A stretch of DNA of 61,028 bases from UHGV virus genome UHGV-0011871; one strand, 5' to 3'. Below are positions 1 to 61,028 of the stretch, piece after piece. The stretch comes from a virus. Positions within the stretch are counted from its first letter, which is position 1. Each line of letters opens with the position of its first letter. Under the pieces are notes generated by a model that did not search any database, was not told where the DNA came from, and worked only from the letters and a program-made list of their open reading frames with translations. A program made the translations under genes and the position numbers.

Positions 1-286
1 CGATTTTGAGTCGTGCGCGTCTGCCAATTCCGCCACACTGGCACGATAAACCCTGGCATTACGGGGTTTCTATATTGTCGAGGTTCGTACTACCCCGAAA
101 CAGGTCGTACTATCCTGTCCGAAATGGGGTCGTTTGACTACGACTTCGTACGATTTTGCTCGTGCGAACATCTATTATATTACGTTGTTTGATTCGATAT
201 GTCAACGGTTTACGAAAAAAAAGTTACGCTAGTATAATTTACCAACGTAACCGTTTATTTGACATTCTATTCGATTTATGCGTTTG

Positions 287-1072
287 TTATTTTTTCTGCA
301 TGACACGTTGTAGCATGACCGCCATGTCAGCACGAGTGATATGCTCGTCAGGACGGAACGTATCGTCTCCGAAGCCGGATGTGATTCCGTTGTCCCTCAA
401 GAACATAATCGCCTCTGCCGCTCTGTGGTTTGCCGGTACGTCCGTGAATCCAGTCGCTTTTTTATTCGCTGCCATTCGTTTTGCCTCCTCTTCTTTTTTC
501 GCTTTGTCGTCTGCCTTACCTACCTTCGGCTGTAGTCCGTAGAACTCTGCGAGAGCCTTTACGTTTGCCTCCGCACATAGCTTACGGAACTGAGACGTTT
601 TCAGCTTCGGCAAGTCCGTGTAGGAATCCATGAAGCCATGCTCGATTAGGATAGCCGGCATTTTCGATTCCCGTAGGACGTGCATGTTCATTACCTTTAC
701 GCCTCGATCTCGCAATGCGGTTGCGGCGATAAGGTGGCGTTGAACCACCCTCGCCAGTTTCAGCGATTCGCCCACCGTGCTGTACACAAGAGTTTCGATA
801 CCTCCGTGATTGCCCATCTTACCGGCTAGTGCGTTGGCGTGGATGGATACGAAGACATCGGCTCCCCATTTATTCGCTTGGTCTGTCCGTGTCCTTAACG
901 GAACATCTTGCGAGTCCGAGAACGTGAATAACACCTCAACGTCTTTATACTTCATTAACTCGTCACGCATAGCGTACGCAATCTCACGGTTAATCGTATA
1001 TTCACGTAAGCCGTCAGGAGAACGTTTGCCAGGCGTATTCGGGCCGTGCCCTGCGTCAAGTACGATTTTCAT
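287..1072 (-). CDS. N-acetylmuramoyl-L-alanine amidase endolysin (Amidase_3-like catalytic domain plus C-terminal SLH domain)
   Basis: The N-terminal block 'KIVLDAGHG...SIHANA...' is typical of MurNAc-LAA amidases. The C-terminal 'FTDVPANHRAAEAIMFLRDNGITSGFGDDTFRPDEHITRADMAVMLQRV' is a canonical S-layer-homology repeat. Confidence 0.85.
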   Translation of the reverse strand: MKIVLDAGHGPNTPGKRSPDGLREYTINREIAYAMRDELMKYKDVEVLFTFSDSQDVPLRTRTDQANKWGADVFVSIHANALAGKMGNHGGIETLVYSTVGESLKLARVVQRHLIAATALRDRGVKVMNMHVLRESKMPAILIEHGFMDSYTDLPKLKTSQFRKLCAEANVKALAEFYGLQPKVGKADDKAKKEEEAKRMAANKKATGFTDVPANHRAAEAIMFLRDNGITSGFGDDTFRPDEHITRADMAVMLQRVMQKK

Positions 1073-1089
1073 TTGCGATCACCCTCCGA

Positions 1090-1281
1090 TTATTTTTTGT
1101 CTGATACGTTGAAACCTTTGCCACGTACAGGGTCAGTTACGATACCTGCTGCGATTAGCAATCCGAGAATTACATCGAGATACCTCTGAGTGTCTTCGGC
1201 AGCAATTTGGAATGCATCCGTAAGAATCATCGTGATTAGCGCCCCTAGTGCCACCCATAGTCCGTAGTTATTCCATCTCAT
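1090..1281 (-). CDS. holin (XhlB-like small two-TM protein)
   Basis: 63 aa with two hydrophobic helices and a charged C-terminus, immediately upstream of the endolysin. Confidence 0.6.
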   Translation of the reverse strand: MRWNNYGLWVALGALITMILTDAFQIAAEDTQRYLDVILGLLIAAGIVTDPVRGKGFNVSDKK

Positions 1282-1324
1282 TTACAATCTCTCCCTTTCG
1301 TTTTTTAATTTCGAGAATTTATAT

Positions 1325-1612
1325 TTAGAGGAAAGTGCTGATTAACGATGCGCCGAGTGTAAAGATACCGGCGATAATCGCAACCCACAATCCCCATTTC
1401 TCGCTTCGGTCAACTTTCCACTTGTCGTCATGTTGGTCCATTCGTCTCTCTAACTCCAATAGCCTGCGGTCGTTGTTATTCGCTTTGTCTAACGCTTCCC
1501 TAGCCGTATGCTTTATGTCGACTTGTTCGTCAAACTTCGTTTCCAATCGTGCAAGTCGGTCGAGGATTTCGAGGAGTAGTTGGTCCCGTTTCTCATTATC
1601 CAACATAAACAT
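1325..1612 (-). CDS. XhlA-like lysis-associated protein (coiled coil plus C-terminal TM helix)
   Basis: A coiled-coil N-terminus and a C-terminal 'WGLWVAIIAGIFTLGASLISTFL' anchor. The XhlA-holin-amidase order matches PBSX-type lysis cassettes. Confidence 0.5.
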   Translation of the reverse strand: MFMLDNEKRDQLLLEILDRLARLETKFDEQVDIKHTAREALDKANNNDRRLLELERRMDQHDDKWKVDRSEKWGLWVAIIAGIFTLGASLISTFL

Positions 1613-1618
1613 CCTCCC

Positions 1619-1765
1619 TTATTTAGTCTCCTCCAATTGGCGGATTTTCTCTTCCAACGATTTGATATGCGCCTTTAGCACGACTCGGTCATTTGTTAAC
1701 TCCGCCACCTCATGTTTGTAGAAAGCGACGATGTCTTCGATTTTGATTTTGCTATCCGGATTCAT
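1619..1765 (-). CDS. hypothetical small coiled-coil protein (48 aa)
   Basis: Not in the ORF track (<60 aa). ATG preceded by a GGGAGGGG RBS; ATGA overlap with the upstream gene's stop. Confidence 0.3.
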   Translation of the reverse strand: MNPDSKIKIEDIVAFYKHEVAELTNDRVVLKAHIKSLEEKIRQLEETK

Positions 1766-2274
1766 CGTTTACCCCTCCCGAGTAAGTCTTCTATTTTTTC
1801 CTTGATGTTTTTACCTGCGTCGTCACCTTTCGGCTCCTTTGCTTCGTCAATCTTATCTTTAATGCCTCCGACGAATTCGCCGATCTTCGCTTGTGCTTTT
1901 TCGATTTCTTCTTTGAGTTCCTGCTTGCGCTCTTCGTTGAATACCTGCCGGTCTTCTTTTCGTAGGTCAGGGCGGAATGCCCACATGATGTCCCGAACGT
2001 ATTTCCTAGCGTTGATTTCTTCGAACGGCATTTCCGGTTCGATTTCCGCCTCGTCGAATTCGCTTTCCGGCAAATTCAAGTTAATGGCAACGTAAGTGTG
2101 AATACCGTCCCTGTCTTCGCAATTCGGACATTTGATTACGAGGTTTTCGTATTGCTGAAATTCCTCGATGTACTTCGGTCTGAAATCGGAAGGCACGTCG
2201 TATGTGAAAACCTCCGAGCACCGAGGACACGTAAGTTCGACCGTGCCGTCGGTGTAGTTACTTACTAATGACAT
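1762..2274 (-). CDS. zinc-ribbon protein (CPRC...CPNC), acidic C-terminal half
   Basis: Two CxxC pairs; sits between the receptor-binding protein gene and the lysis cassette. Confidence 0.45.
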   Translation of the reverse strand: MSLVSNYTDGTVELTCPRCSEVFTYDVPSDFRPKYIEEFQQYENLVIKCPNCEDRDGIHTYVAINLNLPESEFDEAEIEPEMPFEEINARKYVRDIMWAFRPDLRKEDRQVFNEERKQELKEEIEKAQAKIGEFVGGIKDKIDEAKEPKGDDAGKNIKEKIEDLLGRGKR

Positions 2275-2285
2275 CTAATCACTCC

Positions 2286-4991
2286 TTAACAGTTGTATGT
2301 TCCACGCCAGTACGGATACGCACCGGCTGTATTTGTTCCGTTTATATACAGCCAAAATCCGTGACCTGAGAAGTCAATGGCGTATGGGGTTACGTTTCCT
2401 GCGGAAGAAAAAAAGCCTGCGGATGATGGAATATAGTTCTTCTGAGTACGGAAGTTAACGCCCACACCTGCGAGTGTACTTGTGGTTTTCACATGTTCCC
2501 GAGCGCCCACACCGCAATAGCCGGTTTCTCGATAGTTTTTAACCCAGTCTCCGGAACTGTTTAGGTATAGCTGATTTCCGTATGAGCCGATTCCGTCAAA
2601 ACTCATAGACGTTCCGCTTAACATCCGTACCGCCGCTCCACTGATTTCGAGGGCACCGTAAATGCTAGTTAAACGTGAGGAAGGGCTTATCGAGATTCCG
2701 CCTCCGCTATACATATTGATGTACGAACTTATGTTGCCCCAAGAGTCCGAAGCCCCCATTCGTAACAGACCGTCTCCGAGAATCTGCTTGCCTTGCGACA
2801 TTAACAGGTCCGCCCGCATTTGAAGGCTGCTATTGTCACTTGCGATGTAACCGGCTCCGCCCGTTGTCGTTCCTAGGTAAATCGACTTGTGAGTCTGGCT
2901 TACGTTTATAGTTCCGACTTGAAATCCGCTTGCATTCCATATCGCCCATGAGCCTGTGTTATTTTCTATCTTACCGTGTCCATCCGTTAGTTCCATGTCG
3001 GAGGCACCGTCTGACGAACGGAATACCGAACCTGTAATCGTAGTACCGGTGATGTAAGCACTCGTAATGTTAACCGAGTTTAGCTGACCGGAGTACACCG
3101 TTCCCAAGTTGGCTGTTAATGACGATAGTTCGTAGACATTTATGTGATTCGAATTGATTACGTTAGCCGCAATCTCAGTCGTGCTGTCCACTCGGTTCGG
3201 ACCTGCAGGACCCATCATTAGCGCCCAAGTGTATTCGGATGCGTTCGTGGACTCAACCGGTGTCGTCTTGTTATGCGCAACCCCGATGTATTTCTTTCCG
3301 GTCGGGTCGTCGCTCAATCCGCCTCCGATTGCGTTGTCAGCGTACTTAATCCACGTATATGTTGTGACTCCGTCTTTCCCGTCTTCGCCGTCAGCACCTC
3401 TGATAAGCGACCATACGTAGTCAGCCGGGTCATTCGATTCGGTAGGAGTCGTCTTGTTGTATGCGAAACCGATGTACCGTTTTCCGGTCGGTTCGTCGGA
3501 TATGCCCGAGCCGTTTTCATCGTCTGCATATTTGACCCAAGTGTACGTCGTCTCACCGTCTTTGCCGTCTTTACCGTTCTCGCCGTCTGCCCCTTTAATC
3601 AGCGACCAAGTATAGTCGGTCGGGTCGTCGGATTCCTTAGGTGTCGGCTTATTCGCTGCGATACCGATGTAGTCTTTACCGCTCGGGTCGTCTGTCATTC
3701 CGTTACCTTGAGCGTCGTCAGCGTACTTAACCCAAGTGTAGAACGATAGCCCCGGAGGTCCTTGCGTTCCCGTCTCTTCCCATTGACCGGTGTCGTGATT
3801 ATATATCTTCATTACGTGTGATGCGCCTGACGTGTCAATCCATATCCAGTTCGTATTAGTAGGCGGATTGTCACCATAAAAGATGTTCGTTTTCTGCGCT
3901 AGCTGATTTCGGAAGTAATCCCGTAGAGCACGGATTTCATCCTCTTCATACTCGATGAACTCGCCTAGCGTAAACTTCTTCTCTGTCGGGTCTGTGATAG
4001 GTGCTTCGATTGCGATCACTCGAGCGTCTAGGTATAGTGGCGGTTCGTATTCTGTCGCTTTGATTCGTACGCTATCGCCCAGTCGAATCTTCTCGTTTTC
4101 ATAGCCGAGAATATGCTCGAGGTCTGCCCCATCGATTGTGTACTCGATAGCTGCCGCAATCCTAGCGTTAAGTGACTGCGTCGCATACTGCCGGACTTGC
4201 GCCTCAGACATTTCTTGATTGTCGGATTGAACCTCGAGAACTTCCCATAGGTGCCGTCCGTCCCTGCCCCAAACTTGACGTGCTTCTTCATTGGTCACTT
4301 CGACAACGATTCGTGAGCCATCTTCCCTTTCCGGTCCTAAACCGACTAGAGCCGTGACCACTTCTTCGGTTGTTTCCCGTCTTGTCGCATTGATTAAGTC
4401 CTTACCGGAGTTAATTTCCCGACCGATAAAGCCTCCAATACGTTTGACAGCGTCTACGTAGCGTCCTGTGACCTTGTTACCGTTAGTCTCAATACGGAAG
4501 CTGAGTTCCATTTCATGGGCGTATGCCGTTTCCTGCAACGCTTGGAAAGGCGATACATAATTGTCGAATTCAATTGTAGCCGTACCGGAGTAGTCCGTGT
4601 TACCACGCTTCCACCCCGTGCCTGATAAGACAATGTCCATCATCGTATTTAGCGATTGTCCCTCGTGCTTGCCTGCCGGTAACGGCTTACCTTTCTTCAA
4701 TTCAAGATGCGATGCCGTGGAGTAAACCTCGACTTTGTGGAAGTCTTGAATCGTTTCATCGATAATGAACTCTCGGAAGATACCGCCCCCGACCGGAATA
4801 ATCAGTCGGTTGCGTTCCCGAAGGAAAGGGGTAGCATCGCTCTCAGGAACCGTTGTAAAGTCGAAAGTCTCTTTGCTGCCGGATAGTTGCTGTAGATGTG
4901 AGTCGTCGTATATTACCGTTCTTTCGCTAGTGTTACTCAGAACGGCGACCAATAAATCGGTCTGACCGTCTAGTACGTGAATTTGAGACAT
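2286..4991 (-). CDS. tail fibre / receptor-binding protein (Tal-like N-terminus, triplicated internal repeat)
   Basis: 901 aa, directly downstream of Dit. Three tandem ~60-aa repeats ('TYTWVKYADD..GxG.SD.PTGKxYIG.A.NKTTP.ES.D...Y.W.L..G..G..GKDG') and a Gly/Ser/Thr-rich C-terminal domain. Confidence 0.7.
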   Translation of the reverse strand: MSQIHVLDGQTDLLVAVLSNTSERTVIYDDSHLQQLSGSKETFDFTTVPESDATPFLRERNRLIIPVGGGIFREFIIDETIQDFHKVEVYSTASHLELKKGKPLPAGKHEGQSLNTMMDIVLSGTGWKRGNTDYSGTATIEFDNYVSPFQALQETAYAHEMELSFRIETNGNKVTGRYVDAVKRIGGFIGREINSGKDLINATRRETTEEVVTALVGLGPEREDGSRIVVEVTNEEARQVWGRDGRHLWEVLEVQSDNQEMSEAQVRQYATQSLNARIAAAIEYTIDGADLEHILGYENEKIRLGDSVRIKATEYEPPLYLDARVIAIEAPITDPTEKKFTLGEFIEYEEDEIRALRDYFRNQLAQKTNIFYGDNPPTNTNWIWIDTSGASHVMKIYNHDTGQWEETGTQGPPGLSFYTWVKYADDAQGNGMTDDPSGKDYIGIAANKPTPKESDDPTDYTWSLIKGADGENGKDGKDGETTYTWVKYADDENGSGISDEPTGKRYIGFAYNKTTPTESNDPADYVWSLIRGADGEDGKDGVTTYTWIKYADNAIGGGLSDDPTGKKYIGVAHNKTTPVESTNASEYTWALMMGPAGPNRVDSTTEIAANVINSNHINVYELSSLTANLGTVYSGQLNSVNITSAYITGTTITGSVFRSSDGASDMELTDGHGKIENNTGSWAIWNASGFQVGTINVSQTHKSIYLGTTTGGAGYIASDNSSLQMRADLLMSQGKQILGDGLLRMGASDSWGNISSYINMYSGGGISISPSSRLTSIYGALEISGAAVRMLSGTSMSFDGIGSYGNQLYLNSSGDWVKNYRETGYCGVGAREHVKTTSTLAGVGVNFRTQKNYIPSSAGFFSSAGNVTPYAIDFSGHGFWLYINGTNTAGAYPYWRGTYNC

Positions 4992-5002
4992 TGAAACACC
5001 GC

Positions 5003-6475
5003 CTATTTGTATTTATTGCGCCAGTGTATATCCGTTACTAGCGCTTCTGTCGGGTACTGATGAATCGAGTTGTAGCCAGGCTCAAGCGTAAAGAACGTTG
5101 CCCCGAAGTCCTTCAAGTCCTTACGTGATTCGCCGTTGATTAAAATGTCTTCGGTTGCATGGTCGATTACTAATCGATCGCCCGGATTCATGATGACTGG
5201 CACCCCGTCAGGACGTTCGTTGATTCGGAATGCTTTAATGTCCTTAACTCGCATTGTCGTCGGTCGAATGTCGGGCCAGCAACGAATTGCAACTTGAATC
5301 TGTGTGATAGGTGCGTCGAACTTATGAGCGTAATCGTAGTAAATCCATTGACCGGAACGAGTGTAGTGTGTGCCATCCTTCGCAACCATCGCAAAGTACG
5401 GTTTGTATTCGTAGATGCCTGACGGTGTCCTAGAACGTGTTAGCCTCAAGATGCCATCAAAGTCGTTCCAATCGGAAGGTGTATCGGCGTACCTGCCGTA
5501 GTCCACCCGATCTTTTCCGACATTCCCTAGCTGCATCTTCACTCGGTTACGGCTGATAGTCCGTTCAGTGTCTCCGACCCCTAACTTTGCAACCGTATTG
5601 TTATCCGCATCTAGTAGGTAAACTTCGATTTGACCTACGTGTGTGCCGGACACCGTGTTAATGTTTTCTACCATTACGTCTACTACGAATTGGTCAAGTG
5701 CTTCACCGATGCTTCGTTTAACCGACGGACCTTGCCAACCGATAGGCTTGACAGGTTCACCGAATGCACTAGCAACGAAGGCACCTCCGGTAGCTGACAT
5801 TTGACCTGCGATATGTCCGTTATCTACGTAGGTAGCATCCGTCCATCCGGTCAGTGCGTTCATAGCGTCATGCATTGAGAGAGTCTCCCGATCAAATACC
5901 GTGTCGCTCGCAGACGCAGGCTGACCGATTCGCATATACTCGCCATCATGCCGTACAAAGTCTACGTGAGTGATAGCGTGGTGTGCTGTGGCTTCGAAAC
6001 GAGGCGCTGTGGCTTCGTTACCCTCGACTAGCAATGTAGCTGAGTCCGAAGTGTTATCGACCTGTACAATCTGCTCTGAGGCGTATTTGAACGGGTCAGG
6101 ACATGTAAATTTAAACGTCCCTTGCCCGAATGTACGGATTTCATCCCACGAACTCGTGTCGGATAGGATGCCGTAGTACGTTTTGTCTTCGTCAGAAAAC
6201 TCGATCGGCACTACGTCTTCTGTCGTAACAAGTTCGTTTAGCTTATCTACCTTTGTGCGTAGGTCTGCGAGGCTTGTCGCCCGAAGCGTGAACGATACCT
6301 CTAACTCACGAGGAGGAGTCTTGATTCTTCGTAAGTAGGCACCGTGACGACCGGGAACCTCGAGCAATGTCGCTTCTCTCTTCGACGGCCCACGCCCTTT
6401 AATCTCGTTTATATCGAAGACCCCGGAGCCAAGCACTGACTCCAAGGGTTCGTTATTTACTTTCATAGTTATCAT
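5003..6475 (-). CDS. distal tail protein (Dit), long form
   Basis: Sits between the TMP and the receptor-binding protein, as usual for siphoviruses. At 490 aa it probably carries an inserted carbohydrate-binding domain. Confidence 0.55.
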   Translation of the reverse strand: MITMKVNNEPLESVLGSGVFDINEIKGRGPSKREATLLEVPGRHGAYLRRIKTPPRELEVSFTLRATSLADLRTKVDKLNELVTTEDVVPIEFSDEDKTYYGILSDTSSWDEIRTFGQGTFKFTCPDPFKYASEQIVQVDNTSDSATLLVEGNEATAPRFEATAHHAITHVDFVRHDGEYMRIGQPASASDTVFDRETLSMHDAMNALTGWTDATYVDNGHIAGQMSATGGAFVASAFGEPVKPIGWQGPSVKRSIGEALDQFVVDVMVENINTVSGTHVGQIEVYLLDADNNTVAKLGVGDTERTISRNRVKMQLGNVGKDRVDYGRYADTPSDWNDFDGILRLTRSRTPSGIYEYKPYFAMVAKDGTHYTRSGQWIYYDYAHKFDAPITQIQVAIRCWPDIRPTTMRVKDIKAFRINERPDGVPVIMNPGDRLVIDHATEDILINGESRKDLKDFGATFFTLEPGYNSIHQYPTEALVTDIHWRNKYK

Positions 6476-6487
6476 GCAGTTACCTCC

Positions 6488-8677
6488 TTACTTGAATCGT
6501 TGATTTCGCTTCTTCTCCCGTTCCTGCTCCTGCGTAACATACCGGATAACGCCTTTCGCTTCGTGACCGCCAATTTGAATAACCGCATACTGATCGGTAG
6601 ACGAGTTATTACTATCAGAAGTTGCTGTAGCTTGCGGTGCTTGTCGTGTAGCGTACTTAGCTGCTCGTGCGTTTTCGTATGCTTCTCGTGAAGATGCTAC
6701 GCCTGCCGTGAATTGGTAGTCTTTGTTCATTTGCTCAAGTGGTCGGCTGATTGCTTTCGCCACAATCGCTGCCTCACGCTCTGCCTTAGAAGCCATTCCG
6801 ACCATTCCGTCAATTACACCGTAAGTAATCCAACGTCCTACGTCCTTCTTCATTACTCGTGATGGCGAGTTAATATCGAAGAAGCTAGTAAATCCGCTTT
6901 TGATTTTGCCCCCGATATTCTTAACGGCTTTGCCAACGTCGATACTCGAGATACCATCGACTAAACCTTGAATGATGTTTTTACCGATGCTTACTAAGTC
7001 GATGCCTTCTAGGAAGCTGACTGCGTTATTCCACATGTCAACGATTTTGTCATACATGTTTCCAAGCCATTTGACGATAGAATCGTACATGTTACCGAAT
7101 CCATCGGCTACGGTCTTTACCCACTCTTTGACCTTGTCGATTGTTTTTCCGGCTTCGTCCCACTTCGTCTTAATCCAGTTAGAGACTTTATTGAACGTTT
7201 CAATCGTCCATGCTTTGATTGAGTCCCAGTTCTTGTAGACAATTACAGCAATTAGGATAACCGCTTGAATCGCCATTCCGATAGGACCGCCTGCGAATCG
7301 AAGTAATGTCGCTCCGACACGTCCGATCATCGGGATTATTTTCATGAAGTTCGCACCTAGATTGCCAATCCACGTCCAAAGACGAGAGACTACCGGTATT
7401 AGCTTCTGCGTTATTCCAGTCGAGCGACCAATCCACGCCACGAACTTTATTAAGCCACTGACAATCGGTTCAAAAAACCGAAGAAGCGCTCCGAGAATTG
7501 GAAGGATTAGCGAGAGTGACGCTCTGTAAAGCATGAACGCTGCAATAGCCTTACCTATCCATTCGTTATTCTTTAGACCTGCCTCCGCCCATACGAGGAA
7601 TTTGTTAACAAGATCGAGAACTATCTCGCCTACCGGAGCCATCGCAATTCCAAGCTGTACGAGGAATGTGATTAGATTACCGATGAAGGATAGCAATACC
7701 GGACCTTGTTCCGCAGCATACTGTAGGAACCTTTGGAATGCATCGTTTTCGTCTAACGTAGATGACCACTCACGGAATGATTCGGACATGTCGAGGAATC
7801 CATCCGCAAACTTATCGGTCAACGGTTCGAATGCCACCATCATATTCATGAATCCGACACCGAAATTACCGATAGTCTTCATTAGCTTTTCGAAGTGCGT
7901 TCCGGCTTCTGTGCCGAACCATGCGAATATGTTCTTAACGTCATTAGAGCCGAGGTTCTCGTTGAATGCTTTCGCCAAGTTCTTAGCCGCTTCAATCGAA
8001 CTTTCAATTGTAGGCTGAAACATTTTCAGTGCGGTATTGGCACCTGTCAACGCAAGTACGAATACCTCTAGCGTGGACTCACGGAATTTATCTTGCATCG
8101 TATCCCAAGTATCACGGAATTGGTCGAGTGACGCTAACGTGTCCCTAGTTGCGGTGCTGAGATTATACCACTCTTTCGAGCCTCGCTTGACAGAATCGTC
8201 TAAATCGTTTATGTGCTGAATTGCCGGAACTGCTACCAATGCGAACGCACCCATCGCTCCGGCTGCTCCGATCAGTTGGGCGGCTAGTGCTCCGGCTCCA
8301 CCTGCGGCACCGCCTAGTATCGGCCCAAGCGTAGGTAACATCATCCATATAGCGCCCGTTCCCATTTGCATTAGGATTTCGTCGATATTACGAAGCCTTG
8401 TCGCTACCTTATCGATGTCTTTCGATTCGTGAATCCTAATCCACATATGTTTTACTAACGGGATTCGGCTGACTACGCCCAAGAATTTGTTAACCTTACG
8501 AGTAGGCTCTTCCGTGTGTGCGTCTACATCTACGTCGGGGTCAATCCGGTCTAATGAACGAGCCGACCGTTCCAGTTGGTCTAGCTGACGCTCAAGTCGT
8601 GCGTGAGTAGCCGTAAACTTGTCGATGGCTTGAATTGTATAGCTTATGTTCATTTTGTTGTTATTTTTCTGCGCCAT
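6488..8677 (-). CDS. tail tape measure protein
   Basis: 729 aa with a Gly/Ala-rich hydrophobic central segment and coiled-coil ends. Follows the G/GT chaperone pair. Confidence 0.8.
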   Translation of the reverse strand: MAQKNNNKMNISYTIQAIDKFTATHARLERQLDQLERSARSLDRIDPDVDVDAHTEEPTRKVNKFLGVVSRIPLVKHMWIRIHESKDIDKVATRLRNIDEILMQMGTGAIWMMLPTLGPILGGAAGGAGALAAQLIGAAGAMGAFALVAVPAIQHINDLDDSVKRGSKEWYNLSTATRDTLASLDQFRDTWDTMQDKFRESTLEVFVLALTGANTALKMFQPTIESSIEAAKNLAKAFNENLGSNDVKNIFAWFGTEAGTHFEKLMKTIGNFGVGFMNMMVAFEPLTDKFADGFLDMSESFREWSSTLDENDAFQRFLQYAAEQGPVLLSFIGNLITFLVQLGIAMAPVGEIVLDLVNKFLVWAEAGLKNNEWIGKAIAAFMLYRASLSLILPILGALLRFFEPIVSGLIKFVAWIGRSTGITQKLIPVVSRLWTWIGNLGANFMKIIPMIGRVGATLLRFAGGPIGMAIQAVILIAVIVYKNWDSIKAWTIETFNKVSNWIKTKWDEAGKTIDKVKEWVKTVADGFGNMYDSIVKWLGNMYDKIVDMWNNAVSFLEGIDLVSIGKNIIQGLVDGISSIDVGKAVKNIGGKIKSGFTSFFDINSPSRVMKKDVGRWITYGVIDGMVGMASKAEREAAIVAKAISRPLEQMNKDYQFTAGVASSREAYENARAAKYATRQAPQATATSDSNNSSTDQYAVIQIGGHEAKGVIRYVTQEQEREKKRNQRFK

Positions 8678-8698
8678 GACGTACCTCCCTTTCTCTTA

Positions 8699-9297
8699 CT
8701 ACTTCCGTTGGACATCCTTCGATTTCATCTTCCAAAAAGCTGACCAAAACGGAATTTCGTTAGGAGAGATACCTTCGTCGTGATGTTCTATTCTAATAAC
8801 GGATTCGTCCGCACTTAATCCGAACGCCTGCGCAACACGCTCGGGTAAATGGACGGTTGAGTAACGACGACGTGTACCTGTAAGTTCGCCCACCGTGATT
8901 TCTTTAGCGTCTGCCAATTCGTACAGTGAGCGAAGGTACGGGTCGTCCTTTAGTCGTTTTTTGCGTCTTCCTCCGCTTTATCATAGAATCCACTCATTTC
9001 AAGTACCTTTCCTGCGATTGTTTGAATCGCACCGAATGATTTTTCGGCTTCAAGTACCGCCAGGTCTTTTTCGTTGAATACTGCTTCGCCGTCTTTCGTT
9101 TTGCATCCGTAGATTACCGCAAGGTTTAACATACGGACTTGGTCGCTTCTGTATTTCATTACCTGCTTCAACTCTTGCGATGCAAGCGTCTTAACCGGTA
9201 GCGTTACGTCCCATTCTTTAACGTAGATTTCATCGTACTTGATGTCGTCTGAACTGATTACCTTTTCCCTCAATGCTTTAACGTCGAATTTACTCAT
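8699..9297 (-). CDS. tail assembly chaperone GT fusion (programmed -1 frameshift)
   Basis: The -1 frame from heptamer AAAAAAC (plus-strand 8956-8962) continues '...KKRLKDDPYLRSLYELADAKEITVGEL...' into the 8699..8917 ORF. Confidence 0.55.
8950..9297 (-). CDS. tail assembly chaperone (G product)
   Basis: 115 aa, acidic, immediately upstream of the TMP. Ends at the slippery heptamer A_AAA_AAC. Confidence 0.6.
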   Translation of the reverse strand: MSKFDVKALREKVISSDDIKYDEIYVKEWDVTLPVKTLASQELKQVMKYRSDQVRMLNLAVIYGCKTKDGEAVFNEKDLAVLEAEKSFGAIQTIAGKVLEMSGFYDKAEEDAKND

Positions 9298-9409
9298 TTA
9301 TAAAACCTCCGATAGTTTATTAGTTTGATTTCCGAGTTTATGCGCCTGCCAGGCACCTCGGACCGTGCTTTTCGGGAGCTACCCTAGACAGGCGATAAGT
9401 TCCGTTGGC

Positions 9410-9799
9410 TTATGCAGTTGCAGGAGTACCGCTAGTCAATTCCCCGTCGCCAGTGAATGACAAGCTAGTTTCGATCATGTCGTCGTACGGAGTGCCTGTT
9501 TCGAAGTCAAGTGATGCCCGACCTTCGTATGCAGGAGCCGTATCGTCTTCGTTGTAGAAGAATCGAATCGTTACCTTATCGAATAGATGCGCTGTCCAGT
9601 ACGTGTCGATGTCGAGGATAGTCGCTTCCCCTTCCCATGAACCGTGACCGATTTCGTGCTCTGTCCATCGTGCGCCGGCTACCGTAGAATCAACTTTTTC
9701 AGTTGAACCGGATACGGACCACTCACGTAGTTCCATTACAGTTACAGCCGTGCCGCCTACCGTAAGTTCGACCTTTGCGTATTGACCTGTTGCTTTCAT
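9410..9799 (-). CDS. major tail protein (small)
   Basis: In the right position upstream of the chaperone genes, with a beta-rich composition. Small for a major tail protein, so the call is tentative. Confidence 0.4.
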   Translation of the reverse strand: MKATGQYAKVELTVGGTAVTVMELREWSVSGSTEKVDSTVAGARWTEHEIGHGSWEGEATILDIDTYWTAHLFDKVTIRFFYNEDDTAPAYEGRASLDFETGTPYDDMIETSLSFTGDGELTSGTPATA

Positions 9800-9820
9800 T
9801 TAATCGCTTCCTTTCGTTTT

Positions 9821-10261
9821 TTAGTAGAATTCAATAGCCACGTCAAAATAGCCGTGGTTACTGGCTGTCAGGTCTGAGTTATCGTCACTGCCAATCGGAG
9901 TGAACCCGTTGTCATAAAACGGTACTAGCCTGTCAGTCTCTTCGAATGCTCCCGTCGTTTCATCGTAGGAATACATCGGATGTCCTTTGCGCTCCCGAAG
10001 CACTCGGCGCACCTTGCTGACTAGCTGATACATTTCGTTAACGTCTCGGGCATATACGCCGATTTGAAAACTGTAAGTATCGTAGTAGCTGCGGTGACCT
10101 GCCGATAACTCCTCGGGCAACGCTTGAAGATAATCGATAGTTAAAAACGGTCGAGGTATCTCCGTCAGGTTTACGCCTGCATAGATGATTTGAACATCGT
10201 TGGCCTCCGGTACTCCATATTCGAGAGCCATCCGAAGCGAATACATAAACTCGTATTCCAT
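9821..10261 (-). CDS. tail completion / tail terminator protein
   Basis: Position within the head-tail joining block. Confidence 0.35.
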   Translation of the reverse strand: MEYEFMYSLRMALEYGVPEANDVQIIYAGVNLTEIPRPFLTIDYLQALPEELSAGHRSYYDTYSFQIGVYARDVNEMYQLVSKVRRVLRERKGHPMYSYDETTGAFEETDRLVPFYDNGFTPIGSDDNSDLTASNHGYFDVAIEFY

Positions 10262-10278
10262 CGGTTACACTCCTTTCG

Positions 10279-10638
10279 TCAGTCGAAAGTATCTTTGACC
10301 ATGTATTTCATGCGGTCCCGAATAAGCACTTTGTTCTTGGCGATAGACTTACGGAAGTACCCTCGTTTCGATTTGTGCTCGTACTCCTGACGTTGGGCAT
10401 ACGGCATAGTGGAACCGTAGAACCATTTCATCTGATTCTCCTGCGTGACAGACGCTTTAATCGACTGTGCAAGAGCCGTGGTGTCTTTCGGTGCCATTTC
10501 GTATGAATCCTCCGCCATATCGTGAATGCCTTCTTCGAGTGCGTTCCGTATTCTCTTCTTTAGTTTTCGTGCGCTACGTCGCCCTGCATGTCGCTTGACA
10601 TCGTCAGCACCTTCGAACTTGAATCGATACCTAGGCAT
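10279..10638 (-). CDS. head-tail joining protein (HK97 gp10-like)
   Basis: Position and size; basic. Confidence 0.35.
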   Translation of the reverse strand: MPRYRFKFEGADDVKRHAGRRSARKLKKRIRNALEEGIHDMAEDSYEMAPKDTTALAQSIKASVTQENQMKWFYGSTMPYAQRQEYEHKSKRGYFRKSIAKNKVLIRDRMKYMVKDTFD

Positions 10639-11030
10639 TACTTAATCAACTCCAATAGGATATAGTGACGGTTCGGAATCCCGATGCCCTTTATATCCGC
10701 AGCTTTGATTACGTACTGCTCTCCGGTAAGTACACGGGTTACTTTCGTTACGCCGTCTACATCGATTTCGATGTCGAGGTTAATGATCGCATCATCCGTA
10801 ACAACGTGAACGCCATTCTCGAATTCAATTTCGCCCTCGCCGCCCGATTGCGAGATAAGTGAAACCCACGTACCTTTCACCGTCCTCGCTTCCTCACGAT
10901 ATTTCTTATCGCCGGTAAACGGGTCTTTTCCGATCACTACTCGTTTTGTCAGGAGGATGTCTTCCTCTCGCCCCCGAGTAATCTCTTTCCGTGTCTCTTT
11001 CATATGCTGAATGTCCCACGGTTCTAACAT
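10638..11030 (-). CDS. head closure / head-tail connector protein
   Basis: Position and size. Confidence 0.35.
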   Translation of the reverse strand: MLEPWDIQHMKETRKEITRGREEDILLTKRVVIGKDPFTGDKKYREEARTVKGTWVSLISQSGGEGEIEFENGVHVVTDDAIINLDIEIDVDGVTKVTRVLTGEQYVIKAADIKGIGIPNRHYILLELIK

Positions 11031-11046
11031 TAGCGTCCCTCCTCGT

Positions 11047-11925
11047 TTATGCTAAACGGTCGTCCAGGACTAGGTGCAACGTACTCCGGCAACGTGGATG
11101 CGGATGCCGAATCTTTCGAGTACCGACCGGATAAACTCCTTTGCCCATGCCATGAGCGTCTACGTTAGCGTACTCGTAGCATTTGTGGCGTTCGTGCTCT
11201 CCGGCCTTACCGTGAGGGTAGTCTTGAATACGAAGCCCAGTAGCAATGCCGGATAACTCAGCAAACGTAGCGATTGTATTCCTATGGACGTAAAGTGTCT
11301 CCGTTTCGGCTATCGTCTTTAATCGCCATGCTAGCGAAGAGAATCCACGCTTTACCTTTCGGTTCATTTCGGAAGTGACTTCGCCTTTTCGGATACTTGT
11401 TCGAAGTGTGCCGGATACTTCCCGAATGATAACCCGTGAAATGTCTTGTAGCCTGTCGTTAAGCCGTAAGCCGTCGGAATCCTTACGATTGAAAGGAGTT
11501 CTCGCCATGTCTTGAATGAATTTTTCCGTGCTTTTGCCGATTAGTGCCGGAAACAGCAACGTGATGTCAGCTAGCGATTCCGCAAGTTCCTTGACCGCAA
11601 GTAACGCAGCTATATCGATTGCCGTTGCGATTGCCGTAGATAATCCGACTGCCGTAGCCTCGGCTGTGGCGTTGAACATGATTTGCAGTTCTGCTTGAAT
11701 GTCTCGGTAGATTTGCCCTTCCACTCTCGCTAGGTCACGGATAACCGCACCTTGCTTGTTTCGGGGAATGATACCGTTGCTGTCCGCATACTTCGCAAGA
11801 ATGTCCTCGACCATTAGCCTCGCTCTATCGGCTGCCCGAGTAAGCTGACCATACTTTCGTGGGAGAGTATTTTCGATGTTCTCGAGAAGTTCATCGATCT
11901 TAGCGTTGAATTGTTTCTGTCCCAT
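11047..11925 (-). CDS. minor capsid protein (SPP1 gp7 / Mu F-like)
   Basis: 292 aa; the Ala-rich helical central region and C-terminal 'HPHPRCRSTLHLV' resemble Mu F family head morphogenesis proteins. Confidence 0.45.
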   Translation of the reverse strand: MGQKQFNAKIDELLENIENTLPRKYGQLTRAADRARLMVEDILAKYADSNGIIPRNKQGAVIRDLARVEGQIYRDIQAELQIMFNATAEATAVGLSTAIATAIDIAALLAVKELAESLADITLLFPALIGKSTEKFIQDMARTPFNRKDSDGLRLNDRLQDISRVIIREVSGTLRTSIRKGEVTSEMNRKVKRGFSSLAWRLKTIAETETLYVHRNTIATFAELSGIATGLRIQDYPHGKAGEHERHKCYEYANVDAHGMGKGVYPVGTRKIRHPHPRCRSTLHLVLDDRLA

Positions 11926-11937
11926 CGGTAACCCTCC

Positions 11938-12324
11938 TTAGTAATATGGTCTGTCTGCTCGTGGGATTGCTCGGAATCTCGGTCCTGCTGTCCGTCCTGC
12001 TTCGTTTTTCTTTCGTTCGTATTTGCGAAACAATTGTTCAGCCATATTCCGGTACGTCTCCGATACCATTCGTTTGTCGACGGTTTCTTCGGCATCCTTG
12101 TACTGGAAGTAGTAAGCTGTCCGTAACGCAATTTGTAGCGTTCCGTCCCATTCTGCGTATAACAGAATTAGTAGCTGATCGGAGTCGGGCACGTCCTGCT
12201 CTAGGCGAAAACCATGTTCAAGCATCGACCGCTCAATCCAACCCTCCACGTCTGTTTGGTCAACGTTCGGGACTCCTCTAAATCGGGCAAGCAAAGCCGT
12301 TGCTAACTCTGATTTTGTCGCCAT
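11938..12324 (-). CDS. head-tail adaptor / DNA packaging protein
   Basis: Position directly after the capsid genes; 128 aa. Confidence 0.35.
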   Translation of the reverse strand: MATKSELATALLARFRGVPNVDQTDVEGWIERSMLEHGFRLEQDVPDSDQLLILLYAEWDGTLQIALRTAYYFQYKDAEETVDKRMVSETYRNMAEQLFRKYERKKNEAGRTAGPRFRAIPRADRPYY

Positions 12325-12341
12325 CTAAACGCCCCCTTATA

Positions 12342-12566
12342 TTAGTCCTTCTTAGCGTCCGTTTTCTTTTTCTTCGTAGCCTTCTTCTTCGGCTTCTCTT
12401 CGGTTGTTTCATCTGCCTTTTTCTCGGCTTTCGGCTCTTCCGTAGATTTTAGTATTTCGCCGTAACCTACTCGCTCAAGATACTTCGCAGATTTCTCGTC
12501 TACCTCGATGGTAGTACCAGGGCCATGTCCGTTGACATAAGCCCCAGTGACTTTAACCTTCGGCAT
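12342..12566 (-). CDS. small lysine-rich head-associated protein
   Basis: 74 aa; the C-terminus is K/E-rich ('KKKATKKKKTDAKKD'). Confidence 0.35.
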   Translation of the reverse strand: MPKVKVTGAYVNGHGPGTTIEVDEKSAKYLERVGYGEILKSTEEPKAEKKADETTEEKPKKKATKKKKTDAKKD

Positions 12567-13582
12567 TAGACAGTGTAAACGTCTGCGTGGAAGATACGGC
12601 TAGGTTGCTCGATAGTCGGGAAGCCTGCTGCTACCGCTTCGATTACGGAACGGATAGGAGCACGTAAGTCCTCGGCTGTAAGAGCGATACCTGGATTGAA
12701 GTCGTTTTCTACCGTTGGTCCAAGCAAGAATTTGCCGACACCTTCGGATAGCATTACGACACGGTTAACTGGGAAGAACTCGATAGTTTCGTTCTCGCCG
12801 TTAGCAACGTTCTTAACTGTTACTTTACGGTTAGTAACGATGCTTACTGTCGGAAGACCGTAACCGCTAAGTACGGAATCCAATTCGCTGACAGATACAC
12901 GAGTACGTCCAGAACCTCCGCCTGCTGCTTCCGTGATGATTGTCGTATTTTTCAATAGCAACGCTTGAACTTCACGGGACATGTAGATAGCGTCAGGAGA
13001 TTCGCCGTTAGCTGTTTCGTACGCTTGGCTCCATTCCAAAAGATCGCCGATAACATCGTGGCTCTCGTCAGCCCATGTAGACTCAGTAAGAACTACTTTG
13101 TTTTCTGCCGGTACGCCGAAATCAACGTTAACTTCGATGCCGTGTTTCTTGTAAGTGAACTCGCCTTTAGCAAGTGCCTCCATTTTGATAACGTGAATAC
13201 GACGATTCAACGCTTCAACTAGCTGAACTGCTTCGAACGTAAGGTTGTCTACCATCGCTTGGGACTCGGCTGTAGAACGGGCTTGGTGCAACGCTAGCAA
13301 TTCCTCTTCGGTTGCTACGTATTTAAGACCCATCTTAGCGATTTCGCCTGCCATGCTAGCGACTTGATTGCGGTCTACTACCGGTGGCTCGGCTCCGTGT
13401 CCGATCATCGCTGCGATGTATTTGTTAGACTTGATAACGTCATATGCGAACTTCGTGCTGAACGTATTTTCGTTCGGTAGGTAACGGTCTGCGAAAGTCT
13501 CTTGTCCTTCCTGTACAGTTGCGTCTACCAATCCAAGTAATGCCGGTTTTTGAAATTCCTCTAAGTGTGTAATACCTGCCAT
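12566..13582 (-). CDS. major capsid protein
   Basis: 338 aa, following the scaffold gene; size and position are typical. Confidence 0.65.
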   Translation of the reverse strand: MAGITHLEEFQKPALLGLVDATVQEGQETFADRYLPNENTFSTKFAYDVIKSNKYIAAMIGHGAEPPVVDRNQVASMAGEIAKMGLKYVATEEELLALHQARSTAESQAMVDNLTFEAVQLVEALNRRIHVIKMEALAKGEFTYKKHGIEVNVDFGVPAENKVVLTESTWADESHDVIGDLLEWSQAYETANGESPDAIYMSREVQALLLKNTTIITEAAGGGSGRTRVSVSELDSVLSGYGLPTVSIVTNRKVTVKNVANGENETIEFFPVNRVVMLSEGVGKFLLGPTVENDFNPGIALTAEDLRAPIRSVIEAVAAGFPTIEQPSRIFHADVYTV

Positions 13583-13638
13583 TTTATATCGTCTCCTTTA
13601 AATTTGTTTTCGTTTATTTTCGTTAAAAATCGTTTGAC

Positions 13639-14013
13639 TTATCGTGCCGGAATGTAACGGATGTTGTCGTTAGCTGCACGGAACTCAGCCGTAGGTGCCT
13701 CAGGCATCTTGTCGACGTATACAGAACCTCGAATGATGATTTCACCAACGATAGTATCGTTTTCGCCATCGTTTACGAAGTCAATATTTAGTACGCCGAA
13801 ATCAGTGTAGCCCGTTAGGTCAGTGCCGTTGAAAGGCTCGAATTTACCGGAAGTCTCGTTACGAGCAACAAGAGTACCAATAGGTACAACGCCTGCGTCG
13901 AATGCTCGAGCGTCCATAGTGCCTCCTACTTCGATAAACTGAACGTGCTCGGATGCTAGGATGTTAATTCCACCTGTGAAACCTGTTTGGCTAGTTTGTA
14001 GATTGTATGCCAT
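13639..14013 (-). CDS. head decoration / capsid-associated protein
   Basis: 124 aa, between the scaffold and the major capsid genes. Confidence 0.3.
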   Translation of the reverse strand: MAYNLQTSQTGFTGGINILASEHVQFIEVGGTMDARAFDAGVVPIGTLVARNETSGKFEPFNGTDLTGYTDFGVLNIDFVNDGENDTIVGEIIIRGSVYVDKMPEAPTAEFRAANDNIRYIPAR

Positions 14014-14046
14014 TATAAATCGTCTCCTTTTCGTATTTATTCGGGG

Positions 14047-14658
14047 TTATTTTTTCCCCTTAATTTTTCCCAATGATTTGAGTCGTTCGTACTGCGCCTT
14101 ACCTTTGTCCTCGAGGTTTTTCTTCTTCGGAACTGCTTTACCGCCGTTGCCCGGATTCGGGTCACCGTATTGCTTCTTCGGTGGGATGTCCGCCTTGAGT
14201 GCGTCTAGCGATGCGTTTAATTCGTCGTCAGACTCACCTTCGATGAACTTGATATATCGTTTAGCTTGTTCTTCTGTATAGCCGGCTTTAACAAGCAACG
14301 ATTCTTTCTTCGCTTGGAGTGCGGTAGCACGTTGAGCCTCTAGGTCTTTTTGCAAAGTCTCGTAAAGGTCTTTGTACTTCTCCTGCTCCAAGAGTCGTTC
14401 ACGCTCGGATTTCTTGCGCTCTTCTTCGAGTGCTTCCTCACGCTTTTTGCGTTCCCTCTCGAGACGTTCCTTTACGATGCGGTCGATGTCCTCCTGAGTA
14501 AACGTTTTTGACTCGCCGTGATTTTCCGGTTCGGCTCCCGTGTCTTTTTCGTCAGGTACGTTGTCAGTAGTTTCATCGTTTGTATCTGTAAGGTCTGCGC
14601 CTTGATCGGAATTACCTTCCGCAAAATGTTGTAAGTTTAATCGTAGTAATTCTTCCAT
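14047..14658 (-). CDS. capsid scaffolding protein
   Basis: Highly charged alpha-helical protein (E/K/R-rich coiled coil) directly upstream of the capsid gene. Confidence 0.6.
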   Translation of the reverse strand: MEELLRLNLQHFAEGNSDQGADLTDTNDETTDNVPDEKDTGAEPENHGESKTFTQEDIDRIVKERLERERKKREEALEEERKKSERERLLEQEKYKDLYETLQKDLEAQRATALQAKKESLLVKAGYTEEQAKRYIKFIEGESDDELNASLDALKADIPPKKQYGDPNPGNGGKAVPKKKNLEDKGKAQYERLKSLGKIKGKK

Positions 14659-14725
14659 TGTTCCTCCGCCTTTCGTGCGTATAAGTTCTCCGTCAGTTTA
14701 ACGACATATCGTAGGTCAGTTACGT

Positions 14726-15151
14726 TTAAGCCTGCGTAGGCCACGGTACTGCGATTGTTTCTCCGTTTGATAACGTGAATGTGATGTTTGTGCCATCGGA
14801 TGTTGCGCCTGTGACGCTTACTCCGTCTGCTCCTTTTGCTCCGGCTGCTCCTGCGTCGCCTTTATCGCCTTTATCGCCTTTCGGGCCTTGTGCTCCGGCT
14901 GGTCCGGCTTCTCCTCGCTGTCCTGTGTCACCTTTCGGTCCGGTGGCTCCCGTTGCTCCACGGTCGCCCTTCGGTCCTTTAAGCGATGCTAGCCATTCTT
15001 GCTCGGTTCCTTCGAATCCATTATCGACTGCGATCTCGTATGCTGATTTTCCTGGGGCACCGCTACCTCCGCCTCCGATAATTCCTCGTTTGTTACTGAA
15101 CATCGGCTTATCTGCCATTTCGTCACCCCCGTTTATTGGTTTTCTCCGCAA
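14726..15151 (-). CDS. collagen-like (Gly-X-Y repeat) protein
   Basis: About 17 uninterrupted G-X-Y triplets ('GPKGDRGATGATGPKGDTGQRGEAGPAGAQGPKGDKGDKGDAGAAGAKGADG'). Confidence 0.6.
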   Translation of the reverse strand: MRRKPINGGDEMADKPMFSNKRGIIGGGGSGAPGKSAYEIAVDNGFEGTEQEWLASLKGPKGDRGATGATGPKGDTGQRGEAGPAGAQGPKGDKGDKGDAGAAGAKGADGVSVTGATSDGTNITFTLSNGETIAVPWPTQA

Positions 15152-15222
15152 TCACAATCCTCGCAAAATGGGCAATTCTCTCTATCGTTGTTCATAAAGC
15201 GCACCTCCTTTGCTTAGTGATA

Positions 15223-17118
15223 TTAGCGTTGTCTCACTTGTACTACGCCGTCTCCACGGCAGTTCTGACATGTTGCGATGTCGCCTTGCTCGATGCTGAT
15301 TACCTGACCGGAACCTCCGCACTCTCCGCACATTTCAACGAGTTCGCCTGCTGAGTTCTTCGGTTGTCCGCCCTGCTCTAGTTGAAGTTCGGCTTCTTTG
15401 GCTGCCGGAGTTAACGGCCCACCGGAAGGCTTCGTATCCTTATCGAGTGGCATGTCGCCACCGTACGGGTCCATCATTTGTTGCATCGCCATGAATTCTT
15501 TATTGATTTCGTCTTGCTTCGCTTTAATGTCCTCAACGCCTAGACGTTTAAGAGCACCTGATTGCGACTCAAGCTGTGCCGTCATTTCTTCGGTTAGCAA
15601 TTCGACAAGTTCCTTACGGTTATCCGGTAGTGGGAATACAAATTTCATTTCTGTTTCGTAGTCCTCGATCTTACGGATAATTTCCTTATCGTAATTGAAC
15701 ATCGATTCTCCGAGACGGGCTTGCAGGTACTTGATTGATTTCTCGTGAAGTTCCTGTAGACCGTACTCCCACGTTAACCAATGCTCTTCGGTATCGCTGA
15801 TAATCTCGTGGAAGAGAATCTGTAATGCGTCTCCGTTAAGTCCGCCGAAGTTTAGTTCCTGAGGAACGATTTGCGGTAAGCCGGAAACCTCGTGCATTGC
15901 GCCCTTGACTCGCATGTACTGGTCTTTGAAGACTGCTCCCCATTTGAAGCCGGATTCGATTTTCGAAATCTGCGGATTCTGTCCGTCTTGGAACCCTCTC
16001 GCTTCAAGTACGGCTCCAGGCGCAATCTGCATTTGATCGGCTGTGCCTTCCGGTGCATTCAGTACCGCAGTCATAGCGAACATTTCGAATTTAAGAGCGT
16101 CGATTGCGTCTTCGTTCATTCGATTGAGAACATCGTTTTGCTCCCGTAGGTTTGCGATCTCGCTGTCCCGAGCGTTTTCCGCCAGTAGGTCGTTTACCTC
16201 GAAGGTTACGACTGGAATGAACGGAATGCCCATCGGTGTATTCGGTTGAATCTGCTCGATTACCTCGAGTTCATCCGCACTGTAAATCGCTTCCTCTACG
16301 TAGCATTGTCGTGATTCCCCTTCGCCATCTAGTCTGAACGTTTGCTTACGGAATGCTTCGACTTCCTCTCCGCCATCTTCGACCATCATTTGACGGATGA
16401 AGTGACATGCGACCATTTCCTCGAAGTCGTCGTCCGAGTAAACCGGAAAGAACTCCGTGTCAGGTCGGAATAGCCATCGTAGCTTCCCTGTATTCGGATT
16501 AAAGACGATTTTACATACGACTCTATCTGCGATTAACCGGTCCCTAGCTGCTTGCAATAGCTTCGAACGCATCTTGTTCTCACGCCATAGCTGATGAAGA
16601 ATCTTTTCGTATCCTTCCGCAATTCGGTCGGCTTCCATTTGCTTCGTTGCTGTTTCGTCTGACATCGCATTAATAGGCGCTGTCGTCGCTTGTGAGCCGT
16701 TTAAGCCCGTTTGGCTAGGCTGACCTTCGGGAACCCCTTCCGTCTGTTCTGCCGCCATCCTGAGGGCTTCTGAGCCGTCCTCCTCTACGACTTTCTTACG
16801 AGGCACCGCAATTGAGTGTTTTCCACCCATCTGCCAACGTGCTTTTCGATTGATAATCGCTTTGAAGTAGTTTGTAGCGTAACGGGTCGGGTCATATTCG
16901 AGTCCTGGCGGTCTATCCAATTCGGATGCGTGAACCAATTCGCCGTTCTCGTTTCTGTGCTGTTTACCGGAATAATACTCGTAGTTCTCGAACTGAGTCT
17001 GTAGTCTTGCGACTGTTTCTTCGCCCAGGGCAATTTCCCACGGCGAGAATAACAATTCGTCCATGTCTTCCGGTGCCATAAGGTTGTAATCGGCTGTGAA
17101 CTTTTCAAAACGTCCCAT
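15223..17118 (-). CDS. portal protein with C-terminal CxxCxGxG zinc-finger extension
   Basis: 631 aa, immediately downstream of TerL. C-terminal 'CGECGGSGQV...CQNCRGDGVV'. Confidence 0.65.
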   Translation of the reverse strand: MGRFEKFTADYNLMAPEDMDELLFSPWEIALGEETVARLQTQFENYEYYSGKQHRNENGELVHASELDRPPGLEYDPTRYATNYFKAIINRKARWQMGGKHSIAVPRKKVVEEDGSEALRMAAEQTEGVPEGQPSQTGLNGSQATTAPINAMSDETATKQMEADRIAEGYEKILHQLWRENKMRSKLLQAARDRLIADRVVCKIVFNPNTGKLRWLFRPDTEFFPVYSDDDFEEMVACHFIRQMMVEDGGEEVEAFRKQTFRLDGEGESRQCYVEEAIYSADELEVIEQIQPNTPMGIPFIPVVTFEVNDLLAENARDSEIANLREQNDVLNRMNEDAIDALKFEMFAMTAVLNAPEGTADQMQIAPGAVLEARGFQDGQNPQISKIESGFKWGAVFKDQYMRVKGAMHEVSGLPQIVPQELNFGGLNGDALQILFHEIISDTEEHWLTWEYGLQELHEKSIKYLQARLGESMFNYDKEIIRKIEDYETEMKFVFPLPDNRKELVELLTEEMTAQLESQSGALKRLGVEDIKAKQDEINKEFMAMQQMMDPYGGDMPLDKDTKPSGGPLTPAAKEAELQLEQGGQPKNSAGELVEMCGECGGSGQVISIEQGDIATCQNCRGDGVVQVRQR

Positions 17119-17142
17119 TCGCTCAACTCCTTTCGTTTATTT

Positions 17143-18759
17143 TTATCTTGCTCGTTTCCTCGTCGTTCGGATTACTGCGTTTCCTTGCTGTGCCGTTGCG
17201 TATCCCATTTGTACCGCATCGGGACCGTCGTCGTGTTTATGCATCGGATACATTTCGAACTGCTCGATCAGCTTCCGATCGATGTTACGATTGAACCGTA
17301 GCTTACCGCTTTGAACGTCCGGCAGCATCGATTCGATACGCAGTGCCTTACGAGTACGTTGTTTTATCTGCTTGATACGTGTATGGCTCGGGTAGCCGTG
17401 CGCTTGTAAGCCCTCCGCCAACTTGTCAGCGATAAACTCCTGTGCGAACTGTGCCTCGATGCCGATACCTTCGTATTGATATTTCATCGTATAATCGATT
17501 ACCTTCTGAATGAGGATGTCGGGATGAACCCGTTCCATGTATATGTCCCACACGTAATACTTGCCAGTATCGAGGTTCCTCACAATCGTAGCGATAACCG
17601 AGTAGTCACCTGCCTGCTTACCCATCGCAATATCGATACCTGCGTAAAAACGTAAGTTAGCGTGTTTCAATTCCTCAGGGTCGAACCATTCGAAGTATTC
17701 CGGCTTGAAGACCTGACGTTCCTCGTCCGTTGGGTTATTTTGGTATTCTTGGTTGAACATCTTCGCACCGTTTTCCTCACGGATAACGATAAACTCGTAG
17801 TATGACCAATAGCCGGGCCACAAGATTTCCGTACCCTTCAACATTTCCTCTTCGTTTTCCTCGTAGAATGCCCGAGCGTCGTCGGCTGCTGTTTTCGAAT
17901 CAGACCGATAAATCTTACGCCATTGTTCCCACAAGTCCTCACGTTCTGAAAACGAGGTTACCGCCGACATTTTACGAGATTCGAAGTCTCGCCGTTCTTC
18001 GATTACATAATGTAGTAGCGAGCCGAAACATAGGATTGTTCCGAGGTAAATACAGATACCTTCCTTCGACATCGCCGGTAGCATTTCCTCACGGAACCAC
18101 GCTTTGTTCTTCTCGATCAATACCGGAGTATTAGTCGACTCTTTCGATTCCAAGTCGTCGAGAATGAACATGTCCGGTCGAGTATCGCCGTGTCGCAAGC
18201 CCCTCGTTTGCGTTCCTAACCCTTTCGCTTCCACTTTCGTATCAGTCGTCGTAATGAACTCGTATTTGTTATCAAGTTCGTTCATTGACGGCTTGACATG
18301 CAAGATTTCACCGTAGTCGGCTCGTAGCTTTTCGTTTAATTTCAGTTGGTACTTGCCCCACGAAATGAAGTCGCCTGCTACGTCGGTAGTTTCCGAGAAC
18401 AATACGATGTAACGCTTTGCCCTGTACACGATTTGATGCACGAGGAATATGTTCGAAATCCATGCGGTCTTTGCGTGTCTACGAGGTACGGCCCAAGCTA
18501 CGTTTTTCTTCTGCCTGCCGGTCATGATGTCGTTGAACAATTCGCAAAGTTCCTTGTGTATCCATGCTGCGTTAGCTACGTTGACACCCTCAGGAATCAA
18601 GTTACTCGGATTGCCTGGGTTACCATCGTCCGAGAAATACGTCATTCCGAAGTAGAGAACGTCGTGCTCCCCACGATGGATGCGTTCTACCTGCTCGATC
18701 TCGTCTAACACGTCCTCTAATCGAATGAGGTCGGCATCTACCGCTTGACCTGACTTCAT
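17143..18759 (-). CDS. terminase large subunit
   Basis: 538 aa, with an N-terminal ATPase region and a C-terminal nuclease-like region containing acidic motifs. Sits between TerS and the portal. Confidence 0.8.
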   Translation of the reverse strand: MKSGQAVDADLIRLEDVLDEIEQVERIHRGEHDVLYFGMTYFSDDGNPGNPSNLIPEGVNVANAAWIHKELCELFNDIMTGRQKKNVAWAVPRRHAKTAWISNIFLVHQIVYRAKRYIVLFSETTDVAGDFISWGKYQLKLNEKLRADYGEILHVKPSMNELDNKYEFITTTDTKVEAKGLGTQTRGLRHGDTRPDMFILDDLESKESTNTPVLIEKNKAWFREEMLPAMSKEGICIYLGTILCFGSLLHYVIEERRDFESRKMSAVTSFSEREDLWEQWRKIYRSDSKTAADDARAFYEENEEEMLKGTEILWPGYWSYYEFIVIREENGAKMFNQEYQNNPTDEERQVFKPEYFEWFDPEELKHANLRFYAGIDIAMGKQAGDYSVIATIVRNLDTGKYYVWDIYMERVHPDILIQKVIDYTMKYQYEGIGIEAQFAQEFIADKLAEGLQAHGYPSHTRIKQIKQRTRKALRIESMLPDVQSGKLRFNRNIDRKLIEQFEMYPMHKHDDGPDAVQMGYATAQQGNAVIRTTRKRAR

Positions 18760-18895
18760 GAGCGCTAAGAGTAAGTCTCGCTCCTCTCGAAGCTGTTCGA
18801 GGTACTCAGCACGTTCGTTGTAGCCGAGCCATTTTTTATCACCGTTGCTGTCCGTGATTAATGCGATAGTAACCGCCTCCCTTCGAATTTAGTCG

Positions 18896-19330
18896 TTAGT
18901 TATCGTTTGCTTTGTTAATACGTTCCAGTAGCGCTGCCTTACGCTCTTCGAACGAAAGATCGCCACCGTTATTGATCGTTACCTCAGTATGCGTATCTAG
19001 GTCGCCAATACGCTTCAAGTAAACCTCGATGCCCCTTACCGAGCCACGCTCGATGGAGTCGATTAGTTTCTTGTAAACTAGCGCAAGGTGCGAATCCATG
19101 AACTCACTCGCTAAATAGTTCTTGTAGTTAATGAAGTTCGAATCCTTCGTATCCCAGTTATGCAATGTCTTCCGGCTGACACCGAGTTCTTCTGCGATTG
19201 CTTCCTTAGTCTTGCGTTGCCCTTTCGGCGTAAACTCGTATTCTACTAATGCTATCGCTGCTTCTCGTTGCTTCGGTAAGAACTTAGATTCATCGTATTT
19301 AAAGTTATGTTTGTTGCTCACGTTGTCCAC
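18896..19330 (-). CDS. terminase small subunit (HTH)
   Basis: 144 aa with an HTH ('EAIAEELGVSRKTLHNWDTKD'). It is the first gene of the structural operon, adjacent to a repeat-rich non-coding region. Confidence 0.6.
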   Translation of the reverse strand: MDNVSNKHNFKYDESKFLPKQREAAIALVEYEFTPKGQRKTKEAIAEELGVSRKTLHNWDTKDSNFINYKNYLASEFMDSHLALVYKKLIDSIERGSVRGIEVYLKRIGDLDTHTEVTINNGGDLSFEERKAALLERINKANDN

Positions 19331-19570
19331 CTCCTCGTTTTAATTTCGTACACTGCTTCGCCACCGTGGAACATGCGCCCCTTGACGTAAATTAATACGC
19401 CATGTTATCGTATGTATGTAAAATCCTCACGTAATGCCCATCGATTGCCCACCGTATTGCCCTCTCGTGGTCGACCCCGACCTTTGAAAATTTTGTAGGA
19501 ATTTTTCGGACACCCGGCAGCACGGGCGCAGGCTCGATATACCCCCGGGGGTTCACAAACCCAGTAATAC

Positions 19571-20300
19571 CAACGGTTTGACCCGTTTCCAGGCGTTTCC
19601 AACTAGCCATAAACTACGTTATGTAAACTAGACCGGAATGCCTCGAAGTGGCTTCGGCCTTACAGCCCCAACGGTTGCAGCCGTTTGCCCACCGAATCAT
19701 AATAACTTCCCATTGCGTATATACCCCTACCATACGGGACTATCGTACTATATCCGACACTATGCCCGAGTCAATACGTATACCCCCAATATCTGACGGA
19801 TGCCCGTCTGCTGAACGGTTTGCCCGATGTTTTGGCGTACATGACCGAGTGCCTATAGCGTACTCATACCATGCCCTGTACGTTGCCTATACGTGTAATA
19901 CCGTATACCGTATACCCTATCGATGCCCAAACGTCTTTTTTCGCCTTTAATAGAAGGAACTGGCACGGATACAACGAAGATCGACTATATATAACGTTAC
20001 ACAATCGCTGATATACCAACGGTTTAACACGTTTATATCGAGTGTTATTTATCGCTTATTTACTTGTGTTTTCTAGGTTGTCTATTGATACGAGCGAAGC
20101 GAAGTATAGTCTCTTATATACGTTGTTACCGTTGTATATACGTTAATACGTGTACAACCGTTGTCCCCGTTGACTTCTCAATATATAGTGGGACTACGCC
20201 GGTAAAATATAACCTATGGAACGAAAAAACTTTTTATTTTCGTAAAAAACGTGTAAAAACCCCGTCATATCAACGTTTGCAGCGTTTCATAAAACGTCGA
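19571..20300. repeat. dispersed AACGGTTT-N4-CGTTT repeats in the non-coding region upstream of terS
   Basis: Copies at 19571-19600, 19669-19690, 20017-20037, 20156-20175 and 20269-20300. Related copies at 196-262 and 60993-61020. Confidence 0.5.
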
Positions 20301-20439
20301 TCTTCGATGAAAAACGAAATAAAACGAAATTAATACTTGCAATCGAAAGTACACGGTTATATAATTGCATTAGCCAGTTAGGAACGGCACGGAAACGATG
20401 CCTACCGACACGGCAACGAAAAAGAATTTTCGAAAGTTG

Positions 20440-20469
20440 TTGACACGGTTTAAGAGTCGATGCTATACT
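20440..20469 (+). promoter_or_regulatory. early promoter P1 (TTGACA-N18-TATACT)
   Basis: The -35 is TTGACA at 20440-20445 and the -10 is TATACT at 20464-20469, with an upstream A-tract. Confidence 0.6.
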
Positions 20470-20543
20470 GAAAAGGAATCAGCGACACGGCACGGTAAAC
20501 GTCAGTCGGGTTGTAACGATTCAAAAATAGTTTTAAAAAGTTG

Positions 20544-20573
20544 TTGACACGAAGAATGAGTCGATGCTACAAT
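20544..20573 (+). promoter_or_regulatory. early promoter P2 (TTGACA-N18-TACAAT)
   Basis: -35 at 20544-20549 and -10 at 20568-20573. Shares the spacer motif CGAAGAATGAGTCGATGC. Confidence 0.6.
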
Positions 20574-20662
20574 AAAAGGGAATCAACGGCTGTACGGCTT
20601 GCTAGTACGATTGAGTTCGGAAACCTACCGAAACGGCTGAAAAAAGATTGTCGAAAAAGTAG

Positions 20663-20692
20663 TTGACACGAACAATGAGTCAATGATACAAT
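20663..20692 (+). promoter_or_regulatory. early promoter P3 (TTGACA-N18-TACAAT)
   Basis: -35 at 20663-20668 and -10 at 20687-20692. Confidence 0.6.
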
Positions 20693-20770
20693 GAAAGAGT
20701 CGAAGGCAAGCCGGATGCAGAAGCCGGAAACCCGACACGGATAACGACTTGAAAGTTTTTTAAAAAGTAG

Positions 20771-20800
20771 TTGACACGAAATTAGTGTCATGGTAAACTA
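20771..20800 (+). promoter_or_regulatory. early promoter P4 (TTGACA-N18-TAAACT)
   Basis: -35 at 20771-20776 and -10 at 20795-20800. Confidence 0.5.
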
Positions 20801-21156
20801 AGGTTACAACGTCACACAAGCCAAGCGAAGCAAGGTCACAACGTCACTAAGTTTCGATCTTTGACATAACCCTATATTCGGACTCTATCGAAGTGCTGAA
20901 TCCGACGACGAAAACAAGCGAACCCGCACGTTAACAAACGAGTGGCAAGCGGTAACTAGTCGACTACTACCCGAATGGATAGGCACTACTAAATCGTCCT
21001 TTATCGATAGCATGTTAAGCGAAGCGGAACCTTAAAGGTTGCGGTGACGGGCGGTAAAAAACCCCGAGCGACGGACTAAGGCTGAACAGATTTCGTGAAC
21101 ATGAAGTGCTTACCTCGTCTTTAAGCGAATGGGCTTACGAAAGGAGGGTCGATCTT

Positions 21157-21246
21157 ATGCAAAATAAGCGGATTTTTTACCTTGGGACTCGTGTATCAAT
21201 CGTAGTTAAGTCGAAGAACAAACGAAGAGGAGTGATAAACTGGTAA
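21157..21246 (+). CDS. possible leader peptide (29 aa) in the early leader
   Basis: A strong RBS (AAGGAGGG) sits 9 nt upstream of the ATG. Not in the ORF track (<60 aa). Confidence 0.25.
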   Translation: MQNKRIFYLGTRVSIVVKSKNKRRGVINW

Positions 21247-21337
21247 CGATACATCAAGCGGTTACATAACTAATCTATCGGATACCCCATTCGTTTAAAG
21301 ATGCGGTAAGTAAACATAAAATATGGAGGCGATACCT

Positions 21338-21565
21338 ATGAACAAACTAGAAGAACGAGTATTTGCAGCGTGTGCATGGAATCAAGCGAATGACAGCAAC
21401 GGTGAATTCCTGGAATTGTGGGCGGAGTATATCCGAGAGGAACTGACAATCGTACTACTAATAGACATCGTAAACAATGCGACAATGCAGGCATACGAGG
21501 ACTTATACACAAGCGGAAACATTGCGGATGCGAACGAAGTCAAAAAATATATCGTGGAGGTATGA
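21338..21565 (+). CDS. hypothetical early protein
   Basis: The ATG at 21338 has an RBS (TGGAGGCG); first gene of the early operon. Confidence 0.5.
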   Translation: MNKLEERVFAACAWNQANDSNGEFLELWAEYIREELTIVLLIDIVNNATMQAYEDLYTSGNIADANEVKKYIVEV

Positions 21566-21569
21566 GAAA

Positions 21570-21824
21570 ATGGAAAAACGGGAAGTGGTAGCGGTAATAA
21601 CGGTGACAAACGTATCGGCGGTGCTTATATACGAAGCCGAAAGCGACTATGTAGTAGCATCGTTGGCAGTAGGTGACTCGATTGACGAGCCGGAGACATA
21701 CGAGATTCAATACGAGTTACCCGAGGACGCAGACGAAGAGGACGAAGACATCGAATACGAGCCGGTATTCTACATGGGTGAATGGCGGATGTCACTGAAC
21801 CACGCAATGAGAGTACAAAGGTAG
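21570..21824 (+). CDS. hypothetical acidic early protein
   Basis: ATG at 21570 after a GGAGG; the protein is very acidic ('PEDADEEDEDIEYEP'). Confidence 0.5.
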   Translation: MEKREVVAVITVTNVSAVLIYEAESDYVVASLAVGDSIDEPETYEIQYELPEDADEEDEDIEYEPVFYMGEWRMSLNHAMRVQR

Positions 21825-21916
21825 CCACGCTGACGAGTCCTAGCGAGGACGAAACGGTCGACAAGACCGTCCGTGGATAGGTACCACGAACATTATACGA
21901 TAAGGGGACGATATAC

Positions 21917-22489
21917 ATGATTAGCGTAGCACTTACAAACTTAGGAAAATACAACGAAGGGACATTGGATTACGTATGGCTAGACTTACCGGCAACTGAC
22001 GAAGATATTGCGGAGGCATTCAAAACTATCGGAGTAGCTGACGGCACCGAATACGAGGAACATTTCTTGAGCGACTGGGACGCACCGGACTTCTTCGAAG
22101 TGGGTCAGTACTCGAGCGTGACAAAACTCAACGAATTAGCTGCAAAACTGGCGGAGATCGACGGCTTGGAGTCTATCTTTGACGGGACATACGAAGCAGG
22201 CGACATCGTAAACCTAGCCCACGAACTGGAAGCACAAGGACATATTCAAGATGCACACGACTATGTCGGGGACATCGTTTCAGACGAAGAACTTGACGAA
22301 ATGGTAAGACATGAGGCGGAATCAGGCGGATGGCAACGTGTGGCACACTTCCTAGACGGAATCAAATACATGTCGGAGGACTACTACTACATTAACGGAT
22401 ACGCAAACGCTGAGAACTTGTCGCAAGTCACGCTCGATGCAATCGTAGACGACATGATGAACGAAATAAAACGCAACTTAGAGGTATAA
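21917..22489 (+). CDS. ardA: ArdA-like anti-restriction protein (DNA mimic)
   Basis: The N-terminal 'LGKYNEGTLDYVWLDLPATDEDIAEAF...EEHFLSDWDAPDFF' matches the ArdA signature (KYN.G.L.G.WLDL ... D.EF ... F.DWEG.P). The protein is highly acidic. Confidence 0.7.
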   Translation: MISVALTNLGKYNEGTLDYVWLDLPATDEDIAEAFKTIGVADGTEYEEHFLSDWDAPDFFEVGQYSSVTKLNELAAKLAEIDGLESIFDGTYEAGDIVNLAHELEAQGHIQDAHDYVGDIVSDEELDEMVRHEAESGGWQRVAHFLDGIKYMSEDYYYINGYANAENLSQVTLDAIVDDMMNEIKRNLEV

Positions 22490-22584
22490 CAGGAGGCTTC
22501 CTGCCTCTTGCCGGACATCCGAAACGCTCGGGTACTCGGCAAGCGTTGGGAGGCGCTTATTAACTACGAAGGAGTGGAAACGAG

Positions 22585-22836
22585 ATGAACGAACTGACAA
22601 TAGTTGAGGAACTCGAGGACTTAGGTGTGCATGACGTGGAGGTCGAAAGCGTGGACGGTCACGCTGTTTACTACTACGGGATTCAATATGGAGTGCCTCA
22701 CGAATACAAGGCGGTAAGGTGCGACATGGCAGACGGTATCGAAATTTACCATCGGCATGAAGGCATGGAGGATTGGTACTACATGGTATTCATTGAAGAC
22801 GAAAACACTGAGGAGGACGATTGGGAATGGGAATGA
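22585..22836 (+). CDS. hypothetical acidic early protein
   Basis: 83 aa with an RBS (AAGGAGTGG). The C-terminus is 'EEDDWEWE'. Confidence 0.5.
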   Translation: MNELTIVEELEDLGVHDVEVESVDGHAVYYYGIQYGVPHEYKAVRCDMADGIEIYHRHEGMEDWYYMVFIEDENTEEDDWEWE

Positions 22837-23054
22837 TTAGCTGCGAATTCAAGACGGCACAAGAGGCGATTAGATACGCTCAGTCACACGGAGGATGGCT
22901 TTACTATCGATTGGAGGACGGTCACACGTTTTGGCACTGTCCGAGGACGTACATGATGCATGAAATTCTGCGGAAACATGCAGGCTCTGGCTACTGTAGT
23001 GCGTGGGTTGGTATGGAAGAATACGTAAACAATTTGGAGGCGAAATTATTATGA
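22827..23054 (+). CDS. hypothetical early protein
   Basis: ATG 10 nt after an AGGAGG; overlaps the upstream stop. Confidence 0.45.
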   Translation: MGMISCEFKTAQEAIRYAQSHGGWLYYRLEDGHTFWHCPRTYMMHEILRKHAGSGYCSAWVGMEEYVNNLEAKLL

Positions 23055-23587
23055 AAACAATCGTAAAAACATTCGAGGTATTCGAACTAAGCGAACTGAA
23101 AGGCGTGAACTACCGCAATGCGTTAGATGCGGTATCACGTCAGGCGTCCGAAGATTGGGCAGAATTTGAATCATACGAGTTGCTCGAGTCACTGAAAGAA
23201 TCTGCGGAACATTTCGGAATGAAAGTGACGGACTATTCCATCGGACTCTATGATCGATCTTACGTAAAAGTTGAGACAGGATACTTCGAAGAGGAACAGG
23301 CGGAACATGCAGTACAATGGATTGCGGATAACTACAAGGAAGGTGCGGACGGTACGTGTCCTTTCACTGGCGTATACTTCGATTGCTTCTTCTTCGACTA
23401 CTTCGTTAAGAACGGAGTACCAACGGAGGACAACGTCAAGGACGAGATTGTACGGGCAATCGGTTACATGCTCGAGACAGCCGTTGACAATGCCGAAAAA
23501 GATATGATGGACGATGACAGCCTATTGGACTACGCAATCAGCAATGAACTTTCTTTCTTATCAGACGGTGCAATTTATCACGGGTAA
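23051..23587 (+). CDS. hypothetical acidic early protein
   Basis: ATGA overlap with the upstream gene; RBS (GGAGGCG); 178 aa, acidic. Confidence 0.5.
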   Translation: MKTIVKTFEVFELSELKGVNYRNALDAVSRQASEDWAEFESYELLESLKESAEHFGMKVTDYSIGLYDRSYVKVETGYFEEEQAEHAVQWIADNYKEGADGTCPFTGVYFDCFFFDYFVKNGVPTEDNVKDEIVRAIGYMLETAVDNAEKDMMDDDSLLDYAISNELSFLSDGAIYHG

Positions 23588-23615
23588 CTGACACGAATTA
23601 TGAGTCGAATAAAAT
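23587..23615 (+). promoter_or_regulatory. internal early promoter P5 (CTGACA-N17-TAAAAT)
   Basis: Same family as P1-P4: 'CTGACACGAATTATGAGTCGAATAAAAT'. Confidence 0.45.
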
Positions 23616-23632
23616 AATCGGAGGCGGTAACA

Positions 23633-24085
23633 ATGAAAAAACAAAGATACTTTATACGAATCAAAGACGGCACACTTGGCGGAGAACGTGGACACATTTA
23701 CAAAGAGGCGACAAACGTCTTCCTTCCCGATGGCTTCGTAGCTTACACGAATGAATACAGTACGATGCCGGACGCTATCGAAGTGCATCCGGCAGACGAA
23801 CTCAGGGTAATTACGGCAGACCAATACAACCGAATTGCTGCCTGTGTCATGGAAGGTGTCGAAGCCGGACACGAAATCAAGGCGGTCATGGTTGCGGTAG
23901 AAGCCGAGGACAAAATCCTCGATAAAGTGGCGGAGTTTAAACGGGTAGCATCCGAGTTATACAGCCTGTGGGAACCCATTCCCTTCGCCTCTCCGGTTAA
24001 TCAACTACTAACCGATACGTACCCATTCGACAAGGATTTCCAGGAGGTTCTCGATGAAATTTGCAGGTGGGGAAATCGTAAGTAA
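23633..24085 (+). CDS. hypothetical early protein
   Basis: RBS (GGAGGCGG). Confidence 0.5.
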   Translation: MKKQRYFIRIKDGTLGGERGHIYKEATNVFLPDGFVAYTNEYSTMPDAIEVHPADELRVITADQYNRIAACVMEGVEAGHEIKAVMVAVEAEDKILDKVAEFKRVASELYSLWEPIPFASPVNQLLTDTYPFDKDFQEVLDEICRWGNRK

Positions 24086-24165
24086 TGCACGGGACTCCCG
24101 TCCCTTGTCTTGCGTCTGCTACGGCAGGCTCGAGCCAAGCGTTGGGAGGCGCTGAGAAATAATTG

Positions 24166-24194
24166 TTGACACGATATACGAGTCGTGATAATAT
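24166..24194 (+). promoter_or_regulatory. internal early promoter P6 (TTGACA-N17-TGnTAATAT, extended -10)
   Basis: 'TTGACACGATATACGAGTCGTGATAATAT' has the same -35-proximal 'TTGACACGA' and the 'GAGTCG' spacer core as P1-P5. Confidence 0.55.
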
Positions 24195-24228
24195 GTATTC
24201 AAGCGATCATAAACGAGGAGGAAACGAA

Positions 24229-24699
24229 ATGAAAAACGAAATGTACACTAGAGGGGTATTTACACCAACGGCACACGTTATCTGCTACAACTGCCACGAC
24301 ACAAGTTACAGACCATCCGATAAATTGGCGGACTCAAGCAAGCGACCATTGCAGGAAGGTAACGGGGTTACAAAGTGCGACATGTGCGGAACTGACATCC
24401 AGTTAGACTCAAGCGTAGCCGAGGAACATAATCTAGTAGCCGAGTTTAAAGCGCTAGGATTCGATGCGGTAATGGCACAAACTGGCGGTATGAATAGTGC
24501 ATGTGAGATTAATACGAAGGTTGAAGACGGTAAAATTATCGAATGGGTATCGATAACATTCGACTACTGCGGAGACTCGGAGTATGCAGCCTTGCACATT
24601 CTCGAGGAAGGCGACGACTGGGAGGACATCGTTTGTACTACGGACAAGGCGGAGTTTATGAAAGCTATCACGGAATTCGTGACGAAGGAGGAAAAGTAA
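24229..24699 (+). CDS. zinc-ribbon early protein
   Basis: ATG after a GGAGGAAACGAA RBS; CxxC ... CxxC. Confidence 0.5.
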   Translation: MKNEMYTRGVFTPTAHVICYNCHDTSYRPSDKLADSSKRPLQEGNGVTKCDMCGTDIQLDSSVAEEHNLVAEFKALGFDAVMAQTGGMNSACEINTKVEDGKIIEWVSITFDYCGDSEYAALHILEEGDDWEDIVCTTDKAEFMKAITEFVTKEEK

Positions 24700-25208
24700 T
24701 GATACTGAAAAGGTTTTATATAGACGGAATTGACGATAGCAACGCATTTTGGGGTTACTCAGTAGGCAAAACGTGGAACGGATGGGCGATGCCTTTGTTC
24801 TTGAAGGAACAAGCCGACAAGGTTGCGGAAGCATTCACCGCACAAGGCGATACTGTTACGTACAATCCACAAACGGATTCATTCATCGTATTACTGGACG
24901 GTGCTGACGAGTATGAAGTATTCAAAGGTGTCGAGATTGACGGGACAACGTACTACCCTATCGGAGCAGGCTCGTGGATATGGGACGAAGAGTACACGAA
25001 AGGCGAAGAACTTCGGGACTTCCGTAAGCATATGTACCATTCGGTCGAAACACTGCAAGACGAACTGGCCAGGCACGGGGACTACGATAACAGGTTCGAT
25101 CTTCACATCGAGTTAAACGGAAAACGTATATCACTGGAAATGTGTGCGGACTTGTACCATCGTTTAGGGAAATTCATTGACGAAACTATCGAGGAGGAAA
25201 GCGAATAA
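24699..25208 (+). CDS. hypothetical early protein
   Basis: TAATG overlap with the upstream gene; RBS (AGGAGGAAAAG). Confidence 0.5.
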   Translation: MILKRFYIDGIDDSNAFWGYSVGKTWNGWAMPLFLKEQADKVAEAFTAQGDTVTYNPQTDSFIVLLDGADEYEVFKGVEIDGTTYYPIGAGSWIWDEEYTKGEELRDFRKHMYHSVETLQDELARHGDYDNRFDLHIELNGKRISLEMCADLYHRLGKFIDETIEEESE

Positions 25209-25483
25209 TGAAAGCGAATCTGACAGCGTTTGGAATGCCAATACTGACGGGCCTACTGCTCGTCGGTCTTTGGATGAACGCACCGGACAGTGGGACGGAA
25301 TGCACCACGGCAGACTACGCTCACATCCCGTATGCCGAGTCTTTTGACTTCCGGTGTACCGAAGACACTATGACGGTTTACAATGCGGAGACGAGCGATG
25401 TAATAGCGACTGAGGCACGATGCAAAACGAACGAAGTTAAAGCCGAAGACGGCACATGTGTACCTGAGGACTTCTACGAATAA
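25208..25483 (+). CDS. small secreted / lipoprotein-like early protein
   Basis: N-terminal signal-like hydrophobic segment; four Cys. Confidence 0.45.
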   Translation: MKANLTAFGMPILTGLLLVGLWMNAPDSGTECTTADYAHIPYAESFDFRCTEDTMTVYNAETSDVIATEARCKTNEVKAEDGTCVPEDFYE

Positions 25484-25502
25484 ACGAAACGAGGCGATAA
25501 CA

Positions 25503-25691
25503 TTGTTAGTATTACTATTTTGGTTCCTCGGTGTTCCGGCAATCATATCGGTGATATGTACCCCGTGGAGAGGTTCCGACTTCCTAATTATGAGCCGGAT
25601 TAAAGCCGTATTCGAATATACAACGGTAGTAATGATGCTCGTAGGATTTATCATGATACTAGGATACTTTGAAGCAAATATGAGAGGATGA
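25503..25691 (+). CDS. small membrane protein
   Basis: TTG start after a GAGGCG; two TM helices. Confidence 0.35.
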   Translation: MLVLLFWFLGVPAIISVICTPWRGSDFLIMSRIKAVFEYTTVVMMLVGFIMILGYFEANMRG

Positions 25692-25697
25692 TAGACG

Positions 25698-26021
25698 ATG
25701 GCAATGAGTAAACGGGACTATGCGGAGTTACTGCGTGACGCTTCGCAATCGATGATGGACGTTGTTAAGGCGATAGACAAACTGTACTATGACGTAGAGC
25801 CACTGGACGACTATAAGGAGTTTGAAGACGAATTGAATCAGACGGCTAAGAGTGCGATTGAGGACGCAATCAACGTACGTCAGATGTTCAAGCGACTAAT
25901 CACACTCGAGGACTTAGCGTTGAAAGTCGATGCAGTAGCCGATCACCTGCATTTAAGTGCCGGAGAAAACGAATACAACGGCGAACTGGACACGGGAATA
26001 CCGTGGAAGAACGAAGATTGA
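25698..26021 (+). CDS. hypothetical early protein
   Basis: RBS (GAGAGGA). Confidence 0.45.
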   Translation: MAMSKRDYAELLRDASQSMMDVVKAIDKLYYDVEPLDDYKEFEDELNQTAKSAIEDAINVRQMFKRLITLEDLALKVDAVADHLHLSAGENEYNGELDTGIPWKNED

Positions 26022-26118
26022 CGGGCATGTCTCCCGTCCCTTGTATAGCATCCGAGCCACCCGTTCGGACGTTATCCAAGCGTTAGGAGACGCTTATAAA
26101 ACACGAGGAGGAATCGTA

Positions 26119-26409
26119 ATGACAACGACTACTAAACAGGAAGCATTTATCACGGAACTTCGCCTGACTGCGATAGCTTTGCAGAAAGCAATCCCGACTA
26201 TGGATGAACTGAACGGGAGATTGTACGAACTGACTCACGAATACGAGCACGAAGTCAATCGGCTTCCCGAGCATGACGAGCAACTGATTCTCGAAGCAAA
26301 GGAAATGTTCATGAACCTTCCGGTGTGGTCAACAATGACAGACGTAGCTAACGGACTTGTCGATCTTGTCAACGATTTAGAAGCGAAGCAAGGCGAAGGC
26401 AAGCAATGA
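26119..26409 (+). CDS. hypothetical early protein
   Basis: ATG after a CGAGGAGGAATCG. Confidence 0.45.
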   Translation: MTTTTKQEAFITELRLTAIALQKAIPTMDELNGRLYELTHEYEHEVNRLPEHDEQLILEAKEMFMNLPVWSTMTDVANGLVDLVNDLEAKQGEGKQ

Positions 26410-26615
26410 CACTAGCCGATAAGATACGGGCACAAGCACGGGTTAAGGCGGTCGAGATACCGCCCCCTGGGGCTACCCAACGATGCAAAGACGCACTAGA
26501 CACGTACTTTTTCGGAGGGACACCGTGCAAGTCCGATGCCTTATGGTTCTACGGATTCGCTACGTTAGCCCTCGTAACAATAATTTTACTCGGCACGATT
26601 AACGTGCTATTATAG
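26406..26615 (+). CDS. small membrane protein
   Basis: ATGA overlap with the upstream gene; C-terminal TM helix. Confidence 0.4.
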   Translation: MTLADKIRAQARVKAVEIPPPGATQRCKDALDTYFFGGTPCKSDALWFYGFATLALVTIILLGTINVLL

Positions 26616-26618
26616 GAG

Positions 26619-26876
26619 GTGACATGCATTATGGGAGTGAAACAATTGATTCAATCTAACCTGAAAGAACTGTTACACGCTAGACGGCTGACGATTCGTG
26701 AGTTCTCACGTATGATCGACTACCGATTCGAGTCTGTACGTCAACTGTATAACAACGAATCCAAGCAGGTTCCGCTAGCCCTAGTCGAACGGGTTTGTTT
26801 GGAACTTCGCATAACTCCGGGCGAACTATTCACGGTGATAGACGCTAACGGAGAGGCAATACAACCGAAGCACTAA
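26619..26876 (+). CDS. XRE-family HTH transcriptional regulator
   Basis: 'LTIREFSRMIDYRFESVRQLYNNESKQVPLALVERVCLELRITPGELF' is a typical HTH_3 fold; RBS (AGGAGGTG). Confidence 0.6.
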   Translation: MTCIMGVKQLIQSNLKELLHARRLTIREFSRMIDYRFESVRQLYNNESKQVPLALVERVCLELRITPGELFTVIDANGEAIQPKH

Positions 26877-26903
26877 ATCATACGAACAAACGGAGGGGAA
26901 ACG

Positions 26904-27080
26904 ATGCAAGAGTACATGATAGGAACGCATAAGTTCGAATGTAACGATGAAACCGAGGCGTTACGTATAGCAAAGCGTACCATGTTCGAAAAAGGATGGC
27001 GCAATCTTCGCTTATTGCGAAAAGAAACTGACGGATGGAACGTATGCCAAGTGATACCTAGCTTCAATACTAATCGATAA
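26904..27080 (+). CDS. hypothetical small protein (58 aa)
   Basis: Not in the ORF track. RBS (GGAGGGG), 4 nt spacer, then ATG. Confidence 0.35.
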   Translation: MQEYMIGTHKFECNDETEALRIAKRTMFEKGWRNLRLLRKETDGWNVCQVIPSFNTNR

Positions 27081-27102
27081 AAACAAAAGGGGAGAAAACA
27101 AA

Positions 27103-27681
27103 ATGGCAAAAGCAGAAAAAGTAAAGAAACCGTTCTACAAAAAATGGTGGGTATGGGTACTCGCAATTATCGTTATAGCTGCATTCGCAGGTGGTGGCGA
27201 GGAAGCCGAGGAAACATCCACGTCCAATCAAACGAACCAAAAAGAGGAAAAAGCGAGTAAGAAAGAGGAAGTCGTAGGCATGGGCGAAGCGATTAAAGTC
27301 GGTGACGTTGTATTCACGGTACACGGCAAGGAAACAGCGAAGACAATCGGCGATCAATACGTAGGGCAAGACGCACAAGGAACGTATCTAATACTCGATG
27401 TCACGGTTAAGAACGAAGGCAAAGAAGCGATAACAACCGATTCATCGTTCTTCAAACTGAAAGCAGGCGAATCGACTTACGACTCAGACGGGACAGCCGA
27501 CATGTATATCAACGATGCAAACAATATGTTCTTCCTCGCTAAAGTAAATCCAGGCAACGAGACACGAGGCAAGATAGCATTCGATGTCAACGATGCAGTT
27601 ATCAACGCTACTGATACGGTAGTCAACGTACAAACGGGTGCCTTCGGTACCGAACAAGCGCAAATTAAAATCGCTGAATAA
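27103..27681 (+). CDS. DUF4352-like membrane-anchored protein
   Basis: N-terminal TM helix followed by a beta-rich domain with 'VGDVVFTVHG...YLILDVTVKNEGKEA...', resembling DUF4352. Confidence 0.5.
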   Translation: MAKAEKVKKPFYKKWWVWVLAIIVIAAFAGGGEEAEETSTSNQTNQKEEKASKKEEVVGMGEAIKVGDVVFTVHGKETAKTIGDQYVGQDAQGTYLILDVTVKNEGKEAITTDSSFFKLKAGESTYDSDGTADMYINDANNMFFLAKVNPGNETRGKIAFDVNDAVINATDTVVNVQTGAFGTEQAQIKIAE

Positions 27682-27693
27682 CGCAAAAAAAAT

Positions 27694-27727
27694 GCCCTCC
27701 GTCCAATCGACGGGGGCTTTCTTCTTA
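27694..27727. terminator. bidirectional rho-independent terminator
   Basis: 'GCCCTCCGTCcaatcGACGGGGGC' hairpin flanked by an A8 run upstream and TTTCTTCTT downstream, between convergent genes. Confidence 0.65.
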
Positions 27728-27745
27728 TCATGGCGTGATACCACG

Positions 27746-28171
27746 TCACCAACTATTATGAAACGACCTAGTATTCGGTGTGTAGTCCGTTCCATCGGTC
27801 GCTACGTTGACACCGTGAGTGATTGGCACTTCGTACGTAACTACTCCTGCCTTGTTCTTCTTACGCTCGGAGCCTTGCGTACGTACCTTGTACATTCTCT
27901 CGGACATTATCGGGTACTCCTCGAGCGTCATTTTGTCAGGATGTGAGTCTGATAATTCTTCGTGCAGAATCACGTTAGCCAGTCGCTCAAGCAACGGCCC
28001 GTCAGGTGTTTTTCCCGTCTGCTCTACGTATGCATCCGTCAAATCTTCGACCATTTGCATACGGGCATCCCGAGGAACCTCACCTACGGACTGTTCTAGT
28101 TGCTGTACGTACTCTTCCATTCTCGACTTATAGTTAACACCAAAGCTGTATTGATTAGTTGACATATTCAA
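27746..28171 (-). CDS. hypothetical protein
   Basis: 141-aa ORF; last gene of the leftward replication-module transcripts. Confidence 0.4.
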   Translation of the reverse strand: MNMSTNQYSFGVNYKSRMEEYVQQLEQSVGEVPRDARMQMVEDLTDAYVEQTGKTPDGPLLERLANVILHEELSDSHPDKMTLEEYPIMSERMYKVRTQGSERKKNKAGVVTYEVPITHGVNVATDGTDYTPNTRSFHNSW

Positions 28172-28493
28172 GCGCCTCCCACTCTTCGTATATGTTCGCG
28201 ATCTTCTTTATTGCAGTTGCTACGTGCTTTGTAATCATTGGCTGACTAACTCCCATACGTTGGGCGGTATCCTCTTGACCTAAGTCATAACGGAAATATA
28301 GCGACAAGGCTTCACGCTGCTTATCCGTCAAGTCAGCCAGTTCGATTGCACGGTCAAGCGTCATTAACTCGTCGGCTAGGTGCCACTTACCTGCGTACAT
28401 TTTCTTCTCATTTAAATCCTCGTAACCTTCTAGTAATGCTTTTACATAAATCTCGTGTTTTGTTAATGTCATTGACAACGGACTTCCTCTCAT
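28155..28493 (-). CDS. ArpU/sigma-region-4-like transcriptional regulator
   Basis: 'LTDKQREALSLYFRYDLGQEDTAQRMGVSQPMITKHVATAIKKI' is a sigma-70 region-4 / ArpU-type HTH. Confidence 0.5.
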   Translation of the reverse strand: MRGSPLSMTLTKHEIYVKALLEGYEDLNEKKMYAGKWHLADELMTLDRAIELADLTDKQREALSLYFRYDLGQEDTAQRMGVSQPMITKHVATAIKKIANIYEEWEALEYVN

Positions 28494-28525
28494 AGTAAGA
28501 TGTGCTAAAGGAGTGTGATTTTTTT

Positions 28526-28918
28526 ATGACTGGTAAGACGAAACAAAGCGAAACGTTTTCATGGATTTCGAATAAATCCGCAGTAGCTTACGTGACTATC
28601 GATAACCTACGAAGACTATACATTTCCAAACCGACTAAGGAACTCATGGGATTACCCGATGGAAAGTTCCGCCTCATTGCCGGATACGATTTCGCCAACA
28701 ACCGCATAGTATTGGCAAAGCCGGAAGTCGTCCGTGTGTCAGACGTGAAGCCGTTCAACTTCGACAAGCGAGGCTACTCGAATGCGAAGCATTTCGTAGA
28801 ACGTGCTAACCTTACGACCTTGCCGATTCGCTTTCTCTACAAAGGTAAAGATTATAGCGAGTACCCTGACGGTGCTTATTGCTTCGAACTAGACGGCTCA
28901 ACTCCCGAGGATCGGTAA
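28526..28918 (+). CDS. hypothetical protein
   Basis: ATG after an AAAGGAGTG; a lone plus-strand gene. Confidence 0.4.
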   Translation: MTGKTKQSETFSWISNKSAVAYVTIDNLRRLYISKPTKELMGLPDGKFRLIAGYDFANNRIVLAKPEVVRVSDVKPFNFDKRGYSNAKHFVERANLTTLPIRFLYKGKDYSEYPDGAYCFELDGSTPEDR

Positions 28919-30223
28919 CAGACGCTCGCCTAACGCTTTGATAACAGGGACACTGACAGCGTTGCCTGCCATCTTGTATCGTTGAGAATCGCTTATGCCT
29001 GCGTCTACAATCGTCTGATGCACCTCGTCCGAGAATCCTTGCAATCGGAAGCACTCGAGAGGCGTTAGCTTACGGATACGATATTTAGGCTCAGGCTCTA
29101 CAATGTGCGTCCTGCGTCCCTTTCCGACTAGGCTCGGGGCAGTACCCTTCCAGTAATTAGCGTCAAGGCAGCACGACACGCCTTCGCCTTCGGAGAACTG
29201 CTCGACGTTTCCTTTCAGTACCATCGAGTCTTTCGTAACGGACGTGACCGTGTTTCCTACGTCGTCCTTACGTATCTCTAGCTGTTCGCCTTGACCACGA
29301 TAGTTCCGGCTCCTGGTCGAACATCCTTTGACTTCCTCGGCTTGCTCGGCTTGCTCGGCTTTCTCGAGTACCGACGGCAAGTGACCACCTCCGGCTGACG
29401 TTCGGATAGTTGGCGATTCCCCATCGAATAACCTCGGCTTATCTTCCTTGAATCCTCCGTAGATATTGTGGATGCATTTCGGTGTATTTGCCGTGTCCTG
29501 CTCGTCTAGCTTCGCAACTAACTCCGCAACCTTTTCGTCAGGCAGGTAATACTTTTCGTCCACTACCGGCTCGAGAACATCGATCAGCTTAACTGTGACT
29601 TCCTCTTGCTCGGGCCAGTCGAAGTTAAACGTCTTGATTCCTTCGTATCCCATTATCCTGCGTTTCCCCTTCGGTACTACCTTCGAACCTTTCGTATTAA
29701 CCCACTCTTCGTTTTCGATTAAATCCTCACGTACAGCTACGCAGAACCACCTCTCACGATTCTGAGGAACTCCGAAGAATTTAGAGTTTAGAACCTCGAA
29801 GTCCACTCGATACCCTATATCGTTCAATGTCTTGACAATCGTATCTAACGTCTTTCCTTTGTCGTGAGATATTAAGCCTTTGACATTTTCTAGCAACGCC
29901 ACCCTTGGCTGCTTCTCTTTTAAGATTCGTGCGACCTCGAAAAACATCGTCCCTCTAGTATCTTCGAATCCTCCCCGTTTGCCTGCGACCGAGAACGGCT
30001 GACACGGTATTCCTGCCGTTAACAAGTCGTGGTCCGGCACGTCTGCTTCGTTTATCTTCGTTATATCTCCGTGTAAATGTTCCCCACCGTATATAGCTTC
30101 GTACGCCTTCGATGCATACTTATCGATTTCGGAAGCCATTACACATTCTCCACCTAACTGATTTAACGCTTGCTCGAATCCGCCCGTCCCAGAAAAGCAT
30201 GATACATACTTGAATTTACTCAT
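28898..30223 (-). CDS. DNA (cytosine-5)-methyltransferase
   Basis: Motif I 'FSGTGGFEQAL', motif IV 'PCQPFSVAGKRGG', motif VI 'ENVKGL' and C-terminal 'QRYKMAGNAVSVPV'. Start taken at the internal ATG with an AAAGGGGA RBS. Confidence 0.85.
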   Translation of the reverse strand: MSKFKYVSCFSGTGGFEQALNQLGGECVMASEIDKYASKAYEAIYGGEHLHGDITKINEADVPDHDLLTAGIPCQPFSVAGKRGGFEDTRGTMFFEVARILKEKQPRVALLENVKGLISHDKGKTLDTIVKTLNDIGYRVDFEVLNSKFFGVPQNRERWFCVAVREDLIENEEWVNTKGSKVVPKGKRRIMGYEGIKTFNFDWPEQEEVTVKLIDVLEPVVDEKYYLPDEKVAELVAKLDEQDTANTPKCIHNIYGGFKEDKPRLFDGESPTIRTSAGGGHLPSVLEKAEQAEQAEEVKGCSTRSRNYRGQGEQLEIRKDDVGNTVTSVTKDSMVLKGNVEQFSEGEGVSCCLDANYWKGTAPSLVGKGRRTHIVEPEPKYRIRKLTPLECFRLQGFSDEVHQTIVDAGISDSQRYKMAGNAVSVPVIKALGERLLPILGS

Positions 30224-30858
30224 ATTATCGTCCCCTTTCGTGACGTTTTCGTCACACAATCCGCATCTTCCCATCCTCGGTACTTCCGAGAACATGCCGT
30301 CTTATAGTTGACTCCGAACTCTTCGCACCAATCCTTCGCATGTTTTGTGACTCCATCGATTGTTATGTGCCATGCGTAATCTCGGTTCCTACTTTGCTCT
30401 ACGTTAGTAACCCATCGACAATTATCCGGCTCATATCCTCGTGCATTGTCCTTCCGATCAATCGTTAATTTATCGGTATAGCCATTAGTTACCGACCAAT
30501 CTCGGAATGCCTCGTAGCTTTTACTCCACTCCTCAGATAACATAATGCCTTTCGCCCCGTAACTCTCGTAGTTGGGGGAGTTAGGGTTCTCGCACCTCGT
30601 TTTTATATTCGTCCATATGCTGTACAGACGAGTTCCTGCTTCTCCATGCGTTCGCATAAGGGATGCGGTATTCTCTACTCGCTTACATCCGCAACTTTTC
30701 GTCTTGCCCTGACGCAGATTGCCTATGTGAAAGTTCTTAACCGTACCGCAGCTACATCGGCACTTGTATACCGAGGAGCCTGGACTTGACTCCACGAACT
30801 CAAGTACGGTTAACTCTCCGAATACTTTTCCGATATTCCTCTCACGCCCGTAAGCCAT
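30220..30858 (-). CDS. Zn-ribbon protein with conserved phage W/Y-rich C-terminal domain (often annotated AP2/HNH-associated)
   Basis: 'CRCSCG..CGC' ribbon, then 'YSIWTNIKTRCENPNSPNYESYGAKGI...LTIDRKDNARGYEPDNCRWVTNVEQSRN'. ATGA-coupled to the methyltransferase. Confidence 0.4.
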   Translation of the reverse strand: MAYGRERNIGKVFGELTVLEFVESSPGSSVYKCRCSCGTVKNFHIGNLRQGKTKSCGCKRVENTASLMRTHGEAGTRLYSIWTNIKTRCENPNSPNYESYGAKGIMLSEEWSKSYEAFRDWSVTNGYTDKLTIDRKDNARGYEPDNCRWVTNVEQSRNRDYAWHITIDGVTKHAKDWCEEFGVNYKTACSRKYRGWEDADCVTKTSRKGTII

Positions 30859-31286
30859 TAGCCTTCTTTCCTCTCTAGGTGCTCGATAGCAAACTCGAGA
30901 TATTTAACAGCTTTGCGAAGGTCAGTAATCCCACCGTCATTGTGCTTGTGCGGTGCCCTTGCGATGTATTTCTGCGTGTTACCGACGCAGTAACCTACGA
31001 ATGAATCGTCATAGCCTTTCGTAACCTCTTCGATAATTTCGATCACTTCGAACTTGCCTGACGTATAATGACTGGGATGCTCGACCATGTCGGTAGAAGC
31101 AGGAGTGCCGTCGCCCACAAGTTTGGCGTTACTGATGTCCACGTACCTACGACTGTATCCCTGCCCGAGCACTTCCTGAGGGTCGACATAGAATACTCCT
31201 GTGTCTGTGTCCATGCCGTTTACCTCGAATACCTCTCCGACTTTGTCTGCGTACCATCCTTTACCTTCCGTTATACGAATCTTCAT
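30858..31286 (-). CDS. DUF3310-like phage protein
   Basis: 'HPSHYTSGKFEVIEIIEE...GNTQKYIARAPHKHNDGGITDLRKAVKYLE' matches the DUF3310 signature. Confidence 0.5.
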   Translation of the reverse strand: MKIRITEGKGWYADKVGEVFEVNGMDTDTGVFYVDPQEVLGQGYSRRYVDISNAKLVGDGTPASTDMVEHPSHYTSGKFEVIEIIEEVTKGYDDSFVGYCVGNTQKYIARAPHKHNDGGITDLRKAVKYLEFAIEHLERKEG

Positions 31287-31287
31287 A

Positions 31288-31875
31288 TTACCGACTCTCC
31301 TTCGTTTGTTTTCGTTTACTTAGAAAAACCTTGCCCTCTTCTCCCGTGAACCTCCACCGATAGCCACCGTGCGTATCCTTCTTTAACTGACAGCAGCGAT
31401 GTACCGCAGCCTTATCGAATCCTGCTTCCCTCGTACTGGATACCGAGGGCCATTGCTTGATTAACTCGTTTGTTTTCGGGCATATCTGACTCACTTTTCG
31501 AGCCATTGAAGCCGAGTTTAACCGGAGAACCTCGTCATTCCTCAGTCCTGTTTCGTAGGCATGTCGGGTATTTTCAGCCGGTGTTACATACTCGAGATTT
31601 TCTTTGCGGTTATTGCGTTTGTTACCATCGATATGATTTACTTGCGGTTTATTTTCGGGGTTAGGTATGAAGGCTTCGGCAACTAGCCGATGGACGAATA
31701 TGTGCTTCGACTTACCGCCGATCTTTAACTGGATTCGCTCATATCCGCCCTTGTCGACTTGGTTCTTTCGGATGCGTTCCCTTCCGGTTCTCGTGCTTTT
31801 GACTCTGCCTCGGTCAGACACGAAGTACCCAGGGAAACCGTCAATAGCTGCCCATGTTTCACTCGACAATTTCAA
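31288..31875 (-). CDS. HNH homing endonuclease (NUMOD4 + HNH_3)
   Basis: '[20 protein letters not shown]...GYERIQL...[28 protein letters not shown]'. Confidence 0.75.
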
Positions 31876-32416
31876 TCGATACCTCCTGTCTGCCGAATTG
31901 TATAGCGTCGTCTACGGTTGCTACGAGAAGATCGATTCGGTTGCCCTTAATCGCACCTCCCGTGTCATTTGCCGTAGCTTCGATTTTCGTACCATCTTGG
32001 AGCGTAAGTATCACGTCGGAGCCTAGAGGGACAACGTTCGGGTCTGTAGCAATGAGGCGTTTACCTTCGTGGTAAATCGTATTGCTAACGTCAATGCCCG
32101 TCGCAGTTACTCCGATGCATCCTGTATCGCAGAAGGCTGTATAGGCTGTCGCTTCTACTGTAATGCTTTCATTAGCGTTGCTACCATCAGGATTACCGTC
32201 GGTACTGCTAACGCTAGCACTACTAGAATCAACATTAGTTCGTGTCTCCTCGGTGTTAGCCGCTCCTTCTTCGCTTTGCGGTGGGGTCTGCGGTGCTTGC
32301 TCGGTCTGCTCAACGTGTTCCCTCCTTTCTGCTAATTCTTGCTCGACTCGTCTCATTTGCTCCCCGTGATACTCCCGTACTTCCGTGGCTACTGTCAGTA
32401 ATGCGTACAATAACAA
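31859..32416 (-). CDS. 3D-domain (MltA-like) cell-wall-binding/hydrolase protein
   Basis: N-terminal TM/signal segment. C-terminal '[26 protein letters not shown]...[11 protein letters not shown]...[19 protein letters not shown]' is a 3D domain. Confidence 0.55.
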
Positions 32417-32446
32417 AGATGTGCCGATAGTTAGCCTCCGTTCTCT

Positions 32447-32788
32447 TTATTGGTCGTTGAATTTACGCAGTTCTCGTACTTCCTCGGTCAGTTTCGCTAT
32501 ACATTCCGTAAGGTCAGCGATAACGCCCAGCAGGTTCGAAGTTCCTAAGGCATCTACCGGCTCAAGTACGTTGTATTCCTCATGGTTTAGTCCGAGATTA
32601 AACTCCACGGGGGTTAATCCGCAATCGTCCGACCATCGGTCAGGGTTTTCCACGGTCAACACGTCGCCCGGCTCGTAGATATGCTCTAGTCCATACCCTT
32701 CTAAAACTACGATCTTTTCGCCTGCTCTCGCTTTACGTTTAACCTCTTTGTACTTGATACCGTCGATAACTCGAATTGCTCCTGCCAT
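32447..32788 (-). CDS. hypothetical protein
   Basis: 113-aa ORF. Confidence 0.4.
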   Translation of the reverse strand: MAGAIRVIDGIKYKEVKRKARAGEKIVVLEGYGLEHIYEPGDVLTVENPDRWSDDCGLTPVEFNLGLNHEEYNVLEPVDALGTSNLLGVIADLTECIAKLTEEVRELRKFNDQ

Positions 32789-32799
32789 GTTTACGCCTC

Positions 32800-33507
32800 C
32801 TATTTTAATAATTCGTTTAAACTTACTGGGAAATGCGGTTCTACGAGTTCCTTAACGGCTCTAGCATACGCCTGTATCTCCGCCTGGCTATCGTGGGCCA
32901 ATCGTTGATTTAAGAAGTGTGCGACCGACTGTAACGATGCTGTCCAGTAGTAGCGAATATACATTCCGTAAGCCGGTAAGAATAACCTCGCTTGCTCAGG
33001 TGCTACACCTCGCTTCAATGCCCGTTCGTACTGCGGAATGCACTCGTCCAGTAGCTTCATAAGTTCGTACGTATTAATTCCGCCTTCTTCCTCGGACATT
33101 AACTCTCCCGAACCCTGCTTGGAGTTTTCCGGTGCCCTTCGCCATTCTCCGGCACTTGGTACGTAGAACTCAGGCTCTTCGGTAATGTACCGTCGGCTCG
33201 ATTCGTTCCATGCCATCATCGGGTCGGATGTCGCTTCCAAGATCGACGAACCTACGAGGTACTTGAAGTGCTGACGTGCCACCATTAGTGGCGAGTACAC
33301 TTCGAATTGAAGCATCGCATGTCGGAACGGTGACGTATGCCCTTCCCTCGCTAGGAATGCGAGTAGCTTCGCATCCTTTTCGTCAAACTCCTCGGACTTT
33401 TTGTTATATGACGTTCTAGCTGCATTTACTGGGGTCAGGTCGCTTCCCATTACCTCATGTAAAATTACATAACCCTTATCATCTAATACGTTGACTTTAT
33501 TTAACAT
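32800..33507 (-). CDS. ThyX-like (flavin-dependent thymidylate synthase family) protein, divergent active-site motif
   Basis: Colinear with T. maritima ThyX ('DKGYVILHEVMGSDL..NAARTSY', 'HTSPFRHAML.F', 'ARQHF', 'ESSRRY', C-terminal 'FLNQRLAHDSQAEIQAYA'), but the RHR motif is replaced by KYL. Confidence 0.6.
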   Translation of the reverse strand: MLNKVNVLDDKGYVILHEVMGSDLTPVNAARTSYNKKSEEFDEKDAKLLAFLAREGHTSPFRHAMLQFEVYSPLMVARQHFKYLVGSSILEATSDPMMAWNESSRRYITEEPEFYVPSAGEWRRAPENSKQGSGELMSEEEGGINTYELMKLLDECIPQYERALKRGVAPEQARLFLPAYGMYIRYYWTASLQSVAHFLNQRLAHDSQAEIQAYARAVKELVEPHFPVSLNELLK

Positions 33508-34033
33508 CTGCGTAATTCCTCCTAGTGTGTATTAAGTAAATGCAGTTTCTTGTGACTCCGAAGTCTTTTCCAATATCAACGCCGGACTCTCCTGCATCCC
33601 GTCTACGTCGAATCTCTCGGACTTCTTCGTCAGTAAATTTGCTATTATGTGCCCGACTCGGCTGACTTGCTCTTGCGATCTTTCCCGTTCGTGACCGTAC
33701 CTCGGAAGGTTTATCCAACTCGTTTTGTGAGTACGTCCCTAGAACGATGTTTTCCTTCGATACATTCTCCGTATCTGCATCTAAGTGCCGGACGACTATT
33801 CCGTCTTTGAACGTCTCCTCTCCGTAAAAACAGTAGGCTGCGAACTTGTGGACTGGAATACCGTAGACTCCCGAACCTGTTAATGAACCGACGTTTGCTG
33901 AGAATGTTGGATACCTTTGAGTTCCCCGTTTCTTTATTAGCAACGGATTTCCCTTTAGTCCGAGTAGAGTGCCATCCTCGGTCACTCGGTAACCTTTGTC
34001 GTAGGCAACTTTTATCGCCTCAATCATTCCCAT
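33497..34033 (-). CDS. HNH homing endonuclease (HNH_3)
   Basis: 'GYRVTEDGTLLGLKGNPL...GIPVHKFAAYCFYG...VRHLDADTENVSKENIVLGTYSQN'. Confidence 0.7.
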   Translation of the reverse strand: MGMIEAIKVAYDKGYRVTEDGTLLGLKGNPLLIKKRGTQRYPTFSANVGSLTGSGVYGIPVHKFAAYCFYGEETFKDGIVVRHLDADTENVSKENIVLGTYSQNELDKPSEVRSRTGKIARASQPSRAHNSKFTDEEVREIRRRRDAGESGVDIGKDFGVTRNCIYLIHTRRNYADVK

Positions 34034-34254
34034 TCCGGAACCTCCATTACGTCGATTTTAATTGTATGTTCGGTGCTTCCGATGGCATTGCTTACGGCTT
34101 GCTGTAATAAGCCTGCCGACCGAGTAAGGGCAGCCGCTTGGTCTTTGCCTTCCTGCTCTCGGAACCATTCCGTATCCTCTTCGTCCATCTTCACTAAGAC
34201 TTCGATAGTCGTTTTTAATACGAGTGGCTTAGTCATTCGATCACCATCCTTCAT
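34024..34254 (-). CDS. hypothetical protein
   Basis: 76-aa ORF. Confidence 0.35.
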   Translation of the reverse strand: MKDGDRMTKPLVLKTTIEVLVKMDEEDTEWFREQEGKDQAAALTRSAGLLQQAVSNAIGSTEHTIKIDVMEVPEWE

Positions 34255-34501
34255 ATTTGCAGTAGCAGCGTTCGCACATGCCTTTACTTAGCGCCCATGT
34301 TCCGCCTTCTACGTCTTTTTCTTCTTCGCATACATTACATATAATCCGCACGGAATCGATGAACCCGTCTTCATCTACTGTTATCCCGTGCCTGTCGGTA
34401 ATTGCCCGAATTCCGTCGAAGTCGACATACTCCTCTTCACCGACTCTTATTAACTCAATCGCTTCATATAGGGCTAATACGTCCTTCTGCTGTCGCTTCA
34501 T
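34241..34501 (-). CDS. zinc-finger protein
   Basis: 'CNVCEEE...CERCYC'. Confidence 0.4.
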   Translation of the reverse strand: MKRQQKDVLALYEAIELIRVGEEEYVDFDGIRAITDRHGITVDEDGFIDSVRIICNVCEEEKDVEGGTWALSKGMCERCYCKYEGW

Positions 34502-35034
34502 TCGATCACCCCCGTACTTCCGAAGCCATCTTCGCCTCGAATCGTTTCATCTAGCGTGTCGACTTCGTCAAACTTCGCTTGAACAATCGGAGCAATTACG
34601 CCCTGTGCGATGCGGTCACCCTTGCGGATAAAATATGTGTTATGTTGCCAATCGTCCTCGTCCCATGCGAGAGTTCCGTCTAGGTACTTCGCTTTGTAGT
34701 CGTACTCGAGTCCGATTATTCTGTACTCTTCGTTGTAGTAGAAAGACGGCATTACTGCATTGTCGACAATAACAGCGACTTCTCCCCTGTACGTACTATC
34801 CACCGTACCTAGTTGCACTCGAAGTTTTGTTTTCGAGGTGATACCGGAACGTGGTCGAATCTGTAACTCGTACCCGTTAGGTATTGCGAATGCTAGGCCC
34901 GTCGGCACTTTAACTGTTTCGCCAGGCTCTACGATAACGTCCTCGACTGCTACAAGATCGAATCCCGAATCCCCGTCATGTGCATACTTCGGAATAACTG
35001 CTTCGTCTCTAAGTCGCTTAATCTGTACGTTCAT
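34498..35034 (-). CDS. dut: dUTP diphosphatase (trimeric dUTPase) with insertion
   Basis: The dUTPase motifs are present: 'AHDGDSGFDL', 'RPRSGITSK', 'GTVDSTYRGEV', 'GDRIAQ' and 'RGEDGFGSTG'. Start taken at MNVQIKRL with a GGAGGA RBS. An extra ~35-aa segment lies between motifs 3 and 4. Confidence 0.8.
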   Translation of the reverse strand: MNVQIKRLRDEAVIPKYAHDGDSGFDLVAVEDVIVEPGETVKVPTGLAFAIPNGYELQIRPRSGITSKTKLRVQLGTVDSTYRGEVAVIVDNAVMPSFYYNEEYRIIGLEYDYKAKYLDGTLAWDEDDWQHNTYFIRKGDRIAQGVIAPIVQAKFDEVDTLDETIRGEDGFGSTGVIE

Positions 35035-35218
35035 TATCGAGTTCCTCCAATAGCTGTAATAGTTCCTTTTCGATGGCGTTACGAGCCGCCTCGAGTCCAC
35101 TTACGAAGAACCCAGTAGCGACTAAGATAGCCGGTAGGATTACCGATGCATCCTGTGCTACGAATCCTAACCACAAGGCCCCAATGCCAATTATGATATA
35201 TGCGATTACTTGATTCAT
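35018..35218 (-). CDS. small membrane protein
   Basis: 66 aa, two TM helices. Confidence 0.4.
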   Translation of the reverse strand: MNQVIAYIIIGIGALWLGFVAQDASVILPAILVATGFFVSGLEAARNAIEKELLQLLEELDNERTD

Positions 35219-35382
35219 TCTTCCGCCTCCTTAGTATTCGTTCTATCAACGTATGAATTTATTCCAATCGACACTCCGGCTAGAATCGCACAAAAGGCGT
35301 ACAATGCTTCCGTAACGGCATCGTCTGTGATTACGATAATTACTACCGACATGACTGCGAGTATCAACATGCTCCACTTCAT
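35215..35382 (-). CDS. small membrane protein (55 aa)
   Basis: Not in the ORF track. ATGA/TGA coupling on both sides; two hydrophobic segments. Confidence 0.3.
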   Translation of the reverse strand: MKWSMLILAVMSVVIIVITDDAVTEALYAFCAILAGVSIGINSYVDRTNTKEAEE

Positions 35383-35573
35383 CCGATGACCTCCATTTGC
35401 GTTATCTTCGCAATCCTACCGCCGTTCTGTGCCTGACCTCGTCTAGCACTCGGAAGGCTGTCGTATGCTTTAATTCTCGGTGCTGTCGATGAACCTCCAC
35501 CTTTCGGGAATCCTACGACTTCGTCCGCAAAGTTTGTATTTACTAATACGTATAGTTCGACTTCCTTCTTCAT
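35379..35573 (-). CDS. hypothetical protein
   Basis: 64-aa ORF, translationally coupled. Confidence 0.35.
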   Translation of the reverse strand: MKKEVELYVLVNTNFADEVVGFPKGGGSSTAPRIKAYDSLPSARRGQAQNGGRIAKITQMEVIG

Positions 35574-35752
35574 TCGAGTACCTCCAATATGCTTAGTTCC
35601 GACTCAACGATTACTCGGTCTGTCAAGATTACCTCGATGTTCAAGTCTCGGCTTTCTTGGGTCACCGATAAGATGCCGTCCTTGCCTGCGATAATTACGC
35701 CTTCTTCGTGAAGGTTAATACCGTGCTTTTCGATCAGTTCTTGTAACGTCAT
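35570..35752 (-). CDS. hypothetical protein
   Basis: 60-aa ORF, translationally coupled. Confidence 0.35.
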   Translation of the reverse strand: MTLQELIEKHGINLHEEGVIIAGKDGILSVTQESRDLNIEVILTDRVIVESELSILEVLE

Positions 35753-36450
35753 AGGTTACCCCTCGCTTCCAGTTCGGAAAATTCTTCCGGCATTTCGTGA
35801 CTCCTGAGAATATCTTCGACCACTCCGACTACCGGATGTCTTTGCGACTCCACGAAATTGATATGATCGAAATACTCGAATGCTTCCGCATCGTACAGAC
35901 CTTTCAATAGCTGATACAGTCCGTTCTTGCTCGGGTTACGTAGCTGCTTTACGTCCACCTGCGAAAAGTTACCGCAGAATATGAACTTACTACCTTCGCC
36001 TATCCTCGTCGCTAGTCCGTGCATTGTCGCCACGTCTAGGTTCTGAACTTCGTCGGCTATGACGTAGGCTCGGTGCTGTGTACCGCCTCGCATCGTCTGA
36101 ATCGGGTCAAAGAAGATTGTCTCGTTTAGGTTATACGACATTACAGCGCCAGGCTTATCGGTCATGACCTCGAGGTTATCAACGAACGGTCGCATGAACG
36201 GGTATGTCTTTTCATCGAATCCGCCTGGAATCGCTCCGACATCTTTTCCCATCTGCTCTTGCATTCGAGTGTAGACTAGCTTGCGATACCTTCGTTCCTC
36301 CAACGTGTGCTCTAGTCCGACGGCTTGTGCGATCAATGTCTTACCGCCACCTGCCGGCCCAGTGATGAACGTAAATGGTTTCTCGTTGCATAACGCCTGC
36401 ATCGCTGCCTTTTGCTCTTCGTTGCGTGAACTGATTCCGTAGAATCCCAT
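35749..36450 (-). CDS. phoH: PhoH-like ATPase
   Basis: Walker A 'GPAGGGKT' and Walker B 'VIADEVQN'; the PhoH-family C-terminal half. Confidence 0.75.
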   Translation of the reverse strand: MGFYGISSRNEEQKAAMQALCNEKPFTFITGPAGGGKTLIAQAVGLEHTLEERRYRKLVYTRMQEQMGKDVGAIPGGFDEKTYPFMRPFVDNLEVMTDKPGAVMSYNLNETIFFDPIQTMRGGTQHRAYVIADEVQNLDVATMHGLATRIGEGSKFIFCGNFSQVDVKQLRNPSKNGLYQLLKGLYDAEAFEYFDHINFVESQRHPVVGVVEDILRSHEMPEEFSELEARGNL

Positions 36451-36461
36451 GCCATCGCCTC

Positions 36462-36650
36462 CTAGAATTGTTTCTCGAATTTAGCGTACCAATAGTAAGT
36501 TCGGTTATCGTCCCACAAAGAGTCATCGGAACGTTTAACCTGACCGCTACATACGAAGCCTAGCGACTCCATCCATTTAACGTGAGTAGAGCGGTCTTCC
36601 TCGGAATCATATTTATATTCGAGTATTCGCCTTTCTGAAATCTGTTTCAT
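36462..36650 (-). CDS. hypothetical protein
   Basis: 62 aa; first gene after conserved motif A. Confidence 0.4.
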   Translation of the reverse strand: MKQISERRILEYKYDSEEDRSTHVKWMESLGFVCSGQVKRSDDSLWDDNRTYYWYAKFEKQF

Positions 36651-36657
36651 CGGCTCG

Positions 36658-36710
36658 CCTCCCTTACTTACTAATAGACCATTTCAGCCGTTTCGTGGAC
36701 CATGTTTTAC
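36658..36710 (-). promoter_or_regulatory. conserved phage motif, copy A (putative middle/late promoter or operator)
   Basis: 'CCCTTACTTACTAATAGACCA-N14-TGGACCATG' overlaps the RBS of the downstream minus-strand gene. Confidence 0.45.
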
Positions 36711-36875
36711 GATATTTTCCTTGCCGACTCGTTTGAACCGATGCCCATCGTCGTCTCCGTCGTCAAGTTCTATCTCGATGGGGTAGAAGGCGCAGTTCAC
36801 CACGCCTAATACCGTTGCCCATCCTGAGAATAGCGTCGACTCAACGTACACACGGTCGCCTTTTACAGACCGCAA
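36684..36875 (-). CDS. hypothetical protein
   Basis: 63-aa ORF. Confidence 0.3.
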   Translation of the reverse strand: MRSVKGDRVYVESTLFSGWATVLGVVNCAFYPIEIELDDGDDDGHRFKRVGKENIVKHGPRNG

Positions 36876-39313
36876 CGCAGCTGTGCTCCGCAGTTATTAC
36901 ATTCGTGACAGCCTGCTCGTTCGATTACTTCGCCTTGACGGCATACCGGACAATGATCGCCGATGTCAGTACCGAACGTTACCGTATCCTCCAACGGCTT
37001 TACCGGAGCCTCGTACTGGACTTTTACCTCCGCCTCGATGTCTTTGTCTCGGGAGTTCTCTTCGGCTGTCAGCGATAGCACCTGTGCGTCCCTAGAGCCA
37101 TCCACGTAGACAGTTCCACCTTTCGCACCGCCTTTGTACAGCCGCTCGTATACAGCTTGCACTTGCTCGACGGAATAGCCTTTCGGTGCATTTACCGTTT
37201 TACTCAACGAGGAGTCAACGTGCTTCTGAATAGCGTTCTGAACATCCGCATGTGCTTCCGGTGTAAGGGACATCGCTGTGACAAATTCTTTCGGCAGGTT
37301 ATCCGCATCTACGCCCAGTTCCTCTACGATAGCTGCGTTAACTTCCATGAACTTTCCTAGTCGTCCACTGCGGAAGTATTTGAATGCGAAGTACGGCTCT
37401 AGTCCCGTGGATACTCCGACCATTGAACCGGTTGAACCCGTAGGTGCTACCGTCAGTAGGTGAGAGTTACGAATACCGTGCTTCAATACGCCATGCTTCG
37501 TATATGCAGGCATACGTTTCATGTAGCCGGACTCGATGAATCTTTCACGTAGGTCTTGCGTAGATTCCACGTCTTCACCGATTAGGAACGGGAATGAACC
37601 CTTTTCCTTCGCAAGATCGATAGATGTTTGGTAGGCTTCGTGTGCCATTGTTTCGAATACCTTTTCGATCAGTTCGATTGACTCGGGGCTTCCGTACTCG
37701 ATACCGCAGTAAATCAACATGTCAGCGAGGCCCATTACGCCAAGTCCGACACGTCGCTCTCCTAACGCCTGCTTCTCGTTAGCTGGCAGGAAGTACGGAG
37801 TAGAATCGATTACATTGTCCTGCATACGTACGCCCACTCTTACTGTGTTACGTAGCTTTTGGAAGTCGACCTGCTTCGTCTGCTTATTGACCATGTTCGC
37901 AAGGTTAACGGCAGCTAGGTTACATACGGAGTAAGGAGCCAACGGTTGCTCTCCGCACGGATTCGTACATACAACCTTCTGACCGTAGGCACTAGCGTTA
38001 GTTTCGTCATTCGCATTGTCGATGAAGAAGATACCTGGCTCGGCTGCATACGTCGCACAAATATTGACTAACTGCCATAATTGCTTCGCTTTAATCGTGC
38101 GGTACGTTTTAACCGGAAGATGCCATTCTCGCACGTCTCCGACCTCGTGCCATTTAGCGTTGTATTCCGCCATCTGCTCCGGCGAGTAGTTTTCTACGTC
38201 CGGGAAGCGAAGATCGTAGTCGGCATCGGCTTCGACCGCTTCCATAAAGTCTTTCGTAAACGCGACGGAAATGTTTGCGCCGGAAAGGAAGTCCGGATTA
38301 TGGACGGAGTAGTGGCCGCCGTCGTTAAGTAGGTTTTCGGCATATGCTAAGCTATCGTCGGAGATTGCGTGGGTTATGGTCGCTGTCAAAGACTCCTGCT
38401 CAACTACCGATAACGGCGTAAACTTAAGCTTTTGCTGCGCCAAGCTGCGTATTTCCTCGTCGTCCGTAGTCTCGATAATGAAGCGCAAGATTTTCGGATT
38501 CTGCATTTTCGAGATAATGAACTCGAGAATATCGGGATGCCAATCGGCTAGCATTATCATTTGTGCTCCACGTCTGCTACCGCCCTGCTCGACTAGGTGC
38601 GTTAGCTTCGCAATATCATCGAGCCAAGATACAGCACCGGAGGACTTACCGTTTACGCCTCGGGCCAATGCATTGCGTGGACGTAGCGTAGAACCGTTCG
38701 TACCTACACCGCCACCTCGGCTCATGATTTCCATTACTTCGTTACGATGTTCACCGATGCCCTCACGGCTGTCTTTCGGATACGGCATTACGTAGCAATT
38801 GAAGTAGGTTACGTTCTGCTCCGAACCTGCTCCGTAGATTACCCGACCTGCCGGCACGAAGTTAAGATTGACAAGTTCGTGGTAAAAATCGGCTTCGCTT
38901 TCTTTTCGTTTACTTTCGTCTGTCTCGACCGCAGCTAGCCCTCTTGCGTTCCTTTTCGCTATTTGCTCGTAGAACAATTCGAGGGGCTTGTCGACTACTT
39001 TGCGGTGAACCTTGATTTCCTTTCCACCGGCTTGCCCTTCGTACTGCTCTTCGAGTTCTACCGTGATATGGTTGCCCTCGATCTTCGCTACGTTACCGAT
39101 TCCTCTTGCCGGAAAATTCGGGTCAGGATTAATCGTCAGGACGACTAGGTCACCGACTTTCAGCGTGGACAGCTTCGTATCTTTGAATGAGTAACGGTCG
39201 AGCATGATTAGCCTCGACACGCCCTCGAATGTTTTCGTCATATCTTCGGTGATCGGAGCCACCTGCGGAAAGTTCTTTATGTCTTCGTTCAGTTGTTGAA
39301 TATCGAATCTCAA
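36863..39313 (-). CDS. nrdJ: ribonucleotide reductase, class II (adenosylcobalamin-dependent, NrdJ-like)
   Basis: 'NLNFVPAGRVIYGAG' and the 'CTNPCGEQPL' cysteine loop. C-terminal Zn ribbon 'CPVCRQG...CHECNNC'. No NrdB/NrdF partner in the window. TTG start with an AAGGAGGG RBS. Confidence 0.75.
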   Translation of the reverse strand: MRFDIQQLNEDIKNFPQVAPITEDMTKTFEGVSRLIMLDRYSFKDTKLSTLKVGDLVVLTINPDPNFPARGIGNVAKIEGNHITVELEEQYEGQAGGKEIKVHRKVVDKPLELFYEQIAKRNARGLAAVETDESKRKESEADFYHELVNLNFVPAGRVIYGAGSEQNVTYFNCYVMPYPKDSREGIGEHRNEVMEIMSRGGGVGTNGSTLRPRNALARGVNGKSSGAVSWLDDIAKLTHLVEQGGSRRGAQMIMLADWHPDILEFIISKMQNPKILRFIIETTDDEEIRSLAQQKLKFTPLSVVEQESLTATITHAISDDSLAYAENLLNDGGHYSVHNPDFLSGANISVAFTKDFMEAVEADADYDLRFPDVENYSPEQMAEYNAKWHEVGDVREWHLPVKTYRTIKAKQLWQLVNICATYAAEPGIFFIDNANDETNASAYGQKVVCTNPCGEQPLAPYSVCNLAAVNLANMVNKQTKQVDFQKLRNTVRVGVRMQDNVIDSTPYFLPANEKQALGERRVGLGVMGLADMLIYCGIEYGSPESIELIEKVFETMAHEAYQTSIDLAKEKGSFPFLIGEDVESTQDLRERFIESGYMKRMPAYTKHGVLKHGIRNSHLLTVAPTGSTGSMVGVSTGLEPYFAFKYFRSGRLGKFMEVNAAIVEELGVDADNLPKEFVTAMSLTPEAHADVQNAIQKHVDSSLSKTVNAPKGYSVEQVQAVYERLYKGGAKGGTVYVDGSRDAQVLSLTAEENSRDKDIEAEVKVQYEAPVKPLEDTVTFGTDIGDHCPVCRQGEVIERAGCHECNNCGAQLRCGL

Positions 39314-39487
39314 TTAAACGCCCTCCTTTTTGTCGTAACTGCCCTGTTTGATTTGCTTTAACGCTAATAACGTTTGGTCTTCCTCTCGTTCCAGTTCTTC
39401 GAGTCTTAGCCGTGCCTGACGTTGCCTTGCCCGAATGTCTGCGAGTGACGTTTCCAGGCTTTCGATTAACGCTTGCTCTAGGTTCAT
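39314..39487 (-). CDS. hypothetical coiled-coil protein (57 aa)
   Basis: Not in the ORF track. Its stop abuts the RNR TTG start; RBS (GAAGGTGAAG). Confidence 0.3.
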   Translation of the reverse strand: MNLEQALIESLETSLADIRARQRQARLRLEELEREEDQTLLALKQIKQGSYDKKEGV

Positions 39488-39714
39488 TCGGCTTCACCTT
39501 CAATCGCTTCTTTCGGACTGTTTCCGGATAATGCTCCGAATATAAGAGCACCCATGAATAGCCATGCCATTAGTGCCGGTGTACTTGCGAAGTCCACTCG
39601 GATAGCATCGCCAATCACCGGAATAATGTCGACAATCACTCCGAAGAAACTGCCGAGCAACGCCATGAAGATTAAGCCGACGGGAATTACGATTAAATTT
39701 AAAAGGAATCTCAT
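39484..39714 (-). CDS. small membrane protein
   Basis: Three hydrophobic helices. Confidence 0.4.
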   Translation of the reverse strand: MRFLLNLIVIPVGLIFMALLGSFFGVIVDIIPVIGDAIRVDFASTPALMAWLFMGALIFGALSGNSPKEAIEGEAE

Positions 39715-40127
39715 TCGCTTTCCTCCTTCAACGGTTTCTGAATCGTGGCTAGCTTACCGTCCATATCGACAATTTCGTATCCTTCGTCGATAACCATTTG
39801 GATGTCCGTAATTACTACTTGATGTTCGAGGTACTCAGTGCTGTCTACGTCGTGCAAGTGATATGCCACGAGAATGCCTACGACGAACATAGTCAGTCCT
39901 ACGAAAGCCATGAGCCAGTTATCCTCGCCCACCCCGACTATCATATAGAACAGACCTACCGCCATGAGGATTCCCCCGACAAGAATCGCAACTATCCCGA
40001 GTCCGTCCAATGCTGTATACGTTTCAGTCGTTAGAATCTGCATTATATGCTCACCCACTTTGTTATCGTGACTTCTCGCTTCTCTACCTCGTCGATGTCT
40101 GCATCGCCATAGTCTTCGTAATACCAA
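39711..40127 (-). CDS. membrane protein
   Basis: Two TM helices. Confidence 0.4.
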   Translation of the reverse strand: MVLRRLWRCRHRRGREARSHDNKVGEHIMQILTTETYTALDGLGIVAILVGGILMAVGLFYMIVGVGEDNWLMAFVGLTMFVVGILVAYHLHDVDSTEYLEHQVVITDIQMVIDEGYEIVDMDGKLATIQKPLKEESE

Positions 40128-40321
40128 TCCGTGAACGGAGAACCTGACCGAGTAACGTCGGTACGGTAATATTTGACTCCATCCGTGAAGATTACCTCGG
40201 CAGTTTGATATTTACCGTCTTGCTCGAAGTCTCCCTGCTCAGAAAGAAATAAAGTTACACCGTCTACATCGACTTCCCCTTGTCTAAACAGATCGATAAC
40301 TTGCTCGTTAGTTAGTTGCAT
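40043..40321 (-). CDS. hypothetical acidic protein
   Basis: 92-aa ORF. Confidence 0.35.
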   Translation of the reverse strand: MQLTNEQVIDLFRQGEVDVDGVTLFLSEQGDFEQDGKYQTAEVIFTDGVKYYRTDVTRSGSPFTDWYYEDYGDADIDEVEKREVTITKWVSI

Positions 40322-40898
40322 TACTAATCGCCTCCAGGTCGAATTTATTCAGCTTGCCGTGTACATCCGGCATTAAGCCGAGTTGAATCCCATATGCCAA
40401 TGCGATACATACCGCATCTGATTCGTCGTCACGTTTGAACTCTCCGGTGTAGCCGGTTAACTCTCGGACTGCTGTCTCGACTTCGTGCTTCTCCGCCTTC
40501 CCTTTGCCGACAACTAACGTCTTGGCTCGAGACTGCGATACACCATGCGCCTGCTTACGCTTTCCAGTTTTAGTATAGTACACGTATTTGTCGAACTCGT
40601 AGTCATGTGCATGAACGGCTCTTTCGGTAGCTGCCCATGCCGCAAATACGGGGTAATTCTGCTGAGACGACATGCCTTGGAAGTCTTCACGTCCGACATA
40701 GTCGAACTTTCTCCGCTTGTGCTCGTGCATGAAAAGAGTGGCCCACGATTCGACGATTGCGAACCGTAGGGCTAGGGGCTGTGCTGACGAGGTTACTACG
40801 TGGCTTACATCGAGTACTGTCGGCTTGCCTTTCTTGAAGTCTACGAGCGCTGCCCCAGGAGCACCGAGGCTCGTATCGAACGTCAGGATGCGAGTCAT
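40308..40898 (-). CDS. RuvC-like Holliday junction resolvase
   Basis: 'ILTFDTSLGAPGAALVD' is RuvC motif I; the size (196 aa) is consistent. Confidence 0.55.
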   Translation of the reverse strand: MTRILTFDTSLGAPGAALVDFKKGKPTVLDVSHVVTSSAQPLALRFAIVESWATLFMHEHKRRKFDYVGREDFQGMSSQQNYPVFAAWAATERAVHAHDYEFDKYVYYTKTGKRKQAHGVSQSRAKTLVVGKGKAEKHEVETAVRELTGYTGEFKRDDESDAVCIALAYGIQLGLMPDVHGKLNKFDLEAISNATN

Positions 40899-41062
40899 TG
40901 CGTCAGCCTCCCGATCAATAGAGCCGAGTGGTAATTGTCTGTCCGGCTGTACTGCACCTCAACGTCGTACCCGTCTGCCTGCATGTGATTGATTGCTTCT
41001 GATAGTTCGTCGATGAAGTCTGTTTCATATCGAGTGCGGACGAGTAATACTTTTCCGATCAT
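40895..41062 (-). CDS. hypothetical protein (55 aa)
   Basis: Not in the ORF track; ATGA overlap with the RuvC start. Confidence 0.3.
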   Translation of the reverse strand: MIGKVLLVRTRYETDFIDELSEAINHMQADGYDVEVQYSRTDNYHSALLIGRLTQ

Positions 41063-42069
41063 AGGCTATCACGCTCCTCTCGTATCCGTTCGATAGTCCG
41101 CAGGCATTCTGCGTAGGTTTCCTTAATGAACTTCGGCATACCCGAACGCATGACACGGTTCTTCTTACGTCGTATCTCCTCGACCTCTTCGTCAGTCATT
41201 TCCAGTGCGATGATTTTCTTGAACGAGTTAAACGTCCACTTCTCGGGGTCGAGTGCCGGAGGTTCCATATCGTTTACAGCTTCGAGAACTTCGACGAAAT
41301 AATCGAATACCTCTTCCTTGTCCTTCTGAGTAATTTCGATGCCGAACGCTCTAATGTCCGGTGACTTTTCGTACTCACCTTCGGGGTATTCCCACCCTTT
41401 ATGTGCCGTGTTAACGTACAGTACGATGAAGTAGTCAAGATCGAACATTTCAGCGTAACTTACGCATTGCTTAACGTGCTTAATGTCCGGCTCTTTCAAC
41501 GAGTACAGCGATGTCCTAGCTGCTGACGTTTGCTTCGTTTTGATTTCGAGTCCCACTCGGATGATTTCGCCAGTCTCAGGATGTGCGTATTCCATAACAC
41601 CGTCGGTAGCCCCGAACAGATAGAACGACCAATCCTTGTGCTCGACTTTCTTGTTCTTTTTCGAGAACTCCTCGAACATCGGTTGCCCCTTCTTCGTACG
41701 CTCGAAACGGAACCTCGAAGGGAATGAACCCTTTTCAGCGAGGTTACGTTCCATAGCGAGTACCGTACGTTGAATCATGTCACCGACACGAGTACCGATG
41801 TCCTGCCATCTGCCTTGATACGGCGGCTTCCGATCTTCGTCCTTCTCCGCCCTAATCGATTTATAGTAAAGTTCTCGCTGACATGAGTTAGCTGCGGAAG
41901 GTGAGAAGTACGGTCGCTTCGGAAATACATTCGGAGCATCTACATACCATTCGTGAATCTGTGCATCCAGTTCGTTATCCCAAACCTCGGGCAACGAGTA
42001 CCATTCGTCTAGGTGTCGTACAAAATCGTCTGCTACCGCCTGTATGTCTACTTTCGTTGCTTTAGTCAA
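41059..42069 (-). CDS. PD-(D/E)xK recombination exonuclease (YqaJ / lambda-exo-like)
   Basis: 'FSPSAANSCQRELYYKS' ... 'VGLEIKTK' fits the YqaJ-type viral recombinase exonuclease family. Confidence 0.55.
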   Translation of the reverse strand: MTKATKVDIQAVADDFVRHLDEWYSLPEVWDNELDAQIHEWYVDAPNVFPKRPYFSPSAANSCQRELYYKSIRAEKDEDRKPPYQGRWQDIGTRVGDMIQRTVLAMERNLAEKGSFPSRFRFERTKKGQPMFEEFSKKNKKVEHKDWSFYLFGATDGVMEYAHPETGEIIRVGLEIKTKQTSAARTSLYSLKEPDIKHVKQCVSYAEMFDLDYFIVLYVNTAHKGWEYPEGEYEKSPDIRAFGIEITQKDKEEVFDYFVEVLEAVNDMEPPALDPEKWTFNSFKKIIALEMTDEEVEEIRRKKNRVMRSGMPKFIKETYAECLRTIERIREERDSL

Positions 42070-42080
42070 AGAACCACTCC

Positions 42081-42260
42081 TTACTCGTATTTAGTATTCG
42101 TTGTTTTCGTGCTAACTTCGTTGTATTTCGTATCGAAGCGCTCGTAACCCTCACCGTTGAATTGAATGTTGGTTACTGGGCCTTGACCGTTGTACTTCGG
42201 TTGGAATGGCAGTCCGTAACGCTTCGCTTCTGCCCGTCTTTCTCGTCTACTTGCTTTCAC
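42081..42260 (-). CDS. hypothetical basic protein (59 aa, GTG start)
   Basis: An AAGGAGG sits 9 nt upstream of the GTG. Not in the ORF track. Confidence 0.25.
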   Translation of the reverse strand: MKASRRERRAEAKRYGLPFQPKYNGQGPVTNIQFNGEGYERFDTKYNEVSTKTTNTKYE

Positions 42261-42346
42261 TTAGCATCGCCTCCTTAACTGCTTCCGCAGGTGTAATCCC
42301 TGTGAACGTGACTTCTCCGCCTAGGAGCAACGTCGGTACGCATGAA

Positions 42347-42499
42347 CTAGTTCCCCAATTTTCCCTGACGTTTTAATCTCTCGTGGCAGGCGTTACAATA
42401 AACCTTTTCTCCTACCCGTTTTCCGTCATAATACGGAGCCTCGAAACAAACATAGTTACAAACTTCGCATTTCTCATCGAATAAACTCGGTCTACTCAT
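42347..42499 (-). CDS. zinc-ribbon protein (50 aa)
   Basis: 'CEVCNYVC...CNACHERL'; RBS (GAGGGGGG). Not in the ORF track. Confidence 0.3.
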   Translation of the reverse strand: MSRPSLFDEKCEVCNYVCFEAPYYDGKRVGEKVYCNACHERLKRQGKLGN

Positions 42500-42541
42500 A
42501 TCTTAGCCCCCCTCGTTTTTGTTTCGTTAGTTTTCGCATTA

Positions 42542-43801
42542 TTACGCCAATCCTCTCTCTTTAAGTACGGATTGAACCGCCTCTTGCATCGCTTTGACGA
42601 GTGCTTCTTCCAGTGACTCCTCTTCGACTTTCTCGACTTCCCCGACCTTAACGAAGTAATCCGCATCTACATAGTAAGTTTCACCGACTGTACCCGGCAT
42701 AGTCCGATGTTCGAGAACCTTTACTCGGATTTCACCATCGTTGACCTCGATTACTTCTCCTTTTGTCATATCTGCGGTTGTAATTCCGTAGTGTCTCGAA
42801 GATTCGGGAGTTCCCGTTACGATGTCTCCGACTTGTAACTTCGGCTCCTCTTCGATCAACTCGACTTGTTTTTCGCCAATCCATCCGTCCTCTTCGACTC
42901 TCCACGCTGGACCGTAATCGGTAGTATCAAAGTCAGGTAGACGTTCTTTCAGTGTGTAAATACTGCCAGTACGGATGCCACGTACTTTGTCGCCTGCTTT
43001 TAGTTTTGCGAAATCGGCTTCCTCGACGATGTCCTCGGCTTTCCTTTCAAGTAACTCGACTTCGAAGTCTCTAATCGGTCGATCGTTTTCCTCGACGAAG
43101 AATCTGCCGTCGTCCTCGGAGGCAATCTCAGAAATCGTAAGGACATCGCCATTAGCGTACTGACCTTCCGTGCCGAAAGCGCTGACGACTTTTACTTTAT
43201 CTCCGACTTGCGGACGGAGTTTATCATCGTACTTTCTAGTGGTAGGCCCGACTAGCTTGACTTGGTCTTCGCCAACCCATCCGAACGAATACTCCTCTAC
43301 TGACCATGCGGCTCCGTAATCACCGTCCACATCCTTCCGACGTGCTTTCAACGTGAATACCTCGCCATCCATTAACGATGCGACCTTGTCTCCGACTTTA
43401 AATCTCGCAATGTCTACTAACTCGAAGTGTTTCGCATCTACGTAGTAAGTTGCACCAACTTCGTGCGGCATCGTTTTATGCTCGAGAACCTTTACTCGGA
43501 TGTCTCCGTGGTAGACCTCGATTACTTTACCCTTCGTCATGTCTTCGTCCGTGATGTAATATGGAGCGCCTTCCGTTGCAGTAACGATGTCTCCGACTTT
43601 GAACGGATTTACTGGACGGAGGCTAGTCGCATCTGCGTAACCTCTACGGTCGCCTTTATAAACTGCGTAGCTGTCGGGTCTTGTCTGAGGTATATATGAC
43701 GGGTAATCACCGATTACAACCTCGTCTCCGACTTCAAATCCGCCCAATGTAGATTCCAGTTTCGTAATTACCGCTTTGTCACCTTTTTTAAATTTCGCCA
43801 T
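42542..43801 (-). CDS. KVGD-repeat protein (internal-repeat, SH3/KOW-like modules)
   Basis: About eight '(F/L)KVGDxV' modules. The N- and C-terminal ~60 aa are near-duplicates ('VGDIVTATEGAPYYITDEDMTKGKVIEVYHGDIRVKVLEH' versus 'VGDIVTGTPESSRHYGITTADMTKGEVIEVNDGEIRVKVLEH'). Confidence 0.5.
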   Translation of the reverse strand: MAKFKKGDKAVITKLESTLGGFEVGDEVVIGDYPSYIPQTRPDSYAVYKGDRRGYADATSLRPVNPFKVGDIVTATEGAPYYITDEDMTKGKVIEVYHGDIRVKVLEHKTMPHEVGATYYVDAKHFELVDIARFKVGDKVASLMDGEVFTLKARRKDVDGDYGAAWSVEEYSFGWVGEDQVKLVGPTTRKYDDKLRPQVGDKVKVVSAFGTEGQYANGDVLTISEIASEDDGRFFVEENDRPIRDFEVELLERKAEDIVEEADFAKLKAGDKVRGIRTGSIYTLKERLPDFDTTDYGPAWRVEEDGWIGEKQVELIEEEPKLQVGDIVTGTPESSRHYGITTADMTKGEVIEVNDGEIRVKVLEHRTMPGTVGETYYVDADYFVKVGEVEKVEEESLEEALVKAMQEAVQSVLKERGLA

Positions 43802-43838
43802 TTAATATCGCTCCCTCGAGGCTTTCCGCCCGTTATTT

Positions 43839-43890
43839 GCCTTACACTTACTAATAGACCATTTTGAGTGTTTCGTGGACCACGTTTTAC
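43839..43890 (-). promoter_or_regulatory. conserved phage motif, copy B
   Basis: 'CCTTACACTTACTAATAGACCA-N14-TGGACCACGTTTT', between the polA stop and the KVGD-repeat gene. Confidence 0.45.
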
Positions 43891-46145
43891 ATTTTTTCTT
43901 TTTTAGCGAACCACGCTTCGACCTTCATACCTTCGCCCCAACGCTCCATTACCTCAAGATCGGTGCCGTTCGGTACAATATCGCCCCACGGATAACTCTC
44001 GATCATGAGACGTTCGATAACCTTCGCATCCTCACGAGTGAAGTCGGCAGGCACTTCGAATATCAATTCATCGTGGATTGTTCCCCATAACGCCCATCCC
44101 TCCCTACGTTGGCACTCCTCGTGCGCTTTAATCATCGTCACTTTCGTTTGGATAGCCGATGAACCCTGTACACGGGCATTCGTAGCCTGACGCAATGCAC
44201 GGCTGATACGGCTGTTATGCAGGCGCTGCTCTTCGTATTTGGGGTCGTAATACTTGTTCCACGGTATTTGCTTACGGCTTAACTTAGCGTCCGGCAAACG
44301 GCGTTTACGGTACTTCTTATCGGCCCATACGAAGCCGTGTTTCTTCGCAAATTCGCTGTTACCTTCGAGCCATGCTTGTAGCTTCGGCATGGAACCGAAA
44401 ATCTCTTCCTTGAACTGTTTGGCGGAATCCTTATCGGTGCCCAACATATCTGCGAGTGAAAAATCCGACATCCCATATAGGGTCGCTAACCATACGACTT
44501 TCATCTGCTTACGTTCCTTCGTATCTGAGCCGTCAGGTAACTTATTGACTTCCTCGTACGGACGCTTGTAATATGTTGCGGCCATCATTGCGTAAGGGTC
44601 ACGATTCGTCAGGAACGCATCGATCAATACCGGCTCCTGCGATAAGTACGCAACGCATCGGATTTCCTGCGCTTTAAAGTCGGCACCGATTAATACCTTG
44701 CCTGGCGGTGCCATGAACATCGGACGTGCTTCCTGCGGCTGATTCTGTACGTTGAATCCTTGATTGGTCGTATCTGCTTCGTCTTTGCCCGAACTGAATC
44801 GTCCCGTTACCGTACCCATCGGGTTAAACCTCGAATGCCAACGTTTAGTAGTCGGATTCTGTTTCGTAGGCAAAGTGTCGATATACGTTCCACTTAGCTT
44901 CGTGACTGCCTTGTATTCCAGTAGCTTTGCGATTACCTCATGCTTACCTTTCAACGGCTTTAGCGTACGTTTCGCATCCAAGTTAGGCAGTTTCTTGCCG
45001 ATCTTCTTAGATAACGCAGGTTTCATCTGATGCGGAGAATTAAGGTTCAGTTCCTCGTCTCCTTCGTGATAAGGCGATAGTTCCTTAATGAGCCATTCTC
45101 GCAGTTCCTCGGCTTGTCGGTGTAACTGCTCCCCGTACTCCTTTGCGAATTCCAGGTCGAGGATGTAGCCGTTTGCTTCCATCGCCACTACGACGTATAG
45201 AATCGGCACTTCTACCGTTTGGTAATATTCGAGTAGCGTCGGCATCTTCCTGTAGTATTTCATTTGATACTCGTACAGTTTCCAAGTCAGGTGCGTATCT
45301 TTAGCTGCATACACGAGTGCGATGTCGAGTGGAATATCGGAGAATAACGTCTTGCCGAATAGTTCCCCGAACGTATCCGACTCCACCTTGAGGTACTTCG
45401 GTGCTAGGTCTTTCAGCTTGAACGATTCCTCGTTTTCATTCAGAACGTGCATAGCCGTCATTGTATCCCATACAACCCCGAGAAGATCGGAGCCATGTCG
45501 TCTGAACATTGCTATATCGAATATGGCGTTATGTGCGACTTTGCCCTTCGATTCATCCCGTAGGAACTTGTCTAAGCCATTTAGAACGTATTCCCTCGAT
45601 AGTTGGTGCGTAGCTTCGTTATGCGCCACCGGAATGTATACGTGCCAATCTGCTTTCGGTAAGGTTATAGAAATACCGACGATAACGTCTGTGTAAACGT
45701 CAACGCCGGTAGTCTCGGTGTCTATTGCTACGATAGGTTCGAATAGGAGTGAGTCTACGAGGATTTTAAACCTATCTGCCGTAGTGATTAATTCGTAGTT
45801 GTCCGGTGTATTCTTGACCATGTTCGCAAGTGATTCCTCACGCTTTTTCTTAGCGAGGATTTCGTATAGACGCTTGGCTTCCGCAGCCGAGAACTTGCCT
45901 TGCTTTTTGCCTGCCGGAACAGGTTCTCGACCGACCTCGCCATTCATCATTGCTTCGTACACTTCGTCAAGCCGCTTTTGGTCAAGACCGCCCTTCGTGT
46001 AGGCTTTCGATTGCTTAATCCTTGCCCACGCTTCTTCTAGCGTTTCAGTTGCGTCCTTCTTACGTGACTCAGCTTCCTTCGCTTTCGCTTTGCCTTCGGA
46101 TTCTGCTTCGCCTTTCAGCTTGATTTTTCCGATTTTTATATTCAC
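43887..46145 (-). CDS. DNA polymerase I-like (family A) with 3'-5' exonuclease domain
   Basis: Exo I 'IVAIDTETTGVD', polymerase motif A 'GADFKAQEIRCVAYLS', motif B 'RQATNARVQGSSA' and motif C 'WGTIHDELIFE'. Confidence 0.8.
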   Translation of the reverse strand: MNIKIGKIKLKGEAESEGKAKAKEAESRKKDATETLEEAWARIKQSKAYTKGGLDQKRLDEVYEAMMNGEVGREPVPAGKKQGKFSAAEAKRLYEILAKKKREESLANMVKNTPDNYELITTADRFKILVDSLLFEPIVAIDTETTGVDVYTDVIVGISITLPKADWHVYIPVAHNEATHQLSREYVLNGLDKFLRDESKGKVAHNAIFDIAMFRRHGSDLLGVVWDTMTAMHVLNENEESFKLKDLAPKYLKVESDTFGELFGKTLFSDIPLDIALVYAAKDTHLTWKLYEYQMKYYRKMPTLLEYYQTVEVPILYVVVAMEANGYILDLEFAKEYGEQLHRQAEELREWLIKELSPYHEGDEELNLNSPHQMKPALSKKIGKKLPNLDAKRTLKPLKGKHEVIAKLLEYKAVTKLSGTYIDTLPTKQNPTTKRWHSRFNPMGTVTGRFSSGKDEADTTNQGFNVQNQPQEARPMFMAPPGKVLIGADFKAQEIRCVAYLSQEPVLIDAFLTNRDPYAMMAATYYKRPYEEVNKLPDGSDTKERKQMKVVWLATLYGMSDFSLADMLGTDKDSAKQFKEEIFGSMPKLQAWLEGNSEFAKKHGFVWADKKYRKRRLPDAKLSRKQIPWNKYYDPKYEEQRLHNSRISRALRQATNARVQGSSAIQTKVTMIKAHEECQRREGWALWGTIHDELIFEVPADFTREDAKVIERLMIESYPWGDIVPNGTDLEVMERWGEGMKVEAWFAKKEKM

Positions 46146-46357
46146 GTTACCACCCCGACGTTTAATTGCTTGTAGTAATCGATTAGGTCTTCGAAGTTAT
46201 CGAGTAGATATACGAGCATACAATCATCATCGCAGTAGTAATGCTCGTGTCTTTCGTCATAGAGACTAGGCTCCGAGGCACCGCAGGAGACGCACTTAGA
46301 TACGTACTCCTCCGGCAATCCCCGTTCTGTCCAGTCCGGTACATAGTTGCCTCGCAT
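46142..46357 (-). CDS. small zinc-binding protein
   Basis: 'CVSCG...YYCDDDC'. Confidence 0.4.
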   Translation of the reverse strand: MRGNYVPDWTERGLPEEYVSKCVSCGASEPSLYDERHEHYYCDDDCMLVYLLDNFEDLIDYYKQLNVGVVT

Positions 46358-46369
46358 TCTACCGCCTCC

Positions 46370-47731
46370 TTACTTACTCGCTACGTACTCTAGGTCGTCC
46401 GGTCCATACACATACGTCATAATCTGATTAACGGATGTCGACCATCCTTTTGCGCAGATATTAAAGTCACTGATTCTCGTAATCTCTACGATAGTTCCTA
46501 CCGGTGATGCACCAGGACTTTTCACTACCCTAGCGATGTCTCCGACTTTGAACTTAGCTAGCTTGGCTTTCTCGGCTTCTGCTTCGGATTTCTTGCCTTC
46601 CTCTTCGGAAATCTTTTTGATGTTCTCAGTTCTGATGAATCCGTAAGTGTCGTAGCCGATGCGGTCTACTCGGAAATCAAAACTTCCAGTGTCTTCCGTA
46701 TCCGTAATCTTCAAGATGTCTCCGACCTTATGCTCGAGATACTCCACGGTAACCATAGCGTAATCTCCTACTTTGATCGGCTCTTCGGTCACCTTTTCTA
46801 GCTGCGACGGGTCGGCGTACCCCCTCCGGCCCATGCCCGATTGCTTCTCGATTGCGATTTTACGAATACCACTACCATGCGAGTAGTTCGTATCTTTGAC
46901 CTCGTACGTGTTACCGTCTCCGAAGCCGATTAATGGGTAATCACCGCCACCACTCAACAGCTTCACTTTGTCGCCTGCTTTGAAATCATCGAAGGAAAGA
47001 CCGGCTTGCTTCGTTTCGATCAGACGGTAGACATCCCGTTTTTCTTTTCCGCCCCAACCTTCCGTGTAGAGGGTAGTCCAGTTGTCAGCTACGAATTGGT
47101 CGTCTTCCTTAACCTCATACGGCTTGCCGCCCGTAGTGTTAAAGGAATGACTATTGTGGAATACGACTAAGTCGCCTGGCTTCGCTTCTTCCGCACCGAT
47201 GTTTTCGTATTGCTTACCGTTGTACGTTAAGATTCCCTTGACATCCTTACGTAGCACCACGAAGTCTTCCATGTCAGTATCGAACATATCGCCATCATCG
47301 TCTCTAACCTGAGGGTCGCCTAATCCGTCAATCTCCTCAATTTTGTAGAGCTTCCCTTTGGTGATATAGTCAGGTACAACGCCTGTGAACTTAACGAAGT
47401 CACCGACCATTGCGTCCTCTACGTCGATCTCGGTAAAACCGGAGGTGTCTGTTTCTTCTTTGCGGAATACAACGGCTTGCCCTCCGAAGAAATGCGCTTC
47501 ATCCTCGGCATCATCGAAGAATGTATACTTGTGTACTTCACGGTATCCTGTATCGACAACCTCGTAGTACGCACCTTTCGTAATGTCCATGGTCTCAATA
47601 AGAGACAGCATGATGTCGCCAACATTCGCAGTTCTATCGTCTACTTTCGTGTACTTGTCGCCCAAGTATTCAATTTTCGTTACTTCCCCGTTCACCATAT
47701 CGATTGTTTTTACATTAGATAACATTGCCAT
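46370..47731 (-). CDS. KVGD-repeat protein, paralogue of 42542..43801
   Basis: Repeated 'KVGD'/'KAGD'/'KPGD' beta-rich modules ('IKVGDYAMVTVEYLEHKVGDILKITD', 'FKVGDIARVVKSPGASPVGTIVEITRI'). Confidence 0.5.
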   Translation of the reverse strand: MAMLSNVKTIDMVNGEVTKIEYLGDKYTKVDDRTANVGDIMLSLIETMDITKGAYYEVVDTGYREVHKYTFFDDAEDEAHFFGGQAVVFRKEETDTSGFTEIDVEDAMVGDFVKFTGVVPDYITKGKLYKIEEIDGLGDPQVRDDDGDMFDTDMEDFVVLRKDVKGILTYNGKQYENIGAEEAKPGDLVVFHNSHSFNTTGGKPYEVKEDDQFVADNWTTLYTEGWGGKEKRDVYRLIETKQAGLSFDDFKAGDKVKLLSGGGDYPLIGFGDGNTYEVKDTNYSHGSGIRKIAIEKQSGMGRRGYADPSQLEKVTEEPIKVGDYAMVTVEYLEHKVGDILKITDTEDTGSFDFRVDRIGYDTYGFIRTENIKKISEEEGKKSEAEAEKAKLAKFKVGDIARVVKSPGASPVGTIVEITRISDFNICAKGWSTSVNQIMTYVYGPDDLEYVASK

Positions 47732-47755
47732 TCCGCATTACCTCCGATTAATTTT

Positions 47756-48154
47756 TTATTGTACTGCCGTTACAGGTTCTACCCACTCGTCAGCGTTAAA
47801 TCGAATCCACCGTTTTGCAGCCGATGCGTCACCGGCCCAGTATTCTTTCTTGCCTTCGTTTTCGAACATGTACACCGTTTCTCCCTCGACACCGATAATA
47901 TAGTCGCAGTCATGGGGTTGATACGGAGTTCCGTTGCCTTTAGTAGCGTACACTACCATTTCGTTTCCACGGTCGACTCGTCTGCGGATGGTCTTTACTT
48001 GGATGGTCTTGAATTCGTTCGTGAACGGGTCCCTTGCTATGATGTCGTACACCTCGTCGACCACTGGGAAGGCTACGTCCCATCCGTTAGATAGGAGCGC
48101 CCTCGCTGCGGTCAATTCGGAGACGGTGCCTCGTACTTGCGTTTGATGTGCCAC
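47756..48154 (-). CDS. PD-(D/E)xK nuclease (Hjc / VRR-NUC-like)
   Basis: 'GTVSELTAARALLSNGWDVAFPVVDEVYDIIA....IQVKT' gives an E...D...(Q)VK catalytic triad arrangement. Confidence 0.5.
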   Translation of the reverse strand: MAHQTQVRGTVSELTAARALLSNGWDVAFPVVDEVYDIIARDPFTNEFKTIQVKTIRRRVDRGNEMVVYATKGNGTPYQPHDCDYIIGVEGETVYMFENEGKKEYWAGDASAAKRWIRFNADEWVEPVTAVQ

Positions 48155-48195
48155 TGTATCTCCTCCTGCTTTTTATTTGCCGTTGACTTCGGTTA

Positions 48196-48993
48196 TCAGA
48201 ATGGCACGTCGTCGTCGCTTAGTTCTTCCGGCTCGATTTCCGTAGCGCCTTCGTCTACGTTCGTCTCAGCTTCGTCTTTTGGCAATACGGACTTGTCGAC
48301 TTTACCTTCCGTAGCTTCACGTAGAATAGCGATGATGTCTGCTTCGTCACGGAAGTTAGCCAGTTCTTCGTAGTCGATTTCGGACTGATCGATTTTAGCC
48401 GCTTCCGCCTTGATTTTGGCAGCTTCGTCGTCTTCGAAGTCGGCAGTCGTAATCGTATACGTTTTGTCAGCTTTGCTAATCGTAACTACATCGCCGATCA
48501 TCGTATATGATTTATCGAACTTACGGGCAGCTTTCTCCGTTTTGTCCATGTCGGATAGCAAGTTATTTACGTGGAACTCTTTTAAGTCCAGTACACGCCA
48601 TACTTTCAATTCGACATCGTATACCGGAACCATGAAGTAAAGGCCTCGTTTTGCCTTCGCTTTGTCCGAGATACATACTTTCGGATTAGGCTTCTCGAAT
48701 TTCGCAAACATTTCGTCTGCTTCCTTCTCCGTTTCCGGTGCCTTACGTGGTGAGTTTAGGCACGTATGCTTTTGGAAGTACGTCTCACGAGGGCTGTAAT
48801 TACCGTGCTCATGTACGTAGTAGAAGTACCATAGGTTAGGGTCACGTAGGATTACGAAATCCTTACCGTCCTTCAACTCTTGGCTCAGGCGTACGTAGCG
48901 AGTGATACCTTCCGGCAGACCTGCGTTAATACCTCCGCTAGCTGCTTTTTCCCTTGCCTCGTCACGCTTTTTTAGTTTATCCCGTAGTCCCAT
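48196..48993 (-). CDS. SSB-like protein with acidic C-terminal tail (..SDDDVPF)
   Basis: The C-terminal 'EPEELSDDDVPF' matches the SSB partner-binding tail (DDDIPF). The N-terminal region is not a recognisable classical OB-fold SSB. Confidence 0.45.
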   Translation of the reverse strand: MGLRDKLKKRDEAREKAASGGINAGLPEGITRYVRLSQELKDGKDFVILRDPNLWYFYYVHEHGNYSPRETYFQKHTCLNSPRKAPETEKEADEMFAKFEKPNPKVCISDKAKAKRGLYFMVPVYDVELKVWRVLDLKEFHVNNLLSDMDKTEKAARKFDKSYTMIGDVVTISKADKTYTITTADFEDDEAAKIKAEAAKIDQSEIDYEELANFRDEADIIAILREATEGKVDKSVLPKDEAETNVDEGATEIEPEELSDDDVPF

Positions 48994-49118
48994 TGAAACT
49001 ACCCCTTTCGTTGGTTGATATTATTTTCGAGCGTCACCGCCCGTAACGTCCCACCGCCTTCATGCTTGGGGCCTTGCGACCACTTGGAGAAGCGATGAAC
49101 CGTTACCGACGGGCAGGA

Positions 49119-50015
49119 TTAACCTGCCGACTCAATCGGGTTGTCGTGGCACCTATACACATAATCACGGTACTCTTCGACTGTCATGTCGTTAACTTTC
49201 GCTAGATATTCGATTAATTCGTCGAACTTCGTTTGACTCAGGTTGAATCGTTCCTTGTTATCCGAGAACCATTCGAATATGTTTCTGTCGTGTTTCGAAT
49301 TGTTCAAGTCCGAACGAAGAGGAATCATGTTCCCTGCCGTTGTGCCTCCGTGCCCCCAAGATATTGGAATTACATGGTCCCATTGTATGTCGGGACTTCC
49401 TGTTAACGCACACCCTCCGAAATGATTGTGCGCCTCAAGTTGTTCTTCTGCGGTCCAATCGTCCGGAAGACCTGCTAGTCTCGCCTTTCGTCTGAGCCGT
49501 ATTTCTCTAATTTTTTCGGGGTTACGGGCACGGTAATTACGGATTACTTCTTGTATTTTAACTCGGTTAAGTTTGCGGTACTCACGCTCGTACGCTACTC
49601 GTTTATCTCTATTACGTAGGTAGTAGTCCCGTTTCTGCTCGGATAATCTATCTCGATTGCGTAGGCGATACTCTCGTTGGTACTCCGCCACCTTGTCTCG
49701 GTTACGCTGACAGTAATCTCGATTATATTCGAGTCGTTTATCTCTCTTGCGCAGGTAATACTCCCGTCTTTTCTCGGCAAGTTCCTGACGGTTGCGCTTC
49801 TGATACTCCCTCATTTGCAGGTTATTGCACACCCTACACGACGGATATGCTCCACCTAATCCGTTTTCCCTTCGAGTGAACTCGCTTAACAACTTCGCCT
49901 CGCCACACTTGGTGCAACGTTTGGCTACCACGTTTCCCTCGGAATCTTCCCAGTAATCCGTTCCTTTACGATTGGCTTTACGTACTAGCGTCGATAGAGT
50001 CTCGGTCAGTTCCAT
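49119..50015 (-). CDS. HNH endonuclease with N-terminal Zn ribbon and tandem basic heptad-like repeats
   Basis: HNH core 'CALTGSPDIQWDHVIPIS.GG...N..PL....N.SK'. Five or more repeats of 'EY.REYRLRNRDK'; 'CTKCGEAK...CRVCN'. Confidence 0.65.
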   Translation of the reverse strand: MELTETLSTLVRKANRKGTDYWEDSEGNVVAKRCTKCGEAKLLSEFTRRENGLGGAYPSCRVCNNLQMREYQKRNRQELAEKRREYYLRKRDKRLEYNRDYCQRNRDKVAEYQREYRLRNRDRLSEQKRDYYLRNRDKRVAYEREYRKLNRVKIQEVIRNYRARNPEKIREIRLRRKARLAGLPDDWTAEEQLEAHNHFGGCALTGSPDIQWDHVIPISWGHGGTTAGNMIPLRSDLNNSKHDRNIFEWFSDNKERFNLSQTKFDELIEYLAKVNDMTVEEYRDYVYRCHDNPIESAG

Positions 50016-50485
50016 TACGCACCCACCCCGTAATGTTCGGCTGCCTTCTTCACGTCTACGATTTCGACCTTGATGGACTCTTTAATGTCGATGGCTTCCG
50101 TTAACTTTCGTTTTAAATCGTCTTTGATTTTAGGATTACGTGCTTTCAGCATGTTCAGCGTGATTTCCGCAACTTTAATTTCTGCCTTACGAAACTCTCG
50201 TTCCTTGGTTTTCAGTATTTTCGTTACTTCCTTTGCGAGTTTACCTTTGAGTCGCTCCATGATCGGCTTCTCGTCGTACAAAGGTCTGACCGTTACTACT
50301 CTAATTCCGTCCAATATGATTTCAACGCCAGGAGCACGATATACTTTCTTATGACCATCGTTGCGGAGAAATTTACCTCGCGAAATCTTATCGTTAATCC
50401 AAGAAACTGCGACATCTTTCGATACGATATTGTAACGTTGTCTTAAACGTTCTTTTGCGTGTGCCGTGATATGGTACTCAATCAT
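50015..50485 (-). CDS. hypothetical basic protein
   Basis: 156-aa ORF; translationally coupled. Confidence 0.4.
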   Translation of the reverse strand: MIEYHITAHAKERLRQRYNIVSKDVAVSWINDKISRGKFLRNDGHKKVYRAPGVEIILDGIRVVTVRPLYDEKPIMERLKGKLAKEVTKILKTKEREFRKAEIKVAEITLNMLKARNPKIKDDLKRKLTEAIDIKESIKVEIVDVKKAAEHYGVGA

Positions 50486-50607
50486 GCTAATCTCCGCCCT
50501 TTCACCGTAATATTAATGTAATTCAGAATGTCCTCGTCTGCCGGAACCTCGCCGTGATAAATGAAGTCCGGTTGAGTTAACGTTAGGTCTTCGTGTAAGT
50601 TCGTCAT
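50482..50607 (-). CDS. hypothetical small protein (41 aa)
   Basis: RBS (AAGGAGCG); TGA/ATG overlap with the downstream gene. Not in the ORF track. Confidence 0.25.
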   Translation of the reverse strand: MTNLHEDLTLTQPDFIYHGEVPADEDILNYINITVKGRRLA

Positions 50608-50734
50608 GATAATTCGCTCCTTGTCGATAATTGTAATTTATTTGTAATTTGCGTTTGCAATGATTTTGTTTACTTTGTTAACATCTGCGGTATATAATTA
50701 ATCCTGAGGAGATATGGCGAATAGCCCTACCTAC

Positions 50735-51316
50735 TTACACCGTTTCATACGAAAGTATGTTACGGCACTCGGTTTTGAAGCGCTTTATGAAGCTGCGATG
50801 TCCAGTCGCTTTTCCTCCGTATAACTGCGCCAACAGTTCGGAGATAGCCAAGTCTTCGGAGCCTTTCGACCATTGTAATAGGATAGTCTCTCTCCGGGGG
50901 TCACCTTGCGCCAACTCGGTGACTCTTTCCGTAAATGCTACTTCCGATTCTACATCGGAGTTTGATTTAAACTGGAAGCCGAGGTTATCATCGCCTCCGT
51001 CTCCTTCGAGAGTAGTCATTGAAACGTAATTTCCGTTCTTTCGACTATCTCTCCTTATGAATCGAGCCTTACTTAGCGAAATCTGAGTCTTGACTCCTGA
51101 GATAAAATCGTGCTTTCCGTATTCGAAATTATCCATTAATCTCTTAATCTCACGAACTACTCGGCAGTCAAACTTAGTGAAATCGTCAAGGTAAGGTTCG
51201 ACTTCTCGGGACGCTTGCTCGATCATCGGGTTAATGAAGTCGAACAAGTTAGCCATTGCCGTTTCGTCTCCGTTTTGGTACGCCAATACCAATGAGTTAA
51301 TTTGTGCTTTATTCAA
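50735..51316 (-). CDS. phage-encoded sigma factor-like protein (sigma-70 regions 2 and 4)
   Basis: 'AQINSLVLAYQNGDETAMANLFDFINPMIEQASRE' is region 2.1-2.2-like. 'DPRRETILLQWSKGSEDLAISELLAQLYGG' is region 4-like. TTG start with an AAGGAGAAG RBS. Confidence 0.5.
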   Translation of the reverse strand: MNKAQINSLVLAYQNGDETAMANLFDFINPMIEQASREVEPYLDDFTKFDCRVVREIKRLMDNFEYGKHDFISGVKTQISLSKARFIRRDSRKNGNYVSMTTLEGDGGDDNLGFQFKSNSDVESEVAFTERVTELAQGDPRRETILLQWSKGSEDLAISELLAQLYGGKATGHRSFIKRFKTECRNILSYETV

Positions 51317-51342
51317 TTATCATCTTCTCCTTTTACGTTTTT

Positions 51343-51395
51343 GCCTTACACTTACTAATAGACCAAAACTGTAAGTGTGTGGACCACGTTTTTAA
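51343..51395 (-). promoter_or_regulatory. conserved phage motif, copy C
   Basis: Same motif, upstream of the sigma-like gene and divergent from the XRE gene. A partial extra copy lies at 51421-51443. Confidence 0.45.
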
Positions 51396-51522
51396 AATTT
51401 TTGTAAGTTTTTTTATTTGTGCCTTACACTTACGATAATACAGTATTTAATGTATGTTCGTAATGAGGCAAATAGACTATTTTACCGAAATAATTTATAG
51501 GACTAAAGGAGGATGTACGTTC

Positions 51523-51747
51523 GTGATTTCGTATAAACCACTGAAACTGACGCTAGTACACAAGGGAATGACCATGACCGATCTTGACGCTGTTAAAGGT
51601 GGGCCGTTAAACACACGGACGGTTTCGAAACTTCGGCACGATGAAACTATGAATCTCGAGTCTATCGTTAAAATATGTAAGTTCCTCGACTGTCCTATCG
51701 AGGATGTCGTCGAGGTTATTCTTGATGCAGAAGGTTCCGAAGATTGA
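51523..51747 (+). CDS. XRE/Cro-like HTH regulator
   Basis: GTG start 9 nt after an AAAGGAGGA. 'ISYKPLKLTLVHKGMTMTDLDAVKGGPLNTRTVSKLRHDETMNLESIVKICKFLDC' is a typical small phage HTH. Confidence 0.55.
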   Translation: MISYKPLKLTLVHKGMTMTDLDAVKGGPLNTRTVSKLRHDETMNLESIVKICKFLDCPIEDVVEVILDAEGSED

Positions 51748-52651
51748 TACCGTTCACTAACGCTTCATTTGAGTCTTTATATGGCGCAGGTATGTCGACT
51801 GAGTCTATCGTTAAATAGCCTCGGAGTCCTGCGTCCAGTAAACGGCTCATTTTCTCGCCTGGTCCGTCATTGTCCATCGCCTTGATTAATCGTTCAATCG
51901 GACTTCTCCGTATTATGTCTAGCTGCGTTTTCGTAACGGCGGTGCCTCCGAGGGCAATCGCAGGTACTCCGCAGGACATCCACGACATAGCATCGATCTC
52001 CGCCTCGCAGACCACTACGGTTTTCAGTTTCTTCTTATATACTTTATCGATTCCATACACGAGGGTACGAATAGGTGCTGCGTTATTCTCATACCAAAAC
52101 AGCTTGCCGGATATTCTACGAAACTTGATATTCGCCAAACTGCCGTCAGGATGTCTCCACGGTATCGTAATCGCTTTACTTTCCTTCGAATAGCCAACGC
52201 CCATAAAGCGTTGTATTTGCTCCGATATGCCACGTTTTGCTAGGTATGGGTTTCGGTATAGGTACGGCTTCAACGAGTCCTCAGGGAGCGTTATGCGTGT
52301 CTCCGAGGTCTTGATTGACACGCTAGGAAGTGTGAGTCGTTCCCCCGGTTGCGGTTCTCGTATTCCGTACATTTCAATGAGGTATTCCACCGTTTCTTCA
52401 TAGGTTTCATTTCGCAGGAATGCTAGTAATTTAGCGAAGTTTCCCGAGGCATAATTTTCATCGTATGCTCCCGAGTCTCCCCACGCACCTGTACTGAGGT
52501 TAACGAAGAATGATGGATGGGTTTCGTCACGGAACGGAGACGCAGCTATCAACTTTTCTGCGCTCCACCGAGGGCGTACCCAATCGTATGTTTGTAGTAT
52601 ACCTGTTATATCACAGTTCAAAACGTGCCCATCTATGGAAATTTTACTCAT
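51716..52651 (-). CDS. DNA primase (TOPRIM domain, degenerate zinc-binding N-terminus)
   Basis: TOPRIM 'VVVCEAEIDAMS...AMDNDGPGEKM'. N-terminal 'SPFRDETHPSFFVN' resembles a CHC2 finger with Cys replaced by Ser. Start taken at MSKISID with a GGAAGGCGGTG RBS. Confidence 0.6.
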   Translation of the reverse strand: MSKISIDGHVLNCDITGILQTYDWVRPRWSAEKLIAASPFRDETHPSFFVNLSTGAWGDSGAYDENYASGNFAKLLAFLRNETYEETVEYLIEMYGIREPQPGERLTLPSVSIKTSETRITLPEDSLKPYLYRNPYLAKRGISEQIQRFMGVGYSKESKAITIPWRHPDGSLANIKFRRISGKLFWYENNAAPIRTLVYGIDKVYKKKLKTVVVCEAEIDAMSWMSCGVPAIALGGTAVTKTQLDIIRRSPIERLIKAMDNDGPGEKMSRLLDAGLRGYLTIDSVDIPAPYKDSNEALVNGINLRNLLHQE

Positions 52652-52706
52652 TTTCACACCGCCTTCCATTTAATTACTTTTATTTCAATAAACTTACTTT
52701 TATTGG

Positions 52707-54095
52707 TTAGAACTGGGAGGCGATTGCCATAGCTTCACTTTCGTCTAGCGTAATTTCCTGTATGATTCCATACTGCGGAAGGTAGATTATTTCAGCGAAT
52801 TGGCCTTCTCCACCGTCACGTCCCTTGCTTAGACCTACGAGTCCTCGACCTTCGAGGTAATTCGTATCGACTCCGATCAATAACGCAGCATCCTGCAATA
52901 GCTGTTTCGTTTTGCTGACTTCCTTACGTTTAGGCAGGCGTAACTCTCGATTGCCGTCTTCGTCCTCTGCTTCCTCTGTTTCATCTGCTTGCGTAATCGC
53001 TAGTACAGTTACGTCAGTCGTACCGGCTAGCCTACGTAGCTTCTTCGAGGTATTCTCAGCGTCTCCGCCCGTCTTCTTAGATGTGTTTGCTTCATAGTCG
53101 AGATAGTAGAACGGGTCGATCAGCACCACGTCAGCTTCCGTCTGAATGATTTCGGCTTCCAGTGCTCGCAATGATCGCTCAGTAAAGTCGTGGTCGTCTA
53201 CGCCCCTTACGATGATGTTTCCGGCTAGCGTGTCGTTAATGTTACGTACGAACTCGAAGAACTTTTCTTCGAAGTCCTCAGGCAATTTACCTTGTCGCAT
53301 GTCCCTCGAATTAAAGCCCACGTCCATATCTACACCGTTGATTTCCGCAGTAGCCACGTCTCCGACTGCCTGCGATAGCATCGTAAAGATACGAACAAGC
53401 ACCTCGTACCATCCCATTTCCATCGACCATATCAGAACGTTAGCGCCCTGCATCGCTAGATTAAGAGCCTCACGTAACGCTACTGCCGACTTACCTCGAC
53501 CTGACTTACCGTAGATAACGTACACGTTCGATGATACATAGCCGCCCGTTGCACTGTTAATCTTCGGCAGGAACGAATCCCATACTTTGTACGTCTCGCC
53601 TTTCTTGCGATTCTCGTATTCTTCGAGGATTCTCTCGGAGTCGTGTTTCACGTCGGTTCCTAGCTTACCTCGAACACCTGTTCTCATTTTAACATTTTGA
53701 AGTTCCTCTATCAACAAATCAATGGCAACATTTCCATCTTTTTCATTTAGGATGTCTTCGAACGTCGGTTTCGTCGGCTTGCCCCGATCATCCGGCTTAC
53801 CTTCGAGAATGTCGATGATTCCCTTCTTAGCTGCGAATGATTTTAACTCCTGGACCATATATCGGTAGCTGTCCGTAACTCCCTCACGGTAATAGAAGTC
53901 GGGATATTTCTCGACAACTGTCCGGTAGTCAGGCGTTTGGTGCTTATTTGATTTCGAATACTCGATGATGAAATCGTACACGTCACGCTCGGCTTTGGTC
54001 GGGAAGTCCGAACGGTCAACGTTGAACTCCCGAATAGCCATCGTATTGCCATCGTCTAATACTCGTGATAGAAACTGCTCTCCGTAGTTTGGCAT
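52707..54095 (-). CDS. replicative DNA helicase (DnaB-like)
   Basis: Walker A 'GKSGRGKSAVAL'; a RecA-like C-terminal domain; 'LAGTTDVTVLAITQ'. Confidence 0.7.
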   Translation of the reverse strand: MPNYGEQFLSRVLDDGNTMAIREFNVDRSDFPTKAERDVYDFIIEYSKSNKHQTPDYRTVVEKYPDFYYREGVTDSYRYMVQELKSFAAKKGIIDILEGKPDDRGKPTKPTFEDILNEKDGNVAIDLLIEELQNVKMRTGVRGKLGTDVKHDSERILEEYENRKKGETYKVWDSFLPKINSATGGYVSSNVYVIYGKSGRGKSAVALREALNLAMQGANVLIWSMEMGWYEVLVRIFTMLSQAVGDVATAEINGVDMDVGFNSRDMRQGKLPEDFEEKFFEFVRNINDTLAGNIIVRGVDDHDFTERSLRALEAEIIQTEADVVLIDPFYYLDYEANTSKKTGGDAENTSKKLRRLAGTTDVTVLAITQADETEEAEDEDGNRELRLPKRKEVSKTKQLLQDAALLIGVDTNYLEGRGLVGLSKGRDGGEGQFAEIIYLPQYGIIQEITLDESEAMAIASQF

Positions 54096-54186
54096 CTATT
54101 TAACGCCTCCTTATTTGTTATCCTGTTTGTACAGCCACCATCCGAGCGCAATGCCGGCAGCTATCATGCCCCCGAGAATAAGTGCA

Positions 54187-54417
54187 TCATCCGTCATGCT
54201 CCGGCACCTCCCGTAGTAATTGGAAGTTCAGTATGACTACGGTGTATACTTCGTCGTAATCCTCCCGATGTTTTTCTGCAATAGTCTGCATAACACCCGT
54301 CAATGCTTCCGACGAGTCGATTTTATATGACGTAGACATAACCACGTTTCCGAACCCGTTGTCTCCACTACTCTTTGACGATGCGTGGTACGATACGAAA
54401 TAATTGTATTTATTCAT
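54187..54417 (-). CDS. hypothetical protein
   Basis: 76-aa ORF. Confidence 0.35.
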   Translation of the reverse strand: MNKYNYFVSYHASSKSSGDNGFGNVVMSTSYKIDSSEALTGVMQTIAEKHREDYDEVYTVVILNFQLLREVPEHDG

Positions 54418-55143
54418 CGTAAATCACTCTCCTTCGGTTGTAGTACCGGACGTATACCGTTTAGTTCTCCGCCTGCCTTGCGAATCTCCGTACCTGCATC
54501 GAACATCGCTTGCTCGTACCTGTACAGCTTCATTACCTGCTCGGCATCCTCGAGGTTGTCTTCCTTTACATGCTCGTTATATAAGTCCAATAACTCGTCT
54601 GCTCGTCGTGCCCATTCTTTCCTACGTGCGATTTCCGCCTTCTCCGACGCTCGATGACCTTTCTTCATGGTCGATTCCTCCCTTTTGTTTTCGATGGTTT
54701 CCGGGGCATCCTTAACATTTCCTTTCGTCATGAACGGGAACTCAGGTTTCGCTAGCCAATCTTCGCCATACCATTCTCCGTCACCTTCCAGTAGGTATCG
54801 ATAGCATCTGTCCTCTTCGTCCCACTTGAGGTCTTCAATCTCGAAGTACAACGGGGAACCGTCGAAGTCATAGTCGACAAAGTCGTCAGTGTACGGGCTG
54901 AACGTTACTACCATTTCACCGACTGAGAATAACGGGCCGTCGTCTTCATCGTCTTCATCCGTTTCGTACACCAACTCAGCTTCATCCTCGTCTTCGTCCG
55001 CACCTATCCATTCGAAGTTATCGAGTCTCCTCGGCACGGTTGCGTACTTAGGCTCCTGCGATGCTTCTTTCATCTTCCTCGCTACGTAAAACGCTGTGAC
55101 TGCCGACGCTATGCTTGTAATTCCGATCTTCAACTTTTTCATG
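54414..55143 (-). CDS. membrane-anchored acidic protein
   Basis: N-terminal TM helix; start at MKKLKIG with a GGGGAGGG RBS; acidic repeats. Confidence 0.4.
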
Positions 55144-55359
55144 ATAACCCTCCCCAACGAATATAGGTGACCACTTGCCGTCGTCTGCCTGCTTGTATTT
55201 GACTCGGCATCCGCACGTTACGCAACGGATAACCGGTCGGCCCATGACTTGATACGACTCAATATACTGTTCTGCTGCTTTCACTCGGCTGTACCTCAGT
55301 CCGTGATACCGATAAGATGCTTCGGCGGCACACGAGAAACACTGGGATTCTATCGTCAC
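55048..55359 (-). CDS. Cys4 zinc-ribbon protein (GTG start)
   Basis: 'CFSC...CVTCGC'; RBS (AGAGGGGG). Overlaps the next gene by ~95 nt in another frame. Confidence 0.3.
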   Translation of the reverse strand: MTIESQCFSCAAEASYRYHGLRYSRVKAAEQYIESYQVMGRPVIRCVTCGCRVKYKQADDGKWSPIFVGEGYHEKVEDRNYKHSVGSHSVLRSEEDERSIAGA

Positions 55360-56144
55360 TTCCTACGCCCCCTCTTTGATTCGCCTGTAAAGTGGAAGTC
55401 CTGCGTCATGTCCTTAATCCGATCGGCTAACCGTTCTTCACCGAATACTTCCGGCAGTTCATCCAATGACAGGTTCGACGTGTAAATCGTAGGCAATTCG
55501 TTCGTCACTCGATAGTTAATAACGCTATGCAGGTCACTTCGAAATCCATCGGTTGTCGACCGTGTACCTACGTCGTCTATGACTACGAACGGAGTATGCT
55601 TCGCCTTCTCAATCGCTTGGTAGTATTTCTGAGCCGCAGGTTCCCCGATATGGTCAGGCACCTTCGGTCTGTTAAACGTCGTGTAGTCCGTCTGCAATGC
55701 GTTTGCATCTAGGAAGAAGCCTGGACGTTGCATCGGCGTTATCTTCCGTTTAAGGTGACCGATGTAACTGCGGAGAATCCATTCGTTTAGCAACGCACTA
55801 GCCGTCGTTGTCTTGCCCGTTCCAGGCGACTCAGACCACAAGTACAGCGATTTAATTTGTATTTCATCGTCTGACTGCCCTTGCTCCCGTAACTCCTCGA
55901 TTACATCGTCGAATTGCTTATCGAACGACTTTACGTAAGTTTCCAATGCCTTATATGTCTTTGCCTGCGATTCCCTGACGGGAGAGTCAGCGAGTAGAAC
56001 CCCGTGATAGTCCTTCGGGATTCCGGCTGCTCCTACCCGTCCGCCTTTGCCGTTGACACCGTGGAGTCCGATGTACAACGGGTTCATAGGTGAACATAAA
56101 TCCTTGCCGTTTAGGTTACGCAATACGCATTTCTTTTGGCTCAT
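55356..56144 (-). CDS. DnaC/DnaI-like helicase loader (AAA+)
   Basis: Walker A 'SPGTGKTTTASAL'; Walker B 'FVVIDDVG'. Confidence 0.65.
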   Translation of the reverse strand: MSQKKCVLRNLNGKDLCSPMNPLYIGLHGVNGKGGRVGAAGIPKDYHGVLLADSPVRESQAKTYKALETYVKSFDKQFDDVIEELREQGQSDDEIQIKSLYLWSESPGTGKTTTASALLNEWILRSYIGHLKRKITPMQRPGFFLDANALQTDYTTFNRPKVPDHIGEPAAQKYYQAIEKAKHTPFVVIDDVGTRSTTDGFRSDLHSVINYRVTNELPTIYTSNLSLDELPEVFGEERLADRIKDMTQDFHFTGESKRGRRK

Positions 56145-56162
56145 TCCGTAGCCACCTTTCGT

Positions 56163-57119
56163 TTAGTATCGTGCCGAATCGTCTAATACTACTAAGAAGT
56201 TGCTTGGATTAGATAGGTTGGCACTCGCCTTGAATCCGGCATCGTCAATATGGCACTTGACGCACGTCAGGTTACTATTCACCTTATCTAATCGATCAAC
56301 TCGATAGTTTACTTTTCCATGCCACGCATCATACTCAGGGAACGTGATTATATCGCCTACTTGAAAGCCCGTAGGTTTTGGTGCGTTTAGCAGATACTCC
56401 GGTACTTCCTTGCCCAATGCTCGGTACAATGCGATAGCCTTGCCGATGTGCTCGTTAAAGCAATCCGTCGGGTCACACTTAGCAATACCTTTTCCTCGTA
56501 TCTTGTTCGTATTAATTCCTCGCATGAGAGCGACTACTACTCTCTTTTCACGGTTGACGATGAACTCGACTTTAGTGACGTGGACTGAATGTATTTCTAC
56601 ATCGAATGGAATCCGGTAATACCCGTCAATGCCCTTCAATCCTTCGATAGCTAATTTCGCCTGCTTAACTACCACGTCTCGACTGTACTGCGGACTATCG
56701 CTTTTCGGCGGACTAATACTTTCTTGCTGTATCGTACCTTCTTCGAGCCTACGTTTCAGTTCCGCAAGTAACTCGTCATTGTTAACGGATGCTAGCGAAG
56801 ATGTCTCCGGTTCTTTCAAGTGACCGATACCTTTCAGTCCGTCTTCTCCGATTAAGAATTGATCGCCTTGCAGCGTTTCACATACGTAGACTGTATCGTA
56901 CTGGGTTCCGTGATTCCCTTTCGCTAGGACTCTCACCATCTTACCCTCTAAGTCGTAAGCATTGACAGTATCGTTATTGAAGAATCCCTCCGACGCTGCG
57001 TTCGGATATCCGGCTACTTCTGCGAATTTAGTGTACGATGAGTATTGCTGACCTCCGTCGATTACCGTTGCCGTTAGTCCCAGGTGCTCCAAGTTTTCCA
57101 CACGAATTTTTCTAGCCAT
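56163..57119 (-). CDS. hypothetical replication-module protein
   Basis: 318 aa, between the replisome organiser and the loader. Confidence 0.4.
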   Translation of the reverse strand: MARKIRVENLEHLGLTATVIDGGQQYSSYTKFAEVAGYPNAASEGFFNNDTVNAYDLEGKMVRVLAKGNHGTQYDTVYVCETLQGDQFLIGEDGLKGIGHLKEPETSSLASVNNDELLAELKRRLEEGTIQQESISPPKSDSPQYSRDVVVKQAKLAIEGLKGIDGYYRIPFDVEIHSVHVTKVEFIVNREKRVVVALMRGINTNKIRGKGIAKCDPTDCFNEHIGKAIALYRALGKEVPEYLLNAPKPTGFQVGDIITFPEYDAWHGKVNYRVDRLDKVNSNLTCVKCHIDDAGFKASANLSNPSNFLVVLDDSARY

Positions 57120-57155
57120 TTAACATCGCTCCATTTCGTTTAATTTTCGTTTTCC

Positions 57156-57539
57156 CTACCGTTGACTCTCGACATCCAGTAACGCTCGTATTTCCCCGTT
57201 AAAATCACGGATTTCATCGAGTAATTCCTTTAAAGTAGTCGCCTCACTGTCCCGAACCTTCTGCTCTCCGATCGACACGATGGCTTTCGCTACCGTTGAA
57301 TGATACGATACCTCTCGCCAACTTTCCCGAGGTGACGGGTCTGCCCCTTTCTCTTCAAGCTGTTTCCAGTTAGGAGATTTCGTCGGGTCGGTCATATACA
57401 TTCTCTCGACTATTACGTTTCGAGTATCGGACTTGATGCGGAACTCTTCACTTACTTGTATCAACATCATCCATCGCTCCATTTCGTTTAATTTTCGTTT
57501 ATAATCGGCACACTTACCTACGGAAGCCATCCGTCCCAT
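57156..57539 (-). CDS. hypothetical protein
   Basis: 127-aa ORF. Confidence 0.35.
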   Translation of the reverse strand: MGRMASVGKCADYKRKLNEMERWMMLIQVSEEFRIKSDTRNVIVERMYMTDPTKSPNWKQLEEKGADPSPRESWREVSYHSTVAKAIVSIGEQKVRDSEATTLKELLDEIRDFNGEIRALLDVESQR

Positions 57540-57721
57540 TCCATCGGTTTATCAATCGTAACTTTGATGGTCTTAGTGTGCGTTACTTCCTTTTTGGTTA
57601 CCGCATGTCTCAGCGATTGCACTTCGGCTCGGAGCATGGAGACTTCGAACTGAGTGTCTTCCAGTTCTCGAATAATTTTCCGAAGTTTCACGGAGTCAGT
57701 ACCCCTCCTTTTCCAAAACAC
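57518..57721 (-). CDS. hypothetical coiled-coil protein
   Basis: 67-aa ORF. Confidence 0.3.
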   Translation of the reverse strand: MFWKRRGTDSVKLRKIIRELEDTQFEVSMLRAEVQSLRHAVTKKEVTHTKTIKVTIDKPMEWDGWLP

Positions 57722-57742
57722 TTTACCGCCTCCATTTCGTTT

Positions 57743-58141
57743 TTAGAACCACCCCTCGTCTACTTCGGTTTCTTCGGCTTGCTTTGCAGCTTCCTCACGT
57801 TTCTTCTGTTTGCGTAACTCCACCTCGGCCCGTGCCATGTTATCTCGCATATATGACCACATGAAGCCGAATGACAACGTCGGGAAGTCGGGATTAAAGC
57901 GATGCGAGTCGAAGCACTTGTCGATGAACGCTTTAGTCGCTTCGTTGCCGTGCTTTGTAATCGCCTGCTTTAGCTGCCCTTTTTCGGTTGACCATCGTTT
58001 GCTTATCGAACCTCTTCCGAATGGCACGTAATCTGCGTTGTAATCTTCACGGTTGCGGTCGATCAGGTAAGCGTGGAATGTAGTTACGTTCCAATCTTCG
58101 ACTGCCCTCGCTTTCCAATCGCTTGCTTTCGTTCTTGGCAT
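57743..58141 (-). CDS. hypothetical protein
   Basis: 132-aa ORF. Confidence 0.4.
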   Translation of the reverse strand: MPRTKASDWKARAVEDWNVTTFHAYLIDRNREDYNADYVPFGRGSISKRWSTEKGQLKQAITKHGNEATKAFIDKCFDSHRFNPDFPTLSFGFMWSYMRDNMARAEVELRKQKKREEAAKQAEETEVDEGWF

Positions 58142-58506
58142 TACTTAGTCGCCCCCTTGATAACGTCCATGATTTCTTTGATAGCGTAATACTCAGGATT
58201 CATTACTTTCATGATTGCGTCTCCCACATCGACAAAAGCGAATACACTAACGAATATTAAAACTATACATCCGATAACCGCAACGTAGTTGGCTATACAC
58301 TCGTAATCAAAGTCGGATTTCTTTACAGCGACACCTACGACAATTCCGAGGACTAAATATACGACTCCGAACATAATCAGCGTTGTAACTCCTTCGGCTA
58401 CCTGCTGTCTGACGAGTATCCCGTAAACATGCTCCGCAGCTACGCCCAGGCTTGACGCTAGTGTCTCGATGTACTCCGTTGCTTTTTCGTATACCTTCTC
58501 TTTCAT
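58141..58506 (-). CDS. membrane protein (3 TM)
   Basis: Hydrophobic helices. Confidence 0.4.
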   Translation of the reverse strand: MKEKVYEKATEYIETLASSLGVAAEHVYGILVRQQVAEGVTTLIMFGVVYLVLGIVVGVAVKKSDFDYECIANYVAVIGCIVLIFVSVFAFVDVGDAIMKVMNPEYYAIKEIMDVIKGATK

Positions 58507-58886
58507 TATGCGTTCACCCCTTCGATCTTCATTCCGAGTGCATCGATGGTTCTCTCTATCCCACGACTAACTCCTCGGTAGTAAGGAACATTGTTACTTC
58601 CGAAGTCCGACATCATATATTCCCTACTTATTTCCTTATATAATGCTTGCACCCTTTCCTCCGGCGACTTCTCGATTTCATATCCGACATACAATGCGGT
58701 AATGAAATCATCGAGAGGTATATCGGATGCTGCTCGTAACTCGGGGTCACTCCATCCGCCTTTTACGTGCTCCGTAACTAGCGTAGACCTAGTTACCTCG
58801 ATGTCTTCGTCTGTCCATATATAAAGCAGTTCATCGAGTGCCTTCGCCTGGCTCCGGTCTAATGTAACTTTTCCTATTTTCCCCAT
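58506..58886 (-). CDS. hypothetical protein
   Basis: 126-aa ORF. Confidence 0.4.
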   Translation of the reverse strand: MGKIGKVTLDRSQAKALDELLYIWTDEDIEVTRSTLVTEHVKGGWSDPELRAASDIPLDDFITALYVGYEIEKSPEERVQALYKEISREYMMSDFGSNNVPYYRGVSRGIERTIDALGMKIEGVNA

Positions 58887-59011
58887 TCTTCGCTTCCTCC
58901 TTTAAATGTAACTGTTAGGTTACGTGCATCCATAATTTCTTTTACGTCCTCTTCACAAATGCCTGCCGAGCGAATCGCTTCAAAAAAGTCCTCTAATGCG
59001 TCTACCTTCAT
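58876..59011 (-). CDS. hypothetical small protein (45 aa)
   Basis: RBS (AAGGAGGA). Not in the ORF track. Uses the duplicated RBS cassette. Confidence 0.25.
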
Positions 59012-59171
59012 TCTTCGCTTCCTCCTTTATATTCGGTAGAATTGTTTGCGTATATCTATTTGCATGTTCTTGCGTAAGCAAGGTTATGCGTGAGTGTTAA
59101 CGAACTGCCCGTAAAGGTTTTTAAAGTCTAGTTAAGTAAGTATAGTTAATACAGTTTAGTTCGTCTTCACC

Positions 59172-59546
59172 TCATGCAGTACCCTCTTCATACTGTGAAG
59201 TACCTACTTCATCGATTGCAGTACCCTCTACGAACCATTTCGGCGGTTCATACAGTTCGTACTCATTCGATAGGTTACGAGTGCCTTTCTTCCTGACCGT
59301 AACTCCGATCAGTTCTAACTCCTGTAATCGCTTTAGTGCTGCCCGTACTGAGTTTTCCGAACATCGACACTTACCGGCGATTGTCTTTACACTCGGATGC
59401 GACTTAGTTGTAGTGTTATCTGCGTACATACAAAGCGTTGCATAAACGAGTTTTTCGACTGGCTTCTCGATGTATACTTCGTCGTCCATGACGGCTCTCG
59501 TCATTCTAACGAATCGCATGTCGTCGAAGTTTATTCGCTTTTTCAC
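59172..59546 (-). CDS. winged-helix replisome-organiser-like protein (N-terminal domain)
   Basis: 'LVYATLCMYADNTTTKSHPSVKTIAGKCRCSENSVRAALKRLQELELI' resembles phage replication-initiation N-terminal domains. GTG start 6 nt after an AGGAGG. Confidence 0.45.
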   Translation of the reverse strand: MKKRINFDDMRFVRMTRAVMDDEVYIEKPVEKLVYATLCMYADNTTTKSHPSVKTIAGKCRCSENSVRAALKRLQELELIGVTVRKKGTRNLSNEYELYEPPKWFVEGTAIDEVGTSQYEEGTA

Positions 59547-59564
59547 GAGCAACCTCCTTTCGTT

Positions 59565-59612
59565 CCTTACACTTACTAATAGACCAAAATGTTCATTTCG
59601 TGGACCACGATT
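59565..59612 (-). promoter_or_regulatory. conserved phage motif, copy D
   Basis: Same motif, 5 nt from the RBS of the replisome-organiser gene. Confidence 0.45.
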
Positions 59613-59708
59613 ATGAAAAAAGTTTCAAATATTTTTAAACGGAGCCTATCTCTCGAAAGTTGTCGAATAATTCTATATAATACGAAATAAGGAAACGGAG
59701 GTGAAACT

Positions 59709-59891
59709 ATGGGAGTTTATCGGGAGGTAGTCGCTGTCTGCGACCTATGTTCGAAGAAGGAGAATTTCCACGACGCTACGAGTATTAGTGATGCGGTAGC
59801 AATCGCACCTGACCGTGGATGGGTAATTAAGAAGAAGGGTACTACGGTACAATTTACGGTGTGTCCGAAGTGCCGAAACGAAATCGCATAG
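59709..59891 (+). CDS. zinc-ribbon protein (60 aa)
   Basis: 'CDLC...CPKC'; RBS (GGAGGTG). Confidence 0.4.
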   Translation: MGVYREVVAVCDLCSKKENFHDATSISDAVAIAPDRGWVIKKKGTTVQFTVCPKCRNEIA

Positions 59892-59904
59892 CTACATAAA
59901 AAAA

Positions 59905-59940
59905 ATCGCTGACCTCGACGGGTTAGCGATCTTTTCGTTT
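59905..59940. terminator. bidirectional rho-independent terminator
   Basis: An A8 run, then hairpin 'ATCGCTGACCtcgacgGGTTAGCGAT', then 'CTTTTCGTTT', between convergent genes. Confidence 0.65.
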
Positions 59941-60997
59941 AAAACAATTTTTCAATCGGACTGAAACGCTTATGTGCGGTTGTAACATCGTCGCTGAATA
60001 AGTTAACGTAATTACGAACCATTTCCAATGAAGTATGCCCGAGCACTTTTTGAAGCGAGAATACATCGGCTCCATTTTGTACGGACATCTTGGCGAAGGT
60101 ATGCCGGAATGTATGCGGACTGCATCGGACTCCTTTTATGTCTGCCATACGTCCATACTTCGCTATTCGGTTTTGTAATTGCCGAATGGTTATCGGTGTA
60201 TTATCGACGGTTACGAACAATGCCTCGTTTGGCGTGTCGCCCCGTACGGTTATGTATTTCTTTAGTTGTCTTTTCACGGTGGACTGAATCGGCACCAATC
60301 GCTCTTTGTAGCCTTTACCGTTGATACGAATTTGTCCGTCTTCCCATCGAATATCCTTTAATGTAACTTCGACTAACTCTCGAGCACGTATGCCGGTTTC
60401 CAATAGCAATAGGATTATCGTATAATCACGGAATCCCGTAAATGTGCCCTGGTCGGGCTGCCGGAGTATGTCGTGTATCTGCTCTCGGGTGAACGTCTCT
60501 ACGACTTCCTTTTTCGCTTTGACTAGCTTCAATTCTGCCAACGGGTTTTCTCCGATCATTCCGTCTTTCTCAAGGAAATTAAAGAATGCACGGATGGCCC
60601 GAAGCCTCGTATTGATTGTCGTCTCCTTCAAGCCTAAATCATCGAGCATGTAAAGTATGACGTTTTCCCGTAGGACATCGATAGTCATTTGATTAGGTCG
60701 GGTACTCACCTTCTGAGCCTCGAGAATCCCTCGTAATGACTTCAATTCGTTCCGGTAATACTTTAGGGTATGGTCGCTCAAATTACGTGCCCTAGCGTCC
60801 TTTAGAAAGCGTGTGAGACACACGTCAAAGTCTTCGCATTGGTCGTCAATATCACGTACTTTCGCTGCCCTCGAACTCACTTTTAACGTATTACTACGCC
60901 TTGCCATCGTCGAACCAACTCCCTCTATTCGTGAAATCAGTTCGCACGATTTAATCGTACGACAAAAAACAGCCAAAACTCGAAGTTTGCCCGTCAT
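59939..60997 (-). CDS. int: tyrosine recombinase / integrase
   Basis: C-terminal catalytic region '...RHTFAKMSVQNGADVFSLQKVLGHTSLEMVRNYVNL' carries the R..H..R..Y signature. SAM-like N-terminal domain. Confidence 0.8.
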   Translation of the reverse strand: MTGKLRVLAVFCRTIKSCELISRIEGVGSTMARRSNTLKVSSRAAKVRDIDDQCEDFDVCLTRFLKDARARNLSDHTLKYYRNELKSLRGILEAQKVSTRPNQMTIDVLRENVILYMLDDLGLKETTINTRLRAIRAFFNFLEKDGMIGENPLAELKLVKAKKEVVETFTREQIHDILRQPDQGTFTGFRDYTIILLLLETGIRARELVEVTLKDIRWEDGQIRINGKGYKERLVPIQSTVKRQLKKYITVRGDTPNEALFVTVDNTPITIRQLQNRIAKYGRMADIKGVRCSPHTFRHTFAKMSVQNGADVFSLQKVLGHTSLEMVRNYVNLFSDDVTTAHKRFSPIEKLF

Positions 60998-61028
60998 GTC
61001 AACGTTTATGCGTTTTACCAGTGTCCTG

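Follow-up and report, generated by a model that had tools for sequence, protein, structure and literature searches.

Sites for IHF of E. coli are found in attP and cosB of lambda and in the origins of pSC101 and R6K. To our knowledge, no IHF is known in Bacilli, and HU is regarded as sequence-neutral. T7 contains short repeat arrays (SRL and SRR) by its terminal repeats; its early promoters A1-A3 stand in tandem, and its gene 0.3 is an anti-restriction gene. For the relative Mgbh1, the published prediction of headful packaging is from a tree only. The IHF consensus contains WATCAA, with TTR four bp away and an A-tract in the 5′ half (PMC1874591). Tripp, a relative by terminase, contains 378-bp terminal repeats (PMC4706335).

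The window analysed here, the whole stretch of 61,028 nucleotides of viral DNA, was found to contain AACG(G)TTT repeats upstream of terS and at the attP arm next to int. The repeats are predicted, at a rough probability of 40%, to be docking sites for a host DNA-bending (architectural) protein.

Organisation of the control region and its repeats

The layout between terS and the early promoters was found to be conserved, with an AT-rich box (E1) followed by a GC-rich block ending in CCCCCGGGGG, a dif-like site, phage-specific iterons and five tandem early promoters (Table 1). Both terS and terL lie left of the repeat region. E1 was compared in the window, L004-L009, L011, L033/phBC6A51 and Mgbh1 and adjoins terS in all relatives, and where the window has its palindrome the relatives were found to contain CCCCGGGGGG or CCCCGCCCC. 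In the B. cereus relatives with all three elements the spacing was near-constant, the palindrome being followed by the dif-like site at +89 nt (+119 in one) and by the core at about +106 nt. The palindrome block is a plausible candidate for a terminase cleavage or boundary site, and E1 together with the GC-rich block may plausibly form a cos/pac or terminal-repeat boundary. The Tripp terminal repeat showed loose similarity only, and the terminase encoded in the window gave a sub-threshold match to the T7-type terminase model.

Table 1. Coordinates of the features of the control region and the attP arms
Feature	Position	Strand	Sequence and remarks
Weak copy	193-216	+	TTCGATATGTCAACGGTTTACG; other attP arm; PWM 8.5 bits; not conserved in relatives
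terS	18896-19330	-	144 aa; HTH_Tnp_1_2, PF13022, phBC6A51/2AO9 family
Short repeats	19428-19930	+	(A/T)TGCCC x9, TATACC(C) x6; phage-specific, strand-specific
E1 AT-rich box	19478-19508	none	CGACCTTTGAAAATTTTGTAGGAATTTTTCG
GC-rich block	19509-19555	none	ends in palindrome CCCCCGGGGG at 19542-19551
Copy A1	19565-19600	+	TAATACCAACGGTTTGACCCGTTTCCAGGCGTTTCC; core CCAACGGTTT and two (C/G)CGTTTCC units 10 bp apart
Putative dif-like Xer site	19602-19629	+	ACTAGCCATAA-ACTACG-TTATGTAAACT
Copy A2	19664-19692	+	AGCCCCAACGGTTGCAGCCGTTTGCCCAC; weaker core CCCAACGGTT
Copy-like sequence	19812-19835	+	TGAACGGTTTGCCCGATGTTTTGG; within conserved block E4
Copy A3	20008-20038	+	CTGATATACCAACGGTTTAACACGTTTATAT; 80% identical (35 nt) to A1 with the flank on its left
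Phased array	20113-20176	none	six (A/C)CGT(T/G) units, 8-10 bp apart
Copy B1	20252-20300	+	TGTAAAAACCCCGTCATATCAACGTTTGCAGCGTTTCATAAAACGTCGA; PWM 30.9 bits
Promoters P1-P5	20337-20800	+	five tandem sigma-A-type, facing the early block
ardA	21917-22489		early block, driven by P1-P5
Copy B2	60986-61020	+	TTTGCCCGTCATGTCAACGTTTATGCGTTTTACCA; attP arm upstream of int; PWM 29.4 bits

The putative dif/Xer site upstream of terS contained an 11-bp XerC arm ending in ATAA, a 6-bp central region and an 11-bp XerD arm, the identity to B. subtilis dif (PMC3025954) being 11/11 in the XerD arm and 7/11 in the XerC arm. Sites resembling ATAA-N6-TTATGTAAACT were found in the relatives L006, L008, L009, L011, L033 and Mgbh1 and in about 30 other proviruses, and L007 was found to contain GTAA in place of ATAA.

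The TGCCC repeat was found nine times (0.83 expected) and TATACCC four times (<0.01 expected). Three of the TGCCC repeats, at 19435-19462, lie 11-12 bp apart between terS and E1. The k-mers enriched in the same region of the relatives are different ones, and the TGCCC and TATACC(C) repeats are candidate sites for phage proteins, TerS or the initiator. The tandem duplication described earlier (CCGTATAC) was real, though slightly displaced, as the 7-mer ACCGTAT occurs twice at 19900-19913; it belongs to the separate enriched TATACC(C) family of six copies. A GC-skewed stretch was also borne out (skew -0.17 in 19001-20000), and positions 20001-21000 were AT-rich (40% GC). L007 and L009 contained equivalent promoter arrays.

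A blastn search with the non-coding region (1.8 kb) gave no match among 50,697 phage records, and blastn-short against the related loci gave two short patches only; the comparison of the region was therefore made by motifs. Rfam, at the gathering threshold and at E<=10, gave nothing relevant, and no tRNA was detected by ARAGORN, either in the window or in its relatives.

The five repeat copies named in the preliminary description within 19571-20300 were all present, those at 19669-19690, 20017-20037 and 20269-20300 on the + strand. The three GTTT units claimed at 19571-19600 were found as (C/G)G(G)TTT at a spacing of 9-10 bp, and the copy at 20156-20175 was confirmed but is better read as inverted on the - strand (GTCAACGGGGACAACGGTTGTAC). 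A sixth copy, overlooked before, was found inside block E4, which in the relatives was GTCCGTCGTGAACG-N3-TGCCCGA. The copies sit 98-204 bp apart without obvious phasing and 238-960 nt upstream of terS, past the conserved GC-rich palindrome, and are spread over 750 bp. At the window ends, the copy at 60993-61020 proved strong, positions 60990-61009 agreeing with 20261-20280 at 17/18 leading positions. The copy given at 196-216 (ATATGTCAACGGTTTACG) was present but weaker and was not kept in the relatives, and that at 241-262 was weak (11 bits) and may be due to chance.

The sequence CAACGGTT was found nine times in the window, four of them in 19331-20340, where 0.15 would be expected if uniform. 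All four window copies of AACSGTT-N5-CGTT fall within the repeat region upstream of terS, and AACGGTT ranked among the most enriched 7-mers. The second CGTTT unit of the repeat showed modest enrichment (4 against 0.7 expected). The literal pattern first proposed, AACGGTTTNNNNCGTTT, was marginal only, with six matches at <=2 mismatches against 2.7 expected, a count reached in 4 of 100 shuffles. With a 20-bp PWM built from the relatives, 20261-20280 and 60990-61009 gave the scores of B1 and B2, followed by 13.5 bits for the next best window site, the maximum in the shuffled control being 19 bits.

The repeat family was found to be heterogeneous, its sub-types A and B differing by one base (CAACGGTTT against CAACGTTT). 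Sub-type A (ATACCAACGGTTT) contained three direct copies and one inverted copy, and sub-type B (AAAAACCCCGTCATATCAACGTTT) was found at 20252-20300 and upstream of int. The sub-type A copies with the extra CGTTT units could form a separate phage-specific iteron. The equivalent region of Mgbh1 contained seven TCCGTTT units.

Copy A1 adjoins the XerC-side arm of the dif-like site, and its triple has a homologue in L009 (TATCAACGGTTTGAGCCGTTTTCAAGAACGTTTG). L008 contained a stretch related to A2 (CTTACAGCCGTTTGCAGCCGG), and L007 an inverted pair similar to the phased array, whose inverted copy lies at 20153-20175. Copy B1, whose equivalent in L007 is CCCGTTATATCAACGTTTAT, contained a full match to the pan-Bacilli element described below, with an A-tract followed after 8 nt by TATCAACGTTT; its core CCCGTCATATCAACGTTTGC (20261-20280) is separated by 57 nt from the first early promoter (-35 of P1), which lies downstream. 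At the position of B2 the relatives contained CGCCCGTCATAT(C/T)A(A/G)CGTTTAT, 25-45 nt from the tRNA-Leu crossover. The weak copy in the other attP arm overlaps the -35 TTGACA (- strand) of the promoter for the phage-borne 5′ half of tRNA-Leu.

Relatives with 48-83% TerS identity were found to keep copies in a non-coding region that is otherwise unalignable. In L007 (TerS 83% identical) and L009 (72%) the ATCAACG(G)TTT copies were kept, with orientation and spread unchanged. In a set of 40 related loci the density of the core was 0.36 per kb upstream of terS against 0.03 in coding DNA. The core was 14-fold enriched upstream of terS across the family, and it was invariant between TerS proteins only 36% identical. 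The single copy of phBC6A51 was found in the module upstream of terS, with none near its serine recombinase.

Distribution of the element in mobile DNA of Bacilli

The element of about 22 bp has the consensus AAA-(C/G)(C)-CCGTCATATCAACG(G)TTT (as a search pattern, AAANNCCGTCATATCAACGG?TTT), and the window contains two near-perfect and three or four degenerate copies. The exact 17-mer CCGTCATATCAACGTTT was found in 73 IMG/VR stretches against 14 for the shuffled control, and it occurred in 30 distinct contexts, 22 of them non-coding. Of these 22, 17-19 have an A at positions -5 to -3, so that the conservation reaches past the 17-mer that was searched. Counted as the exact 17-mer or near-identical variants of its core, the element was found in 411 plasmids and in 80 phage records, nearly all of them from Bacilli, and in the contexts listed next. 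A string search of the literature for the core (CATATCAACG, CGTTGATATG, ATATCAACGTT) returned primers and unrelated papers only.

In L116, L117, L137 and L172 the element lies between element-specific inverted iterons beside D5-like primase-helicase genes, and it was also present in a streptococcal satellite origin. A 1,241-bp plasmid encoding RepL only contained it between iterons upstream of repL, and pC194-type plasmids contained it in the interval that separates the dso nick site from the rep promoter. It was found 20-45 nt from attP cores whose integrases are only 22-29% identical, and, upstream of an unrelated Terminase_3/PF10668 terminase, beside a dif-like site. It does not keep one orientation with respect to adjacent genes or att cores. 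The element was found in this way at att sites, origins and packaging regions of unrelated elements of one host group. Judged by these contexts, it is not specific to this phage nor to any phage protein, and the only machinery common to them all is that of the host.

Known Bacilli operators (DnaA box with 3/9 mismatches, CcpA cre, parS, LexA, CodY, TnrA and CtsR) did not fit the element. The ssoA reading was rejected, as RSB and CS-6 of pSELNU1 are different sequences elsewhere on the plasmid.

Interpretation of the repeats

A host-encoded binder is proposed because the contexts of the element have only host machinery in common. We infer that a protein binds the element, that it is encoded by the host and that it bends DNA. 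Such a protein would take the part that IHF has elsewhere, and might be HU (HBsu) positioned by sequence. Its docking sites would be interspersed with the phage-specific iterons in the 1-kb control region from terS to the early promoters, with one further site beside int, in the attP arm. By bending the DNA at its sites, the protein would fold it and allow the machines of the phage to assemble, namely the terminase, the Xer or Int recombinases, perhaps the replication initiator, and RNA polymerase at the early promoters. The presence of copies near both terS and int points to a shared accessory (host) factor and not to either machine alone, and the variable orientation fits an architectural site better than a promoter. 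Neither strand gave a sigma-A -35/-10 pair with conserved spacing across the contexts.

B1 and 17-19 of the 22 independent contexts were found to contain TATCAA with an A-tract 8 nt upstream, as in the IHF consensus. TTR was found as TTG or TTA in the sub-type A copies and within TTTTA in many other elements, whereas B1 and B2 contained TGC and TAT and fail the strict form. The N4, free in IHF sites, was fixed as CG(G)T. No HU/IHF-like protein was found to be encoded in the window by a motif search in six frames. That the element resembles the nick motif of phiX174 and pC194 (AACTTGATAT against AACGTTGATAT) counts against a host docking site.

Since the core recurs in elements that share neither a TerS, an initiator nor an integrase, the repeats are unlikely to be sites of any of these proteins. 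The preliminary description had proposed a pac/cos packaging recognition region; the terS setting was right and the E1/palindrome module is a plausible boundary, but TerS-specific repeats are improbable, the core being present in terminase-free elements such as the RepL and pC194-type plasmids and the satellite origins. As small-terminase sites, the phased CGTTT/CAACGG units would be occupied by the HTH ring of the phBC6A51 family and would mark pac/cosB for TerL. TerS is indeed an HTH protein with a multimeric relative in PDB 2AO9 (PMC5135824), the repeats adjoin terS with the core enriched there across the family, the sole phBC6A51 copy falls in the same module, and the A1 triple is phased at 9-10 bp beside the conserved palindrome and kept in L009. 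This reading is nevertheless considered unlikely, as the core was neither specific to the cognate TerS nor found to co-vary with it, was found in attP arms and upstream of the unrelated terminase, and has its window copies along 750 bp that the putative cleavage palindrome separates from terS. The three phage-specific TGCCC repeats with 11-12 bp phasing between terS and E1 are better TerS candidates. To much the same degree it is improbable that the non-coding region is a replication origin with the repeats as iterons or origin core for the HTH_36 initiator (59172-59552) and a second site near int. The region is AT-rich, repeat-dense and beside strong promoters, B2 lies 1.4 kb from the initiator gene, and in the satellites and the RepL plasmid the core occupies presumptive origins between iterons flanking initiator genes. 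In those origins, however, the core stays invariant at the centre while the iterons on either side are specific to each element, so that it would not be the specificity determinant of the initiator. The replication iterons suggested earlier also fail on the identity of the core beside unrelated initiators (D5-like helicases, RepL, the HUH Rep of pC194-type plasmids and the HTH_36 system), and no motif cluster was found in or beside the replication genes of the window.

Integrase arm-type sites, likewise suggested earlier, are unlikely: one strong copy does occupy the attP arm next to int, but most copies lie 19-20 kb from attP and the core is found in attP arms of the highly divergent integrases noted above. 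A different repeat, TCGTAC(G/T)A, was found in both attP arms and is the likely arm-type site. Operators of a phage regulator with two jobs (like Cox of P2 or Apl of 186), repressing or activating the early promoters and serving as a directionality factor at attP, would account for direct repeats at both the promoter array (B1) and the attP arm (B2), and small HTH proteins encoded at 26619-26876 (HTH_26) and 28155-28493 (sigma region 4) are candidates. Such operators are highly improbable, given that the element is present in plasmids encoding Rep or RepL only and in unrelated phages, that most window copies lie 300-750 bp from any promoter and that a repressor gene was not identified. There is a very slim chance that the core is a nick or cleavage site (TTG/ATAT, as in the origins of phiX174 and pC194) of an HUH-type endonuclease or other nuclease, or a recombination junction spreading between elements. 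Its reverse complement AAACGTTGATATGAC resembles the CTTGATA nick motif, and the element lies beside the true dso of pC194-type plasmids and at mosaic junctions of small plasmids; those plasmids, however, carry a canonical nick site of their own some 32-35 nt from the element, no HUH endonuclease was detected with the D5-like helicases, RepL or this phage, and the A-tract at a fixed distance is left unexplained.

If the repeats are host-factor docking sites, Bacilli would gain the missing counterpart of IHF-dependent assembly in recombination, replication and packaging. This would explain how one short sequence is common to unrelated phages, satellites and tiny resistance plasmids, and the sequence would serve as an easy marker by which to spot origins, att sites and control regions in the mobile DNA of Gram-positive bacteria. 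A broader reading, tentative and rather doubtful, is that Bacilli have an unrecognised sequence-specific architectural system, in which a host protein (HU positioned by sequence, or another factor) would recognise the conserved 22-bp AAA-sc-CCGTCATATCAACG(G)TTT, an element IHF-like in its geometry. The element would serve phages, satellites and small plasmids alike in building origin, att, Xer and packaging complexes, and this prophage, which has 5-7 copies beside a dif-like site, would be uncommonly rich in it. For the phage family, the true TerS and initiator sites would then be better sought in the TGCCC and TATACCC repeats and the E1/palindrome module. The analysis also exposed the conserved dif-like Xer site upstream of terS, which may have a role in multimer resolution or as an alternative integration route.

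Comparison with known systems

The R sites of lambda cosB and pacL-pacR of SPP1 share with this locus short repeats by terS, partly in helical-turn phasing and near a putative cleavage site, whereas the core described here was also found without any terminase and by an unrelated one, and its copies take up 750 bp beyond the palindrome as seen from terS. Presumptive iteron origins of satellites and plasmids, of the kind known from SaPI/PICI ori, ori/crr of P4 and RepL/pSN2 plasmids, contain the core flanked by iterons beside a D5-like primase-helicase or RepL, and the window region also mixes the core with phage-specific short repeats. The iterons vary around an invariant core in those origins. 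The window region has no adjoining initiator gene. T7 shares dispersed short repeats between a genome end, here putative only, and tandem strong early promoters for an anti-restriction gene, but its repeat sequence is unrelated.

The E. coli IHF sites (H1, H2 and H′ of lambda attP, I1 of cosB, pSC101 and R6K) share the asymmetric order of A-tract, about 8 nt, WATCAA, N4 and T(T)R. Their locations are also shared, in attP arms, in the terS-proximal region and between origin iterons, followed by variable orientation and the reuse of one site type by unrelated elements of one host group. In contrast, the hosts of the present element are Bacilli. Its core (CCGTCATATCAACGTTT) varies far less than IHF sites do, its N4 is always CG(G)T, and the two best window copies lack the strict TTR. 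Of the readings compared, a docking site for a DNA-bending protein of the host would be the likeliest, ahead of a packaging signal specific to the terminase.

Repeat copies in the region upstream of terS

The provirus (61 kb) was found to be of the phBC6A51/Magadivirus kind, with a TerL (17143-18759, - strand) 60% identical to that of phBC6A51 and 54% identical to that of Bacillus phage Mgbh1. The gene at 18896-19330 encodes a PF13022 HTH protein related to PDB 2AO9, a phBC6A51 protein treated by other authors as the small terminase of that phage (PMC5135824, PMC11331095). On its right, terS is bordered by a 1.8-kb stretch with no convincing ORFs, which ends in five tandem sigma-A-type promoters. 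These face small acidic genes grouped on the + strand, among them the gene of an ArdA anti-restriction protein (21917-22489). Beyond the array came a leader of about 350 nt (20800-21160), in which a patch at 20992-21030 was 90% identical to the close relative L007, and then the ArdA early block. Equivalent arrays were found in L007 and in a second close relative, L009, and the layout of promoters, leader and ArdA block resembles the T7 A1-A3/ocr arrangement. The remaining - strand contained a full replication module and, at the right end, a XerC/D-like integrase gene. A perfect 29-nt direct repeat, CATCGCTCCATTTCGTTTAATTTTCGTTT, was present in the replication module at 57124-57152 and 57472-57500, and a further copy of 13 nt at 57730; a small gene on the - strand begins at each copy.

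The copies of the AACG(G)TTT-type repeat described earlier at 19571-20300 were all found to be present. CAACGGTT occurred nine times in the window, four of them within 19331-20340 (0.15 expected), and the four window copies of AACSGTT-N5-CGTT all fell in the same region. AACGGTT was among the top 7-mers in an unbiased k-mer enrichment; enrichment of the literal 17-nt pattern was only marginal when two mismatches were allowed (6 matches vs 2.7 expected, 4 of 100 shuffles reaching 6). Two sub-types differing in one base were found, and the right-end copy of the window belonged to sub-type B, being near-identical to 20261-20280. Scoring with a 20-bp matrix derived from relatives gave 30.9 bits at 20261-20280 and 29.4 bits at the right-end copy, followed by 13.5 bits at the best remaining window site; the maximum over 50 shuffles was 19. 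The copies reported at the left end were found to be weaker, that at 193-216, which overlaps a promoter -35 on the opposite strand, not being conserved in relatives and that at 241-262 possibly being due to chance.

The k-mer enrichment also gave two further strand-specific families, (A/T)TGCCC (nine copies) and TATACC(C) (six copies), contained in a strand-specific C-rich stretch at 19428-19930 together with a tandem ACCGTAT duplication (19900-19913). Three TGCCC copies were spaced 11-12 bp apart between terS and the AT-rich box E1. C-rich stretches with different short repeats were present at the equivalent place in relatives.

Features of the control region and right end of the window, with the forms found in relatives
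Feature	Position	Sequence	Remark
AT-rich box (E1)	19478-19508	TTTGAAAATTTTGTAGGAATTTTT	TTTAAAATTTTGTAGGAAATTT in relatives
End of GC-rich block (palindrome)	19542-19551	CCCCCGGGGG	CCCCGGGGGG or CCCCGCCCC in relatives
Sub-type A copies	19565-19600, 20008-20038, 19664-19692, 20153-20175	ATACCAACGGTTT(G/A)AC	19664-19692 weaker; 20153-20175 inverted
Predicted dif-like Xer site	19602-19629	ACTAGCCATAA-ACTACG-TTATGTAAACT	conserved upstream of terS in relatives as ...ATAA-N6-TTATGTAAACT
Conserved block		GTCCGTCGTGAACG-N3-TGCCCGA	upstream of terS in relatives
Sub-type B copy	20252-20300	AAAAACCCCGTCATATCAACGTTT	
Five tandem strong sigma-A-type promoters	20337-20800		face + strand block; spacing 104-119 nt; conserved upstream A/T tracts; array before ardA also in closest relatives
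Sub-type B copy	60986-61020		right window end

Conserved layout and candidate genome end

The non-coding DNA upstream of terS did not align with relatives in BLAST searches, and the region was compared by eye in L007 and L009 (TerS 83% and 72% identical to that of the window), L008, L011, L004/5, L006, phBC6A51-like loci and Mgbh1. A conserved layout was found despite unalignable DNA. The AT-rich box and GC-rich block (19478-19555) adjoined terS in all relatives, phBC6A51 and Mgbh1 included. L009 and L007 contained their own ATCAACG(G)TTT copies, oriented and spread as in the window from just past the palindrome to roughly 40-140 nt short of the first promoter; a homologue of the triple copy at 19565-19600 was present in L009, and CCCGTTATATCAACGTTTAT was found in L007 at the position equivalent to 20252-20300. 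The strict core AT[CT]AACGG?TT, counted in 40 non-redundant loci, occurred at 0.36 per kb upstream of terS vs 0.03 per kb in adjacent coding DNA. phBC6A51, which integrates by a serine recombinase, contained exactly one ATATCAACGTTT in 61 kb, within the module upstream of terS.

At this place Mgbh1 contained other repeats, seven AAACGGA and four TTGACGT(T/A) units in the non-coding DNA upstream of terS (6300-6560 and 6600-6780). In the window, a patch of 28 nt upstream of terS (19355-19382) was 93% identical to L007, where it runs on (9350-9420) into a tRNA-like sequence with acceptor and T-arm-like GGTTCAATCC, in which no tRNA was called by ARAGORN.

The module at 19478-19555 is the best candidate for a cleavage or boundary site, either cos or a terminal-repeat boundary. 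Both ends of the Mgbh1 GenBank record fall within a similar GC-rich block. Matches of the terminase to a T7-type model were below threshold. Its identity to the terminase of Paenibacillus phage Tripp, a phage with 378-bp terminal repeats (PMC4706335), was 38%. If the genome end lies at this module, the tandem promoters and ardA would occupy the end opposite terS, which by analogy with lambda would be packaged last and injected first, and this end would resemble the T7 left end.

The att ends and a dif-like Xer site

Relatives of the integrase place the insertion site in the tRNA-Leu(CAA) anticodon loop, and the att ends of the window lie at 1-215 and 60908-61028. Position 1 falls within a 5' half of this tRNA carried by the phage (45 to 1, - strand), a replacement half supplied with its own promoter TTGACA-17-TAATAT (211-178, - strand); most phages supply the tRNA 3' end instead. 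In relatives, int was bordered by the 5' half of the host tRNA, then GACTCAAAAT, then, 25-45 nt further on, the conserved CGCCCGTCATAT(C/T)A(A/G)CGTTTAT and a terminator-like hairpin. In the free-phage contigs L062, L063, L072 and L073 the promoter, arm repeats, 5' half, crossover, B-type element and int were contiguous. The int start is most likely 60907, with GAGGGAG 9 nt upstream, and not 60997. The preliminary description had offered arm-type sites as one role for the motif; the repeats found on both arms were instead TCGTAC(G/T)A, which look like arm-type sites.

The ATAA-N6-TTATGTAAACT block is, as judged from its sequence, a dif-like site, its XerD arm being identical to the B. subtilis dif arm ACTTCCTAGAATATATATTATGTAAACT (PMC3025954) and its XerC arm abutting the copy at 19565-19600. 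In the B. cereus relatives having all three elements, both spacings were nearly constant, with the dif-like site 89 nt after the palindrome (119 in one locus) and the core about 106 nt after the dif-like site. Conservation of the site upstream of terS covered all of the phage group and also another, unrelated group of Bacillus phages. In about 30 proviruses the element was present 20 nt after the dif-like site CCGATAA-GGTTAC-TTATGTAAACA, with a downstream terminase (Terminase_3 and PF10668) unrelated to that of the window. L174, of the unrelated group, contained two genes at 8930-9954, 2.7 kb beyond the pair of dif-like site and 17-mer: one for a 180-aa tyrosine recombinase (PF00589), which may be the enzyme for the site, and one for a small protein that was read as ArpU/sigma-like from sequence and had no match in a Pfam search.

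Distribution of the core and its possible reader

The exact 17-mer CCGTCATATCAACGTTT was found in 73 IMG/VR stretches vs 14 for a composition-matched shuffle. These represented 30 distinct contexts, of which 22 were not within open frames of >=100 aa. Conservation extends beyond the searched 17-mer, since A was present at positions -5 to -3 in 17-19 of the 22 non-coding contexts. BLAST matches to the element came from 80 phage records and 411 plasmid records, nearly all of them of Bacilli, with Staphylococcus accounting for 340 of the plasmid matches. No description of the core was found in literature string searches; journals outside the searched set may contain one.

The contexts described here are those of the exact 17-mer or of near-identical variants of its core. 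Several carriers placed the element in presumptive origins, either flanked by inverted iterons that differ between elements, next to genes for D5-like primase-helicases (L116, L117, L137, L172), or, as two copies, between the AGGTTAGG iterons of a streptococcal satellite. The 1,241-bp staphylococcal plasmid pCCSH121-2 (L195), which encodes RepL only, contained it between GTAGTA iterons upstream of repL, and pC194-type plasmids (pLNU3/pSELNU1 and a qacH plasmid) between the dso nick site CTTGTCTTGATAC and the rep promoter. The same 22-bp element was seen in replication control regions of tiny staphylococcal and Macrococcus plasmids (L195, L179, L180). Identity with ssoA was rejected for the pC194-type plasmids, the element being distinct from RSB and CS-6 sequences. 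Copies were also located on attP arms of other phages, with integrases 22% and 29% identical to that of the window. In Staphylococcus phage phiSP15-1 the distance to the annotated att repeat was 37 nt, and in L114 and L157 a tRNA 3' end was 17-20 nt away. The element was also intergenic in large Bacillus and Enterococcus myoviruses, where the BPS10C copy CAGTCATATCAACGGTTTAAAACACGT bridges the two sub-types.

Recognition of the motif by TerS carries some weight, as the triple at 19565-19600 is phased and near the palindrome and seven TCCGTTT units occupy the equivalent Mgbh1 region; the extra CGTTT units of the window may therefore be a family-specific iteron. That the whole region is a replication origin is plausible, given the core in origin contexts of other elements. 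Less likely readings are operators of a dual regulator like Cox or Apl, and a nick site. The elements carrying the core were found to share no terminase, initiator, integrase or regulator, some encoding one protein only, and therefore its reader would come from the host, unless the sequence acts by its own mechanics. By analogy with the satellite origins, TerS and the initiator more likely read the phage-specific repeats, TGCCC and TATACC(C).

IHF is not known from Bacilli, and no HU/IHF gene was found in the window. The element contained an A-tract, 8 nt, TATCAA, four bases and T, a shape shared with the canonical IHF site, WATCAA with TTR four bp away and an A-tract in the 5' half (PMC1874591), although the strict TTR is absent from the copies at 20252-20300 and 60986-61020. 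Because of the likely host supply, this IHF-like shape and an IHF-like distribution, the sequence evidence suggests that the repeats of the window are candidate docking sites for a host architectural protein, which would fold the control region and attP. IHF sites are present in lambda attP and cosB and in the pSC101 and R6K origins of E. coli elements, a distribution like that of the element on attP arms near the core, between origin iterons and in the packaging region close to terS.

Follow-up and report, generated by a model that had tools for sequence, protein, structure and literature searches.

The four tandem promoters that head the plus-strand early operon of virus genome UHGV-0011871 appear, from their sequence, to be a tandem amplification of one cassette: a full-strength sigma-A promoter with a putative operator embedded in it. 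The operator is a 17-bp dyad, GACWCG-N5-CGWGTC, which overlaps the -35 hexamer and the spacer in every copy of this promoter in the window (the whole 61,028-nt stretch of DNA that was analyzed). Its likely binder, suggested by specific co-occurrence, is the small XRE protein encoded at 26631-26876 in the same operon. We consider it probable that this protein acts as a repressor that occludes the -35 element of all early promoters, so that the operon is autoregulated; this would yield a transcriptional burst upon infection, subsequent shut-off and probably immunity.

The first-pass annotation had described P1-P4 as near-consensus sigma-A promoters about 105-120 bp apart, each preceded by an A-tract, and a promoter scan bore this out. 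P1-P3 scored 11/12 and P4-P6 10/12, with spacers of 16-18 nt. The -35 start-to-start distances within the array are 104, 119, and 108 bp, and UP-element-type tracts (A-tract/T-tract/A-tract) lie upstream of each of P1-P4, all four of which are near-consensus and promoter-like by sequence. The 18-nt spacer ascribed to all of them holds for P1-P3, but that of P4 is 17 nt (P5, 16; P6, 17). P5 and P6, which lack the UP tracts, are internal to the early operon as proposed, but they are housed in short intergenic gaps (23588-23632 and 24086-24228, respectively) and not within genes; a terminator-like hairpin at 24089-24104 precedes P6.

Table 1. Promoters, dyads and genes of the early control region and operon in the window. 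Match, score in the promoter scan for promoters and dyad positions for dyads.
Feature	Position	Strand	Sequence or elements	Match	Remark
Leftward promoter	19747-19774	-	TTGACT-16-TATAGT		directed at small terminase gene
Leftward promoter dyad	19756-19772			11/12	
P0	20337-20365	+	TTGCAA-17-TATAAT		sigma-A-like, upstream of P1; no dyad in the window
P1 cassette	20415-20469	+	UP-type A/T tracts; TTGACA (20440)-18-TATACT	11/12	
P1 dyad	20442-20458		GACACGgtttaAGAGTC	11/12	
P2 cassette	20519-20573	+	TTGACA (20544)-18-TACAAT	11/12	
P2 dyad	20546-20562		GACACGaagaaTGAGTC	11/12	
P3 cassette	20638-20692	+	TTGACA (20663)-18-TACAAT	11/12	
P3 dyad	20665-20681		GACACGaacaaTGAGTC	11/12	
Partial dyad	20734-20750		GACACGgataaCGACTT	10/12	between P3 and P4, no promoter
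P4 cassette	20746-20799	+	TTGACA (20771)-17-TAAACT	10/12	
P4 dyad	20773-20789		GACACGaaattAGTGTC	11/12	most symmetric copy of the array
Untranslated leader of array	20800-21157	+	six AAGCG copies		about 350 nt
First early ORF	21158-21247	+			29 aa, basic; read from sequence
ArdA-like anti-restriction gene	21917-22489	+			PHROG 2059, E = 1.4e-10; early cargo of array
P5	23588-23615	+	CTGACA-16-TAAAAT	10/12	internal, intergenic
P5 dyad	23590-23606		GACACGaattaTGAGTC	11/12	
P6	24166-24194	+	TTGACA-17-TAATAT	10/12	internal, intergenic
P6 dyad	24168-24184		GACACGatataCGAGTC	12/12	
Candidate repressor gene	26631-26876	+			HTH_26, Cro/C1-type, 81 aa; near 3' end of early operon
Terminator-like hairpin and T-run	27696-27725	+			intrinsic type; closes early operon

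The spacers of P1-P4 had been noted as conserved beyond the needs of sigma-A, with the spacer motif recurring at P5 and P6. The recurrences are confirmed as dyads of 11/12 and 12/12. In each dyad the left half consists of the final four -35 bases plus CG, the centers of the half-sites are 11 bp apart, and most of what is conserved in the spacer belongs to the right half. The claim of surplus conservation stands for that part, but the ATG at the spacer's 3' end contains the TG of an extended -10 element, which sigma-A itself reads and which is present (at -15/-14) in 27 of 31 family promoters. Because the left half cannot be separated from the -35 hexamer, nor the TG from the extended -10, independent evidence for an operator is limited to the CG, the central A-rich run and CGWGTC.

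With up to two mismatches allowed, TTGACACGA-N5-GAGTC occurs seven times in the window against 0.73 expected, a count reached by none of 100 shuffles, and six of the seven occurrences lie on the plus strand from 20440 to 24184. Dyads matching at 11 or more of 12 positions number nine in the 61-kb window versus three in 931 kb of control loci; seven of those nine sit in promoters. When 32 family promoters from eight phages were compared at different gap lengths, the halves were complementary only at a gap of 5 (mean of 3.7/6 matches versus 0.3-1.6 at other gaps). An ACACG-N10-CGTGT palindrome was dropped in favor of the gap-5 dyad, gap 5 being the only one showing symmetry. Similar copies of the left half, CGACACGG, were read directly from the sequence at about 20407 and 20483.

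Inverted repeats in this setting could also be RNA or DNA hairpins that serve as weak terminators or insulators against leftward transcription. Each dyad is followed on the minus strand by a T-run (the complement of the UP element), and the terminator scan flagged P4 on that strand, where TGACACTAATTTCGTGTCA precedes a T-rich tail. The stems, however, are 5-6 bp long and mismatched in most copies, no leftward transcription unit enters the array, and the association with an HTH gene described below would be left unexplained. We regard this explanation as extremely improbable.

Nine syntenic phages and prophages (L007, L089, L091, L092, L093, L094, L096, L097, and L098) from Rossellomorea, Aeribacillus and metagenomes, with small terminases 64-86% identical to that of the window, carry two to five tandem promoters of the same design together with internal copies. 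Rossellomorea marisflavi GCA_900166615.1 and Aeribacillus composti GCA_052906345.1 are prophage-bearing genomes. Aligning the related arrays, a check that the first-pass annotation had proposed, revealed that, of 31 promoters, 30 retain spacer position 1, 26 position 2, and 28 position 9, about as many as retain the hexamer bases. Ahead of the -35 the alignment shows columns of A-tract, T-tract and A-tract; there is almost no information beyond -45 and +15, and the inter-promoter DNA is otherwise unconserved between phages. The dyad also occurs in other registers and apart from promoters. In the upstream promoters of L089, L094, and L098, the equivalents of P0, it is shifted by 6 bp in the downstream direction and covers the spacer and the -10 element. 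L091 has a perfect copy at 8855 with neither -35 nor -10, as well as dyads at 7022 (12/12) and 6383 (11/12) that have no standard -35. Some relatives (L089 and L093) have degenerate right half-sites. In two colinear relatives without the array neither the HTH_26 gene nor the dyad was seen. This pattern of conservation supports the proposal that a second factor would act at the spacer of every early promoter.

These observations bear on two explanations that dispense with such a factor. RNA polymerase itself might read the CG that follows the -35 together with the middle of the spacer, or these bases might shape the DNA, so as to maximize initiation. The rest of the cassette is optimized for sigma-A throughout (UP element, TTGACA, extended -10 TG, TAnAMT), and the RTG at the spacer's 3' end is a known sigma-A contact in the -16 region of Gram-positive promoters. 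Dyad symmetry, a register shifted over the -10 element and copies without a promoter are nonetheless unexpected for a polymerase element, as is the absence of the dyad beside homologues of the HTH_26 protein with a different recognition helix; we consider this reading unlikely. Alternatively, as the first-pass annotation allowed, P1-P4 could be young copies of one promoter whose spacers are read by no second factor. P1 and P2 indeed share 79% identity over 66 nt, a stretch that runs beyond the -10, P2 and P3 are 89% identical over 44 nt, and promoters of several relatives are more alike within a phage than between phages (GAGAC in L007, GTATC in L096). Recent duplication thus accounts for similarity inside the array but not for conservation between phages: the same positions are kept across ten phages while inter-promoter DNA is at about zero information, and these positions form a dyad at one gap only. 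Moreover, P5 and P6 match P1-P4 at consensus positions only, and dyads are also present apart from promoters and upstream of the HTH gene in unrelated contigs. Because nine syntenic relatives share the promoter design, recent duplication alone is insufficient; as the sole explanation it is contradicted by these data and very unlikely.

A DNA search with 19500-23500 against known phages found no similarity, and the protein encoded at 23051-23587 retrieved no relatives as a query. When public viral and genome contigs were scanned for two copies of the pattern, one match was a true relative; all others arose by chance, from a repeat within coding sequence in L001 and from a 60-bp tandem repeat in Cytobacillus L086. 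phBC6A51 and PHBA67-T, which are related through the large terminase, have only the structural module in common with the window and contain no divergent early operon.

The best candidate for the second factor, and likely the binder of the dyad on the comparative evidence, is the early-operon XRE protein. It matches Pfam HTH_26 with E = 8e-11, better than the curated cut-off, and carries the recognition helix DYRFESVRQL; the HTH is the only domain detected, and a lambda CI-like C-terminal domain for oligomerization and RecA-stimulated self-cleavage is absent from its 81 residues. Every one of the eight array-bearing loci that extend to the distal early operon contains the gene, with the recognition helix conserved. 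We examined 57 IMG/VR viral contigs encoding a homologue for dyads upstream of the gene. Where the helix reads YRF[ED][ST]VR, at least one dyad lies within 220 nt upstream in 26 of 29 contigs and two or three in 23 of 29, against a background of 0.015 per 220 nt, whereas none of about 22 contigs with clearly different helices has an upstream dyad. The proximal dyad falls inside the orthologue gene's own TTGACA-17-TATAAT promoter at all 26 loci, and a second one falls inside a back-to-back leftward promoter at 24 of the 26. The same triple operator lies upstream of BLOOM_31 in the cultured Paenibacillus phage Bloom. In the window, the leftward promoter at 19774 matches in position the leftward operator-bearing promoter of such L122-type switches; its conservation was sought in the closest relatives and was not found. 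The window's own HTH_26 gene has no dyad directly upstream and only a weak TTTACT-17-TATTAT site, so the protein would depend on promoters that it itself represses. A by-eye comparison of helix variants with operator variants, including Ser/Thr against the inner half-site bases, gave no clean covariation. Only weak XRE matches came from a solved-structure search with the HTH protein, and a literature search for the half-site sequences found nothing relevant.

The first-pass annotation had named two XRE proteins as candidate repressors, and tracking of the dyad across the 57 contigs applies to the one above. The other, encoded at 51523-51747, is a lone gene in opposite orientation to its neighbors, the classical position of a prophage repressor. 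It shows, however, 15% identity to the early-operon protein and a different recognition helix, and its intergenic region contains an unrelated repeat, GCCTTACACTTAC, with further copies at 43839 and 59564 and none in the array. That it binds the early-promoter spacers is highly improbable, and with its own repeats it could instead be the true lysogeny switch; the HTH-only early-operon protein looks more like Cro than CI. Two further candidates were discarded. The Sigma70_r4-like protein (28155-28493) was set aside, as it also occurs in relatives without array or dyad, and the integrase was rejected as an MrpR-like dead recombinase repressor, as its catalytic residues (R, K, HxxR, H, Y) are all intact.

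A host regulator, for example of sporulation or stress, could also bind the dyad and couple early phage transcription to host physiology. By eye, some copies weakly resemble the Spo0A box TGTCGAA (AGTCGAA in the copies), but the family consensus GAGTCGT agrees with this box at only four of seven positions, for which reason the Spo0A-box reading of GAGTCGA was rejected. The dyad also bears no evident resemblance to the LexA, CcpA, CodY, CtsR and HrcA sites. Since the dyad is present or absent in step with the recognition helix of a phage-encoded HTH subfamily, we hold a host regulator to be quite unlikely.

With the early-operon XRE protein as repressor, the control region would operate as follows. 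A dimer of the HTH_26 protein binding each operator would block the -35, so that P1-P4, P5 and P6 would be repressed together, probably along with the leftward promoter at 19774. Since the gene for the repressor is located about 6 kb downstream in the very operon under its control, the circuit would be one of negative autoregulation. In a naive infected cell without repressor, up to five or six promoters should fire simultaneously, with P5 and P6 as internal boosters, and the ArdA-like anti-restriction gene (Pfam ArdA was also found in the relatives) and other takeover genes would be expressed; as repressor accumulates, the operon should switch itself off. In a lysogen the same loop would keep the operon low and would also act on related phages that enter the cell, repressing their early promoters. 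Between the array and its cargo, the leader with its YAAGCGR repeats is possibly an undescribed regulatory RNA or protein-binding element. Neither the leader region nor the whole window gave an Rfam match, and the leader folds no better than shuffled sequences (z-score +0.74). The leader region of L089 has a small ORF similar to the first early ORF (ending in SKNKRRGVINW in the window and SKNKRKGAIQW in L089).

More tentatively, the array and the distal repressor gene might together constitute a built-in burst-and-delay timer. If so, several polymerases would load on entry to produce a pulse of anti-restriction and takeover proteins, the distance to be transcribed before the repressor gene is reached would determine the pulse length, and the many operators would, as a sink, fix how much repressor is needed for immunity. 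Apart from this possibility, the analysis yields a concrete predicted operator, GACWCG-N5-CGWGTC, for a widespread and uncharacterized phage XRE subfamily of small proteins (recognition helix DYRFESVRQL), and defines a stereotyped switch in dozens of Bacillota prophages, cultured Paenibacillus larvae phages included. It also shows how tandem amplification of a cassette may give a temperate phage an early control region of great strength that can still be repressed completely. In Bacillus-type hosts, the cassette could find use as a strong promoter that is compact and under tight regulation.

The phage is predicted to be temperate and of Bacillus type. Its tyrosine integrase is intact, and relatives are embedded in bacterial contigs of 1.2 Mb and 2.4 Mb as integrated prophages. 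This bears on the comparison with T7, in which three strong promoters for the host polymerase, A1-A2-A3, head the early region in one orientation at intervals slightly above 100 bp and an anti-restriction gene is among the first products. In the window, too, at least three strong tandem promoters precede an early operon that includes an anti-restriction gene. The life cycle of T7 is strictly lytic, and its A promoters are not known to have a repressor operator, whereas P1-P6 all contain a putative one and the phage has an integrase. The earlier likening to the early promoter clusters of lytic phages therefore holds for the tandem arrangement in an integrase-bearing genome, but not for an obligately lytic type free of repressor control. 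The CUP repeats in the leading regions of IncN plasmids are strong promoter cassettes that control ardA and give a burst of anti-restriction genes on entry, followed by shut-off through an element-encoded repressor; they resemble the present array in logic only, being a plasmid system with unrelated sequences and regulators.

Among temperate Bacillus phages, SPbeta has a repeated 15-bp element, SPBRE, in many early-gene promoter regions, all silenced by MrpR, a master repressor that resembles a tyrosine recombinase but is catalytically dead (PMC10516654). A short repeated promoter element answering to one phage repressor is also what we propose here, but the window recombinase keeps its catalytic residues, and it is an XRE protein with which the element co-occurs. 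The SPbeta-type (YopB type) homologues of this XRE protein differ in their helix and are not accompanied by the dyad. The stoperators of mycobacteriophages L5 and L1 are repressor sites present many times per genome, asymmetric, orientation-dependent and scattered through transcribed DNA, with the early-promoter site overlapping the -35 (PMC1934351), whereas the window sites are dyad-symmetric and almost all in promoters. The window corresponds to the Cro/CI (XRE) systems of lambda type, with which it shares, at the level of sequence, an HTH protein, 17-bp operators that overlap the core promoter and have dyad half-sites about one helical turn apart, several operators per control region, specific co-occurrence of protein and site, and a small binder proposed to regulate itself; L122-like relatives even have three operators between back-to-back promoters. 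The window differs from lambda in that its protein has no C-terminal dimerization or self-cleavage domain, its repressor gene is at the distal end of the operon and not beside the operators, and the operator-bearing promoter has been amplified to four tandem plus internal copies. As proposed, the system is a fairly conventional phage on/off switch, with no new regulatory principle, that has been copied several times.

At ~61 kb, the window has the look of a complete genome of a temperate, siphovirus-type phage with a Bacillaceae host (table). Promoter scanning bore out the four tandem near-consensus sigma-A promoters reported ahead of its early operon in the first-pass annotation (P1 to P4); the 18-nt spacer claimed for each holds for P1 to P3, that of P4 being 17 nt. 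Repeat finding placed P1 to P4, spaced 104, 119 and 108 bp apart, in a single family with P5 and P6, the two further members described as inside the early operon, which sit in short intergenic gaps rather than in genes. The motif TTGACACGA-N5-GAGTC, allowing up to two mismatches, occurs seven times in the window (0.73 expected), six of them on the plus strand of the early region, and is absent from an additional promoter upstream of the array at 20337. The early operon encodes an ArdA-like anti-restriction protein, a superinfection-exclusion-like protein and a Cro/C1-type HTH_26 protein. Convergent to it is a gene for a sigma-70 region 4-only protein, conserved in every relative, with or without an array, and this protein may act in late-gene activation. 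The adjoining gene encodes a conserved 130-aa protein of unassigned function and has its own near-consensus promoter at 28472, without the operator.

Features of the window and related loci (window coordinates unless a locus is named)
Feature	Coordinates	Strand	Detail
Structural and packaging genes	about 1 to 19330	minus	
Large terminase	17143-18759	minus	
Small terminase	18896-19330	minus	
Non-coding stretch	19331-21157		1.8 kb
P1	20440	plus	TTGACA-18-TATACT
P2	20544	plus	TTGACA-18-TACAAT
P3	20663	plus	TTGACA-18-TACAAT
P4	20771	plus	TTGACA-17-TAAACT
Early operon	21158-27681	plus	~20 small genes
P5	23588	plus	CTGACA-16-TAAAAT
P6	24166	plus	TTGACA-17-TAATAT
HTH_26 gene	26631-26876	plus	Cro/C1-type, 81 aa
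Terminator	27696-27716		closes early operon
Sigma-70 region 4-only gene	28155-28493	minus	112 aa
Conserved gene	28526-28918	plus	130 aa
Remaining genes	remaining 32 kb	minus	C5 methylase, ribonucleotide reductase, family A DNA polymerase, primase, helicase, tyrosine integrase
GCCTTACACTTAC	43839-43851, 51343-51355, 51421-51433, 59564-59576	plus	three exact, one with a single mismatch
GCCTTACACTTAC, inverted	51371-51383		degenerate copy
Tyrosine integrase	59939-60997	minus	R, K, HxxR, H and Y all kept
SinI-like protein, L089	3642-3806		
SinI-like protein, L091	2886-3014		
SinI-like protein, L092	4109-4249		
SinI-like protein, L094	4202-4342		
SinI-like protein, L098	2321-2629		

The region has no DNA-level match to known phages; judged by large terminase, the closest cultured phages are phBC6A51 and PHBA67-T, which differ in layout. 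Searches with ArdA and the small terminase, followed by contig look-ups, identified nine syntenic genomes: an IMG/VR contig (L007), two JGI metagenome contigs (L089, L092), prophages in a 2.4-Mb Rossellomorea marisflavi contig (L091) and a 1.2-Mb Aeribacillus composti contig (L093), and four Logan assemblies (L094, L096, L097, L098). Each carries two to five tandem sigma-A promoters, spaced 78-137 bp, between the small terminase gene and the divergent early operon, and most also have internal intergenic copies; two colinear terminase relatives (L095, L099) lack both early operon and array. An independently assembled ENA contig (L088, 61083 bp) with a 99% identical small terminase protein appears to be the same phage as the window. 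It terminates ~1.4 kb upstream of that protein's gene, by estimate inside the promoter array, which would fit an assembly break from the repeated cassettes rather than a true genome end.

Alignment of 31 promoters from eight phages revealed conserved A/T tracts upstream of the -35, C and G directly 3' of it (30/31 and 26/31), an A-rich run at spacer positions 4-7, G at position 9 (28/31), R-T-G immediately 5' of the -10 and purine-rich initial transcribed bases, with information content near zero beyond -45 and +15. The RTG is an extended -10, an element of ordinary sigma-A recognition. Recent duplication, the alternative originally offered for the spacer conservation, has also happened within the window (P1/P2, 79% identity over 66 nt; P2/P3, 89% over 44 nt), but is insufficient by itself because the spacer is kept across phages that are otherwise diverged. 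A MerR-type activator is unlikely, since MerR-kind activators require over-long spacers and these promoters are near-consensus with spacers of 16-18 nt.

The candidate operator is a 17-bp dyad, GACWCG-N5-CGWGTC, with half-site centres 11 bp apart; its left half joins the final four -35 bases to the CG that follows, and the conserved spacer motif forms its right half. In a position-weight scan the same sites scored on both strands. In a direct test on 32 promoters, GACWCG was complementary to the sequence five bases on, with a mean of 3.7/6 at gap 5 and 0.3-1.6 at gaps 1-4 and 6-9, the left half-site being confounded with the -35 hexamer and right half-sites being weak in some relatives. Nine dyads in the window match 11 or 12 of the 12 positions, against three in 931 kb of control loci. 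Six are at P1 to P6, and one is in a leftward promoter (19747-19774, minus; TTGACT-16-TATAGT; 11/12) that is aimed at a 72-aa ORF and the small terminase gene and occupies the position of the leftward operator-bearing promoter in L122-type switches; no counterpart was found in the closest relatives. The other two, both 11/12, lie in coding sequence (21675-21691 in ORF 21570-21824; 60222-60238 in the integrase gene) and may represent additional repressor sites or relics, as only ~0.2 would be expected by chance across the window. A 10/12 dyad also lies between P3 and P4, at 20734.

Dyad and promoter can be uncoupled. The promoter that precedes the array in L089, L094 and L098 has the dyad shifted over the spacer and -10; L091 has a perfect dyad at 8855 without the -35 TT or a -10, and its dyads at 7022 (12/12) and 6383 (11/12), both in internal intergenic gaps, lack a standard -35. 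An unrelated ArdA-carrying phage (L064, 5087-5400) has a triple tandem promoter array of its own, with a conserved palindromic spacer different from that of the window (TTGACAAATAGTCAA…); amplified promoter-operator cassettes ahead of anti-restriction operons may thus be a recurring design.

The HTH_26 gene is present in 8/8 array-bearing loci that extend to the distal end of the early operon, with a conserved recognition helix (RFESVRQLY and close variants). We surveyed homologues in 57 IMG/VR contigs, counting dyads at 10 or more of 12 positions within 220 nt upstream (background 0.015 per 220 nt). With helix classes partly assigned by eye from the homologue sequences, 23 of 29 loci with helix YRF[ED][ST]VR had at least two upstream dyads and 26 at least one; about 22 loci with clearly different helices (DHEYPTVRK of SPbeta/phi3T YopB, EHDYKSVRL and others) had none. 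Intermediate helices, outside both classes, accompany two to three upstream dyads in L125, L130 and L150 and one in L133 (the L007 contig). Among loci having at least two dyads, the proximal one lies within the gene's own TTGACA-17-TATAAT-type promoter in 26/26 and the second within a back-to-back leftward promoter in 24/26, a third usually being further left; the layout of locus L122 was checked base by base. In the cultured Paenibacillus phage Bloom, three dyads fall within the 85 bp preceding BLOOM_31 (helix DYRFETIRQL); phi3T has no upstream dyads. Judged from sequence, the dyads and their stereotyped layout are the signature of a putative autoregulated repressor with its operators, of which P1 to P6 would be an amplified promoter-plus-operator form. 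The helix-dyad association supports the proposal of a second factor in the early-promoter spacers, with the XRE protein ending at 26876 as the candidate. The other XRE protein put forward, 51523-51747, has a different helix and only 15% identity to it.

Sequence comparison suggests that a dimer of the 81-aa protein on each dyad would block sigma-A access to the -35. As the operon it would control has this gene near its 3' end, the loop would be one of negative autoregulation. On entry, ArdA and takeover functions would be expressed in a burst and then shut off; lysogens would be expected to keep expression at a low steady level and to repress related phages that enter. The HTH_26 protein may be either an early shut-off factor or the master (lysogeny-maintenance) repressor. 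In favour of the latter, its gene alone is oppositely oriented in L122-type prophages, and in L098 it overlaps the integrase gene and has its own promoter in front. Against it, a second lone XRE gene, accompanied by repeats of its own, is present in the window. In several relatives a SinI-like small protein is encoded a few genes upstream of HTH_26, which hints at an anti-repressor partner; no equivalent was identified in the window.

Other repeats flank or lie apart from the array. A second repeat, GCCTTACACTTAC, is confined to gaps between genes of the minus-strand replication module, with two copies in the divergent gap adjoining the lone XRE gene 51523-51747, and is absent from the early promoter array; it probably serves a separate switch as operator or promoter element. 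Downstream of the array, a ~350-nt untranslated leader (20807-21157) contains many strand-specific YAAGCGR repeats, as do leaders in nine of ten relatives compared (L089, L091, L092, L093, L094, L096, L097 and L098 among them; L007 lacks them). The leaders, 3.4 kb in total, hold 60 copies of AAGCG (12.7 expected from downstream operons), and AGCGG, the Chi sequence of Bacillus subtilis, is enriched 6.3-fold. Rfam gave no match for the leader, and its folding stability is not unusual. On the small terminase side of the array, non-coding 19331-20330 is dense in short repeats (ATACCGT three times, CCAACGGTTT-type and ATATACGTT-type copies), with similar repeats in L089 (~8800-9000) and L091 (~9040-9160), and may be a packaging site or replication origin.

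The tandem layout resembles that of the T7 A1-A3 promoters, and the regulatory logic is common to lambda-type operators. SPbeta SPBRE/MrpR is alike in having one element shared by many early promoters (PMC10516654). Unlike these known systems, the candidate repressor of the window is an HTH-only protein encoded at the distal end of the early operon, the promoter-operator cassette is amplified in tandem, and the recombinase keeps its catalytic residues instead of having been repurposed.

Follow-up and report, generated by a model that had tools for sequence, protein, structure and literature searches.

Genomic context of the early leader

The window, i.e., the whole 61,028-nt (61-kb) stretch of viral DNA analyzed here, appears to be a complete siphophage-type genome of Bacillus type. 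The genes for the large terminase TerL (17143-18759) and the small terminase TerS (18896-19330) lie on the minus strand, and TerL shares 60% identity with its counterpart in Bacillus phage phBC6A51. A 2-kb non-coding region separates TerS from a divergent, plus-strand block of small early genes. On the plus strand, an array of predicted sigma-A-type promoters is followed by a boxA-like element, an untranslated leader rich in the pentamer AAGCG, and a long-range RNA stalk that encloses a 29-codon gene. Two further early genes come next (21338-21565 and 21570-21824, from the ORF list), and then an ArdA anti-restriction gene (21917-22489; Pfam ArdA, E 4e-20). The first early proteins matched no Pfam or PHROG family with a function.

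Searches of the phage collection in near and distant mode returned no similar DNA. Rfam 15 gave no match at the gathering threshold across the whole window; the only two weak matches were at chance level (E 2.8 and 4.3) and both lay outside the leader core. A tRNA scan of the window found none. Relatives were collected first by terminase-based searches of viral, genome and metagenome collections, and further ones by tracing TerS homologues back to their own contigs. The layout of the window recurs in 11 other contigs (L001, L003, L055, L063, L065, L066, L070, L072, L073, L076 and L078), of which L003 and L070 have the duplicates L056 and L071, respectively. In these relatives, TerS is followed by ~1-1.3 kb of non-coding DNA, 1-4 sigma-A-type promoters, a leader of 250-400 nt and the early genes, and the common order runs from the promoter array through the boxA-like element, the AAGCG-rich leader and the stalk to early genes with ArdA. 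The early genes vary among contigs and the leader is kept in parts; ArdA is usually among the early genes and is similarly placed, in L003 immediately behind the stalk. The promoter array and leader are missing from the phBC6A51-like prophages, whose TerL is ~60% identical, and L075 and L077 are likewise without the architecture. In a scan of viral contigs with the exact leader core, the only match was the L001 contig.

The preliminary description of this stretch had placed a ~520-nt untranslated leader between the promoter array and the first early gene, free of ORFs of 60 aa or more and carrying a 29-codon ORF with a strong RBS. The ORF list confirms that 20800-21337 holds no ORF of at least 60 aa, and the 29-codon ORF (MQNKRIFYLGTRVSIVVKSKNKRRGVINW, 21157-21246, plus strand) is present together with its RBS (AAGGAGGG, 21141-21148), both inside the stalk loop. 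Clear homologues of 29-31 aa form the first cistron within the stalk in L063, L066 and L072; in L001 and L065 the first gene is longer, and its C-terminal end carries the homology. In 6/6 lineage-1 phages, the first cistron within the stalk encodes such a peptide or C-terminal domain with the motif xN(K/T)R(K/R)(G/D)xIxW, while the small ORF is absent from lineage 2 (L003 and L055), where boxA persists. Since the small ORF is conserved in relatives, we regard it as a real gene, the first of the early block. The leader is long, as described; given this gene, however, its truly untranslated part is ~350 nt (~20806-21156), with an intercistronic spacer at 21247-21337. The 29-aa product is basic (KSKNKRRG) and matched no family in Pfam or PHROG.

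Promoter array and boxA-like element

The array spans 20337-20799 and was delineated by a promoter scan together with the repeat families D1-D3. The scan predicts five sigma-A-type promoters on the plus strand: P0 (20337-20365), P1 (20440-20469), P2 (20544-20573), P3 (20663-20692) and P4 (20771-20799; TTGACA-17-TAAACT). P1-P4 are repeat units of ~104-119 nt with A/T-rich UP-like tracts. For comparison with host sequences, rrn references were taken from real operons of B. subtilis and Peribacillus, in copies from the plasmid collection. The B. subtilis rrn promoter and leader read ...TTTTAAAAAGTTGTTGACT-17-TATACT...AAAGCAAGCAAACAAAATGATCTTTGAAAACTAAA. In the UP/-35 region, P2 (TTTTAAAAAGTTGTTGAC) and a B. 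subtilis rrn promoter are identical at 18/18 positions (E 6.7e-5), and P4 matches at 18/19. Judged from these matches, the predicted array is rrn-like. Beyond boxA and the promoter, the leaders show no likeness to the remainder of the B. subtilis rrn operon (16S, 23S and 5S). An apparent likeness to the 5' end of 23S rRNA and to the sarcin-ricin loop came down to 9-mers at chance level and was discarded.

The boxA-like element GATCTTTGACATAAC lies at 20856-20870 on the plus strand, ~55 nt downstream of the last -10, that of P4. Its core GATCTTTGACA (20856-20866) is the sole match that the 61-kb window offers, both strands included, to the Firmicute-adapted consensus G[AT]TCTTTGANA; with 0.37 matches expected per genome for one 11-mer, this is modestly surprising on its own. 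In B. subtilis the boxA of the rrn leader is GATCTTTGAAAACTAAA and that of the rrn spacer GTTCTTTGAAAACTAGATAA. Position 10 is the single difference between the window core and the B. subtilis leader boxA GATCTTTGAAA, with the proviso that B. subtilis may not be the host. This position is N in the consensus GYTCTTTAANA, which is gamma-proteobacterial and may not be that of the host (PMC5725501). Two relatives come closer still to the B. subtilis versions: L003 (TGATCTTTGAAAACTAAA) is identical to the leader boxA at 18/18 positions (E 2.9e-5), and L073 matches the spacer boxA at 18/20.

Across the 12 leaders, a boxA with at most one mismatch occurs within 200 nt of the last -10 in 6/12, compared with 0.6% of background 200-nt windows. 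Two further leaders carry it with two mismatches, and the remaining 4/12 with three, the latter not being significant alone. Most of the weaker elements carry a common variant core, ACATTGA, in the degenerate form G.ACATTGA.A (2-3 mismatches). The position of boxA is kept in all 12 diverged phages, and the flanking sequence is unalignable. No second boxA was found further downstream in the window. The leaders have no conserved hairpin 5' of boxA; a 3' hairpin is seen in some relatives (L001 and L066) and is weak in the window. The rrn accessories boxB and boxC were not identified in the leaders, and boxB is dispensable in E. coli rrn (PMC8632103). Among the matches listed from a scan of viral contigs with the Firmicute boxA 15-mer, most lie within ORFs and are attributable to chance, and they do not gauge the frequency of boxA in phages. 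Taken by its sequence, the element on the transcribed strand soon after the promoter is a Firmicute rrn-type boxA, and we infer that Nus factors would bind there and mediate antitermination.

Attenuation, one of the functions initially suggested for this leader, is not supported by the DNA: neither the leader nor the stretch after it contains a terminator, and in the early operon terminator-like sites occur no more often than in shuffled sequences. As the early operon is without clear intrinsic terminators, the target of any antitermination would have to be Rho, whose sites, to our knowledge, cannot be called from sequence.

Long-range stalk and local RNA structure

The inverted repeat I2 (21109-21133 with 21286-21310) lies on either side of the small ORF and defines the stalk. 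Its 5' arm (GCUUACCUCGUCUUUAAGCGAAUGGG, 21108-21133) and 3' arm (CCCAUUCGUUUAAAGAUGCGGUAAGU, 21286-21311), both on the plus strand, are supported by duplex energy and covariation as well as by the repeat, and the 3' arm also by folding. The helix comprises 25 pairs, 7 + 18 around one mismatch, as against the ~two turns (at least 20 bp) that an RNase III stalk calls for, with a duplex energy in the window of -39 kcal/mol compared with -22 for shuffled targets. In six phages the 5' arm (...CCUCGUCUUUAAGCG...) has a 3' partner 150-670 nt downstream, at energies of -38 to -45 kcal/mol against ~-21 for shuffled targets, and the single mismatch sits at the identical place in 5/6. An in-register alignment of the arms from these six phages shows 96% of cells paired and, in 16/25 pairs, a change in both partners; none of 500 shuffles attains such values, and slid partners pair at 30-42%.

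The stalk is present in both MFE and centroid folds. Folding of 21000-21320 gives a z of -2.5 for the sense strand and -0.9 for the antisense strand; this weaker antisense fold, together with two conserved G.U pairs, shows that the helix is one of the sense RNA. The 3' arm ends 14 nt ahead of the Shine-Dalgarno sequence of the next gene, and the stalk does not occlude the RBS of the small ORF or that of this next gene. L003, L055, L073, L076 and L078 have equivalent stalks, and their cargo ranges from nothing to a 124-aa gene. Within lineage 2, the arms form a hairpin with a 34-nt loop in L003, and the same arms enclose the 124-aa gene in L055. The L073 stalk (-46 kcal/mol) encloses a small gene, that of L078 surrounds the first gene of this contig, and in L076 the structure is a local hairpin. 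The B. subtilis rrn leader and 16S-23S spacer form a 10+16-bp stalk with one mismatch, the known 16S processing stalk, which has boxA within its 5' arm. A near-perfect duplex of ~25 bp is a canonical RNase III substrate. From this resemblance we infer that RNase III would cleave the phage stalk; we know of no sequence consensus for B. subtilis RNase III against which the stalk could be scored.

A second, local structured domain was identified at 21011-21103 (plus strand), immediately 5' of the stalk, by RNAalifold on five phages. It is closed by CAUGUU (21011-21016) paired with AACAUG (21098-21103), followed by a second helix, CGAA (21020-21023) with UUCG (21092-21095), and a variable hairpin inside. 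In the five lineage-1 leaders, 91% of cells are paired and 11 pairs carry double changes; 0/500 shuffles reach these values, slid controls pair at 29-43%, and the domain is found in MFE and centroid folds. Because only five sequences contribute, the covariation support for this domain is suggestive and not proof. The entire leader is no more stable than shuffled sequence, in the window (z of +0.9) as in L001, so that one large structured RNA can be rejected in favor of discrete helices. The structured or regulated leader envisaged in the preliminary description is conserved in relatives in the form of covariation-supported helices and a regulatory element, boxA, and the covariation comparison across related phages, which had been proposed as a check, supports the stalk and, more tentatively, the local domain. 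The boxA, the long-range stalk and the AAGCG enrichment had not figured in that description.

Enrichment of AAGCG

The untranslated leader between 20816 and 21133 contains AAGCG on the plus strand at 20823, 20916, 20947, 21017, 21022 and 21123, and two further copies start at 21166 and 21256. The complement CGCTT does not occur in this segment. The eight copies in the window leader compare with 0.5 expected from the whole-genome frequency and 1.3 from the sense-strand frequency. No other 350-nt window of the genome is as dense in AAGCG as the leader, which exceeds two coding regions only modestly. The second AAGCG-dense window, at 24131, proved to be coding sequence behind a fifth promoter and not a second leader.

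In an unbiased comparison of 5-mers, nine related leaders were set against their own downstream sense-strand early genes. AAGCG was the top enriched word (47 observed vs 5.8 expected, P ~1e-26), followed in the ranking by overlapping words, and CGCTT occurred 0-1 times per leader. The enrichment is seen in each of the relatives; copies are numerous even in unalignable leaders, with 7-8 in L073 and L076 and ~10 in L078, where the cluster is located after the stalk. The sequence logo reads YAAGCGRA. The number of sites is kept while their positions turn over, although some sites are common to lineage 1 by descent; spacing is irregular, the sites are not preferentially unpaired, and some copies fall within helices or encode Lys-Arg in the small ORF. 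A literature search found no protein that binds AAGCG. The pentamers are a conserved part of the cassette for which a model based on the rRNA operon does not account.

Direct repeats downstream of P4

Two direct repeats (AAGGTYACAACGTCAC; D12, 94% identity) lie on the plus strand at 20800-20815 and 20832-20847, where they match at 15/16 positions. Their cores are GGTTACAACGTCAC (20802-20815) and GGTCACAACGTCAC (20834-20847), 18 nt apart and matching at 13/14. The pair of 13-nt repeats noted earlier is thus present, but the second copy is at 20834-20847 and not at 20835-20848. The first AAGCG site falls between the two repeats, which are located at the P4 start site or slightly past it; with P4 directly upstream, the first repeat overlaps the likely +1. 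Nowhere else in the 61 kb is there a zero-mismatch match, and looser matches (at most three mismatches) number 12 in the whole genome against 9.6 expected, i.e., chance level, which identifies the pair as a real local duplication. The repeats are absent from the equivalent place in 11/11 related leaders, and none occurs downstream of P1-P3. Two further resemblances were judged to be due to chance, one a 10-nt match of the repeat to the reverse complement of the B. subtilis rrn promoter spacer and the other a copy at 27302.

Proposed function and alternative explanations

Considering these elements together, we hypothesize with moderate confidence that the leader is a control cassette for the early operon, modeled on the host rRNA operon and combining Nus/boxA antitermination with RNase III-type processing. 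The resemblance suggests that the phage borrows the transcription and processing machinery of host rRNA to switch on its first genes. In such a scheme, the 4-5 tandem rrn-like promoters would fire upon entry of the DNA into the cell, and ~55 nt into the transcript boxA would recruit the host NusB/NusE (S10)-NusA-NusG complex to RNA polymerase. The modified polymerase would resist Rho-dependent termination over ~350 nt of untranslated RNA and the small early genes. The tethered leader would be followed by the small structured domain and then by the 5' arm of the 25-bp helix; once the 3' arm emerged past the first small gene, host RNase III could cut the double-stranded stalk, by which the mRNA of ArdA and the remaining early genes would be separated from the leader and its first cistron. 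Observed directly are the elements in the sequence, the fact that relatives keep them, and the helices; Nus binding, antitermination and RNase III cleavage would follow from their likeness to known systems. The individual steps have precedents. In rrn operons, it is mainly boxA that nucleates the elongation complexes; these retain the leader at the RNA exit and may bring it together with its complement, forming the RNase III site (PMC8632103). Long non-coding transcripts, including those of CRISPR, are protected from Rho by boxA (PMC7665894), and Bs-RNase III cuts the early mRNA of phage SP82, according to work cited in PMC4838370.

A different reading of the same features would leave the stalk real but not an RNase III site: it would stabilize or insulate the mRNA or control translation of the small gene, and boxA would be a non-functional relic. 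Promoter and boxA adjoin in host rrn operons and could have been captured jointly, boxA is degenerate in several relatives, and the cargo of the stalk varies from nothing to a 124-aa gene. Against this reading, boxA holds its position in 12 diverged phages amid unalignable flanks, the stalk is the near-perfect ~25-bp duplex that RNase III typically recognizes, the B. subtilis rrn operon shows the same order of boxA and then stalk, and the stalk leaves the RBSs of both the small ORF and the next gene free; we therefore consider this reading unlikely. Still less can be said for the repressor operator pair that had been suggested for the direct repeats, in which a phage or host repressor would bind after P4 and shut off early transcription. 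The repeats are real, near-identical and beyond chance, and the first overlaps the predicted P4 start site; yet they occur in this phage only, being missing from all 11 related leaders, and only after P4, so that P1-P3 would remain unrepressed. Further genome copies are at chance level, the repeats are direct and not palindromic, and no repressor gene adjoins. As the repeats are not conserved, an operator role is left without support, and it is the least probable of the readings considered here.

The AAGCG-rich segment invites explanations of its own. One is that the leader acts as a protein-binding platform or sponge RNA that titrates a host or phage RNA-binding protein: rrn-strength promoters would produce it in large amounts, stalk cleavage would release it, and it would present 6-11 YAAGCGRA sites. 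Its place as the top 5-mer in nine leaders with the complement nearly lacking, the recurrence of the enrichment in mutually unalignable leaders (L073, L076 and L078), the retention of site number during positional turnover and the biased flanks (Y before, RA after) all fit this explanation. It is weakened by the empty search for a protein that recognizes AAGCG, by sites that are neither regularly spaced nor preferentially unpaired, by the copies that lie in helices or code for Lys-Arg, by the part of the sites shared by descent in lineage 1, and by a cluster that in the window is only modestly denser than two coding regions. We hold it to be possible but doubtful; it is compatible with the rrn-like cassette model, to which it would add. 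A similarly tentative status applies to the broader proposal that the segment, situated on the sense strand 3' of the rrn-strength promoters and 5' of the RNase III-type stalk, is a new cis-element, either such a sponge or an accessory site of the Firmicute rRNA-type antitermination complex. At the DNA level, the AAGCG/AGCGG cluster could instead be a Chi-like array that stops host AddAB near the first-entering genome end. AGCGG is the Chi sequence of B. subtilis and GAAGCGG the 'Chi' of S. aureus (bioRxiv 10.1101/2021.07.08.451572), 6/7 plus-strand AGCGG copies of the window lie at 20948-21590, and the sites are strictly strand-specific. The motif common to the leaders, however, is AAGCG and not AGCGG, of which L003 and L055 have one copy each; genome-wide, AAGCG has an observed/expected ratio of 1.18, an ordinary purine-strand skew, and AGCGG is depleted (0.43). 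The polarity of Chi recognition is well established, and by this polarity the motif would be readable only when moving from the early genes toward the promoters, not from a putative genome end in the non-coding region beside TerS. In every case, moreover, the cluster is found 3' of the promoters and boxA; this suggests a role in RNA and argues against Chi, and we regard such an array as quite improbable.

Implications

If the rrn-like cassette model holds, a group of Gram-positive phages would take over the host rRNA transcription program for its immediate-early genes, including an anti-restriction gene, borrowing from the host its strongest promoters as well as antitermination by Nus factors and processing by RNase III. 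Antitermination through Nus/boxA has been much studied in E. coli and lambda and barely in Firmicutes, and we know of no description of it in Firmicute phages; these leaders would then offer a compact, non-essential test substrate for the Firmicute process. The combination of boxA with a long-range stalk could serve as a small natural model of how a tethered leader might be brought to its complement downstream (the proposed 'delivery'), a process difficult to follow on an rRNA of 1.5 kb. The loop of the stalk appears to act as a variable cargo slot, of possible interest to phage engineers, and the AAGCG enrichment is a concrete lead to an RNA-protein interaction.

Comparison with known systems

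The closest likeness is to the bacterial rrn leader, with which the phage leaders share tandem strong promoters with near-identical UP/-35 regions, a boxA that matches the Firmicute rrn version, and a long-range helix of ~25 bp with one internal mismatch that encloses a cargo, as the leader/spacer stalk does in B. subtilis. The cargo itself differs, being a small protein gene or nothing in the phages and rRNA in the rrn operon. In the phages, boxA and the 5' arm are 150-250 nt apart, separated by the AAGCG-rich RNA, whereas in B. subtilis boxA is inside the 5' arm; the window also lacks a second, downstream boxA, and in the leaders no boxB or boxC was identified.

The lambda pL-nutL-N leader consists of a nut site with boxA and boxB, an RNase III-sensitive hairpin and the first early gene, and RNase III cleavage there uncouples the mRNA from the tethered antitermination complex. 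The order of early promoter, boxA Nus site, RNase III-type structure and first early gene is the same here. Unlike in lambda, no boxB hairpin or N-like protein was found, the boxA is of the rrn type and the host is Gram-positive; in E. coli, an rrn-type boxA works without a phage protein. The early region of T7 comprises the tandem host-polymerase promoters A1-A3, the RNase III site R0.3 and gene 0.3, which encodes the anti-restriction protein Ocr. It shares with the window tandem strong host-type promoters on one side of the genome, followed by an RNase III-type structure and then an anti-restriction gene, here ArdA; T7, however, has no boxA, and its RNase III sites are local hairpins and not a long-range stalk enclosing a gene.

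Host RNase III processing of the early transcripts of the Bacillus phages SP82/SPO1 is established, as cited in PMC4838370; the sites there are local hairpins in an unrelated phage, and no sequence similarity to them was found. Re-use of the rrn boxA outside rRNA is known from elements upstream of CRISPR arrays and suhB, where boxA guards a long untranslated transcript from Rho or regulates the downstream gene (PMC7665894, PMC5725501). Those elements are cellular and mostly from Proteobacteria, whereas the present boxA, from a phage whose host is Gram-positive, occurs together with a putative processing stalk. The leader combines known kinds of element, those of rrn, lambda nutL and T7 R0.3, and does not form a category of its own; if something new is concealed in it, the enrichment of AAGCG is the likeliest place.

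Variable content of the stalk loop

Among the related phages, the loop enclosed by the stalk, the long-range helix of the early leader (in the window, 21108-21133 pairing with 21286-21311), behaves as a variable cargo slot. The comparison covered the stalk loops of contigs L003 (~4600-4720) and L055 (~4320-4760, minus strand) together with the stalks of L001, L065, L066, L072, L063 and L073. The content ranges from 34 nt in L003, through genes of 29-31 aa, seen in four phages, and of 93-101 aa, seen in L001 and L065, to a 124-aa gene in L055. The leader cassette may also be present in temperate members of the group, since L078, which has both the boxA and the stalk, carries an integrase gene (4181-4708) beside the small terminase gene TerS, in the non-coding region on that side.

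The boxA position is occupied in the window by the boxA-like element at 20856-20866. In the leaders of L001, L063, L070 and L076, which represent several lineages, the G[AT]TC[TC]TTGA[AC]A class is replaced by a second one, G.ACATTGA[AC]A, which may correspond to the boxA of another host or have a low affinity for Nus factors.

Genomic context of the leader

Immediately upstream of TerS and on the same minus strand lies a 72-aa ORF (19392-19610), for which no Pfam or PHROG family match was obtained; it is probably a real gene, because a counterpart of 81-84 aa is among the called genes of L063, L065 and L072. From this small ORF to the promoter array extends a non-coding stretch of ~700 nt (19611-20330), which is a candidate for the packaging site, an end of the genome or an origin of replication. 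It is dense in short direct and inverted repeats, including a AACGGTTTG...CCGTTT family and AT-rich repeats of the TATACG type; 'tatataNcgtt' arrays occupy the equivalent place in L003 and L055.

A nearly identical phage is represented by an independent assembly, the 61,083-bp ENA contig L068, which begins at approximately position 20740 of the window, between the tandem promoters P3 and P4. This start probably marks where the assembly broke at the repeated promoter units rather than a physical end of the genome. At 24166-24194 lies a fifth promoter, TTGACAcgatatacgagtcgTGaTAATAT, which belongs to the P1-P4 sequence family; it is preceded by a terminator-like hairpin (24089-24104) and followed by only a short leader, without boxA, and a gene starting at 24230.

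Pentamer composition of the genome

Counting of 5-mers across the whole 61 kb showed that GCGCG, CGCGT, GGATC, ACGCG and CACAG occur once each, and CCAGC and GCTGG two to three times, a striking scarcity that suggests restriction-site avoidance. AGCGG, the Chi pentamer of B. subtilis, is depleted genome-wide (observed/expected 0.43), and six of its seven plus-strand copies fall within 20948-21590, distributed over the leader and the two early genes that come first.
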